Part shown: positions 1 through 64,000 of the stretch, piece after piece | Layout: each line of letters starts with the position of its first letter | Numbering within the stretch: position 1 is the stretch's first letter | Origin: Flaccisagitta enflata | Taxonomy: Eukaryota | DNA length: 64,000 nt | Assembly: GCA_965153355.1 (NCBI GenBank) | Contig: OZ231126.1 | Location: 34,286,001-34,350,000, forward strand | Reading direction: 5' to 3' | The notes under the pieces: generated by a model | What the model was told of the DNA's origin: nothing | What the model saw: the letters and a program-made list of their open reading frames with translations, nothing else | Database searches by the model: none | Position numbers and translations under genes: made by a program

Positions 1-77
1 GACGGACGGACGGACGGACAGACGGACGGACCGACGGACGGACAGACCCTCTTATAAAGATGCGATGACGCATCTAA
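1..77 (+). mobile_element. End of a DINE-1/HINE-like non-autonomous element (family B), truncated by the window edge
   Basis: (GGAC)n followed by ccctcttataaagatgcgatgacgcatct-aaaaa terminal hairpin; the same end occurs at 18090-18154 and 62000-62090. Confidence 0.55.
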
Positions 78-273
78 AAAAAATACATGAAGCAATGAAA
101 ACTTGTTAAAAGACATCTCTTCACTAAACACAATTCTTGTAGCAAACAAAAGTATAGCAATGATTACTGCTGTTCGTAGTTTGTAACCAAAAACCACAAG
201 TTCAATTGGGACATTAAATTTGTCGGACACCAATTGGGGGTGGCATGCCCTAAACATTCAGCTCTCCTACGCC

Positions 274-447
<174 letters not shown>

Positions 448-2769
448 GTCTTCTGCATCTGTGTATGTGTATGTGTACGTTAAAAAGGGCAAAAAAAAAA
501 AACAAACAGACAAACAAACAAACAATAATAATAAATTTCTTTTTCCCTCTCCACATGTCCTCTTTCCCCTTCTCACCGACATCGGAAAATATCAGGTAAG
601 TGTCATTTTGATATCGGCAGTTTGTGTTGAGTGTTGATTGTTGATTGTTGATTTTTTTTCCTGTCGTTCATTGTTGTCTATTGTTGTTTATTGTTGTCGT
701 AAGTGGGATTAATTTCATTGCCTGGGATTTCCTCTGGATTTTGCTTGCAGAAATTTGCGTCAGAGTTAGTAAGTTTGGAGCTGTTCACAAAGTAGTTTGG
801 AAAAAAGTCGAAGAGACGAAGTCCCTTCGGACTGGTGTCACGCTTAGCCGACCTTGGACGGGATGAAATTCATCAATTTTACATGTTTGAAAATTGAACA
901 AAACCATACATCATCATGTAGCTTACCAATTTTTACATATGAATCCATTCTTGGATTTTCTTAAGTAAGCTCATTTTTCATGTAAATTAGGCTTAGATAG
1001 ATATTGTTGGATATTTTATTACTAGAAAATTTAGCAAAATACAATGAAGAAATCAATATGACAGTGAAATTCGTATTGATAACGTTCAAGCAAACATGTG
1101 TGATCATGTTTCTGAAATTTTTTTAAATTTTTTTAGTTTTTTAAAGAAATCTCTTTAAGTACCATTTCTGGCTAGGTGGGCTGTTGGTAGGGAAAAAATT
1201 TTTACCAAGCTCGGTTTCATGCCAGTGATGAGGCCGTCTGAGGATTAAGGTTTTGTAGGGCTTCATAAGAGTGGCGAATCCGGTGGCACCTATCATGTTG
1301 GGTCTTAAAATGTGCGTATTACCTAGGGGATCACTATTCCAGGCTTGGTTGACCCAATTTCAGGTGCGTGTTCCAATGCCACCAAAAAAACTGCCCAAAA
1401 TGGCCGAAAATGGCCTTTTTTGGCCATTTTTGGCCCTTATACCTATCTTAAACTTGGTGGAGAGCCATAAAATTTTGCATGCACATGTAGTAGACCCTAA
1501 TTAAGTTGTATGTAATGAATATTGAAATTTTGAAAATTTTAAGGTACCTAAATTTGAAAAAAACAGTTTTTTTCCAAGTATGGGTCAAGAAAAATGATAT
1601 CATTACCCCCCTTAATGTTGACCGATTTGGACCAAATTTTTATTGGAGGTACTTCACATCATGGACTACCTCCATGTAAAATTTCATCCAAATCGGAGCA
1701 CTTTAAGTGCCCTAAATTCTGTTCAAAAATCAAAAATTGGAAAAAAATGACTCCGAAAATTGTCTTTGAGCTGGTGGCATTGTCATATCAGGGCAGGGAT
1801 GTATGAACCATGGGCCAAAATTCCTTTAAGAGGCTGTTGGTGATGCCCAAAAAAAATTTCATGACCCTGGGAGCATTTTTTGGCTGTCAAATAACAGTTC
1901 TTTGAAGACCGTCAGACCAAAAATCGCGGAAATTGCCGATTTTAGGCCTTTTTTCAACCTGTAACCTGTAGAAAAGTTGAAATATGGTCCTGAAATTGCA
2001 TGCACATGTAAGAGACCCTAATTATGTTTTATGGAAAAAACATGGAATGTCCAAAAAAATTTAAGGTACCTAAATTTAAAAAAAAAGTTTTTTTCGGGTA
2101 TAGTTGAGAAAAAATGATGTCATTACCCCCCTTATTGTCAACCGATTTGGACAAAATTTTTATTGGAGGTACTTCACATCATGGACTACCTCCATGTAAA
2201 ATTTCATCCAAATCTGAGCACTTTAAGTGCCCAAAATTCTGTACGACAATCAAAAATTGGAAAAAAATGACTCCGAAAATCGTCTTTGAGCTGGTGGCAT
2301 TGTCATATTAGGGCAGGGATGTATGAACCATGGGCCAAAATTCCTTTAAGAGACTGTTGGTGATGCGCAAAAAAAATTTCATGACCTTGGGAGCATTTTT
2401 TGGGTGTCAAATAACAGTTCTTTGAAGACCAAAAATCGCGGAAATTGCCAATTTTAACAGGAAGAAAAGTTGAAATATGGTCCTGAAATTTTGCATGCAC
2501 ATGTAATGGACCCTAATTATGTTTTATGGAAAAAACATGGAATGTCCAAAAAAATTTAAGGTACCTAAATTAAAAAAAAAAAGTTTTTTTCGAGTATAGT
2601 TAAGAAAAAATGATGTCATTAACCCCCTTATTGTCGACCGATTCGGACAAAATTTTTATTGTAGGTACAGTAGATGTCGTGTAGACTTGGAAATATGGGG
2701 GCCCTCATAACCTGACTACCATTTGCGTCAATGAAATAAAACTGTGTCTGTATAATGCTTATGTCCTAT

Positions 2770-3075
2770 AGGGTTGACAATGGGGTATGGCAGCTCTGTG
2801 GATAGAAAATTCTTTTGAATATACTAAAACAAGTTTAATCTGCTCAAACGGCTGCCGGAATTAGTCTAGTGGTTAACACACTTGACTTCAAGTTCTTCTT
2901 AATCAATTCATTTCTCTAAAAGTTCCAGGTTCGAATCCCAGGCTGGATTTACAATAAAAGCAAATAGATGAAGCTGAAATTCTGCTTTAAAAGTGATTGA
3001 TCCTAACATTTTATACTAAAAGTTTTTTTTGTAAGGTAAGCCGTAGTGGGATACCATACCCCATTGTCAACCCCT
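2770..3075. mobile_element. Small TIR element (PIF/Harbinger-like) nested in the MITE
   Basis: Inverted repeat GGGTTGACAATGGGGTATGG / CCATACCCCATTGTCAACCC; flanks resemble TWA but the TSD is imperfect. Confidence 0.6.
2854..2947 (+). pseudogene. tRNA-derived sequence with Pol III A and B boxes
   Basis: A box TAGTCTAGTGG (2862-2872) and B box GGTTCGAATCC (2928-2938); acceptor and T stems do not pair properly. Confidence 0.55.
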
Positions 3076-6000
3076 TAGGGTTTATATATTACACTATCAA
3101 AATATCAGTCCCCTCACTGTACTGATGCTGAGGTTATGAGCTCCCCCGTATTTCTAAGTTTAGACAACATCTACTGTACTTTACATCATGCACTACTGCC
3201 ATGTAAAATTTCCTCCAAATTGGAACACTTTAAGTGCCCAAAATTCTGTACGAAAGTCAATAATTGGAAAAAAATGACTCGGAAAATCATCTTTGAGCTG
3301 GTGGCATTGCCATAATAGGGCAGGGATGTATGAACCATGGGCCAAAATTCCTTTAAGGGACTGTTGGTGAAGCCCCAAAAAAATTTCATGACCCTGGGAG
3401 CATTTTTTGGGTATCACATAATAGTTCTGTGAAGACCGTCAGTCCAAAAATTGTGGAAATTGCCGATTTTAGGCCTTTTTTCAACCTGTAACCTGAAGAA
3501 AAGTTGAAATATGGTCCTGAAATTTTTCATGCACATGTAATAGACCCTAATTATATCTTATGGAAAAAACATGGAATGTCCAAAACAATCAACTTTTGGG
3601 GGGTAACAACATAATATTTCCTCAACTACACTGTTTTTCTGAAATTGTGGTACCTAAAATTTTTTTGGACATTCCACTTTTCTATAAAACATAATTAGGC
3701 TCTATTACATGTGCATGCAAAATTTCAGGACCATATCTCAACTTTTTTTGGGATTACGGGTTGAAAAAGGCCTAAAATTGGCAATTTTTTTAATTTTCAA
3801 AGAATTGTAATTTGACACCCAAAATATGCTCCCAGGGTCATGAAATTTTTTTTGGGCATCACCAACAGTCTCTTAAAGGAATTTTGGCCCATGGTTCATA
3901 CATCCCTGCCCTAATATGACAATGCCACCAGCTCAAAGACGATTTTTGGACTCATTTTTTTCAAATTTTTGATTTTCATACAGAAATTTGGGCACTTAAC
4001 GTGCTCCGATTTGGATGAAATTTTACATGGAGGTAGTCCATGATGTGAAGTACCTCCAATAAAAATTTTGTCCAAATAGTCAACATTAAGGGGGGTAATG
4101 ACATCATTTTTTCTCAACTATACTCGAAAAAACTTGTTTTTTTGAAATTTAGGTACCTTAAATTTTTTTGGACATTCCATGTTTTTTCCATAAAACATAA
4201 TTAGGGTCTATTACATGTGCATGCAAAATTTCAGGACCAACTTCTCTTCAGGTTACAGGTTGAAAAAAGGCTTAAAATCGGCAATTTCCGCAATTTTTGG
4301 TCTGACGGTCTTCAAAGAACTGTTATTTGACACCCAAAAAATGCTCCCAGGGTCATGAAATTTTTTTTGGGCATCACCAACAGTCTCTTAAAGGAATTTT
4401 GGCCCATGGTTCATACATCCCTGCCCTAATATGACAATGCCACCAGCCCAAAGACGATTTTTGGGGTCATTTTTTTCCAATTTTTGATTTTTGTACAGAA
4501 ATTTGGGCACTTAAAGTGCTCCGATTTGGATGAAATTTTACATGGAGGTAGTCCATGATGTGAAGTACCTCCAATAAAAATTTCGTCTAAATTGGTCAAC
4601 ATTAAGGGGGGTAATGACATCATTTTTTCTCAACTATACTCGAAAAAAACTTGTTTTTTTGAAATTTAGGTACCTTAAATTTTTTTGGACATTCCATGTT
4701 TTTTCCATAAAACATAATTAGGGTCTATTACATGTGCATGCAAAATTTCAGGACCATATTTCAACTTTTCTTCAGGTTACAGGTTGAAAAAAGGCCTAAA
4801 ATCGGCAATTTCCGCGATTTCTGGTCTGACGGTCTTCAAAGAACTGTTATTTGACACCCAAAAAATGCTCCCAGGGTCATGAAATTTTTTTTGGGCATCA
4901 CCAACAGTCTCTTAAAGGAATTTTGGCCCATGGTTCATACATCCCTGCCCTAATATGACAATGCCACCAGCTCAAAGACGATTTTTGGAGTCATTTTTTT
5001 CCAATTTTTGATTTTTGAACAGAATTTTGGGCACTTAAAGTGCTCCGATTTGGATGAAATTTTACATGGAGGTAGTCCATGATGTGAAGTACCTCCAATA
5101 AAAATTTGGTCAAAATCGGTCATTTTTAAGAGGGGTAACGACATCATTTTTCTTGACCTATACTCGGAAAAAAACCTGTTTTCAAATTTGGAAATACTGT
5201 TAAAATTTTCAAAATTTCAGAATTTTTTGCATACAACTTAATTAGGGTCTACTACATGTGCATGCAAAATTTCATGGCTCTCCATCAAGTTTAAGATAGG
5301 TGTAAGGGCCAAAAATGGCCAAAAAAGGCCATTTTCGGCCATTTTGGGCGGTTTTTTTGGTGGCATTCGCACATGCACCTGAAATTGGGTCAACCAAGTC
5401 TGGATTTGTATTCCCCTAGGTAATGCGCACATTTCAAGACACAACTTAATAGGTGCCACCGGACTCGCCCTTTTGACCCCTCTAAACTTTGAGCTAGAAA
5501 TCCTTATTCCTCAGACGGGAGGAATCTTAAAAGGAAGCTTCATGCAAAATTTCAACCAGATCGGACAATTATTTTAAAAGTTATGCAATTTTTTCATTTT
5601 TTCATCTGGTAGGCTGGTTGGTCTGGTTGGACTGCTCGACATTCTTTAGGTCGCATCAGATTTTAGGCGAAGGAGCCTCTTGATCCAGATACCAACCATG
5701 CAAAATTTCATTGGGCTAGCTCAAATAGTTCCTGAGATATGCGAATTTGAATTTTGAGAAATTTTACCAAACTAAAAGTTAAAAGCATCGCGCATTTGTG
5801 TGAGAAGCGCTGTGTGGAAACAAAGAATTAACTACGAGGCTTGGTCGGCGAGCGTTACAATTCAATTCTTATTTTTGTAGTGATCAACTTTAGAATTTCA
5901 CTGTGACCAAACGTTTTGGAGTTAAGAGTTGAAATTTTAAGTGCAAGTACAGAAGTTGACCTTCTTTTCCATCATGAAGATGATTTTTTCATCATTTATG

Positions 6001-7139
6001 TCACTATGCCGTGGCATAGTATGAATCATAGTGTGACACAAGTGTGACAGCTACAACAAGGAGCACCTCTGAATTGTAACGCTCCAGGAAAATGTTCATT
6101 TCTCTAGATTGAAAATCGGAGATAAGGTCCTTCAACTAGTCCTTAATGCCATGAAAAAAGAAAAAGTGCTTGATGTTTGATTAAAGATAGGCCTACAAAA
6201 AAAAAGTCTACGTAACTCATTTCTTGTAAAAAATGACAGAAAAATTAAGGGGATGAGTACTATAATTCAAATTCATTTTTTGTCATCTTACAGTTGAAAT
6301 ATTGAATTCAAACTTTCTACACATATCAATGGATTGATAGTGATTGCTTACAAGCTGTTGGATGACCCCCGTTGACATTTTTTGATTGGTTAAACTTGCA
6401 TTTTGCTTGCAGGGACAGAATTGGGACAGGCCAAAATAGACCCTTCTACCCCTGTTTTGGACCCCATAGGGGCAGCCGGTGTGGCAAAAAATGGTTTGGT
6501 ATGGCACATCAGATAGTTAGGTATGTCACCCAACCTTTATGACCTTATGCAATTAAGCAAAAGAAACGATGACAATTCTTCAATGGTGGAGAGTCAGGGT
6601 TTTTCGCGCGCATGACGAAACTCGGAATTAGTCTTCGGTCTTTTTGAGTCCTGCAGAGTTTTTTGGATTTCCCTTTTTCTCATGAAGCGTTTGTGAAAGT
6701 TGATCAGTTTTGGGGGCCAAATGGGACTACGCATGAAATTAATAGCTAAGAAAGAGCTAATTCTCCTCTTTCAGATGAGGCCAAGCAAAATTCTGTGCGA
6801 TCAATACTTTTTGAGCTATGATTTTTTTAATCTTTTTTTATTTTTCCGCATTTTTCGCGTTTTCCCAAAAAACAAGGAATCGAGTTAGTTGAAGTCTTTT
6901 TGAACTTTCAAATGCCTCAGGTGATAATTGTGCATCCTGGCAGCACAGTCTCTCTCTCATTTCAACTCTGGACTCTATGAGTTAGTCTATCCATCGGTCT
7001 GTTGGTCCGTCTGTCCGTCCAAGTGGAAAGTGGAAAAACAAGCGGTCTACATGCTTGTGTGTTGGGGTTGGGGTGTGGATGGGGGTTGGATACCCCTGTC
7101 CACCTGTACAATATTTTATTGTATTCTGTGTTTCAATCT

Positions 7140-7542
<403 letters not shown>

Positions 7543-7730
7543 GCACTAATGATCCGATTTCCATCGTCAATAATTGCAAGACTAGATTTTCCGATCGACT
7601 CGTTCAGTATCAGATGGCGACATCTGCGACATCTGCGACTGCGCACTACTGCCTTTATTAGCTGTCCTCCGCTTTTGCCACCAACCTTCCCCTTAATCAT
7701 TCGCTCATCCATCAAAAATCACATATTTTT

Positions 7731-9194
7731 AGTCGCGTGCATGTGACTCTGTGCTCCACTCTGTCCGTCGGAGTCGGTCCTGTCCGTAGTCAGTCTAAAT
7801 GATGTGGTAACACTTTGCTTTTTTGCATCTTTTTGGGTCGTCTGGAGTTATTTTGAGTCATTTTTTTGTTGTTTTTGGGAATTATTGGTTGCTTTTAGTC
7901 ATTTTTGGTCATTTCTGGTCATTTTTGGTCATTTTTGGTCATTTTGGTCATTTTGGTCATTTTTGATTATTTTTGATTATTTTTGATTATTTTTGATTAT
8001 TTTTGATTATTTTTGATTGTTTTTGATCATTTTTGGTCATTTTTGGTCATTTTTGGTCATTTTTGATCATTTTTGATCATTTTTGGTCATTTTTGGTCAA
8101 TTTTGGTCGAATTTGGTCATTTTTGGTCATTTTTGGTCATTTTTGATCATTTTTAGTCATTTTGGTCATTTTGGTCATTATTGGTCATTAATGGTCATTT
8201 TTGGTCATTTTTAGTCATTTTTGGTCATTTTTGGTCATTTTTGGTCATTTTGATCATTTCAGTCATTTTTGGTCATTATTGGTTATTTTTGGTCATTTTT
8301 GGTCATTTTTGGTTAAAGTCTGCTGGTTAAAGTCTGCTGGGTAAAGACTGATGGTTAAAGTCTGCTGGTTTAAATCTACTGGTTTAAGTCTGCTGATTTA
8401 AGTCTGCTGGTTTAAATCTAATGGGTTAAGTCTGCTGGTTAAAGTCTGCTGGTTTAAATCTGCTGGTTTAAGTCTGCTGGTTTAAGTCTGCTGGTTTAAA
8501 TTTAATGGTTTAAGTCTGCTGGTCTAATGGTTTAAGTCTGCTGGTTTAAGTCTGCTGGTTAACATGATATTAAAGATAAGTATGGTTTAAGTCTGGTTAA
8601 AGTCTGGTTCAAGTCTGGTTTAAGTCTGGTTTACGTCTGGTTTGAGTCTGTTTTTAGTCTGGTTTAAGACTGGTTCATGTCTGATTTAGGTCTGGTTTAG
8701 GTCTGGTTTAGGTCTGGTGTATGTCTGGTTTTTGTCTAGTTTATGTTTGATTTAGGTCTGATTTAGGTCTGGTTTTGGTCTGGTTTTGGTCTGGTTTTGG
8801 TTTGGTTTAATTCTGGTTTGAGTCTGGTTTGAGTCTGGTTTTAGTCAGGTTTGAGTCTGGTTTGAGTCTGGTTTGAGTCTGGTTTGAGTCTGGATTGAGT
8901 CTGATTTGAGTCTGGTTTGAGTCTGGTTTGAGTCTGGCTTAAATCTGGTTTAGGTCTGGTTTATGTCTGGTTTATGTCTGGTTTCGGTCTGGTTTAATTC
9001 TGGTTTTAGTCTGGTTTGAGTCTGGTTTGAGTCTGGTTTGAGTCTGGTTTGAGTCTGGTTTGAGTCTGGTTTGAGTCTGGTTTGGGTCTGGTTTGGGTTT
9101 GGTTTATGTCTGATTTTCAATAAAAAGATACAAAAAGGTCAGGTCAGTTCAGTTATTTCTGTCCTGCACGCGACTTATAGGTGTTGGCCTTGTT
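7731..9194 (-). mobile_element. DINE-1/HINE-like element (family C) with expanded internal minisatellites
   Basis: Ends agtcgcgtgcatgtgact and ggtgttggccttgtt match, inverted, the short copy at 22092-22295; interior is arrays of ttttggtca, gtctgctggtttaa and gagtctggttt. Confidence 0.7.
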
Positions 9195-9598
9195 ACCTAT
9201 TCTACCTTCTTTTCTGGTCGTCCCCTCTTCCCCTGGGTCATCCCTTGTGAAGCACCTTTTCCCCTTTGGTGTTTTCCAACTGCGATGCGGCAAAATAGTG
9301 GAAAGGCTAATGTGTTGTAGAAAACAGGGGTCCATCTTTCCATTCAATTTGGCCGCTGCCCAAAAAGGTAGAGAAAAGAAACCATCACCAGTAGTTGCAT
9401 TGTCTCATGTCCTGTTTAATTATGTGCGACTATCCGACCAACTCTTGGATAGCGATTTTAACTTTGCTAGCTATTTTCTCTCCATGCCCTCCCTGCCCTC
9501 CATGCCCTCCATGTCCTCCCTGCCCTCCGCCTCTAAAGCTAAAGTAATCCACAGAGTCTCTCTCTTTCTTTTGTTTTTCGAAATTCATTGCATAACGA

Positions 9599-10065
<467 letters not shown>

Positions 10066-10367
10066 TTAAAGACGAAGCCATGTCAGTGTGTATCCGTCGG
10101 TGCAAGCGGGCGTGTGCTTGTGTAGTGTGTAGATTGTGAGCCTCTGACTTATGTACTCACAGGAGCTTTATATTCAAATCGAATTTGTAACGTTGTTGGG
10201 CGGAGTGTCTGAGGTCGGGTCTGTGAGTGAAGCCGGCCCCCGATTTCTGCCTTCTGGCTCTCGTTCGTCTCTGAGCCTCAGGTTGGGTCGCAAAACCGCC
10301 TCTCAACCGAAACTCAGTTAAAAGGAATGGTTTCCAATGTACGTGCACACCTCGTCAATAGTAATCG

Positions 10368-10676
<309 letters not shown>

Positions 10677-10770
10677 ATTTCATTTACTAACGTCTGTCAG
10701 ATTTAGCGAAACTGCCCCACCCCCATTTCAGTTGCAATTTATCAGGCCGAAACTGTAATTATTCCTTTTT

Positions 10771-10936
10771 AGTCGCGGACACGCGACCTTACGCCTTGCC
10801 GTGTCGGTCGGTAGGTCGGTCCGTATGTCGGTCCGTCCGTCCGTCACATTTTTGAATTCCGAGCGTTTTTTGCATTACTGCTCCTGCAGTCCTGCCCAAG
10901 CGTCCGCGACTGATTTACCGTGTATCCGGCCTTGTT
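10771..10936 (-). mobile_element. DINE-1/HINE-like element (family A)
   Basis: ttttt-agtcgcggacacgcgac hairpin, (gtcg/gtcc)n, end ccgtgtatccggccttgtt; similar to 60119-60269 and, inverted, 50478-50744. Confidence 0.65.
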
Positions 10937-11295
10937 TTTTTCTTAGTCACTTACCAGTAATGGCGGCTGTCGCCGTGTGGAAAAAAAGTCGTAAGCGTTG
11001 GCCGCTTTCCACAAGCGTTGATCTTCAGTCATTGCAACATTTTTTTTTCATCTCTGCTTTTGTTTGATCATCTCTTTTTTCAGCTGCTTCATCTAGCTCT
11101 TGTGTTGTTTCTCATTCATGCTTTCTCTATTTTCTGTCTTCAATCTTTTGTTCTTACCCAGTTTAAAGAAAAATTGGTAAGAACTATTTTTGAAATGATT
11201 GCATTCAATTAATGAAAAGCAAAACCAGAACAGTTCATGAAAAACAAAGAGATATAAAAAACAAAAATAGAAGTAATGTTTGATTATGTTTCACA

Positions 11296-11606
11296 CAGGG
11301 GTGTATATAATTCCATAACTTTTGATTATTTTCCCCCCTGCCTTTGATTTTCTTCCCCGCGACGCGTTACCAAATCTATGTTTTTCTTCCCCATAAACCA
11401 CTAAATCTGGGTGTTTAAGGTTTAAATAGTGTTAAATTGTGTTTAACTTATCATGTTTTATGATTTTTTTACTGCCATAAGTTATATTTTCCCCAAGTTT
11501 TTTTTTTCTCTTTTTTCCTCCTTCCTCTTCCTTCCTTTTCTCCAAACCCTTTGATTATTTCCCCCCCCCACGGGGGGGGGGGAATACGGAACAATATACA
11601 GGCCTG
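11296..11606. mobile_element. hAT-type MITE
   Basis: CAGGGGTGTATAT...ATATACAGGCCTG termini with 8-bp TSD GTTTCACA (11288-11295, 11607-11614). Confidence 0.88.
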
Positions 11607-11820
11607 GTTTCACATGGCTTTTGGATAAATGTGGTGCAATGATTCATTTTCCATGGCATGATGACAAATTTTTGAGTGTTGTTTGCCAAACATCTGTTGA
11701 GATTAAAGAAAAAAAGTTATATGGCTGATTGAATTCATCCTGTGATGAAATGGTATTAAATTCATATGCATGTCCAAAAAAGTAACCAAAAACAGAACCT
11801 GCCCTGCCAAAAAAGATGAT

Positions 11821-14800
11821 TCAAGTAGGTGTTGCAACCTTTAGTAGCAAGAGATGAGCATGCCTTGATGGTTGATTGCTTTCACCATCAAGTGTCAAGC
11901 TGTCATTGCAATAAAACCAGCTGTTTTCTTTGTGTAAGTAAGTAAGTGGCCACTTGAAAGCATGTTTTCGAGATGATGAATAATCGCTAAAACATTGTAA
12001 GCAATGGTGCCTTGGGCAGTATCAATTTGAACTGATGGGAAAGGGACAGCCTCAGCATTATTTTTCCGGTATCCTCCCCCAAATGGGGTAAACCTTTTCA
12101 GCTGTATGACAATGAAATTTGGTGCTGTCAAAAGTGCCACAGATTTTGAACAAACATTTCCATGACAGTGTGTGCAACTTCTCTCAATGCCATGTTCTGT
12201 TATTTGAAAATAGGATCTGATAGCTTGAGTAGCATCGAATGTCCTACTGTTCAGTGTTCACTTCAAAATTGGCAATATCAACAGGGGCAATTGAATAAGG
12301 TACAATGTCAGAAGTGACTCTTTCCGTCTGAGGAATAAGGATTTCTAGCTCAAAGTTTAGAGGGGTCAAAAGGGCGAGTCCGGTGGCACCTATCAAGTTG
12401 GGTCTTAAAATGTGCACATTACCTAGGGGAATTCAAATCCAGACTTGGTTGACCCAATTTCAGGTGCATGTGCGAATGCCACCAAAAAAACCGCCCAAAA
12501 TGGCCGAAAATGGCCTTTTTTGGCCATTTTTGGCCCTTAAACCTATCTTAAACTTGATGGAGAGCCATGAAATTTTGCATGCACATGTAGTAGACCCTAA
12601 TTAAGTTGTATGCAAAAAAATTTGAAATTTTGAAAATTTTAAGGTACCTAAATTTGAAAAAAACAGGTTTTTTCCGAGTATAGGTCAAGAAAAATGATGT
12701 CGTTACCCCTCTTAAAGTTGACCGATTTGGACCAAATTTTTACTGGAGGTACTTCACATCATGGACTACCTCCATGTAAAATTTCATCTAAATCGGAGCA
12801 CTTTAAGTGCCCAAAATTCTGTTCGAAAATCAAAAATTGGGAAAAAATGACTCAAAAAATCGTCTTTGAGCTGGTGGCATTGTCATAATAGGGCAGGGAT
12901 GTGTGAACCATGGGCCAAAATTCCTTTAAGAGACTGTTGGTGATGCCCCCAAAAAATTTCATGACCCTGGGAGCATTTTTTGGGTGTCAAATAACAGTTC
13001 TTTGAAGACCGTCAGAAAAAAAAACGCGGAAATTGCCGATTTTAGGCCTTTTTTCAACCTGTAACCTGAAGAAAAGTTGAATTATGGTCCTGAAATTTTG
13101 CATGCACATGAAATAGACCGTAATTATGTTTTATGGAAAAAAGATGGAATGTCCAAAAAAATTTAAGATACCTAAATTTCAAAAAAACAAGTTTTTTTCG
13201 AGTATAGTTGAGAAAAAATGATGTCATTACCCTCCTTAATGTTGACCAATTTGGACGAAATTTTTTTTGGAGGTACTTCACATCATGGACTACCTCCATG
13301 TAAAATTTCATCCAAATCGGAGCACTTTAAGTGCCCAAATTTCTGTACGAAAATCAAAAATTGGAAAAAAATGACTCCGAAAATCGTCTTTGAGCTGGTG
13401 GCATTGTCATATTAGGGCAGGGATGTATGAACCATGGGCCAAAATTCCTTTAAGAGACTGTTGGTGATGCCCAAAAAAAATTTCATGACCCTGGGAGCAT
13501 TTTTTGGGTGTCAAATAACAGTTCTTTGAAGACCGTCAGACCAAAAATCGCGGAAATTGCCGATTTTAAGCCTTTTTTCAACCTGTAACCTGAAGAAAAG
13601 TTGAAATATGGTCCTGAAATTTTGCATGCACATGTAATAGACCCTAATTATGTTTTATGGAAAAAACATGGAATGTCCAAAAAAATTTAAGGTACCAAAA
13701 TTTCAAAAAAACAAGTTTTTCCGAGTATAGTTGAGAAAAAATGATGTCATTACCCCCATTTTTTGGGTGTCAAATTACAATTCTTTGGAGACTGTGAGAG
13801 TGAAACGGTCTTCAAAGAACTATTATGTGATACCCAAAAAATGCTCCCAGGGTCATGAAATTTTTTTGGGGCATCACCAACAGTCCCTTAAAGGAATTTT
13901 GGCCCATGGTTCATACATCCCTGCCCTATTATGGCAATGCCACCAGCTCAAAGACAATTTTCGGAGTCATTTTTTTCCAATTTTTGACTTTCGTACAGAA
14001 TTATGGGCACTTAAAGTGTTCCAATTTGGAGGAAATTTTACATGGCAGTAGTGCACAATGTGAAGTACCTCCAATAAAAATTTTGTCCAAATCGGTCGAC
14101 AATAAGGGGGTTAATGACATCATTTTTTCTTAACTATACTCGAAGAAAAACTTTTTTTTTTAATTTAGGTACCTTAAATTTTTTTGGGCATTCCATGTTT
14201 TTTCCATAAAACATAATTAGGGTCCATTACATGTGCATGCAAAATTTCAGGACCATATTTCAACTTTTCTTCAGGTTAAAATCGGCAATTTCCGCGATTT
14301 TTGGTCTGACGGTCTTCAAAGAACTGTTATTTGACACCCAAAAAATGCTCCCAGGGTCATGAAATTTTTTTTGGGCATCACCAACAGTCTCTTAAAGGAA
14401 TTTTGGCCCATGGTTCATACATCCCTGCCCTAATATGACAATGCCACCAGCTCAAAGACGATTTTCGGAGTCATTTTTTTCCAATTTTTGATTGTCGTAC
14501 AGAATTTTGGGCACTTAAAGTGCTCAGATTTGGATGAAATTTTACATGGAGGTAGTCCATGATGTGAAGTACCTCCAATAAAAATTTTGTCCAAATCGGT
14601 TGACAATAAGGGGGGTAATGACATCATTTTTTCTCAACTATACCCGAAAAAAACTTTTTTTTAAAATTTAGGTACCTTAAATTTTTTTGGACATTCCATG
14701 TTTTTTCCATAAAACATAATCAGGGTCTCTTACATGTGCATGCAAAATTTCAGGACCATATTTCAACTTTTCTACAGGTTACAGGTTGAAAAAAGGCCTA

Positions 14801-16655
14801 AAATTGGCAATTTCCGCGATTTTTGGTCTGACGGTCTTCAAAGAACTGTTATTTGACACCCAAAAAATGCTCCCAGGGTCATGAAATTTTTTTTGGGCAT
14901 CACCAACAGTCTCTTAAAGGAATTTTGGCCCATGGTTCATACATCCCTGCCCTAATATGACAATGCCACCAGCTCAAAGACGATTTTCGGAGTCATTTTT
15001 TTCCAATTTTTGATTTTCGAACAGAATTTTGGGCACTTAAAGTGCTCCAATTTGGATGAAATTTAATATGGAGGTAGTCCATGATGTGAAGTACCTCCAA
15101 TGAAAATTTTGTCCAAATCGGTCAACATTAAGGGGGGTAATGACATCATTTTTCTTGACCCATACTCGGAAAAAAACTGTTTTTTTTTCAAATTTAGGTA
15201 CCTTAAAATTTTCAAAATTTCAATATTTATTACATACAACTTAATTAGGGTCTACTACATGTGCATGCAAAATTTTATGGCTCTCCACCAAGTTTAAGAT
15301 AGGTTTAAGGGCCAAAAATGGCCAAAAAAGGCCATTTTCGGCCATTTTGGGCAGTTTTTTTGGTGGCATTGGAACACGCACCTGAAATTGGGTCAACCAA
15401 GCCTGGATTAGTGTTCCCCTAGGTAATACGCACATTTTAAGACCCAACATGATAGGTGCCACCGGATTCGCCACTCTTATGAAGCCCTACAAAACCTTAA
15501 TCCTCAGACGGCTTTTACAATTGTTGAGCTTCAGACTCTCTTCCAGACAGTGCCACAAAAATGTGAGATCCTTACACATCCCAAGGATTGCTTGTAAGCA
15601 CTGACCCGTATCATGCTGTCGGTTCAACTCATGGGGAGCATTAAGTCCCATGGCTTGCAGGATCATTTTTTTCAGAGACATTTACCTTTGCTCCGAGGCT
15701 GAATTTACTGAAAAAGATCCGGTCTGCTGAAATTTTTGACATTCTTGCATAAGACAGCGTGCCCACGAAGTCAACATTTAGGGTATCAAAATGGGTCAAA
15801 ATAGAAAACATGCATGAGTGAAAATAAAAAATCAAGTGTATAAAAATGATTGAGATATGACATGCAAGATATTTGAGAGCAAAATTTGCATCCATTCAGC
15901 AAGAGACTAAGATTAAGCCTATGTTATTGAGGAAGATTTACTGAAAATTTCTACAAATTTCTTTTTTGTCACTGACAAGAGGTTGGTTGAAATTATAAGT
16001 TTGCATAGAAAATAAAAAAATGAAAAAACAAAGAACATAGTTCTCTTCCCAAACTGTTTTTAGAGAGAACTATGTTTTTGAAAATGCAAAATTTTTTTGG
16101 TTGTGGCATTCTTATAATTTCAACCTCAGAAAATAGAAAAAAATGTCAACAAAATTTTACTAAAAATCTTCATTTTCTTGCCCTTTGCCCTGAGAATTGC
16201 TTATCAAAAGGCAACTTAAAGCGTAAAACATGAAACTTACATAAATAACAAGTGTATCCAGTGAAAACTTGAGCAATGAAAACATATGTGGATGGATAAT
16301 TAGTCCATTATTTATGCAAAAGTGGGGTGAAGCACTTCATTTTTCCCTGGCAGATTTGACGTCATAAAGATGGTTCCATATGGCCCATATGGGATACTAT
16401 AACTAGTAATAGCCCATGAGAGTGTAATCGGGGTCCTAGCCCCCATATCAGAGGTAATACGACGACCTAAGCCCTTTTGCTAGATGTTTGGGATATGGGA
16501 TATGGGATATGGGTCTCTCTTAATTGAGCCATAATTACAGGAGGAGCATTAGCTCTAACTCTGAGTGCATGTAGAACCAACTGCAAGACTGAGTTGAGCC
16601 AGCAATTATTCATAGATGATGGATTCATAGATGATGGATGATGGATTGTCGAGGT
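11821..16655 (-). pseudogene. Ubiquitin-specific protease (peptidase C19/UCH) pseudogene split by a transposon
   Basis: USP motifs in correct order: Cys box LDNPSS..MNNCWLNSVLQ (~16580-16652), RQHDTGQCLQAIL (~15600), NNCK and CTHC zinc-ribbon remnants, P..IVIQLKRF (~12100), YNVLAIIHH...SGH (~11950), WFYCND and AHLLLL in a shifted frame; several frameshifts. Confidence 0.8.
12324..15511 (-). mobile_element. Non-autonomous foldback-type DNA transposon, copy 2 (inverted relative to copy 1)
   Basis: Same CCGTCTGAGG TIRs; 4-bp TSD CTTT (12320-12323, 15512-15515); ~520-bp subrepeats flipping near 13760. Confidence 0.9.
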
Positions 16656-17205
16656 CGATTGAGACACTCAACTTTATAATAAGAAAATGAAAACCCTGTT
16701 TCAAATGTATTTGGTTGGGGCGTAGGCTGTTCAGCACTTGGTCTCCGTGGTTCATGTTGTAGATCCTTTGAGTGATATGCATCAGTTTGAAAAAAAAACA
16801 CCCTCACAGATGAGCAGCTATGCTCATAAACATGTTTTCTTTTATTTGCATGCTCAAACAAGCATATATACACTCCTTTATTGATCCGACTTCAAATCAT
16901 GATAAATCAAAAAATATTCAGTAGAGATTTTTCGTAAAAAAAAAAATCATAACGCGAAAAATATCTCTCATAGATCATTCTGCTTGGCGCCAAATGAAAG
17001 AAAATTATCAAATTTAACTACCCTATCGATTTTGTTCGAGGGTGCAATCAGTCGATTGAGACACTCAACTTTCTAATAAGAAAATGAAAACCCTGTTTCT
17101 CTGGAATATGTCAAAAAGTTGACGACTTTTTTCCCGACAAGGCGAATAAAAAAGCATAACTACCCCTGCCCACTCTCCAATTTTTTTCTTTCTTTCTTTT
17201 CCTCT

Positions 17206-17715
<510 letters not shown>

Positions 17716-17853
17716 CTTTCCCTTTTTCTTTTTCTTTTTCTTTTTCATTTTTTTTTCATAATTTACTCCGATTTGACCGATGACGGATTATTAAGGAACT
17801 TAATTGTTACTACAGGCTGGTTCCACAACAATAGAGCCAAGAATGATATTTTT

Positions 17854-18154
17854 AACAAGCCCGATCGGGCAATTATGCGTCCGGACTGTGTCTCCGCGTG
17901 TATTGAATTTGCCGCTAAACATGTTACATGTACAGAGAGATAGATGGACGAATAGACAGATGAAACAACTGAGTAGCAAGGGAGGGTCTCAAAACACATT
18001 AGTCGATCATTTGATTCTTCGCAGGATCTTACCGTGGCATGAAAAAAGCTGAGAAACGCGGTTTTAATAAAGGCGTAGCGGACATGCCGACGGACGGACG
18101 GGCGGATGAATGGACAGACCCCCTTGTAAAGATAAGTTTCTGACGGACGCATCT
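17854..18154 (+). mobile_element. DINE-1/HINE-like element (family B)
   Basis: aacaagcccgatcgggc start hairpin, (ggac)n, end gacggacgcatct-aaaaa; homologous to 61786-62090. Confidence 0.7.
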
Positions 18155-18888
18155 AAAAAGAAAATTAAAACGATTAATGTTTGCGTGAGCAGAAATTCTT
18201 CATTTTCTAATCTCGACTTGTTTTGGTCCTGGACAGAAGAGCACCGGAAGAGGAGAGCAAATGAATGATTTGAGCAAAATAAACATCGACGAAGGAAAAA
18301 AGTCTCGCATGAACATTCATTACATCGCGCAAGGGACGGATGAGAGCAGTAGGAAAACGATGGATGGATGATTAGATGGATGGAGAAAGGGATTAATAAA
18401 TGGATGGATGGATGGATGGATGGATGGACGGACACATGGTAAGATGGATCGATATGGGGATGGTGTAATGAATGAATGGATAGATGGATGGATGGCTGGT
18501 TAAAGCTGAACAAACATATGCACGGTAGTGAAGGCGCATGGATGGGTGGTTTTCGGGTGGGTGGAGACATCGAAAACGATGGGATGAATTGAAGGTTGGA
18601 GTTGATAGTATGAGCAGTAAAAACGGAAAGGCGTTCAGATGAATTGATGGACCGGACATGGAATGGAAAACCGACCGTTTTTCTGGATTCCAAATGAGGA
18701 AGATAAGAAGATGAAGAAAAAAAGAGGCATGAAATTTTAATTCACAATTTCTTTTGGCAGCCTTAGTATATAGAGAGAAAAGAGGATGTTGTATGAATCT
18801 CTGGGAGGTGAAGACCCATGAATTCTTAAAGTGGAAAATGGAATCCACGCCAAGAAGAGAGAGAAAATGAGAAAGGTAGCGACTGTGT

Positions 18889-21720
18889 CACTGTGCCGTA
18901 TCTCTACGAAAAGTGAACACAGGGCCAACTTTGGGGGGTCAAAAATTGATTTTGGGAAATATGCATCAACATTGATTTAGAGGGCGAGGGAAAACGTAAA
19001 CTAAGACCAAACCAACATTTTTGGACATTTTTTGGCGCTACAGTGACGTCACGACCCTCTCAAAGTCGAAAATCGATGAATTTTTTTGAGGGAAAAATGG
19101 ACTGTCTTTTGTTGAGAGATACGGATGAAAAAATAGTCACTGTGGCTCTAAAAATTGTGTTTTTGACATGCGGATTTTTTTGCTGGTTAGCTCTTGAGCA
19201 CCTTTATTGATGTGAGGAAAAAAATTTGGATATAGGTTTTGAATTTTGGGGCAAAAATTGAAAAAATTCAAATTTAGGGTTTTTTTTGTCTCAAAATGTA
19301 AAATAAGTAGTTCCGAAACTCATACAGCCCCAGAAAGTCCCAGAAATTTTTTTGCAGAATTTGATACCCCTATTAGTGTACAATCAGGGACCAGTGTTGA
19401 TTTGTCTGGTTCCTGGCGGTCCTTTAGCCATTTTTGACCATTTTTAGCAACATACGAAAAATGTCATTTTTGGTAAAAAACAAATCAAATTATCTCTTAA
19501 CAAAATTGACTGAGGATGTCAATTTTTAGCACGAGACTATGTTTTTACATTATGTTTGATGTCTTGGATCCAAATTTTGCAGTCAATTTGCAGACCAGCC
19601 CAACTACCCTACCGACAATAAATTTGTAGAATGAGTATAAACTGGTCAAAAATTTTCAAATTAAGCTGAAAAGTTGCATACAGGTTGATTTTGACCTGTG
19701 AAATCATTTGTTTTTGTTTAAATGTGAGTGGGACGTGTTCTAAGTGCCTAAAAGTGGCCTAATTTTCTATGAAAAAATGGCAAAATTGGTCAAAATTTGA
19801 AAATCTGAAATTTCAGGGTTCAGACCCCATCAAAGAGACTCATTTACATCAAAAACAATCAATTTGCACATTTTTTTAGATTTGGAGTCAATTTTCGGCC
19901 ATTTTGAGCCATTTTTGGCAAAAAATGGCCTAAAATGGCCAAAATCAGCATTTTCTTCATACTGATCGTTGTTATTCAGATTTTTTTTGCCAATCTCACT
20001 CATTCCACTTAAAACTAGGAAAAATATACTCATTAGGACCTTTAAAAACTTACATCGGGGCCATTACAGGCCAAAAACAGGCCAAAAACGGCCTAAAATG
20101 GCCAAAATCAGCATTTTCTTCAAACTGATCGTTGTTATTCAGAATTTTTTTGCCAATCTCACTCATTCCACTTAGAACTAGGAAAAATATACTCATTAGG
20201 ACCTTTAAAAACTTACACCGGGGCCATTACAGGCCAAAAACAGGCCAAAAACGGCCTAAAATGGCCAAAATCAGCATTTTCTTCAAACTGATCGTTGTTA
20301 TTCAGAATTTTTTTGCCAATCTCACTCATTCCACTTAGAACTAGGAATAGTATACTCACTAGGACCTTTAAAAACTTATACCGGGGCCATAACAGGCCAA
20401 AAACGGCCTAAAATGGCCAAAATCAGCATTTTCTTCAAACTGATTGTTGTTATTCGGACTTTTTTTGCCAGTCTTATTCATTCTACATTGAACTAAGAAA
20501 GATATACTCATTTGGACCCTTCATCATTCATACCGGGGCCGTAACAGGCCAAAAACAGGCCAAAAATGGCCTAAAATGGCAAAAATTGGCCTTTTCTTCA
20601 AATTGATCATTGTTATTTGGAATTTTTTTGCCAATCTCACTCAAACCACTCAGACTAGGAAAAATATACTCATTTGGACCATCAAACACTCATACCGGGG
20701 CCATAACACGCCAATAAATGCCATGTTGACGAAATTTTATGGCGAAAAATGATTCTGAATGATGACAGATTGACTTGAATTTGTGCAAGATGGTGTCTGA
20801 GTGCCAGATTATCATTGTTTGACCATTTTCTGACAGAAGCAGCGGTTTGGTAGTCAAAAAACAGTCAAAAATGCCAATATAAAAGCTTTTTACGGCATTT
20901 TACGAACATTTACAACAATGAAAAATGAGACTCAAACCCAACTCAATGTTTTGAAACTCCGTAGTATGTGTGTCCCGGGTCCAAATACACATTTTCTGGC
21001 AATTTTTGAGTAGTTGTCCATCAACAATAGGAAGAAAACCCCTCGAAAATGGTCAAAAATGCCATTTTGACGGCATAAAAATATGCTGAATGATTACGGA
21101 TTGACTTGAATTTGTGCATGATGGTGTCTCAGTGCCAGATTAACGTTGTTTGACCATTTTCTGACAGAAGCAGCGGTTTGGTAGTAAAAAAAAACAGTCA
21201 AAAATGCCAAAATAAAAGCTTTTTACGGCATTTTACGAACATTTACGGCTTTGAAATGAGACTCACACCCATCTCAATGTTTTGAAACTGTGTAGTATGT
21301 GTGTCCCGGGTCTAAATACACATTTTCTGGCAATTTTTGAGTAGTTGTCCATCTACAACAGCAAGAAAACCCCTAGAAACGGTAAAAAATGCCATTTTGA
21401 CGGCAGTTTACGGCATAAAGATATGCTGGATGATGACGGGTTGGCCTGCATATATGCATGAGTGTGTCTTAGTGCCAGAACGTCATTGTTTGACCTTTAT
21501 ACGACAAAAGCAACGGTTTTAGACCAAAAAAACTGGCATAAATGCTATTTTCATGGTATTTTACGGCATTTTACGGCATTACGTGTGTCTATCTGAACCG
21601 AATGTGCTCTATAACTTTTTTTGGCTTCTATGGGATAGTTCCAATGGGCTTATGGCAAAAAATTGGGTCATTGGTCACTTTTGGGATTTCGCTTAGGGTG
21701 TACCTACATATGACACAGTG
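18889..21720 (+). mobile_element. Non-autonomous Transib-like DNA transposon
   Basis: CACTGTG termini at both ends, 5-bp TSD TGTGT (18884-18888, 21721-21725), shared subterminal AAAAGTGA block; no transposase ORF. Confidence 0.78.
19925..20720 (+). repeat. ~163-bp tandem repeat inside the Transib-like element (followed by ~300-bp repeats to ~21560)
   Basis: Near-identical units offset by 163 nt (e.g. 19969 vs 20132). Confidence 0.9.
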
Positions 21721-21725
21721 TGTGT

Positions 21726-21821
<96 letters not shown>

Positions 21822-21864
21822 AGAAATAAAGGAACAATATTGAGAGCAGAAATAAAGGAACCAG

Positions 21865-22065
21865 TAACGGGGATAACAAAATCGTCGCGGACGGGTGGGA
21901 AGGGGTGTACAACCCCTCCGTACAACCCCCTCCACAACCCTATTCACATGCGCGGCATCTCAGATGCGTGTTTTGACACGTTCTGACTTGTGCACGGATC
22001 AATGAACGAAACGATCGACCGATGGACAAAGCCTCTTATTGAGCCGCTAGTCTACGTCTGAAAAA
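21865..22065 (+). mobile_element. Degenerate DINE-1/HINE-like element (family A)
   Basis: gcggacgggtggg-aagggg...ggacaaagcctcttat shared with 50131-50744. Confidence 0.5.
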
Positions 22066-22091
22066 GGAAAGCAAGGAAGAAAAAAAGAATG

Positions 22092-22295
22092 AAACAAGGC
22101 CAACACCTTATAGTTGCGTGCGGTTGTTACGACCATAAGACCAAAAGAGTAAAAGACTAAATGTAAATTGTCTTGAAATAACTTTAAATGACATAAAACA
22201 ACGAAAAAAAAACTAAGCACGACCGGCCGACCAACAGACAGACAGACAGACAGACAGACGGACAGAGTAGGTCATAGAGTCGCGTGCACGCGACT
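22092..22295 (+). mobile_element. DINE-1/HINE-like element (family C, short form)
   Basis: aaacaaggccaacacc...(agac)n...agtcgcgtgcacgcgact palindrome followed by poly-A. Confidence 0.65.
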
Positions 22296-22334
22296 AAAAA
22301 AAAAAGAAAGAAAGAATGAGAGGATGGAAGTAAG

Positions 22335-24980
<2,646 letters not shown>

Positions 24981-25925
24981 ATTGAACATGATTCAGGGTG
25001 GAGATAAAGCGCAGAATAGAAATAGAGGGCTGGATTTCCTAAAAAGTATAAATGGTTTTCTCTCCTCTTCGATTTCCAAATTGTCTGCGGGAGGTCTTTA
25101 ACACGGAACCAGGCCCAAAAAGATGAGACAAAACGATGATGGAATAAAGACACAGAATCCACACATTTATTCTTATTTTTTTGTAGGACTAGTAATCGAC
25201 GCACGAATTTAGCCCTCTTATAACGGATTTTCTTCACGGCTAGTGGGTGCAAATATTCCGATGATTGTGGGTGGGATGTGTTTGAAGGAAAGTAATTTGT
25301 TTCATTTTTCACAGGCGAAAGATAGGATTTCGCCACACAATAATCATCACACAACGAAAGTTTTTTTAACTGATGGCAGTCACGCCTTTTTCAGGATGGT
25401 ATCTAACTGTTGCATTGAAATCTTTCTATGTTGCTCTCTACAGACTTTTGCATCAATGCCCAAAACCTAACGGTAAAAGATAACGGTATAAGATAATGGT
25501 AAGAGATAACCGCTTTTGGCCTGGTAATTACCTCGGAAAAGTCTGGTTTGGAGCATCAGCCCGTAAATATGCAAAATCGATTTTAATTGTAAGAAGCTCT
25601 TTAAACCCTGGATCATTGTAACAGAGCGCGAGCTGAGTACAAGGGTCGGCGGCTGGGGCGACGGAAATCGCGACAGCGACGGCGACGGCGACGGCGATGT
25701 TAACTACTAGTGTTGATAAGACAATAGATGTCCGGGGATGTCGGCGACGTTGCCATGGAAATGCTACGAGGCGACTCATTTTCTCGTTTAGTTTCAAAAA
25801 AAAAGTTTCAACCTTCCTTCTCAAGGAATTGACGGAGAAAGAAAGTACACATTAAATTCGACGTTTTGAAGGTGCATCCACGCACCGCGTTGGAAATAAA
25901 CCTGAAAAATACCCCTCCATCCATC

Positions 25926-26352
25926 CAGGCCCCAATGAGGACGAAGTCCTGTAGAACTCAGGGGAACTTTCGTTCATGCCTGTATCTGCGTCCATTCATC
26001 CATTTGTTTCTCCCACACCCCCCCCCCCGTCCATCGGGCCTCTCAAACCTGTAACGGGCCTCTCAGGCTTCAAATCAGGACTCAGAGGCATCAATTCATG
26101 CCTCACAGGCCTGAAATTAGGCTTTTCAGACCTCAAATTAGACCTCTCAGGCCTCTTAGGCCTTAATTCAGCCCGCTCATAAGCCCAAATCACAGATTGA
26201 CGGGAGGACGCACGCACAAACAAAAGTCCCCCTGTGTTCTACAGGACTTCGTTCCCTTTGGGGCCTGTGCCCTACTTCCCCCACTCAATTTCACAGTCAA
26301 ACATGGGCAACGGGTATCGCTGACCACATATCACCCCTCGGCGACTGGTTTT
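25926..26352. mobile_element. HINE-like element (family D) with 21-bp internal minisatellite
   Basis: Subterminal inverted repeat gacgaagtcctgtagaac.cagggg / cccctgtgttctacaggacttcgt flanking aggcctcaaatc-type units. Confidence 0.7.
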
Positions 26353-27024
26353 CTCATTTTTGCCTGGTTGGCACCAACTCACTACCTCGCCTTCGTGTGC
26401 GCGCGACTGCCGACTGCCGACTGCCGACTGCCAACTGCCGACTGCCGACTGCCGACTGCCGACTGTCGCTGACGCGTCAAAAGTCGTTATTTGGCTCCAC
26501 GTGTGGCTTTTTACCCTGAAATAGAACGGCCTTGAATGAGGTTATTTCCTCGTAAAAAAACGCGCCAAAGTTCTCTCTTTTTTTCGCTCAGTTTCAATTT
26601 CATTTCCACGTTTCACTCTCGCGGCCGTAAACACGTAAAATCATCGCCATCTATCGCATTTTGGTGGGAAAAGTAATGACGAAGACGTCGATGACAACAA
26701 TGACAACGATGACTTTCATGACAACAACGATAATGATGTTGATGACAACAAATATCCTGTTTCTTTGAAAAAGTCAGTAACCAACAAAAGCCGCAATGAA
26801 AAAAGAGAAGAATGCTTTACGCCAGGAAAACACAAATCAATGAACGGTAAGAAATATATGGAGGTAAAGACAGGAGGAAAGAAAGGAGGGAAGGAATAAA
26901 CAAACCCCGCGGAAGTCATTATGAGAATGGAACAGGAAAAAGAAATACAAGGCCGCATACGAATTACCGACGGCCACCGTCCAACTTTGACACTCAATTT
27001 CATTTTCTCTCCCCTCTACTAACC

Positions 27025-27735
<711 letters not shown>

Positions 27736-29920
27736 CTGTTTTTTTTTCTTTTTTTTTCATTTTTCACCTTTTTCTCTCCGGTTTTCTGTCATTTTCTATC
27801 TTGTCTTTTTTAGGTCTTTTTTTTCTCAATTCCTTTGTTTCTTTGTAGTTCTGTTTCTTTGTTTTCTTTTATCTTTTTTTTCTCGTTTCTTTTTATACTT
27901 CCCTCATTTCTTTTTCTCCCACTTACTTTGAGAGAAAAAAAACCAAGTGTCTCAGGGTGGGGTGTTTCATATCAGGGCTCTGGTCTCCGAGTGGGCTGGC
28001 CGAAATTTTGTAGTTGTGGTATGGTTAGGTGAAGCCCCCGGGCACCATAGATGGCTTCCCAAGTGCCCCCACAAGTAACTCGGTTGCCAGATAGGTGGCC
28101 AAAATGGCCAAAAATGGCCCAAAATGACCAAAATCCTTCAAAATTCCAAAATTTGGTTTATTTGTCACAAAAAATCCCAATCATTGATCCAGTTCACTCA
28201 GTTATAATGTATAGACATGGGTTTGGCCAAAAAACGGCAAGTCGCTGCAATTGGGGGCGTGCAAGGACCTCAAAATGGCTTAAAAAAGGCCTTAAAATGA
28301 CCCATCTTACACAGTATCAAAAATTAATAAAAGAATAATGAAATTTTTTCTTCCAAACCTTAAAATATCCAAGGATATAGCCTCAGTGAAGTGTAACAGA
28401 GTTGAAACAGCAAAAAAATATGGCCCTGAGTGTTGTATCAGCCTAAAAACAGGCCTTAAATAGCCAAAATTGGCCCAAAACGACCAAAATGCTTCAAAAT
28501 TCAAAAATTTGGGTTATTTTTCATGAAAAATCTTAATCATTGATCCAGTCCACTCAGTTATAATGTATAATTATGGGTTTGGCAAAAAAATGGCCAGTGG
28601 CTACAATTGGGGGCTTTCAAGAGACCCAAAATGACCAAAAAAGGCCCTAAAATGACCCATATTACGCTATGGCAAAAATTAAGGAAAAAAACGAAATTTT
28701 TTCTTATAAACCTAAAAATATCCTAAAATGTAGCCTCAGTGAAGTCTAACAGAGTAGAAACAGCAAAAAAATATGGCCCTGAGCATCGAATCAGCCTAAA
28801 AACAGGCCTATATTGGCCAAAATTGGCCCAAAATGATCAAAATGTTTCAAAATTCAAAAATTTGGTGTATCTTTCACAAAAAATCCCAATCATTGACCCA
28901 AACTACTCGGTTACAATGTATAGACATGGGTTTGGCCAAGAAATGGTTGGTGGCTACAATTGAGGGCTTGCAAGGGACCCAAAATCAAAATGTCCAAAAA
29001 GGGCCTTAAAATGACCTATATTACGCTATGTCAAAAATTCTGTCTTCCAAACCTTAAAATATCCCAGGATATAGAATGTAGCCTCAGTGAAGTGAAACTG
29101 AGTAGAAACAGCAAAAAAATATAGCCCTGAGCGTTGTATCAGCCTAAAAACAGGCCTTGAATAGCCATAATTGGCCTAAAACGACCAAAATGCTTTAAAA
29201 TTCAGAATTTTTCATTGATTTTTTATGAAAAATCCCAACCATTGATCCAGTTCACTCAGTTATAATGTAGACATGGGTTTGGCCAAAAAACGGCAAGTGG
29301 CTGCAATTGGGGGCGTGCAAGGACCTCAAAACAGCTTATGAAAGGAATTAAAATGACCCATCTCACACTATACAAAAAATAAATGAAAAGTAATGAAATT
29401 TTTTTTTTTCCAAACCTTAAAAAATCCGAGGATATAGCCTAAGTGAAGTGTAACAGAGTTGAAAGAGCAAAAAAACATGGCCCTGAGCGTTGTATCAGCC
29501 TAAAAACAGGCCTCAAATAGCCAAAATTGGCCCTAAATGACCAAAATGCTTCAAAATTCAAAAAATTTTGTTTATCTTTTATGAATAATCCCAAATATTA
29601 ATCCAAATCACTCAGTTATAATGTATAGACATGGGTTTGGCCAAAAAATGGTCAGTGGCTACAATTGAGGGCTTGCAAGGGACCCAAAATGGCCAAAAAC
29701 GGCCTTAAAATCACCCATATTACACTATGTCAAAAATATCCCAGGATATAGCCTCAGTGAAGTGTAACTGAGTAGAAACAGCAAAAAAATACGGCCCAGA
29801 GCATTGCATCAGCCTAAAAACAGGCCTTAAATAGCCAAAATTGGCCCAAAATGACCAAAATGCTTTAAAATTTGGTTTTAAGGCATTAGCCTAAGTTGCG
29901 GCGTCGGCATTTTCACCGTG

Positions 29921-30495
29921 TAGAACACAGGGGACAGACTTAAATTCGTTCGTTAGCCAACAGGTTCGTTTGATCCCCTAAAACCTTATCAGGCCCCTCA
30001 GGCCTAAAATCTGGCTTCTCAGGCCTCAAATCCAGCGTCTCAGGCCTCAAATCCAGCGTCTTAGGCCTCTAATCCAGCCTCTCCGGCCTCAAATCCAGCC
30101 TCTCAGGCATCAAATCCAGCCGCTCTGGCCTCAAACCAGCCTCTCAGGCCTCAAATCCGGCCTCTCAGGCCTAAAATCCGACCTCTCAGGCCTCAAACCT
30201 GGCCTTTCAAACCTCAAATTAGGCCTCAAGTTAGTCCTCTCAAGCTTCCAATTGGCATTCTCAGGCCTTACATCAGCCTTCTTAGACCTCAATTTAAGCT
30301 CTTGAAGGCCTTCAGTCAACCCCCTGTGTAGCATCTCATCCACGTAAGGCAGGACAAACAAAAGTCCCCCTGTGTTCTACAGGACTTCGTCCCCTTCGGG
30401 GCCGCTGCCCTGCTTTCCCTCACTCCAACTCACAATCACTCAAAGCAGGGCAAAGGGTATCGCTGATCATATATTGCCCTTGGGCGACCTGTTTT
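29921..30495. mobile_element. HINE-like family D copy nested in the MULE-like element
   Basis: 21-bp aggcctcaaatccagcctctc array and gtccccctgtgttctacaggacttcgtccccttcggggccgctgccc end. Confidence 0.7.
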
Positions 30496-30954
30496 TTTAT
30501 GAAAAATCCCAATTATTGATCCTCTCCACTCGGTCATAATGTATAGTTATGGGTTTGGCCAAAATATGGCCAGTGGCTACAATTGGGGGCTTGCAAGGGA
30601 CCCAAAATAACCAAAAAAGGCCTTAAAATGACCCATATCATGCTATGACAAAAATTAATGAAAAATAATCAGTCGCAAAAGTGTTAGATGATCAGCGGTA
30701 CCTGTGCCCTGCCTAAGCTGGTTGTGCTTGAAGTTGTGGGAGGGAGCAGGGCAGCGGCCCTGAAGGGGTCGATGACCTATGCTTTCACACATATGGGGGA
30801 TTTTCTCCTTCTCCTCCTTCTTCTTCTTCTTCTACTTCTTCTTCTTCTACTTCTTCTCCTCCGTCCATCCCCTCCCTCCCCGACTCTAATCCTAGTCTCA
30901 AGGCTCAAATCCCAGCCTCAAGGCCCAAATCCCAGCCTCAAGGCCTGAATCCCA

Positions 30955-31674
30955 AAACAGGTCGCCCAAGGGCAATATGTGGTCAGCGATACCCGTTGCC
31001 CTGCTGTGCATGATTGTAAATTTGAGTGAGGGGAGGCAGGGCAGCGGCCCCGAAGGGGACGAAGTCCTGTAGAACACAGGGGGACTTTCGTTCATCCGTC
31101 CGTTTGGGCTGAATTCAGGTCTAAGAGGGCTGATGTAAGGCCAGAAAGCCAGTTGGGGGCTTGAATGGGCTGACTTGAGGCTTGAAAGAGCTGGATTAAG
31201 GCTTGGAAGGCCATAGAGAACTGACTTGAGGATCAAATAGCTGATTTGAGGCTTGAGAGGCCTGATTTGAGGCTTGAGAGGCCTAATTTGAGGCAAGAGG
31301 TTGGATTTGAGGCCTAAGAGGCTAGATTTGAGGCTTGAGAGGCCAGGTTTGAGGCCTGAGAGGCCAGATAAAAGGCCTGAGAGGCCATATTTGAGGCCTA
31401 AGAGGCCAAATTTGAGGCCTAAGAGGCTAGATTTGAGGCCTGAGAGGCCAGATTGTAGGCCTGAGAGGTCTAGTTTGAGGCCTGAGAGGCCAGATTTGAG
31501 GCCTGAGAGGCCAGATTTGAGGCCTGAGAGGCCAGATTTGAGGCCTGAGAGGCCAGATTTGAGGCCTGAGGGGTCTGAGGGAGGGGGGGACGCACGCACG
31601 TACGAACGAACGAACGAACGAACGAAAGTCCCTCTGTGTTCTACAGGACTTCGTCCCCTTCGGGGCCGCTGCCC
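30955..31674. mobile_element. HINE-like family D copy in the opposite orientation; a truncated related copy precedes it at ~30745-30955
   Basis: ~55-bp subterminal inverted repeats (31039-31093, 31620-31674) around a 21-bp array. Confidence 0.75.
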
Positions 31675-33406
31675 AAAAAGTGACCCAGGATCCTTAGCAG
31701 CCCCAGATGGCCCCAGATGACATTCACTAGCAGTTTTTCAGCCAAGTAAACATCCATGCACTACAACTGAATAAATCAGTTGGAAAGATTGGACTCTTTT
31801 ACAGAAATACAGATTAGATTCTTTTACAGAAATACACAATTTTTGTTCAATTTTGAAGCATTTTTGTCATTTTGGGGCATGCTCAGGGCCATATTATTTT
31901 GCTGTTTCTACTCAGTTACACCTTTCTGAGGCTACAGTTTAGGATATTTTACAGTTTAGAGGACAAAATTTCATTATTTTTCCTTAATTTTTGACATAGT
32001 GTAATATGGGTCATTTTAAGGCCGTTTTTGGCCATTTTGGGTCCCTTGCAAGCCCTCAATTGTAGCCACTGACCATTTTTTGGCCAAACCCATGTTTATA
32101 CATTATAAATGAGTGATTTGGATCAATATTTGGGATTTTTCATGAAAAAGAAACTAAAATTTTGAATTTTAAAGCATTTTGATCATTTTGGACCAGTTTT
32201 GGCTATTTAAGGCCTGTTTTTAAGCTGATACAACGCTCAGGGCTATATTTTTTTGCTGTTTCTACACATTTCCACTTCACTGAGGCTTCATTCTATATCC
32301 TGGGATTTTTTAAGGTTTGGAAGACAGAATTTCATTACTTTTCATTAATTTTTGACATAGCGTAATATAGGTCATTTTAAGGCCTTTTTTGGCCATTTTG
32401 GGTCCCTTGCAAGCCCTCCATTGTAGCCACTGACCATTTTTTGGCCAAACCCATGTCTATACATTATAACCAAGTGATTTGGATCAATGATTTGGATCAA
32501 TGATTTGGATTTTTTGTGAAAGATACACCAAATTTTTGAATTTTGAAACATTTTGGTCATTATGGGCCAATTTTGGCCAGTATAGGCCTGTTTTTGGGCT
32601 GATTCAATGCTCAGGGCCATATCTTTTTGCTGTTTCTACTCTGCTAGACTTCACTGAGGCTCTATTCTAGGCTATTTTAAGGTTTAGAAGAAAAAATTTC
32701 ATTATTTTTCATTAATTTTTAACATAGCAGAATATGGGTCATTTTAAGGCAATTTTTGGTCATTTTGGGTCCCTTGCAAGCCCCCAATTTTAGCCACTGG
32801 CCATTTTTTCACCAAACCTATAACTATACATTATAACTGAGTGGACTGGATCAATGATTGGGATTTTTCACGAAAAAATAACCCAAATTTTTGAATTTTG
32901 AAGCATTTTGGTCGTTTTGGGCCAATTTTGGCTATTTAAGGCCTGTTTTTAGGCTGATACAACATTATTTTTTTATTAATTTTTGATATAGTGTAAGATG
33001 GGTCATTTTAAGGCCTTTTTTAAGCCGTTTTGAGGTCCTTGCACGCCCCCAATTGCAGCGACTTGCCGTTTTGTGGCCACACCCATGTCTATACATTATA
33101 ACTGAGTGAACTGGATCAATGATTAGGATTTTTTGTGAAAAATAAACCAAATTTTTGAATTTTGAAGGATTTTGGTCATTTGGGGCCATTTTTGGCCATT
33201 TTCGCCACCTATGCAGCGACCGAGTTACTCGTGGGGGCACTTGGGAAGCCATCTATGGTGCCCGGGGGCTTCACCTAACTATACCACAACTACAAAATTT
33301 CGGCCAGCCCACTCGGAGACCATAGCCCTGATTTGAAACACCCCAGTCTCAGGGCTGCAAGTGTGAAGGCCATCGCTCCCGCTTGACGGACGAGAGAGAG
33401 AAAGAG

Positions 33407-33492
<86 letters not shown>

Positions 33493-34159
33493 TGAGAGGG
33501 ACAGAGAAATCGAGAGTGACAGACAGACGGGCAGAAAGACAGTGTGATAGAGACTATGTCAAAGACTTTGACAGCGAGAAAAGAGATTCGAAGGGTTTCT
33601 CAGCTCGGTTCAGACTGTATGGAGGACTAGCCAATGGGAATAGGGCTTTGAGATTGGGGAAAAAGAAAAATGAGGGAAATTCCAAAAATAGAAATAAGTC
33701 GAAAAAAGAAGTTAATTCAAGAGAATAAAGAGAGAAAAAAAAAGGCAAAAAGAATTTTCTCTCTTAGAACTGTGATGAGGAAAGAGAGAGAAAGAGTAAA
33801 TACGAATGAAAGAAGGAAAGAATAAACAAAAAAGGGGGAACGAGGAATGGAGGGACAATGACAAAGACAGAAAATTAAAAGGGGGATAGACACACAGCCA
33901 AGAAGAAAGACTGGAAGAAAACGGGACAGAGCACCGTTGACAGTCGGAATGAGCAGAGTGAGGGACACAGAAAACAATTGTGGAAGAGAAAAAAGAGACC
34001 CTAAGTGTGAATTTATGATAGAGGCGAGAAGGCGAGGAGAGAAAGAAACTAGTGGCGTTCGCCATTTTGTGTTCCACGAAAACTTTATCTGGCATGAAAA
34101 AGAAAGGCAATAATTCTAATAATAATAACCACACAAATCTATGTTGTAGATAATGGCCA

Positions 34160-34320
34160 CCTGTGGGCGGCCTTACTACTATCCATGGGCGACCTCACTG
34201 CCGCCTATGGGCGGCCTCACTGCCGCCTGTGGGCGGTCCCACTGCCGCCTGTGGGCGGCCCCATTGCCGCCTGTGGGCGGTCCCACTGCCACCTGAAGGT
34301 GGTCCCACTGCCGCCTGTGG
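34160..34320. repeat. 22-bp GC-rich minisatellite
   Basis: Unit actgccgcctgtgggcgg(t/c)ccc, about 7 copies. Confidence 0.9.
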
Positions 34321-34354
34321 GTGTGTGTGTCCGTATGTGTGTGTATGTGTGTGG

Positions 34355-34775
34355 AGAAAGCGGGGTTGTGTAACATACATTGGAAAATACAAGGCTGTGT
34401 GACAGGTGTGTGATGGGTCCGGATTAAACACCAGTGAGAGCTCCAAAGGCTCTCATCCTTTATTAAAGTAGGGTTGAGTAGTAATGTTGTCCAACTTTCA
34501 TACATTGGAACAAACTAGGTGGTGTGATATACATCAAAGAATTCAGGGATGTGTGACATGTGCAACAATTCATCCTACATACATTGTAGAAAAAATGGGT
34601 GAAGTGACATACATCAGAGAATTCTGGACTGTGTGACATACATTGGAAAAACTGGGTGGTGTGACATTCATCGGAGAATTCTGGGCTGTGTGACATACAT
34701 TAGAGAAAACTTGGTGGTGTGACACACATCAAAGAATTTTGGGCTGTGTGACGTACATCGACGAAAAATGGGTGG
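34355..34775 (+). repeat. Satellite of alternating ~29-bp subunits (left part)
   Basis: gtgtgacatacatcggagaattctgggct / gtgtgacatacattggagaaaactgggtg; continues after the retrotransposon. Confidence 0.9.
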
Positions 34776-35686
34776 TATAAAGTACGCCCACGAGTTTCAA
34801 CTGGCACTGTCTATGAGCGTCTATCTGACTGACGACTTGTGGTGAAAGAAAGTTGGCCGATTGGAAAATAGGAAGGCGATCGTCTCGTTTATTCCATAAA
34901 AATTTCAACAACTGAAGAGAGGGGGAAAAATGAAAGGGAAAGTGGGCGTTAATTGTGATCAGCAAACGCAAAAGATAACATGAAATCGAGATAGGACACA
35001 ATAAAGGACAGAAACAGCACATGACAACATGTTCATCTTCTTCAGAGCCCATGCCACCTGATAATACCTGCCCCTGCCCCGGCCCATCCCATTAAATTCA
35101 TCCATATCATCCCTATAGCAAGCTGATCGGACTAGCGATAAAAACCATACTAAAATCCGGCGATAAAGATGCAAAAGGGCAAAAGACAAAAATAACAGAC
35201 CGGAAGACAAGATAAAAACAACGTTAATAAAAGCAGAAACACGTCTATAAAACTTACTTTTAGGCCCACTTTCGTTGGTTTCAACCCACAGTCTGTCGAT
35301 GTCAAATTAACGTTAATTGTCCGTTCATTAGTTTATCTGCAATAAAAAGATGAGAGATTATTGAAATTAGTGAATTCCAAGGGCGCATTCAAACGATCAT
35401 AAAAATCAATCAATCACTTTAAGAAGCGATGCCATAATTAAATAAAATCAATCAATCCAAAAATTGGATGATACGAAAGACGAGTTACGTATATTTGCCT
35501 ACGTAGTAAAAACAAATGGCACAAAATCAAGGCGCAACCATATGGTTACCCATCTAGCGTTCAATATAAAAAATGGCAAGAAACAAAAGACACGGGCATC
35601 GAATAGTAGAAAGAAAAAGCCAAAAGCACGCAAAAGAGACAGAAGGCACACACACCTAAGAGACGGACAGACATACATTTCTAACA
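34776..35686 (-). repeat. 3' LTR (911 bp)
   Basis: Direct repeat of 47061-47976 with only a few substitutions and small indels visible by eye. Confidence 0.95.
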
Positions 35687-35701
35687 TTCTGCCCCATTTT
35701 T
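35687..35701 (-). promoter_or_regulatory. Polypurine tract
   Basis: AAAAATGGGGCAGAA immediately before the TGTTAG start of the 3' LTR on the minus strand. Confidence 0.8.
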
Positions 35702-36487
35702 GGAATTTCACGAATTTCAAAAATCCGACACCTAGTTTCCAGTCGGGGAAACCCTACTAAAAAACGATACTACCTTCCTTAAAAATTTTACATAGACACA
35801 ACCCCCGCCCCCTCCCCCGTCCCGCCTCTTACATCCCCACCTAACTATCAACAGATCGCGACTGCCCGAATGATGATTCCCGTCCGGAAAGGATCCACCA
35901 CCAGCAAATTTGCAACGATCAATGACGCGGATGGAGGCAGGCGGCGACGAAGGTTGAGGCGCCCGTTCTGAAAAAGTTAAAGGGAAGGGGGGGGGAAAGG
36001 GGAACGGGCCTAGGAGCACTCCAAGCCTGGGATTTGACTTGAGAGTGGAAAAAGATAAGTGGGGGCATACTACTAAAACATGTCATACGAAAGTATTCGT
36101 AATAATGACTAAAAAGACCATGTCTAAAACAAACACAACAAAAATATACATGTTCCAAAGAACCAAACAAAACAAGACAAAATTAAATAAATTACTAACT
36201 ATATAATAAAAACGAATCTGTTAAATGAAAGAAAAATTAGTAAGCATCATGGAACGACCACATCACCTGCGCCTTCTCCATTACAGAGACGAGCGGGTCA
36301 TTCCGGCTCCAACATCTCGTCAACTCGTGGGTGAAAGGCGATGAGTGATGTCGTCGACGGCGACCGCATCGAAAGGCGCAGGTGGTGCAACCGTCTGAGA
36401 GTGAATCCTCCCCGAAGGGAAGGAAAAGAAAGAGAAAGAACAGGGGCAGATTGATTAGTAAAGTTCTTATCGTACACAGATTCAAAT

Positions 36488-38863
36488 TTACAACAAAAAC
36501 TCAACCTCAACCCTTCCCAAACCATGATACTTACGCGGGCGTTTTTCGCCAGGCCCCGGGGCGGACGTCATTCCCACGCCCCGGGTAGCGCCCCCGACTT
36601 GGCCGGCCTGTCCATCGATGGGATGAGGATGTGATGGTGGAATACGATCCTCAGCGAATGGCGGCGCTCTCCACGCCATGTTGCAAATTGGTAGTTAAAT
36701 TGAACAGCAACTGGGCGTGGCACCAATCAGCGTTTAGCTGGCGGTCTGATTTTTCCAAGGCCTGGTTCGATTTTCTTATTCCCAGGCTTGGGAGCGTCTT
36801 TGCGACAGGATCTGCTGACCGACTTTTTCTGCTGGAGAAGACGCAGGAGGTGGAGATGCTGCATCGCAATTCGGCGCAATCGAAATTCGGACGTACAGCG
36901 GACGCAGTTTTAAAGTCGACGGCCATAGCCGCCTTTGCGCGTTCCACCGCTTCCTCTTTCTTCTTAGCCTTCATCGCACAGGCCTGCTTCTCCTTTTCAA
37001 GCTGCTTCTCCAGTTCCACGACTCGCTTGTTGCCTTTGACCACCTCATTGTCCGCAGCCATTGCTGCTCGACGAGCATCGTCTCTCTCCTGTTGGATGTT
37101 GCGACGAATCCTCTCGTCTAAGACTTGACGAGCCGCTTCAACTCGTTGACGCGGCGGAAGCGACGCGAAGAAGTCTTTTGGAAGCCTGGATGCTAAATTC
37201 TTCACCACCCCCAATGGAGCATTTGAGGTCAGCGAAGAGGCTTCTCGTAGCAATGACTCGGCGATGTGGTGTCCATGCGCAGGATCAAAGGCTGGATCCG
37301 ACGGGGGAGGCGGGTTCTGCACTTGCTGCAGACCTTGGGCAGACTCGGTTTGCTGACGAGGCGCTACCAGCTTTAACAGATGCTGAAGCACCGCCAACTA
37401 GTTCGCTTCCTACCGCGGCTTTTGATGGCTGCGAGTGAAAGGAAGACGCTCCCGTCTGCTGACCAGAGACTTGAGGTTTAACAGCGGACGCCGAAGCACC
37501 GCAAGTAGAACCTCCCTTGGTTGCTGCTTTGTGCTTTTTCCCAGCTCTCTTGGTCTTCTTCCCCTTTGCTGCCGCTGCCCCAGGCGCCTGATCCAGCTTC
37601 TGGGTTGCTGCCAACGTTGCCGTCGACGAACCACTTGAAGCTTCTCCTTGGCCTTTGGGCGTTACTGCTGCAGGGGGCGCGCCTGGAGGCGCTTGAAGGG
37701 GGCCTTTGCTTTTGGAATTTGGCCCTTTTTGTTGACTCTGCACATTGCGCGTTTGTGGAGTCTTTCCCCGACGTGATCTCTTCGATTGTTGTGAGGGAGT
37801 GACGTCACGAGGACCCTGTTGCTGCTGATTTGGGGGATGAACCAATCCAGGGCGCGATTGACGACTTCCTGATGCTGTAGAGTGAATTGCCGCTGATGTA
37901 GCTGCGGCTGCGTCGAGCACGAATACCGCTGGTGGAGTTGCGGAAGCGTCGACAGCAGTTGCACCAGGAGGCTTCGGAGCCGCATTCTTCCTCTTCGTCG
38001 CTTGGACCATGCGACGAACCTCCTTATCATGCTCCCTCCTTCTTTTGTTGCTTTGGATTTTGCGCTCCAGAGTCTCCGAGCCCAGCTCTGTTTGATTAGC
38101 CGATGAGCGCATGAGAGTTTGTTTGTTGCAGCATACTGAAAGTTTTTCAAACTCTTTGAAGAGGAGAGATACTTCGACGTCCGGACTGATGATACGATAC
38201 CACCGCGCCTGCATCCGTTGGTGTTTCTCTTCCGGCGTCGCAGTGTCCACTTCGGAGTCAATGCCTTTCTCCACCACCTCCCATTCACCAACACCTCCTC
38301 CTCTATTTCCATCCCCTCCTCCTCCACTCTTGCTCCATCATTGACCAATCTCTCTCTCTCTTCGCCCCCGCTGCGTTGACGTGCAGCTGCAGACGCTTGA
38401 TCACGAGACGCTGGGCGACCGAAATCAAGGCAGAATTGGCGAGGCGATGGGGGCAAATCCGATGATGATGACGCCGCCGCGGAAGTGGTGGATAAGTCCG
38501 TCGGCGGCCGATTGATCGCAATCCGCCTCGAACCTCCATCTTTGATGACCACCAATGGAAGGCGGCAGCGGGATCAACGGCGTTGGATGGCTGTTGACGA
38601 TTTACCAACGCATCATCTTGTTGACGCTTTTTATTCGCCATTTTTGCGTCGGCCCGAGCGAAGGTCGCCATTGAAGGCTGCCAGCGCGACAGCCTCCTCC
38701 TCCGCCCCGAACGACGTCGTGGATGCAGATCCCTCTCGAGTCGAGCCGTCGTTGAAGAGTCGATGAAGATCCAGGACCCGTACGACGTCGACACGTCGGC
38801 TTCAGCCTCGAGACGCGCTGCTGACGGGACATCTTGACTCCGACGAGCGACTTCAAGATGCAA
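36488..38863 (-). CDS. Extra ORF region downstream of pol (unknown product, broken into overlapping frames)
   Basis: Chain of overlapping minus-strand ORFs (38303-38863, 37662-38555, 37285-38277, 36651-37397, 36488-36679); GC-rich block with a low-complexity Ala/Ser/Gln/Lys segment and a coiled-coil-like segment. Confidence 0.6.
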
Positions 38864-39183
38864 ACTGACTTCGTAGATGGAATGACGTCGTCAGCGGAAG
38901 CTTTGAAATGTTCGTGTTGAAGAACTGATAAAGGTAAGAACGGATTTGGCACAATAATATGTACATATAGACAGGGCGAATGAATCAGTGTTTTGATGTG
39001 TAAATGGAAATGGACAACATAATTGACAAGAGGAAAGATGAAAGCATGGATAATCAGAACCAAATATGAATAATAACAACTCTTTGTAAATATAACAAGT
39101 CAGAGTATCAATCACTCATATCTATAGTTACTAATGGACAGGCCCATGCGCCTTTTTCTCTCTCTCTCAAAACTTAGCGTTTT

Positions 39184-39777
39184 TTATGAGTCCAATTCCA
39201 GCCGCACGAGCTTCGTGCGGTCTTTCGTCACGATCTTTCCATCTTGGCGCCGGATGTGAGCCCTCCGGACATGGGCTGACGAACCCTCGACGCCCATGAC
39301 ACGTCCTAAGCTCCAATTGTGACGAGGCAGCGTTTCGTCCATGACGATGACCATGTCATCCACCGCAAAGTCTTTCTCAGATCTCGACCATTTGCTTCGC
39401 GCATGAAGAAGCGACAAATATTCGACCCTCCACGATTTCCAAAATGCATCCACACGCGATTGCGCACGCCTCCATTGAATCTTCGCGGAGTCGGCGTCAG
39501 AATTGACGCCTTGTTGCACCAGATCTAGAGGGGCATGGCCGGATGTTGATGGATTGAGGATATGATTCGGTGTAAGGGCCTCAGAGTCATTTGGATCATC
39601 GCTGAGCGCTGTTAGAGGACGGCGATTGAGAATTCCTTCAACTTCGACGACGGCAGTGTTGAAGGCGTCGACGTGGAGGATGGCGCCAGTTGAGATGGAA
39701 GCAAGATGGCGCTTAAAGAGAGCAACGATTCTCTCACACCCTCCATAGTGGGGTGTTCTCGGCGTGATAAATCCCAC
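39184..39777 (-). CDS. pol: Integrase C-terminal part (catalytic E region plus DUF5641-like tail)
   Basis: PRTPHYGG-ERIV, EGILNRRPL, LTPNHIL, FWKSWRVEYL, PRHNWSLGRV; frameshifted from the upstream ORF. Confidence 0.92.
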   Translation of the reverse strand: MGFITPRTPHYGGCERIVALFKRHLASISTGAILHVDAFNTAVVEVEGILNRRPLTALSDDPNDSEALTPNHILNPSTSGHAPLDLVQQGVNSDADSAKIQWRRAQSRVDAFWKSWRVEYLSLLHARSKWSRSEKDFAVDDMVIVMDETLPRHNWSLGRVMGVEGSSAHVRRAHIRRQDGKIVTKDRTKLVRLELDS

Positions 39778-39798
39778 CGAAGGCCGCGCCGCTGCAGT

Positions 39799-42711
39799 TC
39801 AGGGAGTTGACGAGCGGTTCCAAGCTTCCATTTCCTTCTTGAGGATGTTGTTGGCGCCGACTAGATTCGTCCCACAATCTGATGTGAAACGGCGGATTCC
39901 TGGGCGCCTTGCTGCAAAGCGGATGATTGCATTTACCATCGCATCGGCTGACATGTTGAAGAGCAATTCCACATGGACGGCGCGTGACACGAAACAGGTG
40001 AACACTGCGATCCACACCTTATGATCAGCACGCCCGTTCATTTTTACCATGAAATGCCCCATGACGTCCAATCCAGTCTCTGCAAAGACAGGCGCCGGAT
40101 TGACGCGATTTGATGGAAGATTGGCCATTTGCTGATTTGCGTTCTTTTTAAAGTTCTTCTGGCATCTAAAGCACGTGTTGACGACGCTCTTGACGGCCTG
40201 AAGACCTTTTGTAATCCACACAAATTGGCGTAATTGGCACAATGTATGCTTTGCACCCGCGTGAAAATCATTATGATGATAATGGCGAATTAATGATTTC
40301 ACATTCTCGTCTTTTGGCGGCAGGATAAAGGGAAATTTAGCGTCGTGAGAGATGTCGGCATTTTCCAATCGACTGCCGACGCGAAGGATGCCGTCGTCGT
40401 CGACGAAAGGGTTCAACTTCCGCATCTCCTTGTTCTTTATGATAAAGTCACGACGGCTTTCTGGCTTGAAGACTTTTCCCAATTCCAATTGTTCGAAGAC
40501 GTCAGAATAATGCTGCCGCTGCATTGACTTGACGAGCCGTTTGCGCGCCTCCTCCACGACGTCTTGCGTCACTTCCGGTTTTGGAAGGAGATCTTTTGTT
40601 GCTCGTGTCTTCGCCCTTGGATACGCTCTCCACCTTTTGACTGCGATGAGAACCATGCCGATAATCCGCAATTTCTGCATCCATTTTCCCCGAGAAGCGG
40701 CTGCAAGAAGTATCGCGTCAGCCACTTGTTTCTTTTCACTCTCAGCCGCATACAGAGCGGCGACCTGTGCAGAAATAGGGCACGTCGCGATGTTCGTCTT
40801 TGGCCATTGATCTTCGGGAAGACGCAAAAATGCAGGGCCTTGATGGAATTGACGCCATTTTTCGGCTTCATGGGCCTGGATGCCTCTGCTACAGTGGTCC
40901 GCCGGGTTGTTTGACGAGTCAACCCAGCGCCACTGTTGAGGATCAGACCCACTATGGATCTTGGAGAGACGATTGGCGAAGAATACAGGCCTCGGTTTTG
41001 CCGGATTGTAAATCATCTTCAGTGCAGATTCAGAATCGGACCAAAATCTGACGACGAGATTGTCCAAGTTGATGGTCCTTCCGACGAAGCGTTTGAGCTG
41101 CACTGCTTTTTCTGCGGATACAATCTCGACGCGTGGAACGCTGTTGTGATGAGAGGCACGTTTTGGATTGAGAGGAATGACGTGAGATTTGGATGCGATG
41201 AATGAAATGTGAACATCTCCATCTCGGTTGACTTGACGTCGATATGCAACTGCTCCATATCCGCCTTTTGGAGCTGCATCGCAAAATAACTCGATTGTTA
41301 CTTCCGCAATGTCGCTATTGTCGACGCCGCCATTCCACCAGCGTTCAATTCGATATTGTTGTAGAAGAGGCCAAGATGAAGTATAGCGGAAGAAAGATTC
41401 CTCAACGCTCTCTTCCAAGGGCGAATCCCATCCCACTTCCTGTGGACGACAGAGTTGAAGATGACGTCTGCCGATGTATGCGCTTGGACTCCAAAAACCC
41501 AATGGATCGTAAAGTTTCGCTTGCATAGAGACCAATTGACGAGGTGTTTTTGCTCTAAGAGTTTTGAATTCTTCGTCGCAGATGAAAATAAAGACGTCTT
41601 CCGCCGGAAGCCATGAGACGCCCAACACCTTCGTCGGCGCATCATCTTGCTTATCTGAAATGGGGATTGGCACATTTGGATCTCCATCCATCAATTGCCG
41701 CGCATTGCTCTTCCACTTCACAAGATCCATCCCGCCTTCCGCCATCGCCGCCACTGAATCCACCTTTAGTTGCAGTGCTTCGTCGACCGAATCCCCACCC
41801 CCACTTCCGTCGTCGACGTAAAAACCATAGCGAATAAGATCGTAGACGTTGTAGGGGTATTTGGGCCGGATTACTTCAGCATGCTTTCTGACGGTGAAAG
41901 ATGTGACGAATGAGCTGGATTGGCTGCCGAAGACGTGTGATAAAAACAGATTCAAAATTGCTTCTCGAAGAGTGCGGTCCTTGAACCAAAAGAATCTGAA
42001 TAAATCAGCGTCGTCAGGATGGACGCGGATTTGGTGGAAAAACGCCTTTATGTCACACATAAAGGCGATTTTCCACTGACGAAAACGCATGAGGATGTCC
42101 ATCAGGCTATTCATCAAATTTGGGCCTCCGACGAGCAAATCATTGAGTGAGATCCCGTCGGTCGCCGCACGCGCATCGTGACATACGCGCGTTTTTCCGC
42201 GCAATTCGACAATATGAAGCGGCAAGTACCAGCGCGGCTTCTCAATGCCGTCGTCGTCGTCGACGTTGTCAATCTCAATCGCCACTCCCGTCTCGTAAAA
42301 CTTCTCGATTTCACGGAAGACTCTTTCTTTGAAGGCTGGATCACGCTTGAAGCGAAAACGTTGGTTACCGAGTCGCTTCATCGCAGTCGGTCGTGATTTC
42401 ACTCTTCTCAGAATCTCCATGATTTTTTCATGATGAAATTTCCATGTGACAGGAGCAAAGTACTTTTTCACAATTGGGCAAAAATATATCTTTTCCTCTA
42501 ACGTTTTGCACGCTCTGACATTTTCAAGGGAATCACCCATCTCCTCTTGCGAGACGATTGATGATGCAAAGTCATGGTAGAAGATGCGGTCGATGTTGCT
42601 GTTGAGGACGATTGTCGAGGATGCGATCGATGTTATCGTTGAGGACGCGGTCATCCGTCGCGATAGCGTTGATCGACGCAATATCTCGTCCTCTTTTGCC
42701 CGTTTTTCCAC
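39799..42711 (-). CDS. pol: Reverse transcriptase, RNase H (Pao peptidase_A17 type), integrase zinc finger and core
   Basis: CDIKAFFHQI, HVFGSQSS, FYVDD; LFCDA..GYGAVAY, VPRVE, FWSDS, NPADHCSRG; H..H/CFRC; GLDVMG, TSDCGTN. Confidence 0.96.
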   Translation of the reverse strand: MEKRAKEDEILRRSTLSRRMTASSTITSIASSTIVLNSNIDRIFYHDFASSIVSQEEMGDSLENVRACKTLEEKIYFCPIVKKYFAPVTWKFHHEKIMEILRRVKSRPTAMKRLGNQRFRFKRDPAFKERVFREIEKFYETGVAIEIDNVDDDDGIEKPRWYLPLHIVELRGKTRVCHDARAATDGISLNDLLVGGPNLMNSLMDILMRFRQWKIAFMCDIKAFFHQIRVHPDDADLFRFFWFKDRTLREAILNLFLSHVFGSQSSSFVTSFTVRKHAEVIRPKYPYNVYDLIRYGFYVDDGSGGGDSVDEALQLKVDSVAAMAEGGMDLVKWKSNARQLMDGDPNVPIPISDKQDDAPTKVLGVSWLPAEDVFIFICDEEFKTLRAKTPRQLVSMQAKLYDPLGFWSPSAYIGRRHLQLCRPQEVGWDSPLEESVEESFFRYTSSWPLLQQYRIERWWNGGVDNSDIAEVTIELFCDAAPKGGYGAVAYRRQVNRDGDVHISFIASKSHVIPLNPKRASHHNSVPRVEIVSAEKAVQLKRFVGRTINLDNLVVRFWSDSESALKMIYNPAKPRPVFFANRLSKIHSGSDPQQWRWVDSSNNPADHCSRGIQAHEAEKWRQFHQGPAFLRLPEDQWPKTNIATCPISAQVAALYAAESEKKQVADAILLAAASRGKWMQKLRIIGMVLIAVKRWRAYPRAKTRATKDLLPKPEVTQDVVEEARKRLVKSMQRQHYSDVFEQLELGKVFKPESRRDFIIKNKEMRKLNPFVDDDGILRVGSRLENADISHDAKFPFILPPKDENVKSLIRHYHHNDFHAGAKHTLCQLRQFVWITKGLQAVKSVVNTCFRCQKNFKKNANQQMANLPSNRVNPAPVFAETGLDVMGHFMVKMNGRADHKVWIAVFTCFVSRAVHVELLFNMSADAMVNAIIRFAARRPGIRRFTSDCGTNLVGANNILKKEMEAWNRSSTP

Positions 42712-43231
42712 ATACAGTCCAACCGAATAGACATCTGAAGCAAGTCAAAGATCCTGAAGGCCCTCGACGGATTTCTTGAGCGACGGCGGCATCCGCATGC
42801 GCCGCTCCGATGATCATCATCACACCGCCTTCAGCTTCTGGAAATTTTACGCCTTCGATGTGAGGTTGGTCAGATAGGTCGCGGAGAAAAGGAGGAATAT
42901 CGCGTTCACTCGTTAACAAATCACCCACCAATGCGTCGCTGATGTCGACGACGTATTCCTCGTCGACCGATTGCATGGTGAATGATGCGATGAAACGATC
43001 CTCAACAACATGACTTCCCACAGTAATCACCGTCATTTGCACTGTTTTTGTTGGAATCAGAAGACTGCGAATGACGCTGGTACTGATCACGTCGCGATCA
43101 GCGCCTGAGTCGATCATAGCATATATCGTCCTCTGCGCACCCGAAGAATTGTTTAATATAGTCACTGGAACGATCGGACGGACAACGTCGTCGAATGAAG
43201 AGACGGACCGCGACGTTGCCGTCGCCGCCAG
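42572..43231 (-). CDS. pol: Aspartic protease, in frame with gag after a single TGA
   Basis: RPIVPV...YAMIDSGADRDVI, MIIGAAH, CLFGWTVCG. Confidence 0.9.
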   Translation of the reverse strand: MAATATSRSVSSFDDVVRPIVPVTILNNSSGAQRTIYAMIDSGADRDVISTSVIRSLLIPTKTVQMTVITVGSHVVEDRFIASFTMQSVDEEYVVDISDALVGDLLTSERDIPPFLRDLSDQPHIEGVKFPEAEGGVMMIIGAAHADAAVAQEIRRGPSGSLTCFRCLFGWTVCGKTGKRGRDIASINAIATDDRVLNDNIDRILDNRPQQQHRPHLLP

Positions 43232-46207
43232 TCATGCCGTGGCGTTAGGAGAGATGATTTCCGTTGGATTGGCTGCCTCCGTCGTCGACGGAGCTGTTGG
43301 TGCTGCTGCAGCCGCATCCTCTGACTTTTTGAAGGGAGCCAGCGGTACTTTATTTCCCTGCTTGTTTTCTCCTTTCTTCTCTTCCTTTTCTTCTTTCTTG
43401 TAGGTGCGCCCGTGGAGAATCGTCGCGTGCCGCTTCTTGCAGGTTTGGCAAGTCGGTCTGTTCACGCATCCTTTGGCGTTGTGTCCTGGCGTGAGACAGT
43501 GGAAGCAAAGACGACGAGACATGATCTTTTGAACTCTCGCGTCCACTTCCAACTCTAATAGTTGATGACAGTTTTCCGTTTGATGCATTCCACTGCAGAC
43601 GTTGCAGCGGTCCGTCGACTGCGTCTTTTGCTTGCCATTGGTCAAAGCATCTTCATATGATGATGGCGCTTCTTTCTCTGTAGTTGCGACTGCTGCCACT
43701 GATGCTGTTTTGCAGCTTGCGCCTTTGTTGCGCTGAATCACCGCCCATGTCTCGATCATATTGACCAAGTTGTCGAATGAAAACAATTGTCCATTTAGGG
43801 CTGCTTCATGTTGCTTTTCCCAGAATTTATCTGCAAGATGAGGGACCCTCTTGTTGAGAATCTCCTGCAGCAGCTCGTCACGATAGCATTGTTGCACTTC
43901 TCCACAGGTCCTCGCAATCTTCTTTGCCTTTTGCAACCTTGCAGACAAATTGAAATGCCTTGCATGGTCGGCCGACTGGATCTTCGCCTCCGCGACGATT
44001 TCGTTGAACAGCGCCGCAATGTTGCAGCGCCTTGCCATAAAGACGACGTCCATTTTTGCGAAGGCGTCGTCAATCTCTCCTCTTGCTGTCGCTTCAGTTG
44101 CATCAATCGTCGCAGTTTCTATGATCTCTTTTGCCGGACCAGCAAACCACTTAGGCAATTCCAATAAGATGTCCATTTGCGTCAAGCCTTCATGCTTCTC
44201 AGCATCTTTAAACTTCCTCTTCCACATCATAAAGTCGGTGGATGAAAGCTCCTGCAGAGGCTTCTCAGGTCTTGCTCTCTCCAACGCTTTGAGGCCGACC
44301 TCCCTTGCTCGCATGAGATCATTGTACGTCGCTCTTTCCAAAAACCTGTCCAGCGCCGGATTGTTGGGCATCTGAACGTGGACTTCCGGTTGACGGGCTA
44401 CTTGATGATGCTCCACTTGATGATACGCTGAGGGTTGTTGGACGAAGGCGTATTGACCCCCGACTTTCACCGGAGATCTCTTTTTGGTGGTTTTAACGCT
44501 CCACCCCACTTCCTCTTGCTGATTCACTTGTTGTTGACGATCATCTTGATGGAATCGGGGAGCATCAAAATCTTGGCGGACGTACTGTCGCTGTTGTTGT
44601 TCCTCTTTTCGTTGTTTTTCTTCTGCTCTCGCTGCGGCAAGGTCAAAGTCTCTCTGCTGAATCTGCATCTTCAAACTATCCACTTCTTGCTGCAAACGTT
44701 GATTCTGCTGGATGACTTCCGCTTGAGGCGTTACTAGAGGCGCTTGCGCTACTTTCGGCGCCTTCGGCTGCAATCCATTCGTTGTCTTCTTGGGAGCGAC
44801 TTTTCTTCTCTCTTTATCTTGCAGCTGTTGTGCCAACTTCGCGTCAGCGGCCTCCTGCTTCTGCCTCCTGCGCATCGCCTCCGTTGCATCACCTCCGCTT
44901 CCGGCTGTGTTGAAGACCTTTTCCTCTTGATGGGGAAGACCAGTCTCCCTTCTAGCAGAGCCAATCTGCTTCTCGAAGATCACTTCCGGTGCGGTAGGGA
45001 GAATCGTTGCTGCTGGGGCTTGATGATGCTGATCTTGATGCTGTTGCTGTTGTTGAAGCCGTTGCTGCTGCCACTGTTGATGTTGAAGCTGCTGTTGCTG
45101 GTCAGGACGCTGTTGCTGTTCATTCTGCTGCTGCAGTTGACGCTGACGTTGTCCTTGCTGCTGCTGCTGCTCCCACTGTTGCTGCTGCTGCATCGGCTGC
45201 TTGACGGACGTTTCCACTGACTGCACATGACGTTGCTGTGTGTTCGAATTGAAGTTTCTGAAGATAGATCGACGGTCTTTTGGCGGATGCTGCGGCTGCT
45301 GCTGTTCCAGCTCAGACAGTTGCCTAAGCTTCACATCACGCTGCTCTAAAGCCCCACCAATGCCGCCGTCGTTCAGGCTATTCCAGTGCTTTCGTTGCAT
45401 TTCTGCCGCATTGTTGAATATTCCCGCTCTTCTATCTTCATCTCGTTGCTGCTGCTGGAGAAAGTTACACATTCTGTCGTATAACTCTTTGTCTTCTTGT
45501 GATGAGCTTCGCTGTTGGAATCCCAATGGCACCGCGATCGGCGCCTTTGGAGCTGTTGCTGCACCACCACCTTCACCTTCAGCCATCATGCGCAGCCGTT
45601 GATCTGCAAGGCGTTGCTGTCTCTCTTCTTCTGTCTCCTCACTGACGTTCATGCTTTCGACAAGATGGTTGTTTGAAGCTGGAGGATCCACCACCACCGC
45701 TGGGATTGCGGCGGAAGGTTGCTGTTGCTGCTGCTGTTGCTGTTGCGTACTTTCTCCTGCATCGTTTTGCCGCTGTTGTTGTTGTTCGTGCGGCTGCATT
45801 GCCGTTTGTCGCAGCTCTTGTTGTTGTTGCTGTTGCTGTTGTTGCTGCTGTTGATCGTGTTGTTGTTGTTGTTGAGCGCCGGCTGCAGGATCTTGTTGAC
45901 AAAATTGTTGGAGTTGCTGCAACTGCTGCTGCTGCAACAGCTCTTGCTGCTGCCGTTGAGCCGTCGTTTGCTGCTGCTCCTGTGGTCGGTGGAGTTGACG
46001 TTGCTGTTGGAGTTGCTGCTGCATCTGCAATTGATGCTGCTGCTGTTGCTCCTGCTGCTGTCGCTGCTCCTCCTCCCGTTGTTGCTGCTGCATATCGTCA
46101 ATCAGCCGACGGCCTTGTCGCATTTCCTCCTCCAACTGCCTGCCCCATCTGTCTCTCTCAGCACTCCTGTTGACGAAGCGTCGCCTCGCCCTCTCCTGCG
46201 GCGTCAA
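43232..46207 (-). CDS. gag: Gag: polyQ-rich N-terminal half, capsid-like region, three zinc knuckles
   Basis: CNVCSGMHQTENC, CFHCLTPGHNAKGC, CQTCKKRHATILH; FMMWKRKF capsid-region motif. Confidence 0.92.
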   Translation of the reverse strand: MTPQERARRRFVNRSAERDRWGRQLEEEMRQGRRLIDDMQQQQREEEQRQQQEQQQQHQLQMQQQLQQQRQLHRPQEQQQTTAQRQQQELLQQQQLQQLQQFCQQDPAAGAQQQQQHDQQQQQQQQQQQQELRQTAMQPHEQQQQRQNDAGESTQQQQQQQQQPSAAIPAVVVDPPASNNHLVESMNVSEETEEERQQRLADQRLRMMAEGEGGGAATAPKAPIAVPLGFQQRSSSQEDKELYDRMCNFLQQQQRDEDRRAGIFNNAAEMQRKHWNSLNDGGIGGALEQRDVKLRQLSELEQQQPQHPPKDRRSIFRNFNSNTQQRHVQSVETSVKQPMQQQQQWEQQQQQGQRQRQLQQQNEQQQRPDQQQQLQHQQWQQQRLQQQQQHQDQHHQAPAATILPTAPEVIFEKQIGSARRETGLPHQEEKVFNTAGSGGDATEAMRRRQKQEAADAKLAQQLQDKERRKVAPKKTTNGLQPKAPKVAQAPLVTPQAEVIQQNQRLQQEVDSLKMQIQQRDFDLAAARAEEKQRKEEQQQRQYVRQDFDAPRFHQDDRQQQVNQQEEVGWSVKTTKKRSPVKVGGQYAFVQQPSAYHQVEHHQVARQPEVHVQMPNNPALDRFLERATYNDLMRAREVGLKALERARPEKPLQELSSTDFMMWKRKFKDAEKHEGLTQMDILLELPKWFAGPAKEIIETATIDATEATARGEIDDAFAKMDVVFMARRCNIAALFNEIVAEAKIQSADHARHFNLSARLQKAKKIARTCGEVQQCYRDELLQEILNKRVPHLADKFWEKQHEAALNGQLFSFDNLVNMIETWAVIQRNKGASCKTASVAAVATTEKEAPSSYEDALTNGKQKTQSTDRCNVCSGMHQTENCHQLLELEVDARVQKIMSRRLCFHCLTPGHNAKGCVNRPTCQTCKKRHATILHGRTYKKEEKEEKKGENKQGNKVPLAPFKKSEDAAAAAPTAPSTTEAANPTEIISPNATA

Positions 46208-46997
46208 TCCGTTGATGATCCCGCGACCTCTTGCAAGAGCGTCGCGTCGTCGAGATCCGCAAGCATGTCGTCAGCTTGCTCCATCGGAGACGCACGCGCA
46301 GGTTCGATTTCGAGACCAAATCTGATACCCATTGATTGGCGGCATCTCCTCTTTGGATCGGCAGATTTAAAAATTGGCCGCCAGTTGGAGATTGCGCACC
46401 ATGTCGTGGGACCGGAAGTGGTAAATACTCGGATCCGTCGGGGTTTGGCGACGACGTTCGCATCCTTGGAGTCGGAGCGCCGGTAACATTGTCACGGGCG
46501 GCGTGGGTGTCAGTTGGGAGACTATTCCATGAGAATTCGTTGACGGGCCTTTTGCAATTCCCAATGTCATTATGCACTGCGTTCACGATGTCGGCGTTGG
46601 AAGGAAAACCCTCTGGATAGTTTTCACGATCAAAGAAACGCATGGAGTCCCACTCGCGCCGGATTCGACGCAAAGAAGACGCCGCGAATCGAAGAGGGTC
46701 GCCGGGCATCGAGTCGAGCGCCATTTGTCTTGCATACGATATAAAGTCGTAGACCATGTCCCGAAGGCCGTGTCGAGCGCCATCCGATTCACAGGCGGCG
46801 TCGTCGAAGTCGTTCGTTCCTTCGGTGCAAGTAGAAACGGCGTCGAAAAGGCGCCGGCATCCTTCAATTTCCGCAGTGATGTCGTTCCTCATTGCGCGCA
46901 AACGATTCGACCTCGGACACTGATTCAAACCGAAGTGAGATACACGAGATGACGTTGAAGCAGTCGAGACGGTGTCGTCGTTACGCGCGGCTGCCAT
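46158..46997 (-). CDS. Probable N-terminal segment of Gag (frameshifted from the main gag ORF)
   Basis: First ATG (ACAATGG) 64 nt after the 5' LTR; 279-aa open frame overlapping the gag ORF. Confidence 0.65.
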   Translation of the reverse strand: MAAARNDDTVSTASTSSRVSHFGLNQCPRSNRLRAMRNDITAEIEGCRRLFDAVSTCTEGTNDFDDAACESDGARHGLRDMVYDFISYARQMALDSMPGDPLRFAASSLRRIRREWDSMRFFDRENYPEGFPSNADIVNAVHNDIGNCKRPVNEFSWNSLPTDTHAARDNVTGAPTPRMRTSSPNPDGSEYLPLPVPRHGAQSPTGGQFLNLPIQRGDAANQWVSDLVSKSNLRVRLRWSKLTTCLRISTTRRSCKRSRDHQRIDAAGEGEATLRQQEC

Positions 46998-47049
46998 TGT
47001 CCAATTTCGCTTTCGGAGGTCGAAGATGAAAAGAATCGAGTCGTTTTTA

Positions 47050-47060
47050 AATTGTTGAAA
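47050..47060 (-). promoter_or_regulatory. Putative self-priming primer-binding site
   Basis: TTTCAACAATT abuts the 5' LTR, has no TGG tRNA-type start, and is complementary to AGTTGTTGAAA at 47199-47189. Confidence 0.7.
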
Positions 47061-47976
47061 TATAAAATTACGCCCACGAGTTTCAACTGGCACTGTCTAT
47101 GAGCGTCTATCTGACTGACGACTTGTGGTGAAAGAAAGTTGGCCGATTGGAAAATAGGAAGGCGATCGTCTCGTTTATTCCATAAAAATTTCAACAACTG
47201 AAGAGAGGGGGAAAAATGAAAGGGAAAGTGGGCGTTAATTGTGATCAGCAAACGCAAAAGATAACATGAAATCGAGATAGGACACAATAAAGGACAGAAA
47301 CAGCACATGACAACATGTTCATCTTCTTCAGAGCCCATGCCACCTGATAATACCTGCCCCTGCCCCGGCCCATCCCATTAAATTCATCCATATCATCCCT
47401 ATAGCAAGCTGATCGGACAAGCGATAAAAACCATACTAAAATCCGGCGATAAAAATGCAAAAGGGCAAAAGACAAAAATAACAGACCGGAAGACAAGATA
47501 AAAACAACGTTAATAAAAGCAGAAACACGTCTATAAAACTTACTTTTAGGCCCACTTTCGTTGGTTTCAACCCACAGTCTGTCGATGTCAAATTAACGTT
47601 AATTGTCCGTTCATTAGTTTATCTGCAATAAAAAGATGAGAGATTATTGAAATTAGTGAATTCCAAGGGCGCATTCAAACGATCATAAAAATCAATCAAT
47701 CACTTTAAGAAGCGATGCCATAATTAAATAAAATCAATCAATCCAAAAATTGGATGATACGAAAGACGAGTTACGTATATTTGCCTACGTAGTAAAAACA
47801 AATGGCACAAAATCAAGGCGCAACCATATGGTTACCCATCTAGCGTTCAATATAAAAAATGGCAAGAAACAAAAGACACGGGCATCGAATAGTAGAGAAA
47901 GAGAAAAAGCCAAAAGCACGCAAAAGAGACAGAAGGCACACACACCTAAGAGACGGACAGACATACATTTCTAACA
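47061..47976 (-). repeat. 5' LTR (916 bp)
   Basis: TGTTAG start at 47976, TTTATA end at 47061; direct repeat of 34776-35686. Confidence 0.95.
47174..47201 (-). promoter_or_regulatory. Predicted initiator (TCAGTT, +1 at 47199) and AATAAA poly(A) signal defining R
   Basis: TCAGTT at 47201-47196 after a pyrimidine tract; AATAAA at 47179-47174; both are present in the 3' LTR. Confidence 0.6.
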
Positions 47977-49985
47977 GGTGGTGTGACATAAATCGGAGAA
48001 TTCTGGGCTGTGTGACATACATCAGAGAAAACTGGGTAGTGTGACATACCTCAGAGAATTCCGGGCTGTGTGACATACATCGGAGAAAACTGGGTGGTGT
48101 GACATACATCGGAGAATTCTGGGTTCTGTGACATACATCAGAGAAAATTGGGTGGTGTGACATACATCAGAGAATTCTGGGCTGTGTGATATACATTGAA
48201 GAAACTGGGTGGTGTGACATACATCAGAGAATTCCGGGCTGTGTGACATACATCGGAGAAACTGGGTGGTGTGACATACATTGAAGAATTCTGGGATGTG
48301 TGACATATATCGGACAAAACTGGGTGGTGTGACATACATCAGAGAATTCTGGGCTGTTTGACATACATTGGAGAAAACTGGATGGTGTGACATACATCGG
48401 AGAAATCTGGGCTGTGTGACATACATTGGAGAAAACTGGGCGGTGTGACATATATTGAAGAATTCTGGGCTGTGTGACATACATTGGAGAATTTTGGGCT
48501 GTATGACATACATTGGAGAAAACTGGGTGGTGTGACATACATCGGAGAATTCTGGGTTATGTGACATACATTGGAGAAAACTGGGTGGTGTGACATACAT
48601 CGGAGAATTTTTGGCTGTCGGACCTGCAGCGAAGAAAACTGGGTGGTGTGACATACATCGGAGAATTCTGGGCTGTGTGACATACATTGGAGAAAACTGG
48701 GTGGCGTGACATACATTGGAGAATTCTAGGCTGTGTGACATACAATGGAGAAAATTTGGTGGTGTGACGTACATTGGAGAATTCTAGGCTGTGTGACATA
48801 CATTGGAGAAAACTGGGTGGTGTGACATACATTGGAGAATTCTGGGCTGTATGACATACACTGGAGAAAACTGGGGGGTGTGACAGATATTGGAAAATTC
48901 AGGGCTGTGTAACATACATTATAGAAAACTTGGTGGTGTGACATACATCAGAGAATTCTGGGATGTGTGACATGTGCAACAATTCATCCTACATACATTG
49001 TAGAAAAAATGGGTGAAGTGACATACATCAGAGAATTCTGGACTGTGTGACATACATTGGAAAAACTGGGTGGTGTGACATACATCGGAGAATTATGGGC
49101 TGTGTGACGTACATTGGAAAAAACTAGGTGGTGTGACAGACATTGGAGATAACTGGGTGGTGTGACATACATCGGAGAATTCTGGGCTGTGTGACATACA
49201 TTAGAGAAAACTTGGTGGTGTGACACACATCAAAGAATTTTGGGCTGTGTGACCTACATCAAAGAAAACTGGGTGGTGTGACATAAATCGGAGAATTCTG
49301 GGCTGTGTGACATACATCAGAGAAAACTGGGTGGTGTGACATACGTCAGAGAATTCCGGGCTGTGTGACATACATCGGAGAAAACTGGGTGGTGTGACAT
49401 ACATCGGAGAATTCTGGGTTCTGTGACATACAAAAGAGAAAATTGGGTGGTGTGACATACATCGGAGAATTCTGGGCTGTGTGATATACTTTGAAGAAAC
49501 TGGGTGGTGTGACATACATCAGAGAATTTCGGGCTGTGTGACATACATTGGAGAAACTGGGTGGTGTGACATATGAATTTTGGTTTAAAAGTGATAATCA
49601 TTGCCCTAACTACTTTTGGTAAGCAGTTTGCTTTTGGGTTAGATTGAGAAGGAATGTTTTTCGGATTGTTTTATGGAAAACTAGGAGTGGTGCGCGTAGT
49701 AACTAGTCAGTGAGGGTTCACAAGGCCCTCTTCCATTTATTTCAGTTTGGGTATAGTGAGGGATATTGTTCCACTTTTCATACATCGAAGAATTCTGGCA
49801 TGTGTGACATATATTGGACAAAACTGGGTGGTGTGACATACATCAGAGAATTCTGGGCTGTTTGACATACATTGGAGAAAACTGGATGGTGTGACATACA
49901 TAGGAGAAATCTGGGCTGTGTGACATACATTGGAGAAAACTGGGCGGTGTGATATATATTGGAGAATTCTGGGCTGTGTGACATA
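47977..49985 (+). repeat. Satellite of alternating ~29-bp subunits (right part)
   Basis: Same units as 34355-34775; interrupted by unrelated sequence at ~49575-49778. Confidence 0.95.
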
Positions 49986-50130
49986 TAATGGGGAGAAAGA
50001 AAAAACTAAAAAAAAACAAAAGCAATTTTACGATTTTTTTCCGGTCGGCGAGAGCCGCCTTTACTGGTAGGAAAAGAAAAAATAGAATTGAATAAGTAGA
50101 AGAAGAATTAGAAAAGGAAGAACAAAGAAG

Positions 50131-50744
50131 AACAAGTGACGCAAGGTCACAATATCGTTGCGGACGGGTGGGTAGGGGCAATCAAACCCCATCCCCATCC
50201 CAAACCCTACAAACATCCACAAAAAGCATCCAAAATGTTCATTTCCCAACTTTTTGACTCATGCTCACAGACCAACGGACCAAAGGAGTTAAGTGACGGA
50301 CCGACGGACGGACAAAGCCTCATATAAGAGTTGCATGTCCACAACTAAAAAAGATGAATAAGAAGAGGTGGTAAAGAAGAAGATAAAAAGAAGAAGGAAA
50401 ACAAGAAAGTGGGGAAAAATGATAAGGACAAGAAGAATAGAAAGTGGGAGAAATCAGCAATAAAGACGTTTGGGAAGAACAAGTGACGCGGGGTCACAAT
50501 ATTGATGCGGACGGGTGGGCAGGGGCAGCCAACCCTTATCCACACCCAACGTCCCACCCAACCCCCCTTCCAACACAGACGCATGCTTGTTTTCCCACTT
50601 TTCGACTCGTGCTCACGGACCAACGGACGGTCCGAGGGACCAGTGGTTGGACCAATGGACGGACCGACTGACCGATGGTTGGACCAACGGACGGACCGAC
50701 CGACGGACCGACAAAGCCTCTAATAGAGTTGCGTGTCCGCAACT
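50131..50744 (+). mobile_element. Two DINE-1/HINE-like family A elements (50131-50346, 50478-50744)
   Basis: aacaagtgacgc..ggtcacaatat start, (ggac)n, end agagttgcgtgtccgcaact-aaaaa hairpin. Confidence 0.7.
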
Positions 50745-51166
50745 AAAAAGACGAAGGAAATTTGCGAGCAAGCACAAGTATTCCCTGGTACTTATATATG
50801 TTTTGCACTCTTGTTTTGCAAACAGAAATATCGTCCTACATAATAAATGAACTGATTGACTTGGAGCAATTGACTTATGGTTAAGTTTGAGGTTTGTGTC
50901 AGGGAGATCCACCTACCCCATGACTTACCGAATGGCCATCGCGCGTCAGACCGACCAATGATAGATTCTAGCCGATTCAGAATCTTGGGTAGGGCCGGGG
51001 GGGGGCTGGGGGGTGAATGGGGGAGGGCATGAAACAAGTCGGAGCCGGAGCAAGCGAGATAAACATAAGAGATGACGCTTTGAGTCAAGAGCGAGAAAAT
51101 TAAAAGAAGAAAACAAATGACGTCTTGAAGGTGGAGGTGTGACAAAAAGGAACGTGACGGAGACAG

Positions 51167-51204
<38 letters not shown>

Positions 51205-51554
51205 AACGCACATAAAATTCAAAACCAACAAGCACGCACTCACAGTACCCAGTATCTAGTCAATCTATTCACAATTACGAATGGAGAGACCAGAAAACTC
51301 GTAAAACGCCACTGTTGATCAAGGTTTAGATTTAAATGTTAAAAGATTAACTACAGATCTTGAGTGGGATCAAGCTCAACTCCATCGGAGACACTCGAGA
51401 TAAACGTCTCAAAGTCCCAGGCACTCTTTCTCTCTCTCTCTAACTGATCAGTATTCCGGTCTTAGGACTTATCGCATGAACATGAGAGGCAATAAAGCCT
51501 GACGACGTTTGCAGCTTCGTTATCAAACGGATTTCGATAAGAATCAAGGAGAAT

Positions 51555-51950
51555 TCACATTTGCCACAGAAACGTATGCCATCGCAAAGAAATCATGACA
51601 GATGCCACTGAAGATGTATCCCGAGTTATGGCATATACCATCGCAGATGAATCATGACAGATGCCACTAAAGATGTATCCCGAGTAATGGCATTTGCCAT
51701 CGTAGATAAATCATGACAGATGCCACCAAAGACGTATCCCGAGTCATGGCAAATGCCTTTTCAGATAAGTCATGACAGATGCCACTAAACATGTATCCCG
51801 AGTTATGGCATTTGCCATCGTAAATAAATCATGACAGATGCCACCAAAGATGTATCCCAAGTCATGGCATATGCCTTTTCAGATAAGTTATGACAGATGC
51901 CACTAAACGTGCATCTGGAGTCGTGGCATATGCCATCGCAGATGAACCTG
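51555..51950 (+). repeat. 59-bp tandem repeat, about 6-7 copies
   Basis: Unit gatgccactaaagatgtatcccgagttatggcatttgccatcgcagataaatcatgaca. Confidence 0.92.
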
Positions 51951-52202
51951 CCACATTAGATGAATCATTGTATTCGTTGTCGTAAAAAAATGTTCACAGC
52001 TAGCTGACTCAGCCTGACGGGATATGTTTTACAATGCGTCCCTGCATTGCCTGATCCTTGTCATCCGTTGATGTTGATGTCGAGCACGATATGTTACTGA
52101 ATCAGTTTGTCCATTGACTGTAATTATTTGTTAGATGATAAATTGACAGGCGACGAAAAACAAAACAAAAGGAAAAAGAAATGTTCCTCGTCTCTGTCTT
52201 TA

Positions 52203-52288
52203 GGGGTTGTCGCATTGGTCGTATTATCGAGATATCATCGAGATATTCCCTATGTAATATCTTGATAATTTTCCCAATGCGACGCCCC
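52203..52288. mobile_element. Tiny PIF/Harbinger-type MITE
   Basis: GGGGTTGTCGCATTGG...CCAATGCGACGCCCC with TTA on both sides (52200-52202, 52289-52291). Confidence 0.7.
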
Positions 52289-52803
52289 TTACGTTATTTG
52301 ATATTTGATACCTGATATTGAGGATTTTTCTTCTAACGTAATCAGCCAAATGTATAGACAATGATAGATATTAGATAAGCAATGAAGGGCGTCGTGGAGG
52401 GGGGGTTGGGGTTGAAGAATTCTAAATGGGAATTAGGGGTACGATGGTGAGAAAACGTTTGCTTTTTTCTGACGCCTAACTTCCGCCAATCCTTAACCAA
52501 TTATGGATTACAATATTTTGAGCAATTTTGACGGAATAAAGATGGATACCGAGATATACTTATGATGCGCAACTGACTTGGAAGCGAGTAAATGTGCATT
52601 TGTCTGGCGTTTGGGGGCTGGCTGGTAACATGATTCTTCTATGCTTACAGGAGCGAACTGAAACTGCGAAACTGAAAAATCAAGATAGTTACGTTCAATT
52701 AGTTTTTTACGACAATCTATGTAGAAGTGATTTGACTGAATTGCCAGGCAAAAAGTTTGCATAAAGACGGATTGAAAAGAAAAAGAGTATGAGCAAGAGA
52801 GAA

Positions 52804-52849
<46 letters not shown>

Positions 52850-53095
52850 CCAGATGGGAAGACAGTGTGTCACAGAGAGACACAGAGAGAAGGAGGGAGA
52901 GAAAAAAAAGAAAAGAAACCCGGGACAGAAATTTGTCACTGGGGATTGTTTGTATCAAGTGAAGCGGTTATCTCTTCTTATCTCCTCCCTCGGGATGATG
53001 ATTTGGAAAGCCGCTATGAAATTGCCTTCATTTCCTCGGCAAGGGGAATGTTTCCGTTTGACAGCCGAGAGAGGGCGCCCATAAGGAGAGAAAGA

Positions 53096-53173
<78 letters not shown>

Positions 53174-53835
53174 GATAGAGACAGAGAGACAGAGAGACAG
53201 AGAGACAGAGAGACAGACTGAGACAGACAGGCTAACAGTAGGACAGACTGATAAGGTTGTCAGACGGCAAAAAAAAAAGTTCAGTCACCAGGCAAATCTC
53301 TAAACTTGAAGAGATATTTCATTACTATATACTATTCTAACAATATCACTTTATTCTAATGCTGAGGACATGAATAAATCATTAAAAGCATAACTCTACA
53401 AGGAAAGGTTTCCAAATTCCTGATAACCGACTGATGCATTTTCAGAAAGAGAATGGTGACCGAAGAAAAAAGATGAGTCAAAAAACCTGCCCCAGAAAGT
53501 GGGAGTTGTGGGGGTTTTGGGTTTGTGGGGGTTGTGGGGTAAAGTGTGAGGATCAAAGAACAGAAAAATAGGTGTGAGGATGTGAGGACAGAAAAAGACA
53601 AAAATGAGAGCTGGAAGTTGGAAAAGAAACCAGAAATTAAAAATCAAGAAGACAGAAACCGGATGAGCCGTCCATACGTGTCTGTCTGTGTCTGTTTGTC
53701 CGTGTCTGTCTGTCCTTGTCTGTCCGTGTCGTCATGGATTCCTGGGCGTGAATCGCGAGAGGCTTCAATGGAATCTGCGGACCGAATCGCGCTTCGGTGC
53801 CTCCCAGATGCTCCTCTTGACGAACGGGTGACATC

Positions 53836-53836
<1 letters not shown>

Positions 53837-53919
<83 letters not shown>

Positions 53920-54264
53920 TAATGTAGTGTGTGTGTCGTGTGTGTGTGTGTAATAATGTAATGTAATGTAATGTGTAATGTAATGTAGTGTGTGTTGTGT
54001 GTGTGTGTATGTGTGTGTTGTGTGTGTATTGATAGTAGTAATGTGTGTGTGTGTGTGTAGTGTGTAATTAATGTAGTAATATTGATAATGTAGTAGTGAT
54101 AGTTTGTGATAGTTAGTGATAGTGTGATGTGTGTGTTGTGTGTGTGTGTGTGTGTAGTGTGTATTAATGTAGTAAATTGATTGGCAATATTAATGTGTGT
54201 GTGTGTGTGTGTGTGTGTGTATTAGGGTAGTAACGTGTGGAATGATTATAATTATATTAAGTAT

Positions 54265-54301
<37 letters not shown>

Positions 54302-54310
54302 TGTTATGAT

Positions 54311-54355
<45 letters not shown>

Positions 54356-54439
54356 ATGTGTGAGATGATGAGAGGAGAGGAAAAGAGAGTGGCGTATTAT
54401 GATGATATTAGAGTGATGTGATGATAATAGTGTAGTGTG

Positions 54440-54474
<35 letters not shown>

Positions 54475-54770
54475 GATGACGACACCCAGTATGTGTGTGT
54501 GGTGTGTGAGAGGAAGGAAGTAGTGTAGTAGTGAGTAGTAGTGTGTGTGGTATGTAGTATGTAATTAAAAATGATTAACGATAGCCAAAATATTGAGAGT
54601 TGATGACGTGTGTGTGTGAATTGGCAATGGCAATATTATTATTAATAGTAATATGAGATTGATGACGATGATGATGATAACGATGACGATGATGATGATG
54701 ATGATAATGGAAATGATGAGATTGATGACGATGATGATGATAACGATGACGATGATGATGATGACGACGA
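53837..54770. repeat. (GAT)n plus scrambled GT/AT-rich low-complexity sequence
   Basis: Direct reading. Confidence 0.85.
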
Positions 54771-55330
54771 CAAAAGAAATTGTCATTATCGCAAATAGAA
54801 CAGAATGACGTTGATAACGACGTCGATAATGATTTCACGTTTGAGGTTGCAAATACAAAGAAGATAACTCCAATTATTGAGGTTTTCCAGGCTTCTTGAT
54901 GCTCCTTTTGTTTAGAAATATCGGCTTGTGGAACGTTCATAACCAATCAACACAATTCTAACATAATATCATGAATACAAAAAGATTGTACAAAAGACGT
55001 TCGTGAATCTAGCCTTGGTTGTGTCAGTCTAGCCACTATCCACTGTCTGTCAGTCTGTTTCATAGACCCAAATTCATAGTTTCTTTCAGTCGACTCACGC
55101 ACGCCCGCTGTTTTGAGGGGTAGAAAAAAGCCACTGGTTTCTCTGAAGTCTACCCTTTTCAGAGAACCCGTGAAATCAGTCAAATTTTGACAGCAAAGCA
55201 ATCTTTACAGACTTTAGCACCACTGGTATTTACTGGGTGGTAATGATATGGGACTTGGAGGGTTCTTCATCCTGATTCTGGAAATGTCTTTCCTCTTTCC
55301 CGGAGCTCTCTCTTTATGTCTTTTGTGTGT

Positions 55331-55731
<401 letters not shown>

Positions 55732-56269
55732 CCCACACTTACACACACACTTACACACACACCAAACCAAATTGTTAAAAAGCAACTCCATCGTTAGCTT
55801 CGGTGGGCTCACGTTCATTACCGTTGGGAAGTGAAAGTGTGACCTCGTCTGTGACATACTGACATTCGCCACCTTTTAGCTTTCTCGGCTGATGCCCTCA
55901 CGCCCTTTCTTCATGCCCCGCCACGGAAGAGGTTGCTTCAAGTTGCCACAGTTATGCAAGGCATGGTTGACCCGCCTCATTAAGGCCAGGCATGGTTGCT
56001 TTACCTAATTCTAGGCAGGCCTGATTTCCCCGCCTCAAAAACTATTATTAGGGCCGGCATTGTTGCCTTGTCCTACTTTGGCTGAGCATTAAGCAAAGTG
56101 AGTTTGCTTCATTTGAGCCACTTCCAGCCAAGAAAAGTTGCTATGTTGATCATATCCTCTTCTAGTACGCTGCTAGCTGCTACGACTGTGATAGGATTGT
56201 TCTAGGTTTCTGTATCTTTTTCCCCATTTTCTTCGCGCCAAAATGGATTACCTTGAATGCACTTCCTCA

Positions 56270-56650
56270 TTTCGGCAGATAAGGCTTTCCTAGTACAACA
56301 GTACTGCCTAGGTTGCTCACCTCGTTCAAACCAATAAGAATTGCCTTGGATGCACTAAATAAGATTGCTTAGGTTGTTTGCCTCACTCAACCAAAATAGA
56401 ATTGCATTGGTAAAACCGACTTCTTTGGACCAAATTTGATTACGAAGGTTGCTTACCTTATACAAACCAAATAAAATTGCTTTGGTTGAACCGACATATT
56501 TGGACCACATTTGGTTACAAAGTTTGCTTACTTCGTTTAAACCAAATACAATTGTTTTGGTGGAACCACATTTGTTTACCTAGGTTGCTTACCTCGTTTA
56601 AACCAAATAGAATCGCTTCGGTTGAGCCGACTTATTCGAACCACATTAGG
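56270..56650 (+). repeat. Degenerate ~70-bp tandem repeat
   Basis: Recurrent ggttgcttacctcgtt.aaaccaaata.aattg motif. Confidence 0.7.
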
Positions 56651-56824
56651 TTGGCTGGGTTGCGTCGGTCCGTGAGCGCGGGCAAGCGTGAAAATCATGG
56701 CACGTTTCATGAACACGTCTTCCCCCAACGGAATGGATCAATCACTCGAGAATCTATTCGGACAAAAGATTTCATCCGCAGGTCGCACTTTACTTCTTTT
56801 ACTACTGCCACTTCTTCTGCTACT

Positions 56825-57121
<297 letters not shown>

Positions 57122-57256
57122 CCCTTTTTTTCTCATTTATGCATCTTCTTTCCGGTTGAGTCTATAAATTTTTTATACTCATTTTCTCTCTTTCTCTCAC
57201 TTTCTTCAGTGTTCCTTCGCTGCCTCTTGCCGGTGGAGAAATTTCTTTCCTCTTCC

Positions 57257-57690
57257 TTTCGGGCAGTGGCCCCGAAGGGGCTGATGATCTATGCTTCCAC
57301 ACAAAGGGGAAATTCCTTTTTCTCCTTTGTCGGTCTTTCCCTTTTAAAACACAAATCTTGGCCTGAAGGCTCAAATCCTAGCCTCAAGTTTCAAATCCTA
57401 GCCTCATGTCCTAGCATCAAGGCTCAAATCCCAGCATCAAGCCTCCAATCCCAGATTCAAGGCTCAGCCTCGAGGTTCAAAGCTCAGTTATGAATTTCTA
57501 ATATCAGCCTTGAAACTCAGATCTTAGCCGCAAAACTCCCAACCCAGCCTAATAGCTCCAATCATAGCCTTGGACCATAAGTCATTGATCCCTTCAGAAA
57601 AACTGCCCTTCTCACTAGTATATTCTAACATACACTTACTAAGGTGCAACAGGGTACCACTTACCATCTGACGCTTTTGCAACTATTTTT
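57257..57690. mobile_element. Degenerate HINE-like family D relative
   Basis: gggcagtggccccgaagggg start and ctcaaatcccagcctcaag array as at 30745-30955. Confidence 0.6.
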
Positions 57691-58048
57691 TCCTTTTTCT
57701 TTTTCTTTCCCCTAGAAATCGATTTAGTCCTCTTCTCCCCAGATGGCATTTTTGCTGTTCTCTATCATCCTCAACCGATCTAACTATCTATCTATCAATC
57801 TTCTTCTTTCCCGTCTGTCTATATGTCTTTACTTTTGTTCATTCCTTTTGTTTGAGGGTTTTTTCTTTGTCTATTCATTTTTTCTTTTATTTCTAAGGTT
57901 CTTTCTGTCTGTACTTCTGTCACTGTGTTTCTCCATATATGACTTATATCCACACATAAAGTGTACCGAGAACAAAGGCACGAGAAGAAGAAAGACAAAG
58001 ACAAATTAGCTACAGGATAGTTAATTAGTCAGAATAGTCATATATGTA

Positions 58049-58153
<105 letters not shown>

Positions 58154-58790
58154 CCCCCCCTTTCTGCCTTCACCGGAGCAGCGGCACCAAAAGGGTCGGT
58201 AATGTCGTTCGTAAGAAGTAGCTTTCGTTTTTTTTTTCATCAGCAAGGAGCGATTGACCACGTTCTGAATGAAAATAGACGCTTCTACAACCTCGCTCAG
58301 TAGGAGGAGACGCCTTGATAGTTATTGACTATTGATAATGTGCTTAAGAATAATCACCTCAACACCTCATTAACATTCTTTTCAACCGTGATTTATCAAT
58401 TTATGATCCATTCTTTACCTTTACTTCATATTTAACTAGTATTACTTATTGATGCAATCGTCGTGCGACATCGGGTATCACAAACCAACCTAAGACTTGA
58501 CACTTTTTTCTCAATCTTTTTTTATCTTCTATCACTCTCTTATTTCCTTCTTCCCATTCCATTCCCATCTTTTGTCTTCCTCTGAAGCTCTCAACTTTCT
58601 CAAGACTTCTTCTTTTGACAAGTTCACATCATCATTTCAATCTTTACCATTCTCACTTATCTTTCCCTTTCTGCGCTAGTTACACCTCTTATCATCTCTT
58701 CTTCTTCATTTTTTCCCTTCGTTTCTGCCGCCGTCTTATTTTACACTGATAGTGTTTCCACGCTGATGGCGCTCGTTGCATGAACGTCTC

Positions 58791-59392
58791 CAGTGGGGTT
58801 TGTGGAATAACAGCCTAAACTGGAGGAAGGTATTTAAATGTCTTAATTTCATTTGACAAACTTGATATTTGAAATTTAAGTTGTTCACTCCATGCTTTTG
58901 TCCCTGAGTTTTTTGGTTGCCATGGAAACCAAACTTATTTTTTCAAACATTTATAACCACTAAAATATCAATATTTTGAGAAATATTGTCAGGGAACATT
59001 GTTCAAAATTAAATTTGCTACAACTTTCCCACAGTATGTTCTGTAAGAATATTGCTCGTTTGGCCGTTGCTAGGGGGCATCACACCTAGCAACCGCTAAA
59101 TGATGCTCCCTAGCAACGGCTAAACAAGCAATATTCTTACAGGACATACTGTGGGAAAGTTGTAGCAAATTTAATTCTGAGCAATGTTCCCTGATAATAT
59201 TTGTTAAAATATCGATATTCTAGTTGTTATAAATGTTCAAAAAAATAATTTTGGTTTCAATAGCAACCAAAAAACTCAGGGACAAAAGCATGAAGCGAAC
59301 AACTTATATTTCAAATATCAAGTTTGTCAAATGAAATTAGGACACTTAAAGATCTTCCTCCAGTTTAGGCTGTTATTCCACGAACCCCACTG
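58791..59392. mobile_element. Fully palindromic MITE (Tc1/mariner-like termini)
   Basis: CAGTGGGGTT...AACCCCACTG with ~290-bp inverted arms; TA on the right, TC on the left. Confidence 0.85.
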
Positions 59393-60118
59393 TACATAGA
59401 GTTACTTTGTTTAAACAGATTCTTTCTCCAATTTTGCCTCCTTTCTTGTTAAGTTTAGGATGAGATTCCATCGTCGGTATTTTTGGCTCTACACATCCAG
59501 TATCCAATCCAACGCTATCACCTCACCCTTCTTATCAGCGTCACACCAGTTAACTTGAGTCAAAAAATCACCATACTCGTTCACTCATTTCCTTCGAGCA
59601 CCGCCATTTAGGCATGCCCGCCTATGAGGTATAGAACTTCATGCCCCACGATAGATCATTTCTTATGTTGGCAAACAGGCAGCTTCATAATAAGCCATTA
59701 TTTTGCCAAGTCCTTTGACACGCGCTCTAGTGAAGTGCATCTGCATTCAGTTTATCCCTAAAATCAAATCTTCCATAACTGTTTGCTGCCAACATAGCTT
59801 TTTTTCTTGACTCCGTCCTGTAATCCTGTTGCTCTCTTTGATCTTTTCCCAATTCTAGTCTCAATCCCTTTCTCCAACTCTTGCTTCTTTTTTTTCTTTT
59901 GCGCTTCTTTTGATTTTACAAACAACTTCAGTTTCCTTAAACGCGCCAAACCGACCTCTGCCTGATGGCTAAGTTTCGAAAGACTCAATTTGAAGCTAAT
60001 TTTTCTTACATCCTTTTTTTTTCCTGAGTGCAGACGGAAGACTCCAACCGGCCTTTTTTCTTCAATTTTTTTTTCTTTCCCTTTTTTCATCCTTTCTTTT
60101 TTTTTTACATTCTTTTTT

Positions 60119-60269
60119 AGTTGCGGACACGCAACTCTATAAGAGGCTTTGTCCGTCCGTTGGTTGGTTGGTTGGTCGGTCTGTCACGCTCGAGTTGAAA
60201 AGTGGGAAAACGCGTATTTCCGCCCCTGCCCACCCGTCCGCAACTGATGGCCGTGTATCCGGCCTTGTT
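60119..60269 (-). mobile_element. DINE-1/HINE-like family A element
   Basis: agttgcggacacgcaact hairpin, gtcc/ggtt repeats, end ccgtgtatccggccttgtt. Confidence 0.7.
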
Positions 60270-60503
60270 CATTTATTCTTTCAATTCTTTTTTAACCATT
60301 GTCCGATAGCAGTTGCGCGAGAAGATAGTACGACATATACGGAGACCTCACAAGTTGAAACTGCTTTCTCGGGCGTTTTAAGCCACTTCTCCTTCTCTAT
60401 CGCTTTCCTTCTTTTTCTTTTTTTTTCTTACTTTCTTTTCTCAATGCTGCAAAATATAAAAGGAAATAACAATTCTCTTTGTTTCTCATTAACAAAAGAA
60501 GAA

Positions 60504-60557
<54 letters not shown>

Positions 60558-61043
60558 ATTTGATTTGTTTTGATTGTAATGCTCATCATGTGATTAACAC
60601 AGTAACAAATTAATCTTTGAGCCTGACACGATGTACGATGTATAAATACAATGACAATGTAAATAGCTTAGGCAATCTTCCTACTTATCATCATCCATCA
60701 CAACATTCATCAAGACTAAAATTTGTTTAAAGAAATATAGTTAGGAAACCGGTTTGAGAGGAGAGAGAGAGAGAGAGAGAGAGAGAAGACAGAGGAATAG
60801 CAATCAATTAAGATTTATCGACCCATGTCCAGTTTTTGTATTCCATAGATTTTCTAGACAAAAGATGCGGATTTTCTCTCTATATGTTAAGAAGTCAAGG
60901 CGCGCAGAAAATGTCTATTTACTGCACTCTTTAAACAGGGGGTCCCCTATCACAAGTTGTTGGAAAATTGATTTTTCTTCATACAAGTTGTAGGGAATAA
61001 AGTTAAAACAAGTTTTTCCTGCATATTTTAGGAAACCGGTTTG

Positions 61044-61101
<58 letters not shown>

Positions 61102-61329
61102 AGCAGATGAGACAGATGGGGAAAAAATCCTAAGAGGAGTTGAATGAAGGATAGGAGAGGAAGAAACTGAAGGAGAGGAGGAAGAAAAAGAAGATGGCAA
61201 AATAGACACGGGAGAGGAGGAGAAGGAAGAGGAGAAAAACAAAAGGATCTTACATTAAAAAAAAGGAAAGGTGTGCAAAAAAAAAGTAGGAAGAATGGAG
61301 CGAAACAAAAAAGTAAGAGGAGGCGGAGG

Positions 61330-61696
61330 AGAAAAAAAGAAAGAAGAGAAGGAGAAGAAGAAGAAGAGGAAGCAGAAGAAGAAGAAGAAGAAGAGAAGAA
61401 AAGAGAAGAAGAAGAAGAAGAAGAAGAAGAAAGAAGAAGAAGAAGAAGGAAGGGAAAGAAGAAAAAGAAGAAGAGAAGAAGAAAGAGAAGAAAGAAGAAG
61501 AAAGAAGAAAGAAGAAGAAAAAAAGAAAGGAAGAAAGGAAGAGAAGAGGAAGAAGAGGAAAGAAAGAAAGAAGAAGAAGAAGAAAAGAAGAAAGAAGAAG
61601 AAGAAGAAGAAGAAGAAGAAGAAGAAGAAGAAGAGAAGAAAGAAGAAGAAAAACAACAAGAAGAAAGAAGAAGGAGAAGAAAAAGAAGAAGAAGAA

Positions 61697-61728
<32 letters not shown>

Positions 61729-62410
61729 AGAAGAAGAGGAAGAGGAAGAAGAAGAAATGAAAGGCCGGCGCGTAATGATGGGAAGAACAAGCCCGACCGG
61801 GCAACGATGCATCCGGACTGTGTCTCTGCGTGTATTGACTAAATATGTGAGATGTAGGAAGATAACGATGGACAGACAGATGAAGTGACATGAAAGTGGA
61901 GGCTCTCAAAACTCGTTTGTTGATCATTAGATTCAGTACAGGATCTCACTGTGGCCTATATCAGCCGAGAAACGCGGTTTTCGCACAGGCGTTACGGACG
62001 GACAGACCGACAGACGGACGGACCAATGGACGGACCAACAAACCAAAGGACAGACCCTTTTATAGAGATGCGTTCCTGACGGACGCATCTAAAAAGAAGA
62101 TGGCAGAATAGAGACAGGAGAGGAGGAGAAGGAGGAGGAGAAAAACAAAAGGATCTTACAATAAAGAAAAGGAAAGGTGTGCAAAAAAAAGTAGGAAGAA
62201 TGGAGCGAAACAAGGAAGTAAGAGGGGGCGGAGGAGAAAAAAAGAAAGAAGAGAAAGGAGAAGAAGAAAAAGAAGAAAAAGAAGAAGAAGGAGAAGAAGA
62301 AGAAGAAGAAGAAGAAGAAAAAGAAAAAGAAGAAGAGGAAGAAGAAGAAGACGAAGAAGAAGAAGAAGAAGAAGAAGAAAGAGAAGAAGGGGAAGAAGAA
62401 GAAGAAGAAG
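61330..62410. repeat. (GAA)n-rich purine tracts
   Basis: Tracts at ~61330-61757 and ~62240-62410. Confidence 0.93.
61786..62090 (+). mobile_element. DINE-1/HINE-like family B element
   Basis: aacaagcccgaccgggc start and agatgcgttcctgacggacgcatct end. Confidence 0.7.
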
Positions 62411-64000
62411 AGAGTGAGGGCCGTGAGCATTAGGAGACCCCCGAGTCTCCAAGACTCTCGGAGACTGCCTGGAGAGCTCTCCAACTCTCCGAGACTCTCC
62501 GAGACTCTCCGAGATTCTCCTGGGATAAAGGTTGGTCGCGCTCGATCAAACCAGGTTTTGATGTGTGTCATTGACCATCAAATCATCTGTACCATCTGTA
62601 ACTTGTGAGCATTGGTCACTTTTCACCAAGCCCTTATCTCCAATCACTGCATTTTTTTTATTTGTTAGATCAAATCAACAGCAATTGTATATATTGATTG
62701 TACTGAAAATCAGAGAAAAATATAAGAAAAGACGCTACATATCTTGAATGCCAAATTGATTAGAATTGTTTTTCTATTATTAACAGTAAATACACTATTT
62801 ATTCAAAATTCTATCATTTTAGGAAACTTTGAATCAATATTTGATCATCATAACAACGTACTACCAGAAAAATTGGAACAAATATGTCTCCTTACAAAAA
62901 AAATTTAAAAAATTAAAAGAAATCTTTACTCAATTTAGCAGTGAATCTATGGAAGAAAAAATCAACATCAACTTATCTATTTTTGTATCACTTTTAACAA
63001 ACACATAATGATGTAACAGTACCAAAGGAATAAACAAAATATTACATCAAGCACTTTATCTGACAATCTAAATTCTTTATTGAAGCATCTTAACAAAATT
63101 ATGATTTGGCACTTAAGAATCATGTAATAAAACATGATTTGAAAGTCATGGCAGATGCAGAAAATCATGATTCCACTGCCTAAAAGCTTACTCCAAACAC
63201 CTCCTAAAATTATTCTACAAAGATTTCATGGTCAATATCAGGGATGCTAACATATATGCCTCAAGCAATGGCAGCCGGTTATCCTATAATTTTTATGATC
63301 CTAGAATTGTTGGTTAGAAAGCTTACGATTGTAAGATTCCTAAACTCTTTTACAATGGGAAAAAGTGTTTTTCCTTCATAACCCAAAAAGTGCTAAATTG
63401 ATTTTTTTCATTTTTTGGGCCAATATCAATAATGAGACCACTTACCTTTGCCAAATGAAATTGTCATCGCCACTCTTCTATAAATAGGTGAAATATGATG
63501 ATGAATGTGGCTTTCTACAATGCTTACAATTCTAGGTTTTCTTGCTTAGAAAGCTTACGATTCTAGAAACTTGGGTAGAAAGCTTACGATTCTAGGTCTT
63601 CTATGACTTAGTCTCCCAATAAAATGTAAAATTACTATAAGTCGATCTTTCGCTCATGATTCAATCTCTTTCGTCACTTACTATGAGAGGGTGTATTGGT
63701 AGGCCCATTTTAAGGTCCACTAAAAGGTAACCCAAATTTCTGGCTGACATGAAAATGAACAAAAAATGATTTTATGCCCATCTGTGTAGCTGCCCCTGCC
63801 TAACCACAAACGACTACGTCTCTAATTCTTCAGCCAGTCGCACTTGTTTTTTATTCATCCCATTGTTCACTTTCTTGATACTAGGTCCATTTGTATGACG
63901 AGTAAAAGTGCGCATTTTATTCAATAATGTATATTGCCTCCTTTTTAAATACCTTAATGTAACAAAACATAACATAAGAAATGCAAATGAGGATATTTTC

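What the first reader, a model, noticed from the sequence alone, without database searches (positions are those of the whole stretch)
36488..38930. Unknown accessory gene in the env position of the BEL/Pao element
Seen: 3.5 kb separate pol from the 3' LTR, including a ~2.4-kb GC-rich block of overlapping ORFs that could join into roughly 700-800 aa. It has an acidic patch, RMQARWYRII...CCNK, basic NLS-like runs (SNKRRRE, KGKKTKRAGKKHK), a long disordered linker and a coiled coil followed by cysteines. A pyrimidine-rich acceptor (ttcttacctttatcag, AG at 38926-38925) precedes it. No signal peptide or fusion-glycoprotein pattern is visible. Established: some BEL/Pao elements carry virus-derived env genes here. 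Inference: a non-env accessory protein (anti-silencing, targeting or spread) made from a spliced subgenomic RNA.
Basis: partly seen in the sequence, partly recalled or inferred. Interest (0 to 1): 0.72.

Follow-up and report, generated by a model that had tools for sequence, protein, structure and literature searches.

The report
Non-envelope regulatory gene in BEL/Pao retrotransposon
A very active jumping gene in this marine animal carries a third, previously unknown protein gene where an envelope gene would sit; it is kept by natural selection, has no membrane features, and most likely works in the nucleus, perhaps to get the element's unspliced RNA out.

Summary
The gene is real; only this copy is broken. 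ORF3 (minus strand, ATG 38832, stop 36734) is one open frame of 702-703 aa in 9 of 19 sister loci, while the window's copy has about 10 frame-shifting gaps. dN/dS is 0.23-0.34 within families (intervals exclude 1; pol 0.02-0.06). A second family (pol about 79% identical) has a homologous 690-aa gene at the same place, and five lineages (36-49% identical) share the motifs. No signal peptide, membrane helix or informative Pfam, PDB or fold match, so not Env. Conserved parts: an arginine-tryptophan motif, an export-signal-like motif, a Cys-Cys pair, an arginine-rich helix, a Thr-Pro site beside a basic run, and a helical head with a coiled coil. Splice signals flank the gene and are conserved, yet the DNA copies keep the predicted introns. 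ORF3-less derivatives (72 junction matches) still spread, so it is not needed in cis. Best reading: a trans-acting nuclear regulator, like Rev or Cer1 CERV in role (about 0.4 for RNA export), not a homologue. Splicing and expression were not shown.

The parts
47061..47976 (-). 5' LTR (916 nt, TG...TA), with conserved acceptor 47624-23, donor GTAAGT 47543 and acceptor 47199-98
   Evidence: 99.1% identical to the 3' LTR; motif places; same motifs in family B LTR; 1202 exact matches of the donor 18-mer in G000
43232..46997 (-). gag region (Gln-rich, CCHC-type C-terminus), in two frames in this copy
   Evidence: frames of 312 and 1012 aa; no Pfam hit; gag call rests on position and motifs
39184..43231 (-). 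BEL/Pao pol (protease, RT, Pao peptidase A17, integrase, DUF5641), broken in this copy
   Evidence: Pfam PF05380 E 1e-28, PF18701 E 4e-20, PF17921 E 5e-9
39110..39186 (-). conserved non-coding block directly after the pol stop; kept by ORF3-less derivatives
   Evidence: 94% identical between families A and B; aligned in a gag-only derivative
38833..38942 (-). candidate splice acceptor (AG 38926-25) and 92-nt ATG-free leader with two predicted hairpins
   Evidence: CAG at 87-96 nt before the ATG in families A and B (76 in one deleted copy); leader 73% identical; fold z -1.6 and -2.7; use as acceptor not shown
36734..38832 (-). ORF3, accessory gene, 703 aa in open sister copies; about 10 frame-shifting gaps in this copy
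38032..38211 (-). central conserved module: RxQARWxY, export-signal-like LFKEFEKLSV (38163-38134), Cys-Cys, Arg-rich helix
   Evidence: invariant columns in 5 lineages; dN/dS 0.22 (A) and 0.10 (B) over the module; shuffle p 0.03-0.05 for the export pattern
37768..37854 (-). RPxxVHPP motif and Thr-Pro site followed by a basic run (candidate regulated nuclear localisation signal)
   Evidence: R329 P330 V333 H334 P335 P336 T347 P348 invariant in 5 lineages; places
36890..37290 (-). C-terminal three-helix head running into an 85-residue helix (coiled-coil type)
   Evidence: AlphaFold2 mean pLDDT 85 for the domain; dN/dS 0.13 (A), 0.25 (B); only generic coiled-coil matches, Z up to 7.1
36535..36620 (-). 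GC-rich conserved non-coding element ending at a GTAAGT donor
   Evidence: 87-88% identical across families A, B, C; no Rfam match; folding not better than shuffles; deleted in mobile derivatives
36395..36534 (-). predicted 140-nt intron (GTAAGT, branch TACTAAT 36460-54, pyrimidine tract, CAG)
   Evidence: donor in 29 of 29 A, 13 of 14 B, 1 of 1 C and 1 of 1 D loci with the anchor; inferred, no RNA
36218..36266 (-). predicted 49-nt intron; further acceptor at 35969-68 and donor at 35832
   Evidence: inferred, no RNA
34776..35686 (-). 3' LTR; 5-bp target duplication CCACC at 34775-71 and 47981-77

Best explanation
ORF3 is a lineage-specific, trans-acting nuclear regulator of this BEL/Pao clade, made from a subgenomic RNA that enters at the acceptor 92 nt before its ATG. 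Shown: it is a real gene under purifying selection, soluble, mostly disordered, basic, with conserved short motifs and a coiled-coil end, and it is not needed in cis. Inferred: the element's RNA carries several good splice sites that must stay unused in the genomic RNA; the spliced ORF3 message is exported freely, the protein enters the nucleus through its basic runs (perhaps switched by the Thr-Pro site), binds element RNA through the Arg/Trp/Cys module, oligomerises through the coil and uses the leucine-type export signal to bring intron-retaining gag-pol/genomic RNA to the cytoplasm, as Rev and Cer1 CERV do. The confidence is for this export or splicing-control role; for 'real non-env nuclear accessory protein' I give 0.8, for 'real selected gene' 0.97.
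For: Open 702-711-aa frames in 18 family A and 690-707-aa frames in 8 family B loci among those fetched; 57 of the 63 best-scoring G000 matches have no stop inside (selected by score). dN/dS 0.23-0.34 in 7 of 7 within-family pairs, 95% intervals 0.16-0.47; shifted frames about 1 or more, except the antisense frame that shares third positions, which holds about 20 stops. Same position after pol in family B. Highest 19-residue hydropathy 0.75-1.32 in 6 of 6 proteins, no hydrophobic N-terminus in the 3 with a native start. A class 1a/1b export-signal pattern is the only such pattern shared by all 5 lineages (shuffle p 0.03-0.05). Splice motifs invariant in 5 lineages: sense 2 donors, 2 acceptors, 1 branch; antisense none. 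363 exact unspliced donor matches against 0 for the joined probe. Derivatives keep gag, LTRs and most splice motifs but lose pol parts and ORF3. Precedent: CERV, 517 aa, spliced, partly from an ORF once called env, with zipper, NLS, candidate NES, Cys loop and an essential Ser-Pro site (PMC10309623).
Against: No RNA evidence: the one lay showed no joint at 38925 or at any predicted intron; the raw-read run held only 35 partial reads on a repeat, and the contig runs were flat, as DNA would be. No spliced retrocopy for the LTR-donor/ORF3 probe. The export pattern is what a conserved amphipathic helix gives easily; the shuffle ignores helix periodicity. The obvious response-element candidate (36620-36535) is deleted in derivatives that are still mobile, so it cannot be the required cis element, and it folds no better than shuffles. 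No sequence or fold link to Rev, CERV or any RNA-binding family. Oligomerisation was not tested. At 700 aa it is much longer than Rev-type proteins (recalled).
Confidence: 0.4

Rival explanations
1. Anti-silencing or chromatin factor: a nuclear protein that keeps the family's copies free of DNA methylation or small-RNA repression, in trans (VANC-like in role; VANC recalled and seen only in search listings).
For: Fast but constrained evolution (dN/dS 0.3 against 0.04 for pol), as in conflict genes; hundreds of young copies; CpG observed/expected 1.0-1.3 in the element against 0.58-0.64 in the window's flanks; dispensable in cis.
Against: No known DNA- or chromatin-binding domain; no region with dN/dS above 1 (highest 0.92 on 8 and 19 changes); private CpG transitions 0.035 against 0.028 per site, so no sign that the copies are methylated at all; does not account for the export-like motif or the 3' splice sites.
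Confidence: 0.2
2. Transcriptional activator of the LTR (Tas/Tat-like in role, recalled): the acidic N-terminus with a DLxxLF motif activates, the basic helix binds LTR DNA or nascent RNA.
For: N-terminal 60 residues are acidic (net -5) and the most constrained part in family A (dN/dS 0.06); D21 L22 L25 invariant in 4 lineages; same genomic slot as foamy-virus Tas (recalled).
Against: No DNA-binding fold predicted with confidence (pLDDT 49-60 over 211-260); N-terminus less constrained in family B (0.28).
Confidence: 0.15
3. Particle, trafficking or integration cofactor: a condensate-forming scaffold or motor adaptor that carries particles or the integration complex into the nucleus or germ line.
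For: 465 of 703 residues under pLDDT 50 and a long coiled coil; several basic runs.
Against: No insertion-site preference seen (0 of 19 flanks in the satellite; flank GC 0.30-0.55); no membrane segment as in sORF2 (bioRxiv 2025.03.14.642691); no likeness to the element's gag.
Confidence: 0.15
4. A degenerate env, or a captured host fragment that is open only because the family is young.
For: Env position; BEL/Pao env genes come from unrelated viral fusogens; within-subfamily copies are 97-99% alike.
Against: No signal peptide, membrane helix or cysteine scaffold; selection holds out to dS 0.2 within and dS over 1.2 between families; all relatives placed in G000 lie after BEL/Pao pol or in truncated pieces; no host-gene homologue among 18 hits in 1.84 billion representatives.
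Confidence: 0.04

Closest known systems
CERV of Cer1 (C. elegans LTR retrotransposon; PMC10309623: abstract, section 9 and passages read)
   Same: Accessory protein of 500-700 aa tied to the env-position ORF, from spliced RNA, no homologues outside its lineage, more divergent than Pol, coiled coil, NLS, candidate NES, conserved Cys and S/T-P site.
   Different: CERV fuses gag exons to the 3' ORF and has globular M and G domains; ORF3 has its own ATG, is mostly disordered, has only a Cys-Cys pair, and sits in a BEL/Pao element. No sequence or fold link found; function untested.
Retroviral Rev/Rex/Rec export proteins (recalled; search listing)
   Same: Arg-rich segment, leucine-type export pattern, oligomerisation helix, dependence on spliced expression.
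   Different: Several times longer; no response element identified (the best candidate is dispensable in cis); no homology.
BEL/Pao env-like genes (Roo F-type, mosquito Chuviridae-like gB, Tas; PMC8742986 whole text, PMC13524379 passages)
   Same: Third gene between pol and 3' LTR, sense strand, with an upstream acceptor.
   Different: No signal peptide, membrane anchor, cysteine scaffold or fusogen fold. The element is 13.2 kb; ICTV gives 4.2-10 kb and lists only gag, pol, env.
Plant additional ORFs between pol and 3' LTR (Grande gene23, Retand; PMC7264820 passages)
   Same: Orphan accessory gene in most copies, nuclear character, function unknown.
   Different: Those nuclear examples are antisense, in plant gypsy elements, with their own promoter.
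MDG1-group sORF1 and sORF2 (bioRxiv 2025.03.14.642691, passages)
   Same: Non-env accessory ORFs with low dN/dS in animal LTR elements; sORF1 is nuclear.
   Different: About 110 aa, upstream of gag; sORF2 is a membrane fusogen, which ORF3 cannot be.

Membership tests
BEL/Pao (Belpaoviridae) element | LTRs, gag, pol in order PR-RT-RH-IN with Pao peptidase A17 and DUF5641 | tested here: met
BEL/Pao (Belpaoviridae) element | 18-nt primer site for tRNA-Arg or tRNA-Gly after the 5' LTR | not tested
   the sequence after the LTR begins TTTCAAC, not TGG, in families A and B; host tRNAs not compared
Env / fusion glycoprotein | signal peptide | tested here: not met
   best 9-residue hydropathy in the first 33 residues 0.2-0.68 in the proteins with a native start (simple window, no SignalP)
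Env / fusion glycoprotein | C-terminal membrane helix | tested here: not met
   highest 19-residue hydropathy 0.75-1.32 in 6 of 6, the top value an Ala run
Env / fusion glycoprotein | folded cysteine-bridged ectodomain like F or gB | tested here: not met
   2-7 Cys; 465 of 703 residues under pLDDT 50, ordered parts all helical
sORF2/FAST fusogen | 60-210 aa, myristoylation motif, one membrane helix | tested here: not met
   703 aa, no membrane helix, no Gly at position 2 (criteria)
Rev/CERV-like export factor (by role) | made from a spliced RNA | tested here: inconclusive
   conserved acceptor; no junction in RNA contigs or reads or as DNA
Rev/CERV-like export factor (by role) | NLS or Arg-rich motif plus leucine-type export signal | tested here: met
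   by pattern only:
Rev/CERV-like export factor (by role) | oligomerisation | tested here: inconclusive
Rev/CERV-like export factor (by role) | cis response element needed by all mobile RNAs | tested here: inconclusive
   36620-36535 excluded; blocks 39186-39110 and 36390-35690 are kept in derivatives and remain candidates
Rev/CERV-like export factor (by role) | needed for cytoplasmic unspliced RNA | not testable with these tools
   needs experiment
CERV protein family (homology) | gag-derived N-terminal exons, M and G globular domains | tested here: not met
   own ATG with an in-frame stop 8 codons upstream in family B; no likeness to gag; no G-domain in the model. CERV itself was not aligned.

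The most novel reading that the evidence does not exclude
This clade is a 'complex' BEL/Pao retrotransposon: an intron-rich genome (splice sites in the LTR, before ORF3 and in the 3' region) controlled by its own, independently evolved Rev-like protein, which also serves non-autonomous derivatives in trans. It would be the first export regulator in Belpaoviridae found in the searches run here and a further independent origin of this strategy.
Probability: 0.35. Interest if true: 0.78.

Novelty: new variant of a known kind. Interest (0 to 1): 0.6.

Why it matters
BEL/Pao elements are described as carrying gag, pol and sometimes env. A conserved non-env third gene of a new protein family, with conserved splice signals around it, shows retrovirus-like regulatory complexity in this little-studied group. 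How LTR retrotransposons get intron-containing RNA out of the nucleus is known for few elements; this family, with hundreds of copies, five lineages to compare and natural deletion derivatives that map cis needs, makes the question testable. It is also a warning that ORFs in the env slot should not be labelled env by position.

Tried and rejected
Family and structure searches, all without an informative match: Pfam on the window's frames, on P0001 and on 20 aligned members (best E 0.02); PDB sequences; Foldseek viral and PDB (none at E 0.001); VIA-align (generic coiled coils, Z at most 7.1; the head and the central module were barely tested); ESM Atlas (best 0.86 and 0.76). JGI metagenome scan: 213 pattern matches, none confirmed. 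RNA: 4 of 20 listed runs laid, no joint at any predicted site, coverage flat, so neither for nor against. Spliced retrocopies: 0 for two exact probes, and no deletion of 20 nt or more in any family A locus scanned. The 7.6-kb derivatives were tested as retrocopies of spliced RNA and rejected: junctions are not GT-AG. Downstream exons as coding: rejected, lengths 128, 130, 129, 132, 134 nt and open frames differ between lineages. GC element as ribozyme or known RNA: no Rfam match at E 5, folding z +0.4 to +0.9; a pseudoknot can be drawn by eye but covariation was not counted. Origin from gag: no match. Satellite targeting: 0 of 19 (1 of 20 loci had no LTR end). A calcineurin-type docking motif near residue 92 was considered by eye and dropped as not conserved in family B. 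Dimer prediction: tool not available. Earlier findings: none. Literature: searches showed no non-env third gene in BEL/Pao, but the slash form of the name cannot be searched and subscription papers are missing; I recall that C. elegans Cer7 was reported with an extra ORF (not seen in any call). A chaetognath paper (PMC12460157, passages) was read as possible context for trans-splicing and LTR methylation; the host's phylum was not determined, so nothing rests on it.

Full report
Setting. The finding lies in a 13.2-kb LTR element on the minus strand (47976-34776). The LTRs are 99.1% identical over 916 nt and flanked by a CCACC duplication. Pfam makes it BEL/Pao (Peptidase_A17, DUF5641, Integrase_H2C2). 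The family is young and abundant: the 40 scored of 910 candidates are 93-100% identical over the region, a 16-mer of the 3' region has 363 exact matches and an LTR 18-mer 1202.

The gene is real. In the window the region is broken into five overlapping frames. Of 19 sister loci, 9 hold one open frame of 753-797 codons, 702-703 aa from the first ATG, which maps to 38832-36734. Against an open sister the window has 10 frame-shifting gaps, near 38800-38550, 38300, 37350 and 36900-36800; 6 are in homopolymer runs. Over the 19 comparisons there were 45 such gaps in ORF3 (2.1 kb) and 42 in 0.8 kb of pol, 54 of the 87 one base long, so breaks are no commoner in ORF3 than in pol and some may be assembly errors (inference).

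Selection. Pairwise Nei-Gojobori dN/dS on natural open copies is 0.23-0.34 in 7 of 7 within-family pairs (bootstrap intervals 0.16-0.47), against 0.02-0.06 for the last 330 pol codons in the 5 of those pairs where pol was open. Between families it is 0.43-0.48 (dS over 1.2, saturated) against 0.07-0.08. Other frames give 0.9-1.5, except the antisense frame sharing third positions (0.35), which carries about 20 stops. Only open copies were used, which biases against stops but not against amino-acid changes. By region in family A: residues 1-60 0.06, 171-290 0.22, 511-655 0.13, linkers 0.3-0.9.

Relatives. Six proteins at 86-98% identity and 18 cluster representatives down to 39%; none of the cluster members read carries a name. 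Searching G000 with them showed family B, with pol 77-81% identical and a 690-707-aa ORF about 350 nt after pol, and a truncated family C piece without pol. Of 20 stretches fetched, 18 had an ORF3 match; 15 of these had pol upstream and 3 were truncated pieces. Five lineages are 36-49% identical and share 69 invariant columns. Nothing outside this clade was found.

Anatomy. No membrane helix or signal peptide. AlphaFold2 gives 465 of 703 residues under pLDDT 50, helices at 42-78, 201-245 and 253-285, and a confident head plus long helix at about 520-647 (domain alone 85). No informative family or fold match. Conserved features: an acidic N-terminus with DLxxL; DPxVD; RxQARWxY; a class 1a/1b export-signal pattern (LFKEFEKLSV and variants), the only such pattern shared by all five lineages, p 0.03-0.05 by column shuffles that ignore helix periodicity; Cys-Cys; an Arg-rich helix; RPxxVHPP; Thr-Pro before a basic run; the helical head and coil; a basic tail.

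RNA signals. A CAG lies 87-96 nt before the ATG in families A and B (76 in one deleted copy), with no ATG in between in all but two family B copies, whose ORF3 is itself broken; 2 family B loci did not match the pattern. Family B has an in-frame stop just upstream, so the ATG is the start. Behind the stop, five lineages share a GC-rich 86-nt element, a GTAAGT donor, a TACTAAT branch site, and further donors and acceptors; invariant splice motifs are 5 on the sense strand and 0 on the antisense strand (small numbers). The LTR holds a conserved donor and two acceptors. DNA copies keep these predicted introns. RNA data were uninformative: no joint at any site; the only raw-read run did not hold the element.

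Derivatives. LTR pairs come in 12.3-kb and shorter classes. All 10 short elements fetched lack ORF3: 8 share one deletion from codon 5 to about 36389, together with loss of RT/RNase H and part of integrase (72 exact junction matches), and 2 are gag-only. LTR pairs are 99% or more identical in 6 of the 10, up to 100%. So ORF3 and the GC element are not needed in cis, which fits a trans-acting protein and speaks against the GC element as a required export element. It does not show that ORF3 is needed in trans; that rests on the selection.

Mechanism. An element whose genomic RNA must keep several conserved splice sites unused, and which encodes a basic nuclear-type protein with an export-like motif and a coil, has the problem and the parts list of Rev-type control. 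The direct precedent in an LTR retrotransposon is CERV of Cer1, required for export of unspliced genomic RNA (PMC10309623; abstract, section 9 and passages read; supplementary figures seen as legends only). I put this at 0.4; anti-silencing 0.2 (CpG ratio about 1 in the element against 0.6 in flanks, but no methylation signature), LTR activator 0.15, particle or trafficking scaffold 0.15, env remnant or neutral capture 0.04. All function is inferred.

Novelty. ICTV lists gag, pol and env only, in 4.2-10 kb (PMC8742986, whole text); known BEL/Pao third genes are viral fusogens (PMC13524379 passages; PMC3118150 passages). Non-env accessory ORFs are known in plant gypsy elements (PMC7264820 passages), the MDG1 group and Cer1. 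PMC6431247 and PMC8220671 (passages) added nothing specific. Nine searches showed no such gene in BEL/Pao, within the library's limits. Verdict: a new protein family and a new variant of a known kind of arrangement; interest 0.6.

Noticed in passing
L119-L126 (G000 C1), L127-L128: Two classes of non-autonomous derivatives share the LTRs: 7.6 kb (gag and protease region kept; RT/RNase H, part of integrase and ORF3 deleted; 72 junction matches) and 5.5-6.4 kb (divergent gag only); LTR pairs up to 100% identical.
   Followed up: partly
window 36620-36535: GC-rich non-coding element, 87-88% identical across families whose ORF3 proteins are about 40% identical, ending at a splice donor; possible pseudoknot; no Rfam match; lost together with ORF3 in derivatives.
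   Followed up: partly
window 47976-47061 and 35686-34776: The LTR itself holds conserved splice-like sites (acceptor 47624, donor 47543, acceptor 47199), a G-rich box near 47370 and a TCAGTC initiator-like motif near 47117; ends are TG...TA here but TG...CA in 4 of 19 sister copies.
   Followed up: partly
window 47060-46998: No TGG-type primer site after the 5' LTR; both families read TTTCAACAATTT there and gag starts about 60 nt later.
   Followed up: no
window 39186-39110: Block after the pol stop, 94% identical between families A and B and kept in gag-only derivatives; candidate packaging or export signal.
   Followed up: partly
window 34345-34775 and 47977-50200: The element sits inside a 29-bp tandem satellite; a similar repeat appears to interrupt pol of a family B copy (L085), so it may itself be mobile.
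   Followed up: no
window 1233-5526 and 12316-15512: Arrays of a roughly 520-bp repeat in direct and inverted orientation, 78-99% alike.
   Followed up: no
window 27951-28340 and 32963-33352: 390-nt inverted repeats, 94% complementary, around 4.6 kb with a GC-richer core at 30-32 kb: probably a DNA transposon.
   Followed up: no
window 43232-46270: gag carries very long glutamine tracts; family B ORF3 also has a Gln/Asn tract in its linker.
   Followed up: no

What the first reader, a model, noticed from the sequence alone, without database searches (positions are those of the whole stretch)
43210..43237. In-frame UGA-C stop with a downstream GNRA hairpin between gag and protease
Seen: gag ends GCA TGA CTG and the same frame continues LAATATSRSVSSFDDVVRPIVPV into the DSG protease. 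Six nt after the stop lies a perfect stem-loop GCGACG-GCAA-CGTCGC (43225-43210). Established: UGA-C is the leakiest stop context, 3' structures stimulate readthrough, and most BEL/Pao elements encode a single fused gag-pol ORF. Inference: programmed readthrough sets the Gag:Pol ratio; the stop sits at the domain boundary, unlike the scattered indels elsewhere.
Basis: partly seen in the sequence, partly recalled or inferred. Interest (0 to 1): 0.72.

Follow-up and report, generated by a model that had tools for sequence, protein, structure and literature searches.

The report
Conserved leaky stop in BEL/Pao retrotransposons
A young jumping gene of the BEL/Pao group, and nine related families in the same marine animal genome, keep one stop codon in a known leaky context between the coat gene and the enzyme gene, so ribosomes most likely read through it now and then; the trick is known from other retroelements but appears not to be described for this group.

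Summary
TGA (43234-43232, minus strand) separates gag from the protease in one frame. It is not decay: 446 of 451 genome matches to the flanks carry TGA, and 12 of 150 scored copies are open for 2,600 codons or more except for it. Ten BEL/Pao families in this genome, most only 32-55% identical in Pol, all have gag-TGA-CTR-pol (CTA 7, CTG 3). Those placed in the tree lie on one well-supported branch; two fused families lie outside it. UGA-CUA/CUG is a known readthrough context. Programmed readthrough is the best explanation (0.85); it is not shown experimentally. The hairpin claim holds only in part. The stem is kept in the sister family but the GNRA loop is not, a longer stem (+9 to +55) usually out-competes it, and three families show no convincing 3' structure. 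The conserved signal is the primary motif. I found no paper on readthrough in BEL/Pao, but two key reviews were not held. The scan noted similar junctions in copia, DIRS-type and Euglena elements, none in BEL/Pao. Side finding: the primer site looks self-priming, which the scan has noted in BEL/Pao elements of other genomes.

The parts
47061..47976 (-). 5' LTR (TGT...TATA), about 0.9 kb
   Evidence: 911 aligned bases, 99.7% identical to the 3' LTR; 5-bp target-site duplication CCACC on both sides
47188..47199 (-). candidate self-primer inside the LTR (AGTTGTTGAAAT), beginning at an initiator-like TCAGTT, with AATAAA about 20 nt downstream of its start
   Evidence: pairs 12 of 12 (one G-U) with the site after the LTR; 7 of 300 shuffled LTRs pair as well; the transcription start is inferred, not mapped
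47050..47061 (-). primer-binding position; no tRNA-type TGG site, complementary to 47188-47199
43235..46997 (-). gag, about 1,250 codons, Gln-rich N-terminal half; one frameshift near 46.2 kb in this copy
   Evidence: ORFs; no Pfam hit; C-terminal part matches the gag end of BEL/Pao protein P0039, E 9e-11; nearest Atlas clusters are DUF1759, score 0.94
43412..43606 (-). three Cys-His knuckles (nucleocapsid), followed by a 59-codon linker to the stop
   Evidence: read from the translation
43232..43234 (-). in-frame TGA, end of gag
   Evidence: kept in 446 of 451 flank matches
43228..43231 (-). CTGG, the +4 to +7 readthrough context (UGA-CUR-G)
   Evidence: CTR in 10 of 10 families, G at +7 in 9 of 10
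43210..43225 (-).
43177..43223 (-). alternative longer stem-loop (about 13-16 bp, 13-nt loop) starting 8 nt after the stop; mutually exclusive with the 6-bp hairpin
   Evidence: minimum-energy fold of the 60 and 100 nt after the stop; pair probabilities 0.6-1.0 without upstream sequence
42572..43231 (-). start of pol: retropepsin protease, DSG at codon 41; first in-frame ATG only at codon 39
   Evidence: PF13650 E 0.0016, below the curated cut-off
39184..42744 (-). rest of pol: RT, RNase H region, integrase; frameshifts near 42.6-42.7 kb and 39.8 kb in this copy
   Evidence: PF05380 E 1e-28, PF17921 E 5e-9, PF18701 E 4e-20 over their cut-offs; RVT_1 and rve below cut-off
36651..38890 (-). extra open frame after pol (ORF3), in three pieces here, no family assigned
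   Evidence: two pieces scanned, no significant Pfam hit; 555-880-codon frames after pol in L082, L086, family 10 and the sister family
34776..35686 (-). 3' LTR, preceded by a purine-rich tract (AAAAATGGGGCAGAA)

Best explanation
This is the gag/pol junction of a recently inserted BEL/Pao LTR retrotransposon. Most ribosomes on the genomic RNA stop at the UGA and release Gag. A minority insert an amino acid by near-cognate decoding and continue in the same frame to make Gag-Pol, which sets an excess of Gag over the enzymes. The core signal is the primary context UGA-CUR(G), inherited across a deep lineage of families. In this family an RNA stem starting 6-8 nt after the stop probably adds to it (my odds about 0.6). 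The longer stem at +9 to +55 is at least as likely to be the working form as the 6-bp hairpin, and the GNRA loop is not required. Shown: position, frame, conservation, motif. Inferred: readthrough itself, its rate, and the role of structure.
For: TGA in 30 of 30 DNA hits, in 50 of 50 loci at 94-100% identity, partly overlapping the first set, and inside 150 of 150 protein matches, 146 of them with no other stop. 12 of those 150 have 2,598-2,684 open codons across the single TGA. Genome-wide 446 of 451. Of 20 PF05380 loci that I picked by frame length from 150 rows, 16 have gag-TGA-CTR-pol (7 families) and 4 are fused. Sister family 18 of 18 copies; tenth family 20 of 20 loci. The first codon is always Leu written CTR, although only 38% of Leu codons in six of these pol frames are CTR and 38% are TTR, so the bases rather than the residue appear selected. 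All readthrough families in the tree lie on one side of a branch with SH-aLRT 100, fused families on the other. No common ATG could start an intact protease: first Met at codon 39 here, 67 in L086, none in 80 codons in L090. Four-fold sites in codons 1-7 differ from the sister family at 1 of 6, against 41 of 62 in codons 20-200. UGA-CUA is the readthrough consensus of alphaviruses and several plant viruses, and stems begin 7-12 nt after the stop (PMC3159437, passages). TGA-CTA/CTG separates gag and pol in Tj1, Tosmo1-3 and Tcry1 (PMC10085805, passages).
Against: No translation data. The one raw RNA run gave 0 reads on the stretch. Five of 451 matches lack TGA (one seen is TGG); the reversed control pattern gives 6 matches, so these are at chance or decay level. 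One decayed, frameshifted copy has CGA (L180) and one has an in-frame deletion that removes the stop (L178). Four of 18 sister copies have TGA-CTT. Three families lack a convincing 3' structure, and z-scores near -2 came from several window sizes. No compensatory pair change supports either fold between window and sister family, and one long-stem pair is broken (read by eye). In Tca2 a UGA plus predicted pseudoknot did not direct readthrough in a yeast reporter (PMC2194720, passages), so layout alone is not proof.
Confidence: 0.85

Rival explanations
1. Pol is made apart from Gag, from an internal promoter, reinitiation or another non-canonical bypass, as discussed for Tca2.
For: Tca2 has a weak junction promoter and its flanks did not direct readthrough in S. 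cerevisiae (PMC2194720, passages). L082 has ATG at codon 2 and the window family has CTG at codon 1.
Against: Seven of ten families have CTA, not CTG. The first in-frame ATG falls after the catalytic Asp in L086 and is absent from the first 80 codons in L090. This model does not explain why the stop is always TGA, always in frame and always followed by CTR.
Confidence: 0.06
2. A splice removes the stop from a minority of transcripts, with TGA-CTAG acting as a 3' splice site.
For: CTAG is a YAG in seven families.
Against: The window and sister families have no AG within 45 nt after the stop. Several CTAG families have purine-rich upstream sequence (pyrimidine fraction 0.05-0.25). No joints in contigs of three runs, which is weak because contigs drop rare forms.
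Confidence: 0.03
3. A-to-I editing of UGA in a fraction of transcripts, guided by nearby double-stranded RNA, makes it a sense codon.
For: A long stem can form next to the stop in some families.
Against: The stop itself is not in a conserved duplex, and several families have little structure. Two RNA-library contigs span the stop with no difference at 43232-43234 among the 40 rows shown; 41 rows were not shown.
Confidence: 0.03
4. The TGA is a nonsense mutation in a dead or non-autonomous lineage that was copied in trans.
For: This copy has several frameshifts, and one decayed copy has CGA.
Against: The same position and context recur in ten families, most 32-55% identical in Pol. Pol frames behind the stop stay fully open, 1,325-1,480 codons. 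LTR pairs are 99.2-99.9% identical in 6 of 6 copies.
Confidence: 0.01
5. UGA is read as a residue genome-wide in this host, or as selenocysteine.
For: The stop is always TGA, never TAA or TAG.
Against: Six pol frames use 21-29 TGG each and no internal TGA, and two of the six end in TGA. The Rfam scan of the element found no SECIS or other relevant family.
Confidence: 0.02

Closest known systems
Fission-yeast Ty3/gypsy elements Tj1, Tosmo1-3, Tcry1 (PMC10085805, PMC4600332; passages)
   Same: In-frame TGA between gag and pol, followed by CTA or CTG for Leu. In Tj1 the stop is needed for transposition. These elements are also thought to self-prime, as this lineage seems to.
   Different: Different superfamily (Ty3/gypsy chromoviruses) and fungal hosts. 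The codon before the stop is GAA there; here it is GCA in 6 of 10 families. The likeness is most likely convergent (inference).
BEL/Pao LTR retrotransposons, Belpaoviridae (ICTV profile PMC8742986, whole text)
   Same: LTRs, three Cys-His knuckles, order PR-RT-RH-IN, PF05380 and PF18701, 5-bp target-site duplication, polypurine tract.
   Different: The profile gives gag and pol as one continuous or two overlapping genes, a tRNA-Arg or tRNA-Gly primer site, and 4.2-10 kb. This element has an in-frame stop, no tRNA-type site, an extra frame after pol, and is 13.2 kb.
Alphavirus and tobravirus-type UGA-CUA/CGG readthrough with 3' stem-loop (PMC3159437, passages)
   Same: UGA-CU context; a stem starting about 8 nt after the stop; the downstream product is the polymerase.
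   Different: There the stem is backed by covariation and mutagenesis (3- to 14-fold effect). Here structure is family-specific, absent in some families and untested.
Murine leukaemia virus gag-pol readthrough (as described in PMC3159437, passages)
   Same: An in-frame stop between gag and the protease sets the Gag to Gag-Pol ratio.
   Different: UAG with an essential pseudoknot after an 8-nt spacer; here UGA-CUR, and no pseudoknot was looked for or shown.
Candida albicans Tca2, Ty1/copia (PMC2194720, passages)
   Same: gag-UGA-pol in one frame.
   Different: Its local flanks failed to direct readthrough in a yeast reporter; different superfamily.
Kamikaze of Bombyx mori (BEL/Pao); recalled only
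   Same: I recall that Gao et al. 2003 or Havecker et al. [quoted passage not shown]
   Different: Not checked: neither paper is held, and the passages read in two of the three papers that name Kamikaze say nothing on this. If the recall is right, it is one insect element, not a conserved clade-wide motif.

Membership tests
BEL/Pao (Belpaoviridae) | Direct LTRs of 0.2-1.2 kb with target-site duplication | tested here: met
   0.9-kb LTRs and 5-bp duplications in 6 of 6 copies; LTR ends read TATA or TACA
BEL/Pao (Belpaoviridae) | Pol order PR-RT-RH-IN with Pao-type domains | tested here: met
   PF05380 and PF18701 over cut-off, order as stated
BEL/Pao (Belpaoviridae) | Gag with capsid and Cys-His nucleocapsid | tested here: met
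   three knuckles; BLASTP to P0039 E 9e-11; Atlas DUF1759 0.94. Pfam alone finds nothing in the four gag frames scanned
BEL/Pao (Belpaoviridae) | RT-RH sequence closest to BEL/Pao proteins | tested here: met
   nearly all 91 homologues carry PF05380. The tree had no gypsy or copia outgroup, so the root and the named sub-clade are not fixed
BEL/Pao (Belpaoviridae) | Primer site complementary to tRNA-Arg or tRNA-Gly (as listed in the ICTV profile) | tested here: not met
   no TGG-type site after the 5' LTR in 7 of 7 readthrough families with LTR ends defined; the fused control L097 has TGGTCCCTCGAGCCGGAT. I file the element under BEL/Pao by its proteins and treat this trait as a departure
BEL/Pao (Belpaoviridae) | gag and pol as one continuous or two overlapping genes (ICTV profile) | tested here: not met
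   one frame split by a conserved TGA; this departure is the finding
Programmed UGA-CUA-type readthrough | Conserved in-frame UGA with coding sequence continuing | tested here: met
Programmed UGA-CUA-type readthrough | CUA/CUG(G) context selected at the base level | tested here: met
   CTR in 10 of 10 families against 38% of Leu codons; the families are related, so not fully independent
Programmed UGA-CUA-type readthrough | Conserved 3' stimulatory structure with covariation | tested here: inconclusive
   stems predicted in window, sister, L082, L094, L096 and family 10; none convincing in L086/89, L090, L092/93; family-10 stem has many broken pairs across subfamilies
Programmed UGA-CUA-type readthrough | Measured readthrough product | not testable with these tools
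   needs a reporter, ribosome profiling or proteomics
GNRA-tetraloop-dependent element | GNRA loop conserved | tested here: not met
   sister family loop is GCCG or GCTG
Tf1/sushi-type self-priming | Primer site complementary to the transcript's own 5' end | tested here: inconclusive
   complement inside the LTR at 7, 4 and 1 of 300 shuffles (window, sister, family 10); not significant for L086 (31), L094 (45), L092 (71), L096 (231); one compensatory change between L087 and L089; start sites not mapped

The most novel reading that the evidence does not exclude
A deep, undescribed BEL/Pao lineage, present in more than one marine host, has replaced the fused gag-pol frame with UGA-CUR readthrough. 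It tunes the rate family by family: the three CUG families all have a predicted 3' stem, while several CUAG families manage without one. It also primes reverse transcription with its own RNA and carries an extra gene after pol. It would then have arrived independently at the same pair of traits as fission-yeast Tj1.
Probability: 0.35. Interest if true: 0.72.

Novelty: new variant of a known kind. Interest (0 to 1): 0.55.

Why it matters
How BEL/Pao elements set the Gag to Pol ratio is little studied; the ICTV profile calls their replication poorly understood and lists only fused or overlapping genes. A clade-wide leaky stop adds a third layout. It also gives ten natural variants of one readthrough site, with and without 3' structure, for testing how primary context and structure trade off in animal cells. 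In practice, annotation tools would score these elements as dead or as pol-only: none of the 35 closest database proteins begins in gag. The mechanism itself is well known, which caps the surprise.

Tried and rejected
GNRA loop as the functional feature: rejected. CUG or AUG initiation after the stop, and splicing at CTAG: argued against. Host-wide UGA recoding or SECIS: no support. Junction DNA from other hosts: not obtained. The metagenome scan gave 1 relative among 66 pattern matches, and it is the window's own family, with the same TGA junction. The viral-contig scan gave 2 weak hits among 62, not examined further. The prokaryote genome collection was not scanned. RNA evidence: run X21 gave 0 reads, so no test; contigs of X1 and X2 span the stop but cannot show level, strand, rare splicing or editing. 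Searches of the own genome with the N-termini of P0005, P0023 and P0010 found no close copy (best 57%, 44%, 47%), but two of them exposed the tenth family. The careful tree did not finish; the quick IQ-TREE result is used, 88 rows kept and 17 left out for short overlap. 5'/3' LTR pairs were not found for L082 and L090, and the L099 pair was only partly resolved. Literature: 10 searches. 'BEL Pao' + readthrough gave 0 papers; Pao + 'in-frame stop' + 'gag and pol' gave 0; Pao + read-through gave 1 plant paper, listing only. Gao 2003 and Havecker 2004 are not held. No supplements were opened; Repbase and GyDB entries could not be searched.
Full report
Observation. The minus strand reads GCA TGA CTG GCG GCG ACG GCA ACG TCG CGG. 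The TGA at 43234-43232 closes a 1012-codon frame, and the same frame continues for 219 codons through LAATATSRSVSSFDDVVRPIVPV to DSG at codon 41. The hairpin GCGACG-GCAA-CGTCGC at 43225-43210 is as described. It is the only perfect 6-bp GNRA hairpin in the coding span (0.11 expected), and 47 of 5000 local shuffles place any such hairpin at +5 to +14.

The element. It is a 13.2-kb LTR retrotransposon. The LTRs are at 47976-47061 and 35686-34776, 99.7% identical, with a 5-bp target-site duplication; five other copies have LTR pairs 99.2-99.9% identical and 5-bp duplications. Pol carries PF05380, PF17921 and PF18701 above their cut-offs, in BEL/Pao order. The upstream frame ends in three Cys-His knuckles and a 59-codon linker. 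It matches the gag end of a BEL/Pao protein (E 9e-11), and its nearest Atlas clusters are DUF1759; Pfam alone does not recognise it. The host genome is 794 Mb in 9 contigs. The host was not identified; near-identical pieces lie in two marine RNA-library assemblies that I laid. This copy has frameshifts near 46.2, 42.6-42.7 and 39.8 kb that other copies do not all share.

Is the stop an accident? No. All 30 best DNA hits have TGA-CTGGCG, as do 50 of 50 loci at 94-100% identity, some of them the same places. All 150 scored protein matches contain a TGA, 146 with no other stop in the match, and 12 have 2,598-2,684 open codons across it. A pattern with the codon left open matches 451 places, and 446 have TGA; the reversed control pattern gives 6 matches, so the five exceptions are at chance or decay level. 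One of them is TGG. Other exceptions seen: CGA in one decayed, frameshifted copy (L180), an in-frame deletion removing the stop in one copy (L178), and a copy with compensating indels around an intact TGA (L111).

Related families. From 150 PF05380 matches I picked 20 loci by frame length. Sixteen, in seven families, have gag-TGA-CTR-pol in one frame; four, in two families, have a fused gag-pol. A sister family (Pol 80% identical) has TGA in 18 of 18 copies, followed by CTG in 14 and CTT in 4. A tenth family has TGA-CTAG in 20 of 20 loci. Across the ten families the next codon is CTA in seven and CTG in three, the next base is G in nine, and the codon before is GCA in six. Pol identities among the seven families are 32-55%. 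Only 38% of Leu codons in six of these pol frames are CTR, so the constraint looks nucleotide-level, although the families share ancestry. In a quick IQ-TREE tree of RT-RNase H (88 rows; 17 left out for short overlap) the ten readthrough rows and 31 unnamed ENA proteins lie on one side of a branch with SH-aLRT 100. The fused families and all named animal proteins lie on the other side. The sister family is represented there by P0003, the tenth family is not in the tree, and the root is not fixed. None of the 35 closest ENA proteins begins in gag, and 27 begin within about 35 residues of the catalytic Asp. That fits a stop upstream but does not show it. Three of them have no close copy in this genome, so the lineage probably occurs in other hosts.

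The structure. With only sequence 3' of the stop, the fold is a longer stem from +9 to +55 (-23.5 kcal/mol). The 6-bp hairpin then has probability 0-0.11, and 0.64 when 60 upstream bases are included. In the sister family the six stem pairs are kept but the loop is GCCG or GCTG. Four-fold sites differ between the two families at 1 of 6 in codons 1-7, 6 of 9 in codons 8-19 and 41 of 62 in codons 20-200. This supports constraint on the first 21 bases, which both folds use. Third positions on the 3' arm of the long stem (codons 13-18) are kept at 5 of 6, but one long-stem pair is broken in the sister family and no compensatory change was seen. Among other families, L082 has a strong stem from +9 (z -4 to -6), L094 and L096 moderate ones (z -2 to -3), and family 10 a long stem from +13 with many pairs broken across subfamilies. 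L086/L089, L090 and L092/L093 have none that is convincing; L084 was not folded. Several window sizes were tried, so z near -2 is weak. The universal signal is the primary motif. A 3' stem is probable in this family, its form is open, and GNRA is not conserved.

Mechanism. Most ribosomes end at the UGA and release Gag; a minority read through into Pol (0.85; inferred, not measured). UGA-CUA is the consensus of alphavirus and several plant-virus readthrough sites, where stems start 7-12 nt after the stop and raise readthrough 3- to 14-fold (PMC3159437, passages). Fission-yeast Tj1, Tosmo1-3 and Tcry1 have TGA followed by CTA or CTG at the same junction (PMC10085805, passages), and Tj1 needs its stop (PMC4600332, passages). 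The rivals are weaker. Separate initiation fails because the first in-frame ATG lies after the catalytic Asp in L086 and is absent from 80 codons in L090. Splicing at CTAG fails because two families have no AG within 45 nt. Host-wide recoding fails because pol frames have no internal TGA and some end in TGA. The caution is Tca2, whose UGA flanks gave no readthrough in a yeast reporter (PMC2194720, passages). RNA data did not decide: the raw run gave 0 reads; two contigs span the stop with no joint and no listed change there, with 41 rows not shown.

What is known. The ICTV profile (PMC8742986, whole text) gives gag and pol of Belpaoviridae as one continuous or two overlapping genes. Term searches in the BEL/Pao survey PMC3118150 and the mollusc survey PMC6238403 found no 'stop codon', and a 2026 review of animal-virus readthrough does not mention retrotransposons (PMC13517186, term search). 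PMC5009743, PMC554778, PMC2678813, PMC12440569 and PMC3601003 (passages) add nothing on BEL/Pao readthrough. Library searches joining Pao with readthrough gave 0, 0 and 1 unrelated paper. I recall that the silkworm BEL/Pao element Kamikaze was listed with a stop between gag and pol in Gao et al. 2003 or Havecker et al. 2004; neither is held, so this is unverified and could lower the novelty. The scan's earlier notes hold similar junctions in diatom copia, DIRS-type and Euglena elements, and none for BEL/Pao. They are leads, not support.

Side finding. No readthrough family with defined LTR ends (7 of 7) has a tRNA-type primer site, whereas fused L097 has one. In the window, sister and tenth families the site pairs with 12-14 bases inside the LTR better than nearly all shuffled LTRs (7, 4 and 1 of 300). 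The other four families are not significant (31, 45, 71, 231 of 300), and these A+U-rich duplexes are weaker than most downstream 17-mers in all but the tenth family. L087 and L089 differ by a compensatory change, and L081-83 show a 10-base complement at a similar spacing. This resembles Tf1-type self-priming (PMC10085805, passages). The scan has noted it in BEL/Pao elements of other genomes.

Verdict. The feature is real and under long-term selection. Programmed readthrough is likely. The GNRA hairpin is overstated. It is a new variant of a known kind: a known recoding strategy in a retrotransposon group where I could not find it described. Interest 0.55.

Noticed in passing
window 47050-47061 and 47188-47199; L214, L216, L086-L089, L081-L083: No tRNA-type primer site; the bases after the 5' LTR pair with a stretch inside the LTR that starts at an initiator-like motif. 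Candidate Tf1-type self-priming; significant against shuffles in 3 of 7 families. An intron-split primer, noted by the scan elsewhere, might explain the weak families and was not tested.
   Followed up: partly
window 36651-38890; L208, L209, L215, L217: A long extra frame follows pol in several readthrough families (555-880 codons), low-complexity; no significant Pfam hit in the two window pieces scanned. Function unknown.
   Followed up: partly
window 47061-47070 and 34776-34785; L198-L207: LTR 3' ends vary between copies (TATA, TACA, with length changes in the last 10 bases) but nearly always match between the two LTRs of one copy; most do not end in CA.
   Followed up: no
window 34345-34775 and 47977-49600: The element is inserted into a 29-bp-period satellite array (family D7/D17).
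   Followed up: no
window 44400-46150: The N-terminal half of gag is very Gln-rich with CAG/CAA runs; gag length differs widely between families (about 770-1,250 codons).
   Followed up: no
L090-L096, L084-L089, L154-L187: The protease catalytic motif varies: DSG, DTG, DGG, DNG and DTC in families whose pol frames are open.
   Followed up: no
L178 (G000:C2:74897500-74899500): One copy of the window family has an in-frame deletion that removes the stop and the end of the gag linker.
   Followed up: partly
window 1200-5500 and 12300-15500: A repeat of about 500 bp occurs in direct and inverted arrays with arms up to 990 bp at 94% (D20 and I1-I25).
   Followed up: no
window 27951-28340 and 32963-33352: Inverted repeat of 390 bp at 94%, around a G+C-richer stretch near 30-32 kb; possibly a DNA transposon.
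   Followed up: no

Follow-up and report, generated by a model that had tools for sequence, protein, structure and literature searches.

The window, by which we mean the whole 64,000-nt stretch of DNA that was analysed, contains a BEL/Pao element of 13.2 kb on the minus strand, running from 47976 to 34776. The 5′ LTR (47976-47061, minus strand, 916 nt, TGTTAG...TTTATA) is a direct repeat of the 3′ LTR (35686-34776, minus strand, 911 nt), which ends in TTTATA with the target duplication immediately after it. The two repeats differ at 8 of 916 alignment columns, comprising five gap columns and three substitutions. The target-site duplication (TSD) CCACC (47981-47977 and 34775-34771) is 5 bp long and perfect, and excision of the element together with one CCACC copy puts the 29/58-bp satellite in which it sits back in phase. 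The outer boundary of the 5′ LTR is supported by two different flanks (RNA-library contigs, loose ends at 47976/47977), and a polypurine tract, AAAAATGGGGCAGAA (35701-35687, minus strand), lies directly 5′ of the 3′ LTR.

The coding region, also on the minus strand, begins with a Q-rich gag of ~1250 codons (46997-43235), which in this copy occupies two frames split near 46160-46270; its start, MAAAR, is common to the window and the sister proteins P0101 and P0102. An in-frame TGA (43234-43232, minus strand), an arrangement also seen in the related loci L001 and L004, separates gag from pol (43231-39184), which encodes protease, reverse transcriptase (RT), RNase H, integrase and DUF5641. In this copy the reading of pol is interrupted twice, first by a change of frame within 42572-42744, where the protease and RT parts overlap in different frames, and then by an in-frame TGA at 39799-39801; intact pol relatives are ~1300 aa long. 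Pfam searches with pol matched Peptidase_A17 (1.1e-28), Integrase_H2C2 (5.4e-09) and DUF5641 (3.7e-20), as well as rve and RVT_1, both under Pfam's cut-offs, and returned no chromodomain match. The pol relatives, which carry the identical Pfam set, are unnamed proteins from metagenomes that group in one clade at 40-97% identity, and named BEL/Pao proteins are at most 33% identical.

Judged by the Pfam domains of its pol the element is a BEL/Pao retrotransposon, the assignment made in an earlier reading of the DNA from sequence only (hereafter the sequence-only reading). The BEL/Pao markers, the absence of a chromodomain match in pol and the BEL/Pao-like nature of the nearest named proteins place it outside the Tf1/sushi clade. 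The element resembles canonical BEL/Pao members (Semotivirus: Tas, Pao, BEL, Sinbad) in the set and order of its pol domains (A17 peptidase, RT, RNase H and integrase, with a DUF5641 tail), in LTRs within 0.2-1.2 kb, in the short, 5-bp target duplication, in the polypurine tract and in a possible third ORF. It differs from them in its Q-rich gag of ~1250 codons, in its length, which exceeds the genome range of 4.2-10 kb given in the ICTV profile of the Belpaoviridae, and in having no tRNA-type primer-binding site (PBS). The same profile describes the family as tRNA-primed, its 18-nt PBS pairing with tRNA-Arg or tRNA-Gly. The copy in the window is a young but defective member of a very high-copy BEL/Pao family of a planktonic marine animal.

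The primer-binding site and its complement in the LTR

The sequence-only reading had stated that a TGG-type tRNA site is missing behind the 5′ LTR, and this was borne out. There is no TGG from the LTR end to the region of the gag ATG; the first, at 46997-46995, lies just before that ATG and is not a PBS for the 3′ end of a tRNA because it is too far from the LTR end. A search of Rfam with 46950-47250 gave four matches, all with E above 1 and none tRNA-like. The sequence that abuts the 5′ LTR, and is thus the PBS by position, is TTTCAACAATT (47060-47050, minus strand), which is AT-rich (2 G/C in 11). It is complementary to AGTTGTTGAAA (47199-47189, minus strand; 34903-34913 in the 3′ LTR copy), the proposed self-primer. 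As had been claimed, the two form a contiguous 11-nt duplex of 10 Watson-Crick pairs and one G-U, in which nine contiguous Watson-Crick pairs are followed by the G-U and then by an A-U.

Complementarity of this quality is seldom expected by chance. When the LTR was shuffled with its dinucleotides preserved, an 11-nt site with at most one G-U arose 97 times in 20000 (0.5%), and such LTR sites exist for 41 of 11352 mock 11-mers drawn from the interior of the element (0.4%) and for 1 of 326 AT-rich mock 11-mers. Across the whole element the only complements of the PBS with at least nine Watson-Crick pairs are 47199-47189 and its copy in the 3′ LTR. Leader nt 7-21 can also pair with the LTR in further 10-11-nt helices, which are rich in G-U. 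The duplex of 47199-47189 with the PBS belongs to the predicted minimum-free-energy fold of the window RNA, where it closes R-U5, a fold that overall is not unusually stable (z = -0.47; 64 of 200 shuffles as stable).

The LTR contains a single AATAAA (47179-47174, minus strand), which is likely the polyadenylation signal and places R here. It begins 20 nt downstream of the A of TCAGTT (47201-47196), and this A is the first base of the primer arm; both the initiator-like motif and the spacing of ~20 nt had been pointed out in the sequence-only reading. TCAGTT is one of only three initiator-like motifs in the LTR; as evidence it counts for little, since the pairing itself fixes AGTT, four of the six bases, leaving only the preceding TC as extra. 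The motif AGACG at +29 to +33, which we take to be DPE-like, is one base off the canonical spacing. A pyrimidine tract of 16 nt followed by CAG (47216-47200, minus strand) ends at the first base of the primer and may be the surroundings of an initiator or something that resembles a 3′ splice site; L001 too has CTCTTCAG, at 2146-2153. To judge from the motif, the TCAGTT 'initiator' could equally be read as a 3′ splice acceptor. The tract and a GTAAGT at 47543-47538 are the LTR's only motifs of their kinds. Intron-like GTAAGT...CAG segments, with an acceptor of the same form as this tract, also occur in the 3′ region of the family (36534-36395 in the window and 453-599 in L001); L005 has the donor alone, at 5029, and its contig ends within the 3′ intron-like segment.

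With respect to RNA, contigs of the libraries X15 and X16 cover the LTR, and those of X15 also bridge the LTR/PBS junction, although such contigs show neither RNA ends nor proof of transcription. X23, the one raw-read RNA run (poly(A) RNA), of which ~6% was read, gave no reads on the stretch, and neither a poly(A) nor a start pile-up is listed among the contigs on 46800-47985.

The interpretation of the 11-mer depends on where the LTR ends, and this was addressed through other insertions. The open frame that crosses the LTR end was translated (P0092) and used to search protein collections. Nine proteins from other insertions, P0105 among them, matched this frame, and seven of them reach the LTR end; the junctions were read by back-translation, in which third codon positions are unseen. 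Three of the proteins (P0093, P0096 and P0099) represent 5′ LTR contexts, in which the LTR is followed by the codons of TTTCAACAA and the leader. In P0094, P0095 and P0105 an unrelated flank starts right after the codons for ...TATA: a CA-type microsatellite in P0094, unrelated sequence in P0095 and, in P0105, what presumably resembles a non-LTR reverse transcriptase. P0098 leaves the LTR ~5 nt before the ...TATA end, and P0097 stops short of it. P0100 shares the LTR up to ...CTCTT and diverges exactly at the start of the would-be primer; its tail has no match in the window or in 11 related loci. Codons for TTTCAACA are found only in 5′ LTR contexts, and none of the four non-5′ junctions carries them. 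These junctions, together with the perfect TSD, show that the LTR ends at TATA and that the 11-mer is the PBS by position. The concern that TTTCAACA might prove to be part of the LTR in other insertions was thus not realized, as three further junctions end at ...TATA.

Conservation among copies and in a sister element

The family is very abundant in one organism and is also present in marine metagenomes and RNA libraries; 20 of the 24 runs listed, from 12 studies, contain at least part of the stretch. Variation among copies was followed in the DNA run X1, in which 8371 contigs lie on 46800-47985, at a variant threshold of 5%. At least 40 substitutions and at least 10 indels reach 5% in this interval, and among those listed there is none in 47044-47060 or in 47068-47416, so both 11-mers are free of such variants and the pairing is not lost in sister copies. 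Variation is seen in the leader beyond 47043, in the upstream LTR and in the U5 tip (AATTTTATA and variants, 47069-47061, minus strand), a hypervariable segment of 7-9 nt between two invariant blocks. In X1 the tip positions 47064 and 47066 are affected by indels and 47067 by a substitution; this copy's own two LTRs are unlike at the tip, and P0093, P0095, P0096 and P0099 have different codons for it. An invariant PBS beside a hypervariable U5 tip would fit error-prone initiation at this place.

The conservation of the primer arm is unspecific, in that the whole 47068-47416 block (~350 nt) is invariant in X1. At the protein level the codons over the arm are conserved in seven close homologs, and in P0105, a diverged LTR copy that can be read only by combining three frames into a mosaic, the codons at the arm and at the AATAAA remain compatible with both. 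On the other side of the duplex, the codons after the LTR (the PBS) are identical in the three other 5′ contexts, P0093, P0096 and P0099. The G-U at PBS position 10 (47051) is retained throughout, with C in none of the X1 copies. Since plus-strand copying of an 11-nt primer should write C at this position, 9 nt or fewer may act as the primer; a 9-nt primer or incomplete copying would reconcile the absent C with priming by the LTR sequence.

More distant relatives provide a comparative view. None was found in viral_contigs or genome_contigs, and metagenome_contigs yielded 11 related loci, among which only L001 extends upstream of gag; the gag of L004 runs off its contig. Four of four gag protein matches begin at or after the gag ATG and so supply no upstream extension with a sister PBS. 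L001 (42% pol identity) has gag, the in-frame TGA, pol, a third ORF and one LTR region, and the sequence before its gag ATG, TTAATAACATTTAA, is an evident homolog of TTTCAACAATTTAA in the window. Its LTR bounds come from a single LTR copy, with candidate starts at ~834, 878 and 938 and candidate ends at 2252, 2261 and 2277.

The post-LTR homolog in L001, TTAATAACA (2253-2261), pairs with TGTTATTAA (2156-2164) through nine Watson-Crick pairs, and the bases differ from those of the window on both sides of the helix. The TGTTATTAA site lies 4 nt after the A of CTCTTCAG, the 8-mer that L001 has in common with the window. For a 5′ arm of 15 nt counted from that A and a 3′ arm of the 80 nt before the ATG, shuffling of the leader gave pairing of this kind 65 times in 100000, and 1307 mock arms taken from the 1.3 kb upstream gave it not once; the anchoring 8-mer was noticed after the list of helices had been seen, so that a fairer p is ~0.01. 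The L001 RNA is predicted to fold with the TTAATAACA/TGTTATTAA helix closing R-U5. The look for base changes with retained pairing thus gave a positive answer in a distant sister, whose putative LTR end is read from a single copy. That the partner differs from one element to the other favours a primer encoded by the element over one encoded by the host. The positional homolog of the window's primer arm in L001, CAGTTGTTAAAT (~2081-2093), allows only an 8-bp pairing in a shifted register, and the putative R of L001 has no AATAAA. L001 also contains a 15-bp helix (1661-1675 with 2154-2168) that has no counterpart in the window.

Initiation of minus-strand DNA: candidate mechanisms

The position of the PBS, its complementarity to the LTR, the conservation of that complementarity and the end of the LTR are observed directly. 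The explanation that we consider most likely, with moderate confidence, is that the family starts minus-strand DNA without a tRNA, in the manner of Tf1. The stretch 47199-47189, at or close to the 5′ terminus of the element's own RNA (the start of R), would fold back onto 47060-47050; the RNA would be cut at the 3′ end of the fold-back duplex, and the freed 3′-OH would be extended through U5 and R. The resulting strong-stop DNA would begin exactly at the last LTR base (opposite 47061), which is the junction of the 3′ LTR with target DNA; the coincidence of this predicted start with the LTR/TSD junction had been proposed in the sequence-only reading, and the LTR end at TATA is confirmed in other insertions. 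What we infer is that transcription starts at 47199 or upstream of it, that the RNA is cut and that its end is extended; the cut that would free the primer is purely so deduced. The wider proposal of the sequence-only reading, that a BEL/Pao lineage primes itself independently of tRNA, is partly supported: the pairing of the PBS, the LTR end, the conservation and L001 speak for it, and the G-U that is never corrected and the unexceptional R-U5 fold speak against it.

An alternative is that a host RNA (an internal tRNA fragment, a mitochondrial tRNA or another small RNA) is the primer and that the LTR complement has only a structural role, its helix masking or presenting the PBS. U5-leader pairings in retroviruses provide a comparison for such a role. 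The description of BEL/Pao as tRNA-primed in the ICTV profile favours this explanation, as does the helix itself, in which the G-U is tolerated and never corrected among copies. The accessible part of one paper shows, moreover, that half-tRNA sites of the copia type are known in other superfamilies (PMC6317226). Against a host primer, the site is AT-rich and lacks TGG, nothing tRNA-like was found in Rfam, and the post-LTR sequence and its LTR partner change together between the window and L001, which would not be expected if the partner were a conserved host RNA. Neither the window nor the 11 related loci contain a tRNA gene. Taken together, we regard priming by a host RNA as unlikely.

It is improbable that the pairing arose by chance from T-rich sequence and that another primer serves the family. 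Such a match would be in keeping with the other 10-11-nt G-U-rich helices nearby, with the invariance of the whole 47068-47416 block, which makes the conservation of the arm unspecific, and with an overall fold that is not significant. Set against this, an exact abutting 11-mer is expected in ~0.5% of cases, the site is the single one of its kind in the element and adjoins the LTR's only AATAAA, and the pairing recurs in L001 with other bases.

A variant of self-priming, in which transcription starts further upstream, CTCTTCAG is a 3′ splice site and the arm lies internally at an exon junction, appears very improbable. In its favour, joining the GTAAGT at 47543-47538 to 47199 gives AAATTGTTGAAA, a 12-nt perfect complement of 47060-47049 that has no G-U, and the donor and the tract with CAG are each the sole such motif in the LTR. 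The intron-like GTAAGT...CAG segment that the window element and L001 both conserve in their 3′ regions, the donor in L005 and a GTGAGT at 1651 in L001, upstream of its CTCTTCAG, point the same way. However, no RNA contig carries the joint, the sole joint listed being in DNA (47087 to 47184), and position 47200 is spanned without splicing by contigs of the RNA libraries (X15 record 14, X16 record 17). The same joining in L001 leaves the pairing no longer than before, and the variant requires splicing in the 5′ LTR copy and not in the 3′ copy.

There is next to no likelihood that TTTCAACA is the true LTR end (giving TGTT...AACA inverted termini) and that the 3′ LTR of this copy is truncated: although the LTR opens with TGTTAGAAATGTA, which is similar to what the U5 tip plus PBS give as their reverse complement (TGTT-GAAATATA), and GATCAACA in L001 (2270-2277) is an inverted repeat of TGTTGATC behind the purine tract at ~834, an LTR ending in AACA was rejected on the 5-bp TSD, which is perfect with the LTR end at TATA, and on the junctions of other insertions, where P0094, P0095 and P0105 exit after ...TATA and none of the four non-5′ junctions has TTTCAACA codons.

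Comparison with known self-priming elements

Priming by the element's own RNA, the reading preferred here, can be compared with systems in which it has been described or predicted. The available portions of two papers describe self-priming for Tf1 and its relatives (PMC6934838, PMC5445492). As far as these and related accounts extend, Tf1 and Tf2 from Schizosaccharomyces pombe and the Ty3/gypsy elements of the Tf1/sushi group resemble the element studied here in having no tRNA site and a PBS that abuts the 5′ LTR, and in that the PBS complements ~11 nt of the element's own LTR RNA, with the fold-back helix closing R-U5. In Tf1, according to the accessible text of one study, the PBS lies directly against the LTR, and roughly half of the cDNA has a PBS copy at its 3′ end (PMC11042837); a second source, likewise available in part, reports that Tf1 requires perfect complementarity between primer and PBS (PMC5445492). 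By contrast, the duplex described here contains one G-U and the LTR ends in TA, not CA. Unlike the Tf1/sushi elements, moreover, this one belongs to the BEL/Pao superfamily (Pao peptidase A17, DUF5641) and has no chromodomain match. With regard to Tf1 it should also be noted that, in the present element, the 11-mer as the RNA 5′ end and the RNase H cut after it are steps that we infer.

A second precedent is the TAR lineage of plant Ty1/copia elements (Houba, Osr-1), which the part of the source available presents as predicted self-primers (PMC6317226). Here, as in the element of the window, self-priming was deduced from sequence alone and outside Ty3/gypsy, although the hosts and superfamilies differ (plant copia there, animal BEL/Pao here). 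To the extent covered by that source, the TAR lineage indicates that the trait can arise or spread outside Tf1/sushi. The literature searched contained no report of BEL/Pao self-priming; an older one is possible in subscription journals, which lay outside the search, and two further papers (PMC3118150, PMC554778) mention neither the PBS, primer binding nor tRNA. Self-priming in this family, a reading we hold with somewhat better than balanced confidence, would represent a known mechanism in a superfamily that has no record of it in the literature searched.

LTR retroelements depend on a host RNA at only a few steps, and primer selection is among them. Priming by the element's own RNA has been demonstrated in Tf1, and for its relatives and one plant copia lineage it is a prediction. 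If a BEL/Pao lineage does prime itself, the mechanism evolves repeatedly, and a second, unrelated RT/RNase H would be at hand for asking how an RNA-RNA duplex gets cut. Self-priming, if true, could also help to explain the very high copy number of the family in its host. In the portion of one paper that is available, hosts are described as targeting the PBS with tRNA-derived small RNAs (PMC7472051). Annotation by tRNA-PBS matching would miss or mis-trim LTR families of this type.

The same features raise a broader proposition, the chances of which we judge to be evenly balanced: that a whole BEL/Pao clade in marine zooplankton has swapped tRNA priming for priming by its own RNA. Were this so, self-priming would have appeared independently a third time among the superfamilies of LTR retroelements, following Tf1/sushi and the TAR lineage of plant copia, where it is predicted, and the hypervariable U5 tip would be the scar of error-prone initiation from an own-RNA primer. 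Members of the clade that were seen have a large Q-rich gag, a TGA between gag and pol that would be read through under the clade-wide reading, a third ORF and intron-like segments.

Variation at the LTR ends

The last 7–9 nt of U5 in the BEL/Pao element of the window (47061-47069, minus strand) vary in nearly every copy seen, while invariant blocks flank them on both sides. Variants of this tip, seen directly or back-translated, include AATTTTATA, AATTTATA, ACTTTATA, ACTTATA and AACTTATA, among others, and the tip is also unlike between the 5' and 3' LTRs of the window copy itself. Read as its reverse complement, the U5 tip together with the primer-binding site (47066-47053) is similar to the start of the LTR (47976-47964), the shared pattern being TGTT[A]GAAAT[G/A]TA; the LTR start is similar, too, to the proposed self-primer site (47199-47189) and its context. 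Long-range pairing between the 5' and 3' ends of the RNA has been described in Ty1, and a comparable interaction is one possible reading of the likeness between the LTR start and the complement of the U5 tip and primer-binding site.

P0100, a metagenome ORF, matches the LTR of the window over 47308-47203, as far as ...CCCTCTCTT, and departs from it precisely at the proposed primer start; its 119-aa tail had no match in the window or the related loci. L001, a related BEL/Pao locus from a metagenome contig, has a 15-bp helix (1661-1675 with 2154-2168; 13 Watson-Crick pairs and two G-U), for which no counterpart was found in the window. One arm directly follows GTGAGT and the other directly follows CTCTTCAG.

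Coding region and intron-like segment

At 13.2 kb the window element exceeds the 4.2–10 kb stated for the BEL/Pao family. Its gag (43235-46997) is of unusual length, at ∼1250 codons, and is rich in CAG/CAA repeats; a Pfam search with the gag of this copy gave no hit. The 896-aa gag of L001 carries a single CCHC zinc knuckle. In all three elements compared gag and pol share one frame, separated by an in-frame TGA (window 43232-43234, L001 4965-4967 and, in the related locus L004, 1988-1990) that is followed by CTG or CTA. This arrangement suggests programmed read-through rather than frameshifting.

A third ORF lies 3' of pol. It encodes 765 aa in L005, another related locus (2510-4807), and 510 aa, open-ended, in L001 (9031-10560 and 2-265), and is split across several frames in the window copy (∼36650-39100); a Pfam search of this ORF returned no match. 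Beyond it, in the 3' region, is a conserved intron-like segment of ∼140 nt (window 36534-36395, L001 453-599), which runs from CCCG[A/C]/GTAAGT to a pyrimidine tract and CAG/AC, the slashes marking its borders. The segment is still contained in the genomic copies of three sister elements, those of the window, L001 and L005 (donor only, 5029-5034).

Insertion site and abundance

The window element is inserted in a 29-bp satellite array (58-bp dimer; 47977-49573, 49779-49985 and 34577-34776), and micro- and minisatellites abound throughout the window (37 TRF rows with a score of at least 200). In organism A, the source of DNA run X1, the family is present at very high copy, with 8371 contigs over 46800-47985. 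The same family also occurs in data from 12 studies, which comprise metagenomes of marine and aquatic origin as well as RNA libraries, and its host is therefore probably a common marine plankton animal.
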